Shown here in pieces: positions 1 to 39,371 of a stretch of DNA of 39,371 nt. Under the pieces are notes generated by a model. The model was not told the origin of the DNA and did not search any database. It saw nothing but the letters and a program-made list of their open reading frames with translations. Each line of letters opens with the position of its first letter. The stretch's first letter is position 1. The stretch comes from Proteromonas lacertae. Lineage: Eukaryota. Where the stretch lies: the NCBI GenBank assembly GCA_002245135.1, contig NGBS01000891.1, positions 62,001 through 101,371 on the forward strand. The letters are read 5' to 3'. Position numbers and translations under genes: made by a program.

Positions 1-3000
1 CTTTGTTCTTCAATTTTGGATTATTAACATTTGTTATATGTTTGTTATTAATAACAGCATCAGTTGTATTTATCTTCTTTTCTGATGATGATGATGATGG
101 AGGTGGTGGTGGTGGAGGTAGGTTAATGACTTTATCATTATTACTGTTTAAAACTTCATTCAATACATTTTGTAATTCATTTATATTAACTTTCAGTTTG
201 TTATTAGTATCTTCTAATCTTTCTATTTCTTTCTTATAATTCTCTTTAGATTCATTATCACTTTCAAGAGATAAAATCTGAGATCTTAATAGTATAATTG
301 TGTTATTCAATCTATCTTTTTCTATTCTATTATTCTCAAGTTCATTCTTCAAATCGTTATATTTAGTTTTTATTTCATCTAATTCATTATCCAATACACT
401 AATTGTCTCTTTGAGTATTACTTTTTCATCTTCTGATTTGTTGTTTGACATATTCAGTAAGGGAGAAAATGAAGATTTTCTTCTTTCATTTTCATTTCTA
501 TTGCTTAACTCTTTCACTTTATCATTCAGTAACACATTTTCATCCTTTAATTCTTCTATTTTTAATTCAAGTGATGCTATTTTACTAGAATTCTGTGATA
601 TATTTAGTGATGAATTTATTCCTGAAACATCTGCATTATTGTTTATATTATTCAATTTATTGTTTAATATATCAATTTCATTATACAATAACTTCATCTC
701 TTCATAATTACATATTCTATCAGGATTCTTATGAGTAAATAAAGACTGTGGTATATCTTTTATTATTGATGAATAAATAATGTTTCTACTAATTTTGATA
801 TCCTGATTTATTTCTCCAAAACTCATTTTTTCTTTGTTAATTATATTTGCTTTACAATTTATGAATTTAAGTTTTTTATTACTCATTATGCTCAATTCAA
901 ATTTACTTTCAATTGGGTTGTATGTAGATGGAACAACTATATATTTATTCCCTTTAATTAATTCTATTTCATAATCACTATATATCACTCTAGTTTCACT
1001 TAGATAGAATTCTTCAGGAAATTCATATAAACAATTGGATTTGTTTATAATAGATTCTAATGTTTTATTATCACTAAATTCAAAAACTGTTAATCTCATT
1101 CCCTTTGAGATATTTTCATCAGAATATAGGCTTAGAGATAATTTTGTATTATTCTCTATTACTTCAAACACAAACTTCGGATTTTTTTCAAACTTTTGGA
1201 ATTTTCTACATCCTACGTTAGTTCCATTTGAACTACTCCACTCACTATTTATAATATAATTTACTCTATTTTCATCATAATATGGAATTCTACTAACCTT
1301 TATCATCTCACCACTTTCAATAATTGCTTTAAATTCACCAATTTCTTCACATTTATATGTCTGAGGTATAAACACATATTTTCCTATTTCAAGTTTCTTT
1401 GTTACAACTTCTTTATATCCTATAATAATTATATATATATATCATACTGCTAGAAAAAGAAGTTGTATGAATTATAATTTTATTTTCAGCTTGAGAACTA
1501 TGAGGAACTCTATTCTTACATTTAAATATTGACATTCCTAAATGAATATTTACATTTTCACTTGAAAGATTTATGTATAATTCAGTAGCAGCTATTACTT
1601 CTATTAGATACTGAGGCATTCTACCTATTTCACTGTTACTATTTATATAATAATCTAATTAGTATACTTTCCGTTATTACTTTCATTCCATTCATCATTT
1701 ATTACATATTCATACCATAGTTGCATATTTTCATTCTCATTACTGGCTGGTGTTGTTATTGGAGAATGAGCAACTCTACTTGCAGCTGAAGATGATAATC
1801 TGACACTCTTTCTAATATTACTCTTATTCATATCAGAATTACTAGTATTAAGACTATTATTGTTATTATTATTCAATAATTCTGTCTTTAATTCTTTTAT
1901 TTCATTTTTTAATCTTTCGTTTTCTTCTCTCATACGATTCTGCTCATCTTTAATTGCTTTCATTGGAAAGGCTATACTATTACCTATTATACTTTGTCTT
2001 TGAATTGAAGACTTTCTTCGAAATATAGAATTTTCTAAGGCATTCTGCATCATCTCATTCTTTAATTCTTCTCTTTCATTTAATAAACAACGTATATGTT
2101 CATGTAATAATTTGATTTCTTCATCTTTTGTTTTTCTTTCTTCATCCATTACATCGTAATCCTTTATTCCTAAAGACATTCGTTTAATATTATTCATATG
2201 CTTATCATTGATTTTCATTATTTTACCATTCTTAGTATTAAACAATAATGATTGTTGTAGTATTAGAGAATCATCTATTTTATTACACTTCTGAATAAAT
2301 CTGGGGTTCTTAGATATTAATTTCAAATGTTTATTGTTACTATTACCAGTTAATATTATAGAGGTGAATAAATGAATTGTATATTCTCCTTCCATAGGAT
2401 CAAACGTTGATGGAACAATTATATAATTACATCCACTTTCTATTGCATTTATTTCACTGTATAAATACTTCCTGAATTTGCTGTAAACATGATTTGATTC
2501 AACAACTGCTTCATTATTATTTAGATTGTTAATTTCATTTATGGAATTCAATATTCTATACATCGCACATTTATATCCAGTATTTTTGTATATATTTGCT
2601 GAAATTCCTAGAATTATCTTTATATTTTCATTATTATTATCATTAGGAATTGTTACTCTTATTTTTGGATTATTCTCATATTTTCCATAATTACTACAAC
2701 CAGCTGCGGTATTATCACTTTTTAACCATTTTCCTTCATATATATAATGATTCAAATATTCATCATAGTATTTACATCTTTGAACATGTATTTGACTTGC
2801 ACATTGTATACAAATATCATATTTGCCTTTACTACCATGATAACTAGTTGGACATAAGATATATTTACCTACGCAGATTTCACTTAAACTCAATTGATTA
2901 TATTCATAATGGTATGATTCATTTTCACACAATACTAAATCATTAGTATAATCATTTACTCTTTTATCACTCTTTAATAGTGATAATTGACTTGCTAAAT

Positions 3001-6000
3001 CTTTGTTGGTATTAATATAAATATATATTGATGTTAAACTGGGAATTGTTATTAAATACTGAGGCGTACAAGAGAAATTTGAAGTTCCTTCAGTATTATA
3101 ATCATCCCATTCATCTTTAATATGAATATTAGTCCAATTGTTTATTTCATTAATCTCATATTCACTATCTGCTCTACACTTTAATACCATACATTGTACA
3201 GATTTACATCTATTTATATTATATAATTACTAATAGTATATATACGGTTCAAGTATTGGTAATAGAGTATAATAGCCAGGTGATAATGACAGTGTGATTG
3301 TGTCTATAGTAAAAAAATAAAATCTTAAGCATATAATACTTCCTTCTTTACCTGCAAATCTATTAATCATTTCATAATCTGTTGGTCGAAATATATGAGT
3401 ATTCTCATTCTCTACTTTATATATTTGAAATTCACTTATGTGTGATATTGTTTTACATTCTAACAACAATAAAGACTTTTCATCTTTATTGTCTTTACCT
3501 TTTGTCTTGGGTATTGATATATTCCACTGATTATCACATGTTGCATGATGTCTATAATATAATAAATTTTAGATATTTATACGGATCATGATTATGAAAT
3601 GTATTGACTATCTCTTTCCATTCATTAGATAACAACATCTTCGCTTCATTTAAATCTATTTTAGAATATTCTATTTCTTCATTTGTCCATATCATTATAT
3701 TATAGTTTTCTATTCTACATCCATCTTTTGCTATAAATACAAGTATATAATCACCTTTTTCTACATTCTTAGCTATTGAATAATTCGCTATACAAATAAT
3801 AGTTATGTTTAGATATACAGTATGATTTAGTAATTCTAGATTCAATATCTTCACCTATCATTGGAATATCACTATCCAAATCATATATATGAACTGAATA
3901 ACTATCATTATCTTCATCATTTACACATTTTATAAAGATATTTGTCTCTTTTAATACATCTATTCGATATTGGCATATTCTAGTATATCTATTTGTTGGT
4001 ATTATATTATCATAATCTATATCATCATTTATATTATATTTATATAGCGATTCTATTTCACTAAATGAAATCATATTAATATCTGTTGGTGATTGAATAC
4101 TAACATTAACTGGAGTGTTGTCTTTATTACTATTCCTTATATAAGGTATGAATACATAATTCCCTTTATCAAATTCATGTTCTATTACACTTCTCTCATA
4201 TTCACTATTTATAATCAATTCTTCATTATATTCACCATCACAAAATACTCTCTTTTCATCTTTTATTTTATACACTCTACCTCCAATTTTGGCTTTTTCA
4301 CAAGACAAATCAAAGAATATAACCTGATTCTTTGTTATTCTTAAAACAAATTGTCTTAAAGGATAAAAACAAAACTCAAACTCTTCATTTTCTTTCTTCC
4401 AATTATACTTTTCAATACATGTTTTTTCATATCTTTGCATTGATAAAAGTTTATAATTTAGAATCAAATTCTGGCAATATGTTTTTATTGTGAATTTACA
4501 TGTCTTAAATGAATTGGTTCGTAGATATATAATGACAATAAACTGAGTAGACTTTTCAATCTTTTTAAAGATAGATGTGATTCTTTGTAAATGAAATGTT
4601 CTTGATATATTATAATCTAATAGTCTTTTACATTTTTCATCTTCTACTTCTATTATATCAACCGAATATTCTCTTACTGATTCTTCTGGTCCTTCTGTAT
4701 GTTCTTCAATTTCAAATGCTAAATTGCTGTTTTTGTTCTTTGTATTATCACATTTTACACTAAATATATACTGTTCTCTAAAATAAGGTAATCTTGGTAT
4801 TAAGCCAGGTAATTCTATGTTCAAACTACCATTATATGGATATATTCGATTGTTATATCCTACTGTTAATTTCTCCATATCGGGTATGAATTCCTTTAGA
4901 TTTATCCATAACACTTCTACATTCTGATAGGCAAATTCTAATTCTGGTGAAAATGACATATACTAATAACATAAGATATATATATATATATAAGTAATAA
5001 GTAATATATATATATATATACTTCTCTAAATGTCGAATTATTCCATATTGGGTTATCACTTCCCCATCTTCCTGTTACACCATGAGAATTACCAATTAAT
5101 AACCAATAATCACCTTTATATTCTCTCATCTAATATATGAAATAGAATATATTGATCTATACACTAAGTACTGGAAAATTGTGATTAAAAACAATATTAT
5201 GATCTAATGATCCTTCTTCCTTTGTTGATATTGTCATAATTATATCACCATTATTATATAAATCACATAACATTGATGAGATTGATTTAAAGTTACTTAA
5301 TAAAGTATCTTCACGATATTCTCTTACTATCCAACCAGTGAAACTTGATAATGCATCTGTAGCATAATAACCTTTAATATCATAACCACCATAAATCTAT
5401 ATAGCAATAATATTTTAATGAAATTATACTTTTAAAGCAGCTTTCTCTATCAATGAAACCCACATTTCATCTAATATAACTGATTGCCCACTTACCAATG
5501 AAGTATGAGATCTTACTAACAGTTTATCATCAATTATAACACTTCTATAACAGCCATTCACATAGAATTTAATAATATATTTACCATAAGGATTATATAA
5601 TGGATTACCAAATTCATCTTTTGGATAAATCATATCTTTCAAAAATGTACTACCATATATACACATATGATTTGCACAACTTATAATAGCACTGATAATA
5701 GGACAATCTCCGATTTGATTCTATTGATTACATTATATATTATCATTATTATTATTATTTCTATACTTGTTTAACAGATGGTGCTAGAAAATCATGAACA
5801 ACTGATGGAACTGATGTATAAAACTCATGAGGTCTTAACCATCTCGAATGTTCTAGAATATTAGAATCCGTTAAATAATCATATTCTTCCTCATAAAATT
5901 CATGTCCACCTAACGTATACTGTTCTAATAAAACTTGTTTTAGTGAAAATGGTGCAAATGTTTCAGATCCTATGAATGATGATGAATCTAGAATTTCATC

Positions 6001-6574
6001 ATGAATTTCTTCTTTTTCTAAGTCTGGATTTGGGATATCTACATTTGAATCATTAATATGATCATCTATATATTGTTTGAAGGAAAATATATCATCTCTA
6101 TATACAGTTGTATAAAAGAATTAGTAGAATATACTGATAGAACAATGAATCTGACACATATTTCAACATTGATTGTGCTCTAGTTAGTAGTGATATTTTT
6201 TTACGATTTAGACCATATTTCCCAAGCGTCTTTGAATATTCTACACAGAATTTGAGTTTAAATAAATCCATAGGAAATATTGGCTTTGCAGATGGAAGTG
6301 ATTGAGATAGTGATGCTGCTTCGAGTATGGCTTTTTCTGAAACAATTCCAATTTGTTCCAAAACACGTTTAAAAGTCCTAGGACATTATATCATTTTATA
6401 TACGAAATTGGAGTAGTATGATCAGCAAGTAAATCATATAATATTTGGAAATAAACACTTCTGGCATAAACATATTGATTCTCTTTCTCTAATTGTTTGG
6501 CCTAAGAAATATATATCAGAAAATAATACTTTTTCAAGCCATAAATTCGTATCAAAATTCTTCTTTCTCACCAT
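1..6574 (-). CDS. CAPN7: Giant calpain-7/PalB-like cysteine protease: N-terminal MIT-like helices, CysPc core, ~8 calpain domain-III (C2L/CBSW) repeats and two coiled-coil segments; 13 short introns; 3' end beyond the window edge
   Basis: ATG at 6574. The spliced translation gives WLRPHEF...KQ|NQIGDCPIISA (Cys codon 5703-5705), NPYGKYIIKFYVNGCYRSVIIDD, WVSLIEKAALK|IYGGYDIKG...FTGWI, NHNFPVLS|MREYKG..LLIGNSHG (His 5181-5183, Asn 5088-5090), matching the calpain-7/PalB pattern. ORFs 6098-6361, 5424-5666, 3769-4959, 3552-3854, 3230-3469, 1655-3190 and 1413-1619 join in frame through GT..AG introns (e.g. 5130-5162, 4963-5021, 1420-1447). The last exon is open to base 1 (poly-Pro/poly-Ser near 80-120). 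Confidence 0.88.
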
Positions 6575-6794
6575 CAATTCAAAAATTAATTATTGAAACG
6601 ACTCAATATTTTGAAACAATTAAATATACTATATCATGGATTATGTTAGTTATAAACTATGTATCATACATCAATATATCGTTTTCATGCGTTTCTTCTA
6701 CAAATTATAATGTGTCAACAAAATATGGATTGTTTTGGTTAAGAATCAAACAATTGTCAAGCTTTTTTACACTTCATTTTATTTTAGAAGATTT

Positions 6795-8076
6795 ATGCAG
6801 CCTGCTAACGGTCTTGTATTTTTATTAATTTTATATGTGATTATTGTAGATTGAAAGAGTGCAATTAGCGTGTCCTGAGTTAAGTTCATTTACTAATTTA
6901 CCTGCTGTCTTTAATGATATGACATTAATTGATCCTATATTGCATTATATTAAAGCTACAAATGAGCAGATCATAAGACAAAAAGATATGTCTCTTTTTA
7001 GTGAACTGTGTAATATGCAGCCTATATCTCCATATACAATCAAAAATTTTGTTGATACAACAAAGGATATAATAAATAGAGTTTTACAGACAGTGCAATC
7101 ATCACCAAAGAGTAATGAGATTTTTCAATCTTTAAAGTCTTTATATGAAGTGGCATTTCATTTTGCAAAAGAAAATTCAGACCTGTATACACCAGATGTA
7201 TTTGTTTTTGTTTATTATATATGAAATAGTTATTACAACTAAATCAGAGAATAGCAGAAGCAGAAAGAAAGAGTTATACAAACATTCAATTTCAACAACC
7301 ACAAGTTGTTCCTCAGATGCAAACCCAAAGTTGGGTTAAACATCCACCAAGATTTGATGATGGAAAAAATGAAGGTAAAATGGATATTTCTCCACTTCCA
7401 CAGAATGGTATGAATGTAATAAATACAATACCTCAACCAAATTACCCTAATAATAATAATAATAATAATAATAATCCAGTTGGATATGGTGTAACTCCAG
7501 CATTTCAAATACCACCACAAGATGCACCACAAGGTGGATTTATTAATCCACCGATTTCACCACCAGTACAACCTGTAAACAGTTATCCTCAACAACCACC
7601 AATACAACAGCCATTAAATGGAAGTTATCAACAACAACCTCCACAACAACAATATAACCCTAATTTCCAGAATTATCAACCTCCACAGCAACTACCTGTA
7701 AATGGAAGTTATCAACAACCACCTCAACAATATTATCCTCAACAGACACCACAACAATCAATGTATGGAATGCCAAGAGGAATAACTTCGCCAGTTTTAC
7801 CTCAAAAGAAAGTATATCCAGAATATACTTCAGAAATGCATTATAGAGAAAATCCACCACTCAATGCACCTGCTGAATTAAAACAATCTCAACAAGCAGT
7901 TACTCAACAGTTATTTCAAGGTATTGAATTAATTGAAAAGGGAAGAATTGGTGAAGGAGTTACAATTTTAGAACAGATTTATCCATGTATATATATTATT
8001 TTTATTATATTAAATAGATCTTGATGATAAACACAAACAACAAGTGTATCAAATTATCACTAAATACAAAAAGTAA
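6795..8076 (+). CDS. Protein with helical N-terminal domain, long P/Q/N/Y-rich low-complexity linker and short helical C-terminal domain; possibly a divergent Vta1/LIP5
   Basis: ATG 6795 (MQPANGL), intron 6816-6849, ORF 6859-7224, intron ~7198-7229, ORF 7317-8024, intron ~7987-8017, then a final exon YLDDKHKQQVYQIITKYKK* (TAA 8074-8076). The gene model is well supported; the Vta1 similarity is architectural only. Confidence 0.7.
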
Positions 8077-8169
8077 TTCTAATTACTGTCAATATATATA
8101 TGATTTTTTTAATTTCTTTATTCTTATTTTTCAAACAAAGTATTATAAAATATATTAATAATTAAAAAT

Positions 8170-9914
8170 TTAAACTGTAGTTTTAAATTTATCACCAACA
8201 TATATTGCATTTTCAACATATGCTTCTTCTTTTCTAATAAATTCATTACAAAACAATAAATTTGTTGAACTTTCAATTCCACCAGTTGTTATCATATTAA
8301 ATCTATTTCCCATTGAATATTCTAAAGGGAATAAATCATTATATCCTCCTTCACTTACATCAAGTACCATTCCCCATCCTTCGTTTTTACATAATTTGGT
8401 GATGGTTATACCATCCCAAACAGTTGCTAAATCATGTAATCTAACTCTAACACAATTACAAGTCTGATTTTCCATTGCATTTGTTATATTTCCTAGTTTA
8501 CTAACAATCAAATCACCTCCAATAATCTGCCTTTCATTTCCATATGATTCAGTAAACGCTCTCCATAATTCAATATCAGCAGCAGCATAAGGATCTTCTA
8601 TTGATATAATCTGTGGATATTGATCTAATAATGTGGTATAATAACCTTGTAGCACTGTTCCAGGTACTTTCTATTTATAAATAATAATAATAATATTAAT
8701 ATATACATTTTCAACACCTCCTCCTTTCTTTCCTTTAGCAGCTGGTGGTGCTTTTGATGGACTTCCTTTTTTTCCTGCTGGTAATCCTTTTTCTATACAT
8801 GGAGGTAAAACATATCCTGCAGTAGAAGGATCTTCGCCTGGCTGAGCGTACTATTGAATATATATTGTAAAAATATGATTATATATATATATACTCTGTA
8901 TAGTTTTTCAGCTTCAAACTTTATTCCTATTTTTATTTTATCATTAAATTCATTCTTTTCAATCTGGTTAATTACAAATTTAATCAATTCTTCATCACTT
9001 ATAAAAGTTTCTGGGATATATAGACAATGTCCAACACTATAATTTGATACAAACTATTCATAAAATAGAAATATATAAGACAATACACTCTCACTATATT
9101 CTTCTTTTATAACCTTTGTTATTCTCATTTTCAATTCTGTTAATGCTTTTACGGCGTCTTTTACACTAGTAAATCCTATTGGAATTAATCTTATTTCTTG
9201 TATGATTAGATTGACACATCCATTTGGAGGATGTACAAACAACGTTGGTGATATGACTGGGAATATCATATTATCTATTGGACATTCACATAAATTTAAA
9301 ATATGTTGCTCTACAGGGATATGAAAACTTTTTGCACCAGCTTTACATACTGCTGTTGATACTGCTAATATTGAGTTTCCTCCGATTGTCTCTTTATTAT
9401 CACTAGGATCAGATAATCTTAATGTATTATCTATAGCTTCTTGGTCTGTTGCTGCTTTGTCTACTACCTGAGGTGCTAAATCATTGTTTATTCTACCAAT
9501 TGCAGAAGTGATTCCCTTTCCATCATATTCAAGTGGATTTTGATCTGTCAAATGAACTATACCATGCGGTTTACCATTATCAACAGTAGGGACAGTAGAA
9601 ATAAAATCTCCACATTCAGTAGTCAATGTCACTTCTAAAGTAGGATTTCCATCTCTATATCAATTAATATACAGAATATACAATCCATAAACTTGTCTAG
9701 CTGTACATCTTCTTATGCCTTTATGAAGTGCAGATTTATCTCTCAATAATTCAGACATATACAGATAAGGATCTTCAGGACGTACTTTTAATGTATCATT
9801 AATAAGTTCATTCATATTTTCTTCCATTTTATGATGAAGCATATATGAATGAATTTCTTCTAATCCATCTGAAGCAGGGATTTGGTTATCAGGAACATCA
9901 TCATCTGATTCCAT
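8170..9914 (-). CDS. ENO4: Enolase-4-like pseudo-enolase with N-terminal RIIa/Dpy-30-like docking domain
   Basis: ATG 9914. N-terminal MEENMNELINDTLKVRPEDPYLYMSELL is RIIa/Dpy-30-like. Enolase fold motifs: ARQV..GNPTLEV, YDGKGITSAI..IN..LAP, DQEAIDNTL, NKETIGGNSILAVSTAVCKAGA, IISIEDPY, QIIGGDL, YVGDKF. K/G/P-rich insert (PAGKKGSPSKAPPAAKGKKGGG, ~8710-8790). Four short introns join ORFs 9660-10004, 9054-9632, 8793-8987 and 8170-8655. Confidence 0.85.
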
Positions 9915-10064
9915 TAGAAAAGAAAGAATAAAGAAAAAACGATTATTTTCAAACCTAAACTTGTTCAATTTAATTTTGAATTTTAAATTTAAATCAACAA
10001 CCAATAAATGTTCACAATTAATTATTATTTACTTATAAATAAATTACAATGAAAAAATTAAATA

Positions 10065-10452
10065 TTACCACTTCTTGTCTTTATCTAACACATTCTGTAT
10101 TTCATCTAAAGTATTCTTCCTTGAATCATCTATATCTTTAACTGGATACTTCAAATATTCCTAATTCAATAATATAAAAACAGTTAATAATATATACCAT
10201 TTCATCATCAACACATTTATTAAAATCATGCCATTGTGTAATACAATTTCTTTTTCCTGATCTTATGCAAGCTAAATAAACTCCCATATAATCTGAACAT
10301 ATATATTCCGCTTCCTTCCTTCTTCTATAAGCAGGAGTAGGTTTCATTCCCACCATTTGCATTCCTTTCGCTTTTGTTTCATCACGAATTCTTGCTAGTT
10401 CATCATCTGAAATATCAGTACTGTTTTTATTTGGTTGTTTCTCATCAGACAT
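10065..10452 (-). CDS. Small twin-CX9C (CHCH) mitochondrial intermembrane-space-type protein, Cmc1-like
   Basis: C-SDYMGVYLA-C-IRSGKRN-C-ITQWHDFNK-C = CX9C-X7-CX9C. One intron (~10161-10197), then EYLKYPV...DKKW* (TAA 10065-10067). Confidence 0.78.
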
Positions 10453-10615
10453 CTCTTCTTATTTCTAATTTATTAAAATTTGCAAAATGTTGATGATATG
10501 ATGTTATAAAAATAAGTATTAACCTAAAATATACAACAAACAACAAGAATTAAGCAAATGAAAATAATACACAAAGACAATCGTATTTTTGTATTTTCAT
10601 TCTTCTTTTTTTCTC

Positions 10616-11103
10616 ATGGTATTTATTATTCCTTCTATCATATAGGACGCTAATGAAATTCCAGTATTAAGAGAGCCGATCGATAGATTAAGGTATGGCA
10701 ATAGAATGGCTACTGATAACATTCAAGTACATCCTTTAGAGCACTACCTTCAGAGAGTATAAACATAAGGCTTTTATTGTAGTTACCTGCTAATGAATTT
10801 AAAGATAGAATGAAGTTACATAGAGCATTATTCGGCAATGCTGTAATAATGAACTATATTATTGTTGAATAGGCTGCTATGAGAATTGAATTTGAAAAAG
10901 ATATATTAATGCAATTTCAAAGACTTCCAGGTATTCCAAGCAGTTTCCTAGGAGTTCATACAATTTTAAACGATGATGACGATATAGATATTGGTGAATT
11001 CTTTAATTGTATACTTTGTTTAATTATATACTCACTAGATGATTCTCCCAATTTAGAAAAGTTTACAGTTCATCAACAAATTGAAATGAATAAACATTTT
11101 TAA
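10616..11103 (+). CDS. POMP: Proteasome maturation factor Ump1/POMP
   Basis: ATG 10616-10618 is followed immediately by intron 10619-10645. Spliced protein: M|DANEIPVLREPIDRLRYG..VHPLEHYLQR|..RMKLHRALFGNA|AAMRIEFEKDILMQFQRLPGIPSSFLGVHTIL..DDIDIGEFFN. The HPLE, FG..A.MR..E..I, RLP.LPSS and D.I...F pattern is diagnostic of the Ump1 family. Confidence 0.9.
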
Positions 11104-11217
11104 ATAAATATTCTTATATTATTATTCAGTAGTTTATTGTGGTTTTACTTTAGACTAAAAAAAGAACAAAATATAACAGAAAATATAATACATTTTTAAA
11201 TTTATTTATCATAAGGT

Positions 11218-12546
11218 TTATGCCAATGGAACAAATCCATTATACTTCTGTATCTTCTGAGTACACATAAAATTATAAGTAATTTCAGCAATAGATTCAA
11301 CTAAATAAGTTCCATCACAACTGCCATGATATTTCATCATTCTTGATATAAAAGGGCATAATATACTACAATCAGTAAAACTAAGATTCTCTGTATTCTC
11401 ACAATGATAACAAATACTATCTTTATTACTACAATGATATAATTTCAACACTTCACTTCCAGCAGGATGTCTTGTTACAAAATCTGAAATGAAATATAAT
11501 TGTGGTTTATAAGATATATTACAATTATTGTTATTATTATTATCATGAAGAGGTAAACACCATATATCCATCGAACTTGAACTTGTGACTCTTGGATCCA
11601 TTATACTTGAATAATATGCAGTTGTACCACCAAAACTATGGCCTGTAATGTGAATGTTTGCCATATCAATTAAACCATTTAAAGGATGAAGAATTACACC
11701 ATCATTTATATCCTATTTAATAAATAAATAGATTAACATACTGACATTTCATCAATTGTTGCTGATATTTCTTGACTTCTTTGCTGTAATTTCTGTTTAA
11801 TAACATCTAACTTCCCATTCTTCACACTTTTATAATCTATATTATCATAATATATTTCTTCACCATTTGGTAGTTTTGTATAAGTACAAGAATGATCACA
11901 ATGCTCAAGACTAATGACTATTGTACCTCTACTACATAATTCTAAACAATATTTACTCTATTCGAATAAATTATAACATAAATACATAATTATCTGGTAA
12001 TCCATTAATTCCATGACTAAATATAACCAATGGATATGGTCCATTCGTCTTATCAACTGCACCTGGTGATACTCTTAACTTTAACTCTTGTATAAACAAC
12101 GTAAAGTACTTTGGCCACATAAATGTCTTGATATGAATTGGAATTACTTCTGTATGTGCATAATATTGGGTTAGCTTCTGTTCATCAACTTGAGTTGGGT
12201 AATATATACGACACATTACTTGATTTTGAGATCTATTAATACAGTAATATTCAATTCCAACTCTATATTTATTTTTTGCATTTGGCACTATTTTAACATC
12301 ATTCATTGGGAATATAAAATCCAGCACCAATGTGGCTAATATTCCAGCAAGCATTATCAAAAAGTCAAGAACAACGGAGGGTTGAAGAATAAAATAATCC
12401 ACAAAATGAATAAATGTTACAAAACATAGCGGAAAAACTTGAAATCTAAACCTTGAATAGTACCATACATTCAAATACACAACGAATAGGAATCCATTCA
12501 GAAAATCTAGAATTTAAGCTTATAATTATATACATATTTGGTACAT
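11218..12546 (-). CDS. Platelet-activating-factor acetylhydrolase-like alpha/beta hydrolase with N-terminal membrane segments
   Basis: Motifs RIYYPT, PYPLVIFSHGING, Y|SKYCLELCSRGTIVISLEHCDHS, GHSFGG (nucleophile), MDIW (acid), KPQLYFISD and ENLSFTD. Three short introns. ATG 12546 gives an in-frame spliced model; the upstream ATG at 12595 does not splice in frame with canonical sites, so the start is uncertain. Confidence 0.82.
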
Positions 12547-12779
12547 AATATACAGAGAGTAGTATAACAATTAATAACCCCTCTAGTTTCAACATAATTG
12601 AGAATTAAATAATTCTAGGCTTGATAATATGTTTGATGATGTTTTTCTATTTTCTCTTTAAATTCCATTAATAATTACATTTTTTATATAATAAACATAC
12701 CATCACACAAGTATCAATATAACAAAATAAAATACAAAATGAATAATAAAAATAATAGCTTTTCACAAATATAAACACT

Positions 12780-13507
12780 TTACTGACTTTGTTCTTGAAT
12801 TTTTAAGTTCAATTGCTTAACTGCATCTTCTAATCTTCCTACTTTCCCTGTTAATTGTTGATTTAGTTCTGTATCTATAAAGAATATAACTCTGATTCTT
12901 ACATTTCATTTCTTCATCTAAATACAACCTATTTTGAGCTAATATAGAATCTAAATCTTCAGACATTTGGAAAGTTATCTGACCATATTCTGCTGGTAGC
13001 ACAGTTTCAATTTTGGCCAAGCCTTTTTTAATTTGATCGATTAAAGTGGTACTTTCACAAACTTTTCTTTTGTATTCATCTTTTTCCTTTTGTACATCTA
13101 TAATTTGTTTTTGTAATCTATGCATTATAGCTTCTTCTTCATATTCTAGAGTATTCTGTAGATTTATCTTTTCTTTCTGTAGATCTTCCATTTTTCTTTG
13201 AAGGCTATTCGTCAGTTTTTCTTCTTCACTTTCTGATGCTAAAATAATATTTTCTTTTTCTTGACTCAAAGTTCTTAATCTTTCCATTAGCTTCAAACTA
13301 ATAGATTCTTCTTCTGCTTCAGATGCTAGCGTCTAGATATTTTAAATAAATAACAATATAAATACCATTTGTTGTATCTTATCACGATATTTTTCTATCT
13401 CTCTTTCTAGTTGTCTATTTCGCCTTCTTTCTTCTTCTAGTTCTTTCTAAGGATATCAGGTAAATAAAGAATACTTTTAACTGAGTGATTGTCTCTTCGT
13501 TGCTCAT
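12780..13507 (-). CDS. CCDC6: CCDC6-like (DUF2046) coiled-coil protein
   Basis: ATG 13507, three short introns. Repeated signature AEEESISLKLMERLRTLSQEKE / SEEEKLTNSLQRKMEDLQKEK / LEYEEEAIMHRLQKQI matches the CCDC6 EQEEEFI(S/T)N.L.KK repeats. The final exon ends QEQSQ* (TAA 12780-12782). Confidence 0.8.
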
Positions 13508-13706
13508 TTAAAAAACAATTTCTATTTTCTTATTAAATTGATCCGTTACACATTTTTTTTCTTCTTATAATAATCTGAACTGAACAGTATTTGCTATAAC
13601 AAATGTTAGATGTGTAGAACACGTTAATATGATGAAGCAATTAAATCAACCCAGTGTATTATTAAACAAAAACAAATATAAATGATTAATTATAATCTAT
13701 ACATTA

Positions 13707-16700
13707 TTATTCACTAAACGAACATTCTGAACCAAACTTCAATGGTTCAATTTTTTCATCCATATCTTTCTTCTCTTCACTTGGTTTATGTTGAGATATT
13801 TGATCGAATTGAATCTGCTTTGCTACTTGGATCTGTGCTAAAGATGGAAGAGAATTTAAGGTATAATCATTATTTTTATATGACATTTTTCTACTCTTAG
13901 ATGTAGAAGGTCTTGAATTAGAATTACTACCATGTAAAACACTTCCATGAGATTGTCTTGGATTTGGAGATTTTGGCTTAAATGTATAATTAACATCTGA
14001 TTTATTTGTATGAATATCTTTATAACTAAATATTTTTACTGGAACAACTTGTGAAGAAGTTGCTTTATTAATTGCTGCTGCAACAGACGATCTTATTGAA
14101 AAACCAGTTGGAGATGGAGGTTGAGTTACTGTTTCTACTATTTTCTCCAAATTATCTAATACCATATTATTATTATCTTGTGATGAAGTTGTTTCACCAG
14201 AATAATTATTCTGATAGAAATCATAAAACTTTGGAATGTATATTATCACTATTTCTAACAACACTCCTGTCAATATCACTGCCATTCTAAACCACACAAT
14301 ACCAGTTTTATTATCTTTAAACACAGTAAAATCAAAAGGAACTGATATTGCTCCTAATAATAATATTGTTCCTATAGATAATGATAAAGCAATGGATTGA
14401 TTATATTCTCTTTGAATATCTCTAGATTCCCATGATATAATAACTCCATACAACAACAAGACAACAATTATTAGAATATCAACAATTCTATAATAATAAA
14501 ATCAATTTAAAAATATACTCAAAAGGTATGTTTAAGTCACATTCATACAAATATTTATGTATTGTAATATCATTTGTTGTTACATCAGTTATAATTACTC
14601 TAGTAGGAACTGCCAATTCCCATATAATATTGAATATAATATGAAGACCGCAAATCAGAAAGATAATTTGCATTAAGAATTTATTTGTAATTGTTTTCTA
14701 TATAGATTATATTATAGAAGATATATAATATACCTTTTTCAATGCTGGATTTCTAAACAATGCTTTTAATCTCCAACATTTTGTAATTAATACAGCATAC
14801 AATAACACAATTCCATTGCCAATACCCCAAGTTCTAAATCTACAAATCCAAACATTTGTAGGAACTGAAATAATAAAGAATGTAGAATAAGTTATTATCA
14901 ACAAAGCAACTACACACAGTATCAAGAAATTCAACGATGCTCTTCTTATACTTGCTCTACTTCTATTCTTTATCAAGAACAACAAAACGCCAAATAATAT
15001 TATTGTCAAAAGAACTGAACAGATAATAGTGAATATTGTCAATGCAACTGAGTATGTAAATGTTTCATAGAATGGTCCAAAATAACACACTTTATTCAGG
15101 TTAATTGGCTCAGAAAAAGATGAATTAGATGAAATAGGATAAATCAGTTGAGTCATACCTGAATCTGACATTCTGTACAAGAAAGTTGATCTAGCTAAAT
15201 AGTTATTAGTTCGTAATATTGCTTTGCCTGATGGTAATATAGCTGTATGATTCTGAATTGTCATTAACAAATGCTTAGTAGTTATTGCTGATGTTGACGA
15301 AACAATCGAATTCAATTGACTTATCATTGTTATTACATATAATATTGAACTATATACTGATTCTATTCCTTCATTCAAATACTGTTTTCCAATTAATCTC
15401 ATTACATCGTATTGAAATCCAATTGAATCTTTTGTTGATATATCTGACATATAGGAACTTACAATATAGAAGTTAGACATCTTTGTTCTTACAGCATCTG
15501 GAATATTATATACATCAATGTTATAAAAAACTTGATGGAAGAAATAATTATTAAAACTCATTGGTAAATATATTCTTATAAAATCTTTTAATTCATAACT
15601 AGCAAGAGTGTTTAAGATAAATAATCGTTTTTGTAAATATTTATTCAATATTCTTGTTATATTGTAAGATGACATTATCTTATTAGATGGATTATACAAT
15701 AATGTCATTACTGGGATATTAACACTATAATATTCAGCTAATATTGTTCTGATAGTATGTTCAGATTCTAATCCATATTCTGTATTTGAACATATTATGA
15801 AAACATTATCATAATCCGATTCTTTATGATAATCAAACAAAAATTTTGTTTTCTGATAAACAGAACTTGACATTGTTATAATATGATCATCACAAGTATT
15901 ATCATTACTTGGACCAGTATAAAACAATAACTTCTTCCATTTATTTAAATAATTCAACATAGTATCTCTACAACCTGATGATAAACATCCAATAAAACAA
16001 AATAAAGACTTATCATTCTCAATCTTACTTTGAACAGTATAATCATTCAATCTATCCAATAAATAAATTGGCGTTTTGATGTAGTAGTCTGGATATTCAT
16101 ATCTATTATTCAATCTGTTAAAATATGATTCAGCAAAAAGTGTTAACAATCTTGGAGATCCAGCATTGTCATTTTCAGATGAATATATCAATGGAACTGT
16201 TATATACTTCCTTGCTCCTCTATTTGAAACATCACACAACTCACTTTTTAAATCATCCACAATGTAATAATCAGAAGCAGAATAGTGATCTGGTATTAAA
16301 ATATCTGGAGATACTGTTCTAGGTATAAATGATCCATCAGTATCAACTTCAACTAAATATAGGTATCTTTCAACATATAAATTCTCATCCAAATTAATAT
16401 AGCCTCCGTATGAATATAATGAAATACCACTTTCTTCTTTATAAAATTGATATTGATAATCAGAATTATTAGAATACTGTAATGCATATGTAAGTAATTG
16501 TGCAACAATATAAGAAGTATCTGCTAATGTACTAATTGATACTGAATTACCAAACACATTATGAACAGTATTCTCTATTTCTTCAGTTTTAGAAGTTAAA
16601 TGAGAATATTTATCTGAAGAAAGTGAATTGAATGATGGAGTTACAACTAATAACGGACTTTTGCCATTGTACCTATTACGTTTCATTGTTGTTTCATCTA

Positions 16701-19700
16701 GATAATTTGCATATACTGTTATATTCTCATTATCTAAATAGTGATTATCTTCCAAAGCTTTAATTATCTTCTCTTCACAATTTATAAATGCAAAATATAT
16801 AATACATTTGTTAGTTGTACATTTCGCATTTATTGTCTGGAAATACCTCAATACTTCATTTTCCATATCTTTTATATTTTCACAATTAGGTATTTGAATC
16901 AGATTATCAACATTATATCCATAAGAATACATTGCATTAATCATATAATTAGAAAACTCAACTGAATATTGAGCTTCATTGCTAACCATATAAATTGGTC
17001 CAGCAAATGTTGCAGTATCCAATATAAACATTTTCTTTAACAAATTAAATGATGATCCAATTGAAATAACGTTCTTTGAGCATATAAAACCAGATGATAA
17101 GGAGAAATAATATAATATCACATCAGTTCGATTTGTTTCATGAACTAAAGAAATAAATGTATTCTTTTCTTCTAATTTCAATCCACCTATAATAATTTTT
17201 ATATCCTTTCTATTAATTAATATCTCTCTTAACACTTCTTCATATTTTTCATCATTAGATTCATAGTCAAACAAAATTGGATGTAAATATGGATATGATG
17301 GGTCATTATCCAAATAATACTGCATAAATCCATTCATTATTTCAAATAACATTCTTCCTTTTGATCCAAATTCACCAGTAAATGTAATAATCAATGCAAC
17401 AGATAGCATAGGAGTATGAAACAATACATCACCCTTTTCATGATCAATAGACCAATCACAATAGACATTACCTAATTCATATTTAACTCCTGCATAATAT
17501 GGACTTATTAACATATTATATACTCCATGAATTACATTAGCGGTTATTCCATCTCTGCTTTGATATAAGAATAGGTCATGTGTCAAGTGATGATTTGGAT
17601 TAAAATGGATATGAAATTCACTATCTTCATTATAAAAAGGATAAAACAATGTTGTATATATTTCATTTCTTAAAATATCTACATTATAAACAACTATATT
17701 CTCCAATGCTCTGATAAATATATTCACTGAACCATATAAATATAACATATCAGCTGTTATTGATATTGAATAAGGAATTCTATTCTTAATTTTTTCTTCA
17801 AATAGTTTGAAAACTAGAGCAGATTCATTGTAACTTCTTACAAAGGAAATGTTCTCTATTGAATGATTTAATGGTTTGTTTGAATTATCCACTCTCATAT
17901 CAACATAAAACACCATAAACTTTGGGTTTTGGTTTTTCATTGTTACTGCATATTCTTGTAGATCTACCACATCAATATCTGATAGAATGACTAATTTATT
18001 TTCATTACTGTATTTCCTTGCATCATTTTCAGCAAATTTGGAGTAAGAATCATTTTTACCACAAGCAACATAATCAATATCTATAAATCTCATTCTTAAT
18101 TCATTAAAAAATGATTTTAATGATAAATAATCTGTCTGTGTATATAATATATATTTTGCTGTACTTGTATCAGATTGAAGATCAAAAAATTGAGTGAAGA
18201 AACGGAATGATAGAGGAGCATAAACGCCAGCATAAAATATATTATGATTACAACTTTCACCTTCTGATGGAGATATATAAAACATAAGTTTATTACTGTC
18301 TTCAACCATTTTTATTACATTGATAGAAGAATCTTCCAAAGATGACCAATCTCCTGAGAAGAAAACAGCATATGTATTATTGTATTTAATTACTCTTTCC
18401 AAAGCAGATGGATCTTTCAGTGTCAATATATTGAATTCTATACTTCTTAAACGACGGAATGCATTTGTGTATTCTATGGATTATATAATATTCAAAAATA
18501 TATACTTTCTTCATTTATTTCGCTAATAGTCATATCCAAAATATCAACCATATTCTGAGTATTATTGTATATCAAAACAACATTTATAATTTCATATTTA
18601 TGTTTTACCATATAATTACCATTATAATAACATTTATAACCTGGATCATAATATGAATTGAAGAATTCAGGAAAAATCAATTCATTATATGATGTTTTAA
18701 TTGTGTATTCATAATTATCTTTCATGTATGCTATTTGAAATATCCAATATGCAGCTGTATTGTTTTTATAATATACACCATCAGTAACATTGAAGGAATT
18801 CTCAGCAGACATTCTAATTAGATCACTTGGAGATGGTAAAGTATTTGTTTCTTCATAAAAAGATTGTAAATGATTAAGAAACATTGATATTGTACCATAT
18901 GCAATTATCTCTCTTAATGATAATATTGTTATACCTCCATACTGAGTTAAAGCTTCATACATTTTTGATGATGTATCATTCATCATTTTATGAGCTAGAA
19001 AATAAAATTTTGATATTTTGATATTTATCTTTTCAGTATAATCATAAAATGGCGAAAAAACTGGAAAACTATCAAAATTCCAATCATTTGTATTTAATAC
19101 ATTCACAATTTCTACAAAATAATCAACTGAACATAAAAATATCAATACTCTTCTTTCTGTGTTTGGATATAAATATTTATCTATATATGAATAACCAAAA
19201 GAATCTTCCAGTTCTGTAACATTATAATTAAACGTAGTATTTAAGTTTGCTACTAATATTTCCATATATATTTTAAATGGATTATAATTGGAGTAGAATA
19301 TATGGAATCTATTGAAATGTTGATTTGCAAAGAAGTTGATTGGAGTTGTAAATATTTGATTTGATAATCCACCACCTATAATTGTATTATTCAAACATAC
19401 TTGACCTTGAAAATGACCTTGATAATACAATATTTGATCATCTGCTAAAAATTGTGATAATTCATACAAAGGCATTGATGAATTACCACCAAATATATAC
19501 TTCACTTTATTATTCATGTTTAGAGAATTCCTTATACAAGATATATACTCAGAATTACAATCATAAACATGATACATTATTCGAATATTCGATTTTGTAT
19601 GTTCATTAAAATAATCAAAAAAGGACATTTCTGCTATAGATACATAATAGCCATAATAACCTCTAACACCAGAAAAAGAGTGTAATAATAACACTTCCAC

Positions 19701-22700
19701 AACCATATAATTAGATATAAGTTGAGGCATTTCACTATATTGAAGATTCATTTGAAATGAATATGCTGATTGATAAACTATTTTGCTGGTATTTTTAATT
19801 CTATCTGCATGTATAACATATATTATTTGAGTCATAAAATTCATACTATTCATTCTCTGTGGACCAGTTGCTGTTTCTACTGTTATAGTTTTCATTGTTT
19901 TCTTCACTGTCTTTTGATCAAATGAATTTGATGATTTAACACTTTCTGTAAAGAATAAAACAGAATTAAATATGTTATTTGAATATTGTGATATTTGCTT
20001 TTCTGTAGTATTGAAGTATCTATTCATATAAGATACTAAGTTATTAAAAACTGGAGTATTTAAAAATGAGTTTGATATTTCAAATGAATAGAAATTACCA
20101 TGAAATTTAAAGTTTATTTGGTCAATTAATTCAGGAATAAAGTGACCAAAATGAATAATATCAAAATCCATTCTTACATTATTCAAACTACTCAAATAAT
20201 TGTATAAGTAATTATCATCTAATAAAGACAATATAGTTCCATGATATTCTGTAAAATGATTGGTCATTATTGTATTAATATCATCCATAATACTATCAGG
20301 ATGTACTTCAATCATTGCTATTACTACGTAGCCATATTCCTCTAACTGTTTTCTAAACATTCTTCCAGTATCTAACGCATATTCTTCATCTGTCACTAAT
20401 ATATAAATAGGATTGTATGAATGATGACTAATCCATCTACTACAAAATGGAATTAATGGTTTCATATACACATCAAATGTAAATTGATTATCTGATACTA
20501 CTGTTGTATCTTCAAACAATGGAACTATATTCATCGTAATTATTCCATCAATATCTGGAAATCTGCCTGATTTACAAGTAAAACCAAACACAAATTCTAT
20601 ATTATTATCATACAACTGCTTTTTAATACTATCCCATTCATCTTCTGATTCTTCTGAACTGATTGGTATTAATATTGGATTGATATATGTATCATTTACC
20701 AATGTTCCTTTATTATATTCCTTAATCGGATATAAAAACATAGAAATCATTAAAGATTGGTAAACATTTGAACTACTGTTACAATAGATATATCCAACTT
20801 CATATACAGCCGAGTGATTTTCATAACATCCATCTAATTCATTCTCTATTAAATTACTTTCATTATATGGCCCTTTTAATTCAGCTACAGTAACATATTC
20901 ACTATCTGCTGTTTTTCTTATAATGTAATTACCATATGATAAGACTCTATTCTTTAATAATATACTATCTCCATGAGGAAAGCTGAATGTTAATTCTTTT
21001 GTTAAATATGGTATAATATCTATGGGGTTATATGATTGAGCTACATCTGATAACTGATTAAGAAGTGAAAATGCTGAATATAATAACTCATACATAGACA
21101 AATCTAATTCTGTTCTTGATAATGATGAATATATCCATTTTTTAAATTCATCATTCTCTTTACTATCTATATCATCAGAATATGATGATATTGAATATAA
21201 ATTAGGTAAAGTATTCATATATCTAAGATTATATCTTGAAGTTAATAAAACTACATATCGACTTGACATATCGTATATCTCATTTTTCATTTCTATTAAT
21301 TCTACTTCTTCTTTTGATAAAGCTATAATTATAATACCTCCTTGTGGCATATAGTTTAATACATGAGTCAAAATTGCATAAGTAAAATATAATGGTATTC
21401 TTTTTACATCTTTCATGTCCAATATTGAATTAACTGATACTCCAATATAAGGTAAATTCTTTATACAATACTCTTTTACTCCTTCACTTACAGATATATT
21501 GCTATTATACACTACTATTACTTCATTATAACCTCTTGTATTGAAATAACTAAGAGCAGGATCTATAATTTGGTATATGTTTGCTCCAACTGTAATACTA
21601 TTAAAATATTATTATATAATTATTATACACATTATCATAACAGACTCTTTCCATACGTGTCTCTATTTTCCACAATAACATATGTGATGACATTAACAAA
21701 TTACCCAATTTCTCATTCATATCATATTCATAATTAAACACAAATATATGTGATACATTTCTATCAATCAAATCATCAAAAATATCTTCTAGATTTACAT
21801 CACCTTCAAATACTACAATACCCATTCCATTATTCTTATAATTAAATGTTTTATAACTATTAAAATTAATCATTAGTATTGACTGATAAAATATCATATA
21901 TTCTAATGATGGATATGGTTGAGTGTATCTTTGAACTGCTACATTATATCTATCAATTCTTACATAACTTCTATCACTTGAACAATCACAAGTTTTTGAT
22001 TCTGAAGGTAAATGAAGTTGATGAAAAGCCATATCATCCAGTATAATTTGTTCTATTTTACCATTCACATATATACTCAAATAGAAGTTCTTCGTAACGA
22101 AATTGTTTCTTGAAAAGTATGCTTCTCCATCAGCAAATACATCGAATTTGGATGTATATATGTAGGAATACATTTGTTTAAAATCAAATGTAGATAATCT
22201 AGATACAGTAATCCTTAAAAACAATATTGAATTATAAAAGTTGTTTAATGTAATAACTTCTGATATTGTCAAATTACTATATTTTATACCCATTTCATCT
22301 AAATATATCTTAAATTCAGAATCAGGTATATCATCATCAAAATATGGAAATGGACCTAAGAAGACGAAATTTTCATATAAATCTGGATATTGATGGAAAT
22401 ATTCAAACTTATAATCATTCATTGTAGTAATATAATATTTTGGTGGAAGCATATTCTTGTTCTTCATTACTTTCAAAAAACTTAACAACTCATCTGCATT
22501 AAAATATGTATAAATTAAACCACCATCTGGCATTTTACTAAGTATATAATCAGCTACATCTTCAGCAGTATTTTCATTACAACATTCCATTTCTCTATCA
22601 TCAATATGATCTTCTTGAATTACTTTTTTGAAATCTTTTGATAGTGAAGCAGCTTTATTCCAAAACCTATTTTTAATTATATATATTCATATATTGCTAT

Positions 22701-25525
22701 ACTTATCTTTATGATGTAATATTGTAAAAACATCACCAAATAACAGTTTTGTTTTCATGAACACTATTGGTCCATATGTTGAAGCATAATTACCAAAATA
22801 CAGCACTTGAGCTGAACAAGTAAAATCATATACATTAAATGTAACAAATATTGGAATATTATAAGTTTTTGATAATGGAATTATTGTTTCTATTTGATTA
22901 CGACTATTTAATAAAAATGAAAATAATAAAATAATACTCTTCAGTAGTATATATTGTAATGACATTATGATTCTTCAAAAAATCTTCAACTACATCATAT
23001 AATTCTTTATAATCATTGGAATAATCTTGTGATATTGCATATGGTTGAAGTAAACATGAATTAATTCCATGATATAATGAAACATAGTATACCATTGATG
23101 ATAAGTATTCTAAATACAATTTATATTTTTCACGAGGAAAAATGATTAATGTAAAACATAAACTGTATAATGATAAAATACATTCTATAGAATAATAACA
23201 ATAAAATAATTATATACGTTCTTTAGAATAGTGATATTGCCATTTAATACTATCAATTATACTTGGATAAAACTCTGTATTAAGAATAACAGTTTTACCT
23301 CCATAAACAATATTATTTACTTCAATCTTATTCATTTTTAATACATTAATATTACTGGATATATAACTATTAATGTTGTATAACATAGTTCCTGTTATTC
23401 CAACAATACTTTGATGATATAACAAAATAAACAATGATTCAAGATTATAAACGCCAACATCTTCTAATACTTTACCAATCATATCAGAAATGTAATAACT
23501 TAACACAAAATTGTTATACACTTCCATTCCTTGAAAAAATCTATCAGTCATTAGCTTTTCAAAATTATAATCTGTATATCTTGAAGCTTCTTTAAAATAA
23601 TATCCAAATACATAATGTCCATCTCTTTCATCAGGTGTTAAATACTCTACAGCCATACTATATTCTAATGTAGAAGAGAAAACTATGAACTTTTTATTAG
23701 AATTTAATGGATATAATGCTCTTAGAAATTCTATTGCTTTGAGTTGACTTGTTACTAATAAAATATTACCACCATCAGTATATTCACTTATTATATTTCT
23801 AACAACATCTTCATTTACTTCTTCAACAACATATTCACCTCTATAACTGAAATTATTGTTCCTTGCATATATTTTTGCATTTTTCAATGACTCTCTACCA
23901 TACAATGACTTATCTGATATAATAATTGGATTTCTAAATAAATTTTCATACAACATACTATCTAATAGAGTAAATAAAGTATAACCTGCAAATAGTAAGT
24001 ATTTACTGCCTTTACCACCTTCTTGAGGTGATAAATGAATACCCAATCTCTGGTAACTTTCAAATAGTGTTATTGCTTTATCTCTAGCTTCAGCTTCTGT
24101 ATCAAAATATACAAAATCACATTTGTATTTATCTAATAATAGTCTCAATTGTATTAGAAACTCATCATAATCGTTATAGGTTAAAGAATAATAAAACAAT
24201 CTGATATTACGATTCTTTAGAAATAAATTCATATTTGTCTGATATAAACTATATTGAATACCTTCTCTTAAATAGGTTGAATAGGTACTGTAATTATCAT
24301 ATACATCAAATAACAAACCAATTCTTATAACATTCGATTCTACTACAATCGTTGGGTTATTAAAAGATGTTGTATATAATGTTTGTGTTAAAGGATAATC
24401 AGTTGGCTGAACTTTAGGATCTATTGTTTCAATTTCACGAAATGTTGTTCTATTATTAGTCTTATCCAACTCTGTAATTGCAATCACTTTATACACATAT
24501 AACGACTCTAGTATTGGTATTGAACCATAATCATTTTCATATGATAAACCCAACAATATCTCTTTTACTATGGGTAAATTGAATATATATAATGAAGGAT
24601 AACTATTATAGACTTCATTCAACAGATAATGTAAATAGAATAATGATAATGAAATATCGTCTATTATAACATCAGGTAAATTATCTGATAAATCTTTTAT
24701 CATTTTATCATTACCAATCATAGGAGATACACAATATATATTGTTTAAATCAGGATTTTTAAAATAATATAAATCTCTTGTATCACAATTTCCAATATTA
24801 TAAATATTCCACTTACCTAAATTGCCCAAATCAATTACTTTGTTTATTAACTCAATATTTGAATTACTCAATTCCAATAAATTCAAAATTACATTATAAA
24901 CTCTTCTTAATGGTGGTGGATCTGTTATTGATTCAACATTTTTCAATTTATTCTGATAATCGGTTGATAATAATTCATCTGAATTAACAACTTCATATTC
25001 TATATTATACTGGTTTAATTGAGGTTCAAGGAACTTTGTATATATATATTTAGTCTTATCATCTAACCATATGTGAAATATTTTGTACACTAAACAAAAC
25101 GGCGCGATACAGGTCATATATACTGTATTAGGCTGACTTGTATAAAATAGATTTGGATAGAACATTGAGGTACGACGAGGAAATGACACAAAATAAGCAC
25201 TTTCTTTTGACATAAAATTTATTAATTCTTCAGGAATTGCTGCAAACTGAATTATTATCACAAAATCAATTCGAATTGGGTTGTTTAGGTAATTATGCAA
25301 ATCTGACAAATCAGTTTCATTGTTATACACAAAAGGATCAACCAAATAATAACTTAAATTGTTTGGATGATCCAATTTATTGAATACATCATACATTTCA
25401 TTTTTTCTTATTTCTATGTATTTTTCACCTTCTTCTCCTATAGTAGGTATAATGATCTCACCTATTTTTAATTCTTCTAGTGATTCAACGAAATATATAA
25501 CACATAATAATATCAAAAACTTCAT
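13707..25525 (-). CDS. Giant class C (GABA-B-like) G-protein-coupled receptor, ~3,861 aa: signal peptide, nine tandem UrtA/AmiC-like periplasmic-binding (Venus flytrap) domains, 7TM domain, Ser-rich cytoplasmic tail
   Basis: Signal peptide MKFLILLCVIYFVES. Seven GT..AG introns (23185-23217, 22904-22937, 22667-22702, 21598-21628, 18474-18505, 14698-14733, 14488-14518; 233 nt in total) join all ORFs from 25525 to 13707 into one 11,586-nt frame. The 7TM region has class C hallmarks: KNRSRASIRRASLNFLIL, ICRFRTW..GIVLLYAVLITKCWRLKALFRN, YECD, LLYGVIISWESRDIQREYNQS..SLSI, IYIPKF. Confidence 0.9.
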
Positions 25526-26084
25526 TGATATAGCAAATATATATCCCTAAGGCAATATATGAAAAATAACTGAAATGAGTTTTGTAATTGACATAAATTT
25601 ACACATTATATGTAATTATTATTATTCAGAAAATCTCACTCAAAAAGTATTTTTTAAACGGTAATGATATTGACTTGTAATGGGGACTGTAAGGTAAATT
25701 CAACAATTCCTGATGAACTGAAGTAAGTTATCTTCATGGAGATAATCACGGGATTTGCAAAGTTACTTCTCAGAGTTGTAGTGATCTGGGTTATTTATTC
25801 AAACTTATAATTTTTGAAGATGAAATTCTGAAGTATAAATAGAATTATGAAAGTATAAAACCTAAAAATTATAAATAGCAGAAGAAACTAGTATTTTTCA
25901 GTAATTCAGATAAAATGAGAACCAAAAAACTATCTGATAGAAAAACATTGATTAAATTGGGACTAGCAATAGATGAATTAAAAAAGTATATGTATGAAGA
26001 TATTACAAATGCTAGTTAATTGTGAATTAAAATAGTTTTTAATATAAAATTACTGCAAATTTCAGTCAAGACTGAACTATCGGT

Positions 26085-29000
26085 TTAATATACCTTATCT
26101 CTGATCTTTTCAGATATAAATCTAAGCTTACCAGATTTAGTTACATCATTTTCATCAGTTTCATAGATAAAAACATTTTGATATACTGTTTTTGATAGAG
26201 ATGATTTATATCTACCTTTCGTAATTTCTATTAAATCTTCTCTTTTCACTAACTCTATTTTATTTTGAATTGTGTTATTATCATTTGATTCATTATTACC
26301 AATAATACCTCCATTATATGTATAGTATTTACTATATTGTTTTATTAATTCTTTATATTCGTTTTCATTAAAAGTTACTTCATCTTTAATAGAATTATAA
26401 TTAGTAAATATATTACTTAGACTTTTTGGATCTAAACTTTTCAATAAGACAACTTCGCTTACTTCTTCTTTTGTAAATAGTGGTATGTACATTATCAAAG
26501 GGAATCTTTTGATTTGAAATGTTTTATACTTATCACCATATGCATTATCTATAACTATTATCACTTTAGCATCAGGATAATCATCTTCACCAATAACTTC
26601 TCCATCAGAAACTAGAACATATGGTTGCTTTGGTAAATAAAGATTAATATACTTCCCGTTATAATAAACATTTATAGAATTTTTAATAATTTTATTTATT
26701 ATAACTTCAGCTAATACTGATTTACCTATTCTACTATGACCAAGTATTAAATAATTTCTTTGATAATCATAAACAAAATTATCTTTTGAAATAATATCCC
26801 ACATATCTTTAAAACATTTTCTCATAACAAAAATACGACTACCTACATATATATCAAAATCTTTTACTATTAGAGGTTGATCTGTTGTTGGCGTTGGTGT
26901 TGTTGGTGGTGGTACAGGAAATGGTAATGGAGGAGTAAATGCATCTCTAGTTGGAACAGATAGAGCGTCAACCTTGAAGTGTCTATTACATCTTTTTACT
27001 GCTTCATTTTGTATTACACAGTATTTAAAATAACCTTCTTTCTTCTCACTGTATTCTCTTATTGATTCTTGAATTTTTTCATTTTGTTTCTTTTTCATCT
27101 CCTCATTTTTTTCATTATTATCTTTATCTTCATTATTAATCTTTAACTCTTCTTCACCATCTAATAATACTTTTATAAATACTCCATTCATTATTAAATC
27201 AAAGTAATTTTCTTCATTTAATATATAGTAAACAAAATACGATGAATCATTAGGACTATAAACATACACTTCTTTCTTAGAATCTATTTCGAAATTTGGA
27301 TCATTTAAAAGAACAGCTTTAGCAGTTTCAGCTGTTGTTTCAAGGAAGCTATATGATATATTAGTATTATCATAAAACTCAATCTCTTTTTTACTTAATT
27401 TATATGCTATTTTCTGTTTTAATACCATTCTTTTCACAAACTCATCATCATTATCTTTAATTGATGAATAATAATCATCGATCTGTTTATATTCATCTGC
27501 ATCTCTAGGTGGATAGAATTTACATACTATATATTTTTCTACATCATCAGAAATGAACTTTAAATGGTCTTTTGGTTGTAATATACATTCTTTTAAATCA
27601 TTATCCCATGTTAATTGTAAATCATATTTTAATATAACATTGGATAAATCATTATATGACAAATTACTTCTGTTCATATATTTCTCTATAAACTTGCTAT
27701 AACCAGTTGTTCCTGCTACACTTTCTATCAACTGCTTGTAATATTCCCAATAATCTCTATCTTTATAATTCTTTCTATACAAATAATGGTAATATATTTG
27801 ACGAGGAATATTTCCATACTTTTTACATATTCTTTTAAAATCATTACTACCATCATCAGAAACACTACCATTACTACTACCATTTCTACTATCAACATCA
27901 ATACCAATACATTTTACAAACCATTCTTCAATTTCACCAAAAGATAATGATTCAAAATATAATTCTTTACGAGAAGCTTCGTAATTACTATTGTTACTAT
28001 GATCAGGTGAACTAATTGAAATGATTTTGTTGCTTTTATGGAAAACTTCATTTAAAGTATCAACTATTATTATAGAATCTCTTATTTCATTCAATTTAAT
28101 TTGCATAATGTGTATTTTAAAAATAACACCATCTCTCATTACATATATTTTCCTTTTATCTTCATCTCCATATTTTTTCCCTTTTATTATGTATATATCT
28201 TTGAACTTTCCTTCATTTCTTCTCCATACATTATCATCCATATGATAAATCAATCCTTTTTCTATCAAATCATCATAATTTTTATAATCTTCTTTTGTGA
28301 ATTCAATCACTTTCAGTTCATTTATGAACTGTTCATAATTATCATTTTTCTTTTCATTTATCTTTCTTTTCATTTCATACAATTTTATTTTTTTTGAATT
28401 CCATATTTCATACATCTCAACATAATCAATTCCTTTCATTATTCTTAATGCTAATAGATATGCTTCTACAAGTACATCAATTGAAATATCACATTTATAC
28501 AGTAATTATCATATTCATTAAACATATCCATATCAATTAATTCTGAAATATTATAGTTTTCATAATTATCACTGATTTTATCTATAGCTTTTTCAACATA
28601 CTCCAAATACTTTTCTTTATCTTCATCTATATTATTATTTGTAAGTGAAATACTTTCATTGAAATAAGTGATTGTATATATTCCATTAGTTCTGTTATAA
28701 CTACCATTTAAAGAAGCAATACAGCTCTTATTTTCAATGATATATTTAAACATTTCATAATTCATTTTAATGTCTCTTTTATACTGATCAATCAATTTAT
28801 TATTATCTTCCAAAATTTGTTCAAGTGTTTTTTCTTCTTTTATCTGCAATTGACTTTTAATACTTTCTATTTCCTTCTTTAATTCTTCTTTTTGTAAATA
28901 CATCATTACATTTTCATTCAATGGATAATATAAGAAATTATTCCTTATGAAGTACAATAACACATATATAAATGATGTTTTTCCAATACCTGGTTGACCA

Positions 29001-30686
29001 GTTACTACTATATTAGTTATCTGTACTGATAAACATTTACAAATATAATTAAACATCTCATAATAGCATTTTCTGATGTATATTGCATTATTTGGAAATT
29101 GATATAATGGTGTTGAGGTTGAAAACACTAAATATTTCTTGCTTTCATCACTTTGATCTACTCTCAAACTATTCACTACTTCCACAAAACTATCTGGTGA
29201 ATCAAGTAAGTCTGGATTCTCATGAAAGTTATTCAATATCATTATCAATTCATATATACTTCCACTCTTATATACGTATTCTTCTTCGATTTCTATTAAT
29301 TTGAATGTAGATTTTATAAAATCCTTTATACTGACAATATCGTAACTTATGTTTGTTTTTAATAGATTTGATAAATAATCAATTACATAATATTTCTTAT
29401 AATTATAAATACCATAAATTGTATTTGGCACTTTTACTTCATTTATTACATCATTACCAATTCTAACATTCATTCCATTTATAACAACTTTATCACCATC
29501 AACATCTACATTACAATTCTGTAATTCGCTATTGTCATATATTTCTTGATACTCTTTTTCTTTATAATATTCTATCCATTTCACTAAACCATTTTCATCA
29601 CCAATACTAATATATGGATAAATTGAAGTAGGTAAGTTTCCTGATATTTGTCTTTTTTCACCATTTCCTTGTCTTATGTACAATATCTTTTTATTCATAT
29701 CATATATCACTTCATATATATTTCCTACTTTACCACTAATACTTGATATTGGTGTTGATCTATTGTTTTCAATCTTCAGAGACGAACCATGTAATAATTT
29801 GATGTATGGATATATCTCATTTGATGTATCTTGATTTGTACAATAGCCAAAACTAATACCTTTACTACCAATATTCAATAGTTGATAATAGAAATGATAA
29901 ATCCCATCACTCATTTCTTTATTTATGATGTATTCATTTAAACTATTATCTTTGAATATTATATCACATACAACATATTCAATTTTATCATCAGGTTTTA
30001 CATAATAGTTATATAAGTCATCTTCTTCTATTTTTTTTATTGTATATACATATTTATTATTTTTAATATTCATCTCTGCTTGTGTAAGTTTATATCTTTG
30101 TATCATGAATGGTGGAACATACCAACTATCATTATCACGGCCAATCACATTCACTACCTTTACATGTTATTATACATGGACTAACTATTGGTGGTAAATC
30201 TTTCAATATATGTCTTTTTATTCCATTTCCATATCTAATAGACATTGTTTTTCTATTCATATCATATATTAATTCATATTCAACACCTTCTTCGGCTTTA
30301 ATATCTTGTGGTGGTGGTTCTAGTTTCTTACCATTATTATACACCTCAACTGAATCAGTTTTTAACTTAATATAACCACACTTTTCTTCAAAATATGTTT
30401 TATAATAATACCCAAAACATATATAATCACTCAATCTCACAATTATAACGGGATAATAATAAACTCCTTCACTCATTGGACGATTATATATTACTATTTC
30501 TTCACTATCAACACGCTTTAATCTTTTTTGTATGTTCGGATCTTCTTCTAATCTCCTCTTGATAGCTGCATCATCAGATCCATATCCACTTAAACTATAA
30601 ATAATTTTACCTAAAAAGTTAAAATTTTATATAGCAATACCTTCATAATTTCTTTTTACAGGAGAACTAATCATCAAATCACTCAT
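26085..30686 (-). pseudogene. Crinkler/RHS-like gene: two SPRY-like domains + two tandem CR-type P-loop NTPase modules (degenerate REase-like segment between); two frame breaks and an apparently truncated 3' end
   Basis: ATG 30686 and a ~30-nt intron lead in frame into ORF 30135-30476. Module 1: IYIRKCYYEMF, VTGQPGIGKTSF (28976-28999), IIIVD, ISSPD, YGNIPRQI, KFISDDV. Module 2: FVMRKCFKDMW, LILGHSRIGKS (26718-26741), IVID, MYIPLFTKEEV, NGGII, RFISEKI. Frame breaks near 30135-30175 and 28450-28500 could be frameshifts or atypical introns. Confidence 0.65.
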
Positions 30687-31443
30687 TTCTTAACTGAATG
30701 TAAGTATATAGAAGAAAATAGAATTAAAATGTTCAGTATGATTATTAGCTTTTATATATCAAAGATATTGAAAATAGTTCAGTTACTGTATTTAATAAAC
30801 TTAACAAAATTAAGTATATATTATTCTTTTTGAATAATATTATAACATTTACAGTTAATATATCCAAAAATAAAACTCTCTTTCATATTATGGGGATTAA
30901 AGATCATCAAAATGTGTAATTGTATAAATGTTATGCATAATATAAAGAAAAAAAAGCATCATCATATACATTCTACTATCACATCGATGATTAACAATAT
31001 ATGTTATAAAGCTAATAACCTACAAATTCTAAAGGATATATCTTTTCTATTTCTTTATCAGGTATTCCATTATTCTTATCTTTACCAACTAATAAATTTA
31101 ATATCATCATTTCTAAATCGTGAAAAAACATTTCTGAAAATTGAGTCGTTTCACTTTAATATTTTTCTTCTTTTCTTTCATTCATGATATTATTTTTTTC
31201 CCTTCATTATTATTCTTCACATTACAATCATTAATTATATTTAAATATCAGATGAAAAGGCTATACAACTAATGACATACAAACAACACTATAAAATAAA
31301 ACACTCTTCTTATATAATCTATGTGTACGGAAATTTAATTTGCACCTATAATAAGCACAATTAATGATGAGGGGAATGAAAAAATTTGATTATTAAAATT
31401 CTATTTTGATCAAGCCAAATTTATATATTATCGTTTTGTTTTT

Positions 31444-32918
31444 ATGAATCGAAGAACTAAGAAAGAGAACAAAACTAAACTACCAGAATTGTGTATATTT
31501 ATGATGTATTAATTATATTAGCAGGTTGTAAAAATGAAAGTTCAGGTGATATTAAAGCCAACTCTAGTTTATCCAGAGTATATTCTGAAGCTAGTTTAGA
31601 AAGTATAAAATAATATATAAATTAATATTTAAAGCATCTAATAACCAAGATGATCTTCTTTCAACCTCACATATGAAGGATATATCCAAATCGTATATAA
31701 ATATATAATAAGTGAAATATGTTTATGTAATATAGACCATTGAAATTGCCTTTATCTTTGCAATTAGCAGTTCCTCACGTTAACCAGCTGAGAAAGAGAG
31801 GATTACAGTTAGATGAAAGTCTTAATGAAGATGGTGTATTAAAAAGTAGATGTTGGAAAGCTTCAGCTGAGAGTAATCATGCTGCTTTAAAGATCCAATC
31901 GTTATATAGAGGTCATGTATAATATTTATATTTATATAATACAATAAATACATGTAAATAGGTGAGTCGAAGATATGTATGGGGTTTAAATGGTTTATTA
32001 CATCACAGACTAGCAATAAATATACAGCGAGTATTTCGAGGTTATTTAGGTAGAAAAATCTTCCAACGATTATTATTTGAAAAACAAACAGAATGTGCAA
32101 TAAAAATCCAAGCAGTATATCGTAGTTATGCAAGTCGACATTGCATGTTTTCAAGATTTGTATTAAGGATCCAAAAATATTATCGTGGTTATTTATGTAG
32201 AAGAGAATATCGAAAAATGAAGAATCGACATTTATATAGATGTGCCACTGAAATAGAAAGATTAGTAAGAGGATATTTAAGTAGAAAATTAAAGAGGAAA
32301 CTATGCAGAATAAATAAGAATAAAGTGAATTACTATAGTAATAATTTAAATCAATTTATAAAGAATATAAGAATGAAATATAAATCAAATAGTAATGATG
32401 AGAATAATGTAGTTAATTATATTTATTATCTACAGTTTGTTGTTCAAAACCGATATTTATGTGATAAATATTACAGAATCTATTTAGATAAATATCCCAA
32501 TAATAGTAAATTGATAATAGGTTATACATTGTTACAGCAAACTCTTTATAATAGTCGAAATTTGAATAAACCCAAAGATTATAATTATAATAATATATAT
32601 TGTTTATGTTCTTATTTGCAAAGACAAAGTGAAATATTCGAATATATAGAGAATATGTTTTTATACCCACAAATAGTAATAAATCCAAAGAGACCAGATG
32701 TATTATATAATATTATTCATATATATACTGAATTAGAATTACTTATTAATGGCAATGTTATTACAATTAAAAGGTGATAGAACGAGTATTATTAGAGCTG
32801 AAAAGTATCTTATAAAATGTAAAGAATTAAGTAAAAGAGGGGAATCATTGTTTGATCGATTTTATGATTCATTTATACAAAACTTTTATGGTAAACCAAA
32901 ACTAATATTGCGAGAAAA

Positions 32919-32952
<34 letters not shown>

Positions 32953-34269
32953 GTAATAATAATTAGAGAATATAATGTCTATCGTGTTAATAAATCTTTC
33001 AGAATATATTCAAATACAAATGGTAATATACCTCCATATATTATATCATCTAATGAAATATATCATGCGATTTATCATGATTTTGTTCATATTATTCCTG
33101 ATTATTATCGTGTATTTGGTATGGATTTAAAGAATAACGAACCAATTAGAGAATGGCTTTGGGATGAAGATTATATCAATGGAACTCCAACAGAATATGA
33201 TATGTTAAGATTTGAAGCCAATATAATATATCATTTAGATATAAAAATAGAAAATAATAGAATTATATCTGTTAGTATATATTTATATTATATGTCATAT
33301 TAAAATCTAGATGAAAAATTGGATCATATTTTATGTGATAGAATAAAATATTTGACACTTTATTCCAAGATAGTTAGTTGTCAATCATATATTCGTCGAT
33401 ATTTAGCCAAAGAATGGTTTAAACGAAATGTTCTAGTTTTAAAGTTATTAAAAGTTCAAAGGTTCAAATTAAGATATCTTCAACATAAACATAATCATCA
33501 TATAGAGTCTTATAAAGTAATATGTGAAAGATTATTGAATTATTTATATCGAATAAGATCTGAATTAAGCGATCGAATAAAAATAGCTTCAATAATCACA
33601 TTACAATGTTTTGGAAGAAAAATATTATCAAAGAATAGAGTAAAAGTATAATAATAATAATTTTATTATATATATATATAGAAAGCAAGAAAAAACAAAT
33701 TCTATAAGAATGATGTAAATGAAATTTATAGAGGAAATCATGTAATAAATGATCATGATTTAGTAATAACAATATTAAAGAGTGGTGAAAGTTATTTATT
33801 ACTTGGATATGATATTATAGAATGTGAAGAATATGAGTGCTGGGTTACTCATAATATAATAAATGAGATATTAATAAACTTTCCTTATGGTTATATACCA
33901 CCTTATTATGATAATGAGTTTTGTAAATCTGAAACAAAGAATCTATACAGTTTAATGAAAAGACTAGAGAGAAATGATACTAATAGAATAATTGAAGTGA
34001 TTATACATAATTTAAAATTAATACCTTGTATTACAAATCTTGCAGATATATCTAATTTATCTAATTTACCAACATTATGTATTGATTTAAAGAATAATAT
34101 CTCTGATCAAAATAGTAAAGGAATGATCTATAATATTACCCATCCATCCACAAGATTATTAAAGGATCAAAGTAAAAAATTGATTAATAAGAATTTAGAT
34201 GTTAAAAGAAAAAACATATACGAGATAATGAAGAAGTATAATGAAGAAAGATTAAATAAGAAACCTTAA
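31444..34269 (+). CDS. Multi-IQ-motif (calmodulin-binding) protein
   Basis: ATG 31444; eight short GT..AG introns join all ORFs to TAA 34267-34269. IQ motifs: ALKIQSLYRGH|VSRR, AINIQRVFRGYLGRK, AIKIQAVYRSYASR, VLRIQKYYRGYLCRR, ATEIERLVRGYLSRK, IVSCQSYIRRYLAK, IITLQCFGRKILSK. Confidence 0.85.
32920..32949. repeat. (TA)n microsatellite at the 5' end of an intron of the IQ gene
   Basis: GTATATATA... run starting at the donor site. Similar intronic TA runs occur at 4977-5020, 8880-8893 and 36196-36211. Confidence 0.8.
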
Positions 34270-34386
34270 TTTAATAATATTTAAATAAATTGGTGCACCA
34301 AAATGAACTAAACGTTTTCGTAAACCATAATTTAAAAGAATATAATTGGTCAAATATTTACAGACCTTTCATATTAAAAGTCAAAC

Positions 34387-36727
34387 ATGTTTGCTTTTTT
34401 GCCATTATTTTTATTTTCATTTATTAATATTTCTTGTGAATGTTTACCAGGAATATATTGTGATAACATTTTAGGAGAATATAGAATGGAAAAAGTAAAT
34501 TGTGACACAAATGGAATGATAATTGATTCAGTTTCAAAACTAGGAGATCTTATAAATGATGATTCAAATAGTAGATGTATTGGTGATGAAAAAATTGGAA
34601 TAAAAACAATCCATGATTCAAAATTTTCACAATCGTTAAGTCATTTAAAATTTCCTGTGGATAGTTTATCATTTTCTTTATGGTTTAAAGGTGTTGATAC
34701 ATCAAACAGTGTAATTCAAATAAGTTCAGATAATCATATTCCATTATTGTCATTAAGATTGAAGAAAATGATTTATTTCAATGAAAAATTAAATAAATAT
34801 GACAGTGTTATTTTTAAGAATCTTACTCTTCTTCAATACAATAATGAAATAATCATAATCTCAAATAATGCAGTCAAAGTATATGTTAATTCAGATTTAG
34901 TGTTTGAGAGCAATATAGATTTATCAATGCAATTATTTAACACATCATCAATTATAGACTTTTTTACATCTAATAGTATGGTGTATTATTATTTTTCAAT
35001 ATATAATGAAGTATTATCTGAAACAAATATTAAAAATAATTATAAGATAGGATTTCAGCCAAGTTTCCCCATTTTTTATTCACATAATCCAATCATTACA
35101 TCAGAAAACATGGAGATTGATATAAATATATACTATTTATGGTCAGATGAATTCTATATTAAACCAATGATTGATAATGTTGTAAAATATTTCAAAATAG
35201 AATTAATTCCACCTAATATAGGAACTTTTAAAATAAATAATACAGTTGTTGTTTCTCCTCATATTATATCAATTGAAAATCTGAAGTTGTCATATAATCC
35301 TCCTAAAGATACATTCAATGAATCAGAGTATTTTATATAATAATATATTATTATACTTATTTCATAGTCCATTAACATATTTTAAAATAAATGTAGAATA
35401 TGATGGAAATTATGAATCTTATATATTTAATATTACAGTTTTACCTCATATATACCCACCTATATCAGTCAATTCTACTCAATCATTAGAATACTTAAAA
35501 TATGAAAGGATACAATTTCCTAGACCACAGTTGCACCCTTTATCGAAAAATGTAACATTTGTTATTGAAAATAAACCTAGATATGGAAAAATTACATTAG
35601 AAGATAAAGAAGATATAGACAATTTTAATTTTACTGACATAGGCAATATAATATACAGAAGTATGAAGCATCAAAATAGATGTCAAAAAAATGAAATGTA
35701 CTATGAAGACCTTATTAATTATTACATAGAAGATGTATCCAATAATGTTATATCATCATCATATACTATAACCCTTTTTGTATATACATACATATATCTA
35801 TAATTTATAATATCATAGATATCTTGCTATTCACCATGTAGATTAGTTAATAATAGTACTTATGAAAACCAAAACTTAACAATTAATTTAGAGTGTCAAA
35901 AAAGCAATTATACAAAAATAATTATATTTTCTCCTCCTAAACATGGAAACTATTACTATGTAGAAAACAATACAAAAGTAGATGGATATCCAAAAAACTA
36001 CTATGACAATTTAATTTATTACTCTCCACAACGCAAATATTTTAATTATCCAACTCGTAATATAAATAATGAAACAGTTATTAACAAAGAAGATGAAGAA
36101 TCATTGACATATAAATATTACGTTAATGAAAATTTAATCTATTTTCAGTCTTTAAAAATTGATATTATTAATATAAAAGATAATTTAACTATGTATTATA
36201 TATATATATATATTATATTTATATATTATAGAACATCCCATCACAAAGAAACTACTCTAAAATTGTATGAAACTAAAAATGAATCAATTGAAATAAATGA
36301 TTTTGATAATAAATATCATTCATATAAATTATCCTATCAATCAAAAGATTTATTAGTTTTATTTAAATATCCTAGAAGCTGTTTACTAAGCACAGATAAA
36401 ACAAATGATATTGTTGGAAATTACTCATGTATTGATGACCTTCTGTCTAAAATATACCTTGGTGCAACATCTCCAAATAATGGAATCAAATTAATAATAG
36501 AAAGAGATGATAATACAAATACATCGCTTGTTATAAATTATGCTTTGAAAGCTAAAATAAGCAAAGCTTTTTCTATTAGCATTTCAGTCTTTTCAGGATT
36601 ATGTGTCATAGCTGCTCATTTTATTTCAATTATTACAACTAAATCGCATACAATTATAATAAAGAAAGAAAGAAAAAAGAAAATGGAAGAAGCAAACAAA
36701 GTAAGCTTTGTAACAATAAAAATATAA
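34387..36727 (+). CDS. Type I membrane/surface protein: signal peptide, LamG/concanavalin-like domain, cadherin-like repeats, C-terminal TM helix and short basic tail
   Basis: Signal peptide MFAFLPLFLFSFINISCE. LamG-like SLSFSLWFK, VKVYVNSDL, FSIYNEVLSETNI. Repeats FKIELIPPNIGTF / FVIENKPRYGKI / IIIFSPPKHGNL, each followed by a L.Y.P or IIY strand. TM segment AFSISISVFSGLCVIAAHFISII, then KKERKKK. Introns at ~35328-35367, ~35780-35818 and ~36193-36231. Confidence 0.75.
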
Positions 36728-37788
36728 ATATAATATATTTATTTTCTTTCACTATTGTATATAAGAAATAATAAACTGTTATTTGATAAAACTCTATTGA
36801 TCAGAATTTTTCGTAATGATTGTCTATTAAACTTATCTAAATAACACATATTTATACATATATTACATAGTTATTTGATATATATTGATTCAAAAGGGGT
36901 AAATATAATTAATTGAAATGATCAGAATATTAAGATATCTTATATCGTAAAAATTTTAACTTATGTATTAAGCTTTATCAATCATTCATGAAAATACTAT
37001 ATTATTTTAAAAATTACACAATTTTATAAAATATGATGTTTATTTACATACTAATATACCAATATAGTAATAGTAATACATATATATAATATTGAATATT
37101 TAAGCTTGATCTATTTCAAGCTTTTCATTTTCATATAAAAAGGGTTGCCATGCAGCTTACTTTAATTGCAACAATGACATAACGGTTAATGGAGAAAATG
37201 AATTGAATAACCAAGCAAAATATACAAACTATAAACTAACAATTACAAATCCGAGTATTAAATATGAATAAGTCAATTTAATAGTAGAAAATAATTGTTA
37301 CATGTAATAGTTTAAGTAAATATATGAATCCATCAACAAAAATCCCTAGATACAGAAAGGTTGTCATTCCTGTGCTGTGCCCCCCTCCTTCTGTCCTTGT
37401 CCTTTGTAATTCAAATTCATCAGAATCAATAAGAGACATATAATTATATATAATATACACAATTGCTTCTGTTTTCCCGATATTATCATTAATTCATCTA
37501 AAAATGAAAATAGTCTATTTAACGATTCACAAAATAACGCTAAAAATTTTAAAAGGGTAAAATAATTCTGGATTTACAACACAATTTCTATTATTAATAT
37601 GCGCTATTTCATCCATTTGTATTTTCATCTTTTAAATTAACATCATTGTTTTTTATAAGAACAGTATTATAAATATGCAAATTTAAACACAATTCTATTT
37701 CAGTAGTTTAAATTAATAGACAAATGAAATTGTTTGATTATTTAAAAAGAATATGAGTTTTATTTTATTAAATGGCATATGTCAATCT

Positions 37789-39060
37789 CTGGGTTGGGCA
37801 GGCGCAGGGACGGAATGGCACAAGAACAGCACAGGAACAGCACAAATCACGAAAGTGACGTGTTTTTCCGAACTAAAAAAGATAATATGATTTTCATTAA
37901 TTTATTTTTTATATTTCAGAAAAGTAAATAAGTCAGAAGTTTTGAAATAAATTATAAACATCATAAGAAATAATAATTCGATTATTATATAATAATATTT
38001 TAAGAGTAAGGACTATTTCAACTTCAGACTCTTCTCCTTCACTTAATTCACTCTCTTCACTAAAATTATCTAATATATATTTTATAATTGTATTACTTTT
38101 TTCTTCACCAAGACTGTTTTGTATTTGTAGAAACTGAAATACCAATATCATTTCTTAATTCACATGAACCATAACATCTTTTATAATTTTTTTTACTTGC
38201 TCTTTTTCAGATGACATATTAAGTAATTCCTCTTTAATTATCTTAATTATTAAATAACCATCATTCAAATTTGCATCATCTCTGCTTGTATATTCGAGGA
38301 AAAATAAGTAGTAATTTTTTCAATTTCTTCAACTTCTGTAATATGTTTATCATCAATTAATTCTTTATTCTTTCGAATTTCTTTATTCTTTATTATGGAA
38401 TTCTTTATTCTCCATCTTCTGGAGATACCCTTTCTTATTCTAGGAATATTTTCATCTTTAAAACTTATTTTTAATACTTCTACAATTGTTTAGTTGGTAT
38501 TGTATATTATTGCAATAATCAAGAATACTTTTATATTTTTCTATCTCAAGTATTCTTTTTTACTTACAATATTAAAAATATGTGCTAAATATGCTTCGTT
38601 TTTGTTTCTACTAGTTGTGGCCAGCTTTCTCATCGTAGGACTATTATCTGATACTATACTATAAACTTTGCTAATGAAATTCCATATTTAGATAATGTTC
38701 TTTGTATAACATTTACTAGATTTTCTGCAATTTCGCTTTCATCCATAATAACACTTTCTAAAAAACACTAAATTTTTCTGTTTTATTATTAAATTTACTA
38801 CATCTTAATAATTGGTGTTTTTTCACCCATCTATTAACAATGACACCTTATAATCTTTAAATATCCAACTCTAACTAACTTTACACCTTCAGAGTTAATC
38901 AAATCTTTAACTATATTTTACTGATGGAATTCTGAAGTTGTTTGAATATTAAAAAATGCAGCTTGATTAAAACAAGCCCTAAATGATTTTAGATTTTGAA
39001 TATTGAGTAGGAAAATTTGTTTTTAGAGCATAATTTTATCAAAGAAAATCGATACATTAG
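37789..39060 (-). mobile_element. Decayed hAT-superfamily DNA transposon: transposase pseudogene plus a probable terminus
   Basis: Minus-strand translation across frameshifts and stops gives VSLLIDG*KNT (DxW, TGG->TGA, ~38825-38845), FLESVIMDESEIAENLVNVIQRTLSKYGIS, KVYSIVSDNSPTMRK (second catalytic D, ~38630-38670), YLAHIFNIV (CxxH-like) and GISRRW (the RW motif). A GC-rich end with 11-nt repeats lies at 37789-37844. Confidence 0.75.
37812..37844 (+). repeat. Three tandem 11-nt repeats (GGAATGGCACA/AGAACAGCACA/GGAACAGCACA); probable subterminal repeats
   Basis: Read directly from the sequence; an inverted 12-nt copy (TTCCTGTGCTGT) is at 37367-37378. Confidence 0.7.
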
Positions 39061-39371
39061 AGTTACTAACTAAATAATTTAACTTGAGAATAAGTAATTA
39101 TGAAAATTGATAAATAAGCATACTATTGAAACTAAAAATAGTAGTAAATAGTTCAATGTTATCAGGATATATAAATATAATAATTAAAATGAAATATAAG
39201 ATATATTTTTTCAATTGTAAAGAAGAACACCGATATAGTGTGTTATATTTGAGCATTTGCTTATTGAATGATATTATTAACTAATAGCAACAAAAAATCA
39301 ACAACTTAAAACAAAAAATATAGGGACAAAAAAACATAAATTATACCGTGCTTTATGAAATGGACGCATAG

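Follow-up and report, generated by a model that had tools for sequence, protein, structure and literature searches.

The G protein-coupled receptors (GPCRs) of class C that have been characterised have a single clamp in each chain, and it is in terms of this geometry that we understand how they are activated. In mGluR, CaSR and T1R there is one ANF domain together with NCD3G, and in the GABA-B receptor (GABA-B2; PDB 7c7q, 6uo8) a single ANF-type clamp per chain runs onto TM1 without a nine-cysteine domain. Tandem flytraps on a membrane receptor are known from Bordetella BvgS, which has two of them and which, like the receptor adenylate cyclases of trypanosomes, has an enzyme output and no seven-transmembrane (7TM) domain. 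The trypanosome cyclases are likewise reported to carry two tandem flytraps (PMC10470820). The accessible parts of PMC3251606, PMC5168858 and PMC3971589 describe class C GPCRs of fungi and amoebozoans whose binding domains are of other kinds than ANF (BMP, OpuAC, SBP_bac_1, LysR_substrate) and propose repeated independent fusions of bacterial-type binding proteins to a class C 7TM.

The receptor gene analysed here lies in a stretch of 39,371 nucleotides, which we call the window. Its predicted product resembles GABA-B in its class C 7TM and in the direct junction of a type I clamp with TM1, but it has nine UrtA-type units in place of one ANF-type clamp. It also differs from mGluR, CaSR and T1R in this number and in giving no Pfam match to NCD3G (PF07562). 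It shares tandem clamps on one membrane receptor with BvgS and the trypanosome cyclases, and a bacterial-type binding protein on a class C 7TM with the fungal and amoebozoan receptors. However, the accessible parts of the fungal and amoebozoan reports list neither a UrtA/AmiC-type domain nor a tandem array, and give ectodomains of up to ~1,600-1,667 aa, against 3,435 aa in the window. With UrtA (TIGR03407; PDB 7s6e, 7s6f, 8hic) and Pseudomonas AmiC (1pea) the units have in common the fold, the family, a Cys pair and a C-D-W tail. Unlike the window protein, UrtA is a single-domain transporter subunit (80/80 loci), and the window units show 15-21% identity to UrtA/AmiC at best and keep 0-4 of eight pocket residues, whereas less diverged relatives share the complete pocket with UrtA.

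Gene model and architecture

After excision of seven predicted introns, a single open frame runs from the ATG at 25525 to the TAA at 13707 and is exactly 3,861 aa long (CDS 11,586 nt, GC 26.1%), which reproduces the spliced frame of the preliminary description (Table 1). All seven introns have the same style, GTAT..TAG, 31-36 nt long, and their inner GC is 6.3% where the CDS has 26.1%; at every junction the chosen splice pair is the lowest-GC one among 1-7 frame-preserving GT-AG options. In a frame check, retention of any single intron closed the frame no more than 11 codons from the junction (7/7 introns), and no further intron-like stretch (GTAT..TAG, low GC) remains in the CDS. Exon pieces match the unit profile in consecutive order across introns 2-5; those of unit 3 cover profile columns 25-70, 79-119 and 172-344, and in unit 4 the profile stands at column 108 at intron 4 and is picked up at column 109 by exon 5. 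In relatives, ORFs break off where introns 3, 6 and 7 lie in this gene. At the level of sequence these features are confirmed as one gene across seven predicted introns, the mRNA itself being a prediction. A search against Rfam gave no match.

Table 1. Predicted features of the receptor gene, with positions in the window.
Feature	Position	Strand	Remarks
Whole gene	13707..25525	(-)	8 exons, 7 introns, 3,861 aa predicted
Predicted signal peptide, aa 1-15	25481..25525	(-)	hydropathy
Unit 1, aa 16-398	24332..25480	(-)	18 bits; most diverged unit
Unit 2, aa 399-777	23161..24331	(-)	75 bits; Pfam Peripla_BP_5/6
Unit 3, aa 778-1157	21952..23160	(-)	76 bits; exons 2, 3, 4
Unit 4, aa 1158-1527	20811..21951	(-)	68 bits; interrupted by intron 4
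Unit 5, aa 1528-1895	19707..20810	(-)	73 bits; TIGR03407 E 0.0017
Unit 6, aa 1896-2265	18597..19706	(-)	84 bits; urea-pocket residues 3/8
Unit 7, aa 2266-2650	17410..18596	(-)	66 bits; pocket residues 4/8, hydrogen-bonding ones 1/4
Unit 8, aa 2651-3051	16207..17409	(-)	107 bits; UrtA/AmiC fold in model
Unit 9, aa 3052-3423	15091..16206	(-)	153 bits; membrane-proximal
Class C 7TM, aa ~3436-3689	14226..15054	(-)	introns 6 and 7 inside; PF00003, GABA-B2 E 1.8e-4
Cytoplasmic tail rich in Ser/Asn (~172 aa), with stop codon	13707..14225	(-)	sequence
Intron 1	23217-23185	(-)	33 nt; only junction close to a unit boundary; C-terminal end of unit 2
Intron 2	22937-22904	(-)	34 nt
Intron 3	22702-22667	(-)	36 nt; profile column 142; P0016 and P0030 ORFs end near column 142
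Intron 4	21628-21598	(-)	31 nt; profile column 108 of unit 4
Intron 5	18505-18474	(-)	32 nt; profile column 33 of unit 7
Intron 6	14733-14698	(-)	36 nt; within 7TM; P0001 and P0014 ORFs end at same residue
Intron 7	14518-14488	(-)	31 nt; within 7TM; P0003, P0004 and P0005 ORFs end at same place

The protein consists of a predicted signal peptide, nine units of ~375 aa and a class C 7TM. A unit profile made from relatives alone, to which neither the window nor P0001, its 84% orthologue, contributed, gave nine non-overlapping matches of 18-153 bits in the window protein, ordered across the introns; among the controls, the reversed ectodomain and 50 shuffled ones, the highest score was 3.3 bits. 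In hhalign, units 2-9 had probabilities of 98.3-99.7% and unit 1 had 84%, against <2% for reversed units. The unit starts proposed earlier from a period of ~370-400 aa yield units of 368-401 aa, and their number, nine, is confirmed by this profile. About nine Pfam unit matches had also been expected along with PF00003 (7tm_3); the latter was found, but only 5/9 exon-contained unit pieces gave a unit match. Likeness between units of the protein is weak (mean identity 12%, best z 7.7). Unit 1 starts directly after the signal peptide, as it does in the relatives P0094 and P0095 and in chytrid proteins. Its Atlas language-model features point to Peripla_BP_6 (0.95, 137/256 features shared), and together with the profile they lend weak support to a type I periplasmic-binding fold.

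The GABA-B-like 7TM without a nine-cysteine domain that the preliminary description assigned is confirmed. PF00003 matched the exon 6 ORF above cut-off (E 4.9e-10) and the exon 8 ORF below it (1.4e-6), GABA-B2 is the best PDB sequence match, and ~10 residues separate the last Cys of unit 9 from TM1. The domain aligns with those of relatives over its full length, through the junctions of introns 6 and 7, and hydropathy gave six windows above threshold, equivalent to 5-6 helices, with the polar TM3 under threshold. Hallmarks of class C are a TM3-ECL2 Cys pair, a K..R that ends TM3 and an xPK motif in TM7. C3506 with C3595, KCWR and IPKF line up with the relatives, KCWR also with KTWR of GABA-B2, and the TM6 motif is YNQS in the window versus F/YNES in most relatives. 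No coiled-coil family was matched by Pfam in the cytoplasmic tail.

Kinship of the units and their pockets

The best families for the window units are Peripla_BP_5 and TIGR03407, and ANF appears only on unit 9 (E 1.1e-5). TIGR03407 scores 17-28 bits on 4/9 unit pieces, relative to a cut-off of 492.75, and nothing on the others. Units 2-7 are assigned to the type I periplasmic-binding fold by profile alone (66-84 bits, hhalign 98.3-99.4%). Structure prediction, which had been suggested for every unit, gave bilobed type I clamps for units 8-9 (pLDDT 82), but the model of units 1-2 reached only pLDDT 40.2 and pTM 0.32, its alignments being poor over unit 1 and unit 1 itself staying below pLDDT 50. 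The model of unit 8 matched 8tg1 (Z 38.0, rmsd 2.8, 364 aligned) and that of unit 9 matched 4m88 (Z 31.0, rmsd 2.8, 342 aligned). UrtA/AmiC structures took the first ten rows in Foldseek and the first two in VIA, a match that is partly by construction, as the alignment behind the model held UrtA-like rows; GABA-B flytraps reached Z ~27-28, compared with 38 for UrtA/AmiC. A pTM of 0.85 for the pair suggests that units 8 and 9 pack in a fixed arrangement in the model. Profiles and models together indicate that the units derive from the urea/amide-binding UrtA/AmiC family. The nine Venus-flytrap domains of the preliminary description are therefore type I periplasmic-binding-fold units, although of UrtA/AmiC origin and not the ANF flytrap of mGluR and GABA-B. 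Similarly, the cysteines of its Cys-containing linker are present, but the element is the C-terminal tail of UrtA itself, in which 80/80 bacterial UrtA loci have both Cys.

The urea pocket of UrtA is formed by W120, S122, Y141, Q144, E146, Y190, N246 and S274 (PMC10392092). Units 1-9 of the window keep 0, 1, 1, 0, 0, 3, 4, 1 and 2 of these eight residues, and at most 2/4 of the hydrogen-bonding ones, as counted on alignments at 13-21% identity in which single residues may be misplaced. The full pocket is present in 80/80 bacterial UrtA loci. Three unrelated single-ORF proteins, P0015, P0094 and P0095, each combine nine units with a class C 7TM, so that the layout is not a one-off but characterises a family, and they keep all eight residues in 5/9, 8/9 and 7/9 units, respectively, with 1/8 in the last unit of each. 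(The ten profile matches of P0094 represent nine units, an insertion splitting unit 8; the spurious row 'u9' was left out of counts and tree.) Other repeat numbers, which the preliminary description had proposed to look for, also exist: seven chytrid proteins have two units and a class C 7TM, the first unit with 8/8 pocket residues in 4/7 proteins and the second with 0-2/8 in 7/7. Unit 9 of the window has a CxxxxC in place of the former W-T-S pocket loop, and CxxxxC is present in 11/11 last units of the AT-rich group of relatives. From their sequences, the nine-unit relatives that retain the urea pocket are likely urea sensors, and the window protein, its pocket residues gone, likely senses something other than urea.

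Putative function and alternative readings

We propose with moderate confidence that the gene encodes one class C GPCR with nine UrtA-related clamps that lack the urea-pocket residues, and that it would act as a chemoreceptor for non-urea small solutes, in which only some units bind and the conserved last unit passes the signal on to a G protein. The best reading for the AT-rich lineage appears to be an ancestral multivalent urea/amide sensor whose clefts may since have been re-tuned or disabled. In such a receptor the conserved Cys pair would staple the tail of each unit back, so that the angle between neighbouring units is fixed. When a clamp closes, either the packing between units would shift or a contact within a dimer would, and unit 9, whose link to TM1 is almost direct, would move the 7TM. 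The weakest step is the relay of distal-unit closure to the membrane.

It is possible, although in our view rather unlikely, that most or all of the nine clefts no longer work and that the array serves as a long, glycosylated rod, either touching surfaces, polymers or cells or bearing one active unit at its tip or base. The four hydrogen-bonding pocket residues are complete in no unit, unit 1 is barely recognisable, the pocket loop of unit 9 is replaced, and the ectodomain has 33 N-glycosylation sequons, all of which would suit a stalk. However, losing the urea residues is not losing all binding, since type I periplasmic-binding clamps accommodate ligands of many kinds, and the position-specific sequence of the units is maintained across paralogues, with units 7-9 being 68-81% identical between the window and its orthologue. 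Less probable still is the lead idea of the preliminary description, a receptor that sums or gates different small molecules, with most of its nine units each binding one of them. The low identity among units, the residues at the pocket columns, which differ from unit to unit, and the position-specific divergence shared by paralogues fit this idea; yet the less diverged relatives repeat one pocket type, not many, and a relay from distal units to the 7TM is hypothetical. Multiplexed sensing could apply only to diverged proteins of the window type, and the avidity antenna, another option offered earlier, fits P0015, P0094 and P0095, whose units mostly share one urea-type pocket.

We regard as very improbable that the locus holds several genes or gives shorter products, for instance if exon 1 encoded a secreted protein of two units and a shorter receptor were made separately. 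Intron 1 lies in frame at a unit boundary with a stop inside it, its retention ending the frame at aa 771, and many AT-rich relatives are known only as pieces of 2-6 units. Those pieces, however, begin or end inside a unit, several of them at intron positions, and three relatives hold nine units in one ORF. Furthermore, exons of the window gene are just 31-36 nt apart, introns 2-5 fall within units across which the profile continues, and hydropathy finds no second signal-like or TM stretch upstream of TM1, apart from a single weak peak within unit 6.

Family history

A word-index search for long relatives with exon 6 as query found none among 2,723 candidates, and a full HMMER search found 46; two metagenome scans gave 65 and 8 pattern matches, of which none was confirmed as a locus. 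Most units of the nine-unit relatives and the chytrid proteins show ~47-58% identity to cyanobacterial UrtA (E 4.5e-115 for P0015 versus Synechococcus UrtA). In the 7TM tree the window falls in the AT-rich group (94/98), which adjoins P0015 and P0095 (91/87), and a single origin of all UrtA-array 7TMs has a support of 75/61 only. Units of the AT-rich group cluster by position counted from the membrane, the last units being the most similar (20.8% identity versus 14.6% across positions). Recent concertina duplication was considered and rejected, as identity within a protein is no higher than between proteins (14.4 versus 14.6%). The window units have no one-to-one match to those of P0015, P0094 and P0095 (p 0.054, 0.83 and 0.29), and among these three, with degenerate units dropped, positions correspond in 2/3 pairs (p 0.009, 0.001), the pair P0015/P0094 giving p 0.32. 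No description of UrtA-array class C receptors was found in the open-access literature searched, though such proteins could be listed in the domain-architecture supplements of PMC3971589, PMC5168858 and PMC12716839, and this is apparently an old, undescribed class C subfamily.

More tentatively, and with some doubt, we propose an undescribed eukaryotic family of urea receptors that captured a cyanobacterial-type urea-transporter subunit and stacked as many as eight copies able to bind on a base that does not, with nine units recurring, from which an AT-rich, probably gut-dwelling lineage re-tuned the units into a multi-ligand chemoreceptor repertoire including the window gene. A cyanobacterial-type UrtA would have joined a class C 7TM early and been duplicated, the membrane-adjacent copy losing its pocket and becoming the base. 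The outer copy, single in chytrids, would then have multiplied to the eight of the nine-unit forms, and a multivalent sensor of urea or short amides would have resulted; in the AT-rich lineage the array may have diverged position by position while the family grew and each cleft was re-tuned or killed. If so, one could trace here how a subunit of a bacterial transporter turned into a GPCR sensor and how this sensor later lost its pocket during family expansion. We know of no characterised urea-sensing GPCR, and the relatives would be unusual among orphan receptors in having one definite predicted ligand, urea or a short amide; chytrids that have the two-unit form and grow in culture lend themselves to a direct test. 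The recurring nine-unit array also raises the questions of how binding far from the membrane is passed on and whether sensitivity or cooperativity depends on the number of copies. According to Supplemental Table S5 of PMC12129017, Blastocystis has 0 class C and 0 G-alpha entries in 8/8 strains, and Proteromonas lacertae, an AT-rich gut stramenopile, has 116 class C 7TM, 182 PBP-I and 7 G-alpha entries, so that such an expansion alongside G proteins does exist.

Gene model and the nine-unit ectodomain

An ORF scan of the window gives five long minus-strand ORFs with short gaps between them in the receptor region, and removal of seven of the ten candidate GTA..TAG introns recovers the single 3,861-aa frame, from 25525 to 13707, that the preliminary description had proposed; when any one of the seven is kept, a stop follows within 11 codons. 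All seven predicted introns are GTAT..TAG introns of 31-36 nt with an inner GC of 6.3%, compared with 26.1% in the coding sequence, and each has the lowest GC of the 1-7 splice pairs that would keep the frame at that junction. Similar candidate introns are present throughout the window on both strands (window GC about 25%; introns 30-45 nt), and a scan of the spliced receptor coding sequence leaves no further intron-like window of this style. Over introns 2-5 the exon pieces match the unit profile described below in order; the portion of unit 4 encoded by exon 4 gives no in-register match alone, and exon 5 takes up the profile at column 109. Single-ORF fragments of relatives stop where introns 3, 6 and 7 lie in the window gene. 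These results support the view that the seven introns are real and that 13707..25525 is one gene, and we consider it very improbable that the region consists of split genes. Intron 1 is the least protected of the seven junctions.

The protein begins with a hydrophobic stretch and ends in a membrane region that matches 7tm_3, with GABA-B2 as the best PDB chain, in agreement with the GABA-B-like 7TM described earlier. About nine Pfam-type domains had been expected in front of it, but Pfam alone recognises only five of the nine exon-contained unit pieces, and direct comparison of the units shows little similarity (best z 7.7, with no link for unit 1). When units 8-9 and TM1-3 served as queries, a full HMMER search returned 46 proteins, and many of the 26 scanned for domains carry several Peripla_BP_5 domains with 7tm_3. 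A 371-column unit profile made from relatives, with the window protein and its 84% orthologue P0001 left out, finds exactly nine non-overlapping matches in the window protein (18, 75, 76, 68, 73, 84, 66, 107 and 153 bits for units 1-9, counted from the N-terminus), against at most 3.3 bits for the controls (50 shuffled ectodomains and one reversed), which bears out the nine units. Units 2-9 are matched by hhalign at 98.3-99.7% and unit 1 at 84%; in Atlas the latter groups with Peripla_BP_6 clusters (0.95).

Kinship with UrtA and age of the array

Structure prediction, which the preliminary description had suggested for each unit, succeeded for units 8-9 (pLDDT 82.3, pTM 0.85), unlike units 1-2, for which it failed. 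In Foldseek the unit 8-9 model has only UrtA, the urea ABC binding protein, and its amide-binding relative AmiC among its top 10 rows, and VIA gives Z 38.0 to a urea-binding protein (rmsd 2.8, 364 aligned), compared with 36.4 for AmiC and about 27-30 for mGluR and GABA-B, a match that is not fully independent because the underlying alignment contained UrtA-like rows. The window sequence alone gives weak matches only, but likewise to the UrtA/AmiC family. The best 80 of at least 586 confirmed prokaryotic stretches are single-domain UrtA genes, titled as 77 cyanobacteria and 3 uncultured bacteria; identity to these 80 is about 47-58% for intact eukaryotic units and 15-21% for window units. This points to a cyanobacterial-type UrtA as the source of the eukaryotic units. 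The stretch that had been read as a cysteine-containing linker is the UrtA C-terminal tail: of the same best 80 loci, all carry both cysteines and 76 a tail of C-D-W type; we infer that a disulfide joins them.

Nine units and 7tm_3 in one ORF recur in P0015 (3,745 aa, truncated at its N-terminus), P0094 (4,080 aa) and P0095 (3,909 aa), the latter two with a signal-like peptide at the start. In chytrids, seven proteins of six named species each have two units and 7tm_3. The AT-rich relatives examined, diverged like the window protein, are pieces of 2-6 units, most beginning or ending within a unit, so that their full unit counts may be higher; P0012 is possibly a genuine receptor of three units. 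In P0094, a helical-looking insertion of about 90-140 aa (aa ~3010-3150) interrupts unit 8 and leaves its pocket intact. The EukProt protein P0096 (Pfiesteria piscicida) has a UrtA-type unit, a degenerate unit and Cys-rich repeats, twice, before a membrane region for which 7tm_3 is not listed, so that the intact-plus-degenerate pair recurs on another receptor type, and P0121 (JGI) fuses a protein kinase domain to a UrtA unit with an 8/8 pocket.

In the AT-rich proteins the units cluster by position counted from the membrane; the last units are most alike (20.8% vs 14.6% identity across positions), and all 11 of them carry CxxxxC in the former pocket loop. Same-position units of P0015, P0094 and P0095 are alike beyond chance (p at most 0.0008), and this stays in two of the three pairs when degenerate units are removed. 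Window units map by position weakly on three of four AT-rich relatives (p 0.011-0.017) and not significantly on the three intact ones (p 0.054-0.83). Given these mixed results, a nine-unit ancestor common to the window protein and the intact nine-unit relatives is plausible only. A 7TM tree built from 22 of the 35 rows, after exclusion of near-duplicates, short rows and a single long branch, places the window protein within the AT-rich group (94/98), adjoining P0015 and P0095 (91/87), with all UrtA-array 7TMs on one side of a branch (75/61).

The urea pocket and possible function

Eight conserved residues form the urea pocket, four of which hydrogen-bond urea, as described in PMC10392092. All eight are kept in eight of nine units in P0094, seven in P0095 and five in P0015, whose incomplete first unit keeps all 6 of those it includes, while the last unit of each keeps 1/8. 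The chytrid first unit has 8/8 in four of seven proteins (6, 6 and 4 in the others) and the second 0-2 in all seven. Window units keep 0-4, with at most two of the hydrogen-bonding four, and other AT-rich relatives 0-3. With the pocket mostly gone, urea binding in the UrtA manner is unlikely for the window protein; for the less diverged relatives, urea binding is predicted from sequence.

The ancestor was most likely a multivalent urea or short-amide receptor, in which binding copies would be stacked on a non-binding base coupled to the 7TM; the clefts would have diverged afterwards in the window protein's lineage. We favour the reading, to which we give an even chance, that this protein is a chemoreceptor for solutes other than urea and keeps binding in only some units, with a relay that may run through the fixed packing of units 8-9 suggested by one structure model. 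That the array is a mostly inert stalk seems to us rather doubtful, and a full multiplexer, close to the multiplexed chemosensor first proposed, is unlikely; we prefer the partly binding chemoreceptor to both, as to split genes. Supplemental Table S5 of PMC12129017, a paper whose main text is silent on GPCRs, gives for P. lacertae (GC 27%) 116 entries for class C 7TM, 182 for PBP-I and 7 for G-alpha; eight Blastocystis strains have 0 for class C 7TM and 0 for G-alpha, and Cafeteria has 2 for class C 7TM. These figures speak against Blastocystis as the source of the window, an idea prompted by the low GC and the short introns, and make a Proteromonas-like flagellate a possible source.

PMC3251606, PMC5168858, PMC3971589 and PMC12716839 describe class C receptors of fungi and amoebae that carry bacterial-type binding domains; the portions considered here make no mention of UrtA-type domains or tandem arrays; PMC2670285 has no match for tandem, AmiC or urea, and PMC12965686 concerns, in the portion considered, a single GPI-anchored flytrap. 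The literature searches brought up no description of a UrtA-array class C receptor. The find is real: a subfamily of class C GPCRs whose defining feature is the UrtA-derived array, of interest mainly because the nine-unit layout recurs and because urea binding, predicted for the relatives, can be tested.

Neighbouring genes

Other features of the window
Feature	Position	Strand	Evidence
ORFs with two Calpain_III matches, then coiled-coil-like regions	2-4962	-	E 3.5e-7, 1.2e-6
Enolase-like spliced gene	8170-9914	-	Enolase_N E 5e-27, Enolase_C E 3e-26
DUF2046 gene immediately downstream of receptor, then PAF-acetylhydrolase II-like gene	11218-13365	-	domain matches
Run of three long ORFs in different frames, P-loop motifs	26085-30626	-	weak AAA matches
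IQ-motif protein, then spliced gene	31962-36727	+	PF00612 E 7.9e-14

The enolase-like gene has a weakly Dpy-30-like N-terminal piece (E 0.16), and we take its layout to resemble that of flagellar enolase-4, which would agree with a flagellate as the source. The three P-loop ORFs overlap at the frame changes and could be parts of a single gene, either broken or spliced; they resemble RHS/Crinkler-type P-loop proteins. The spliced gene after the IQ-motif protein has a signal-like start, a late hydrophobic segment and a weak Laminin_G_3 match (E 0.14).
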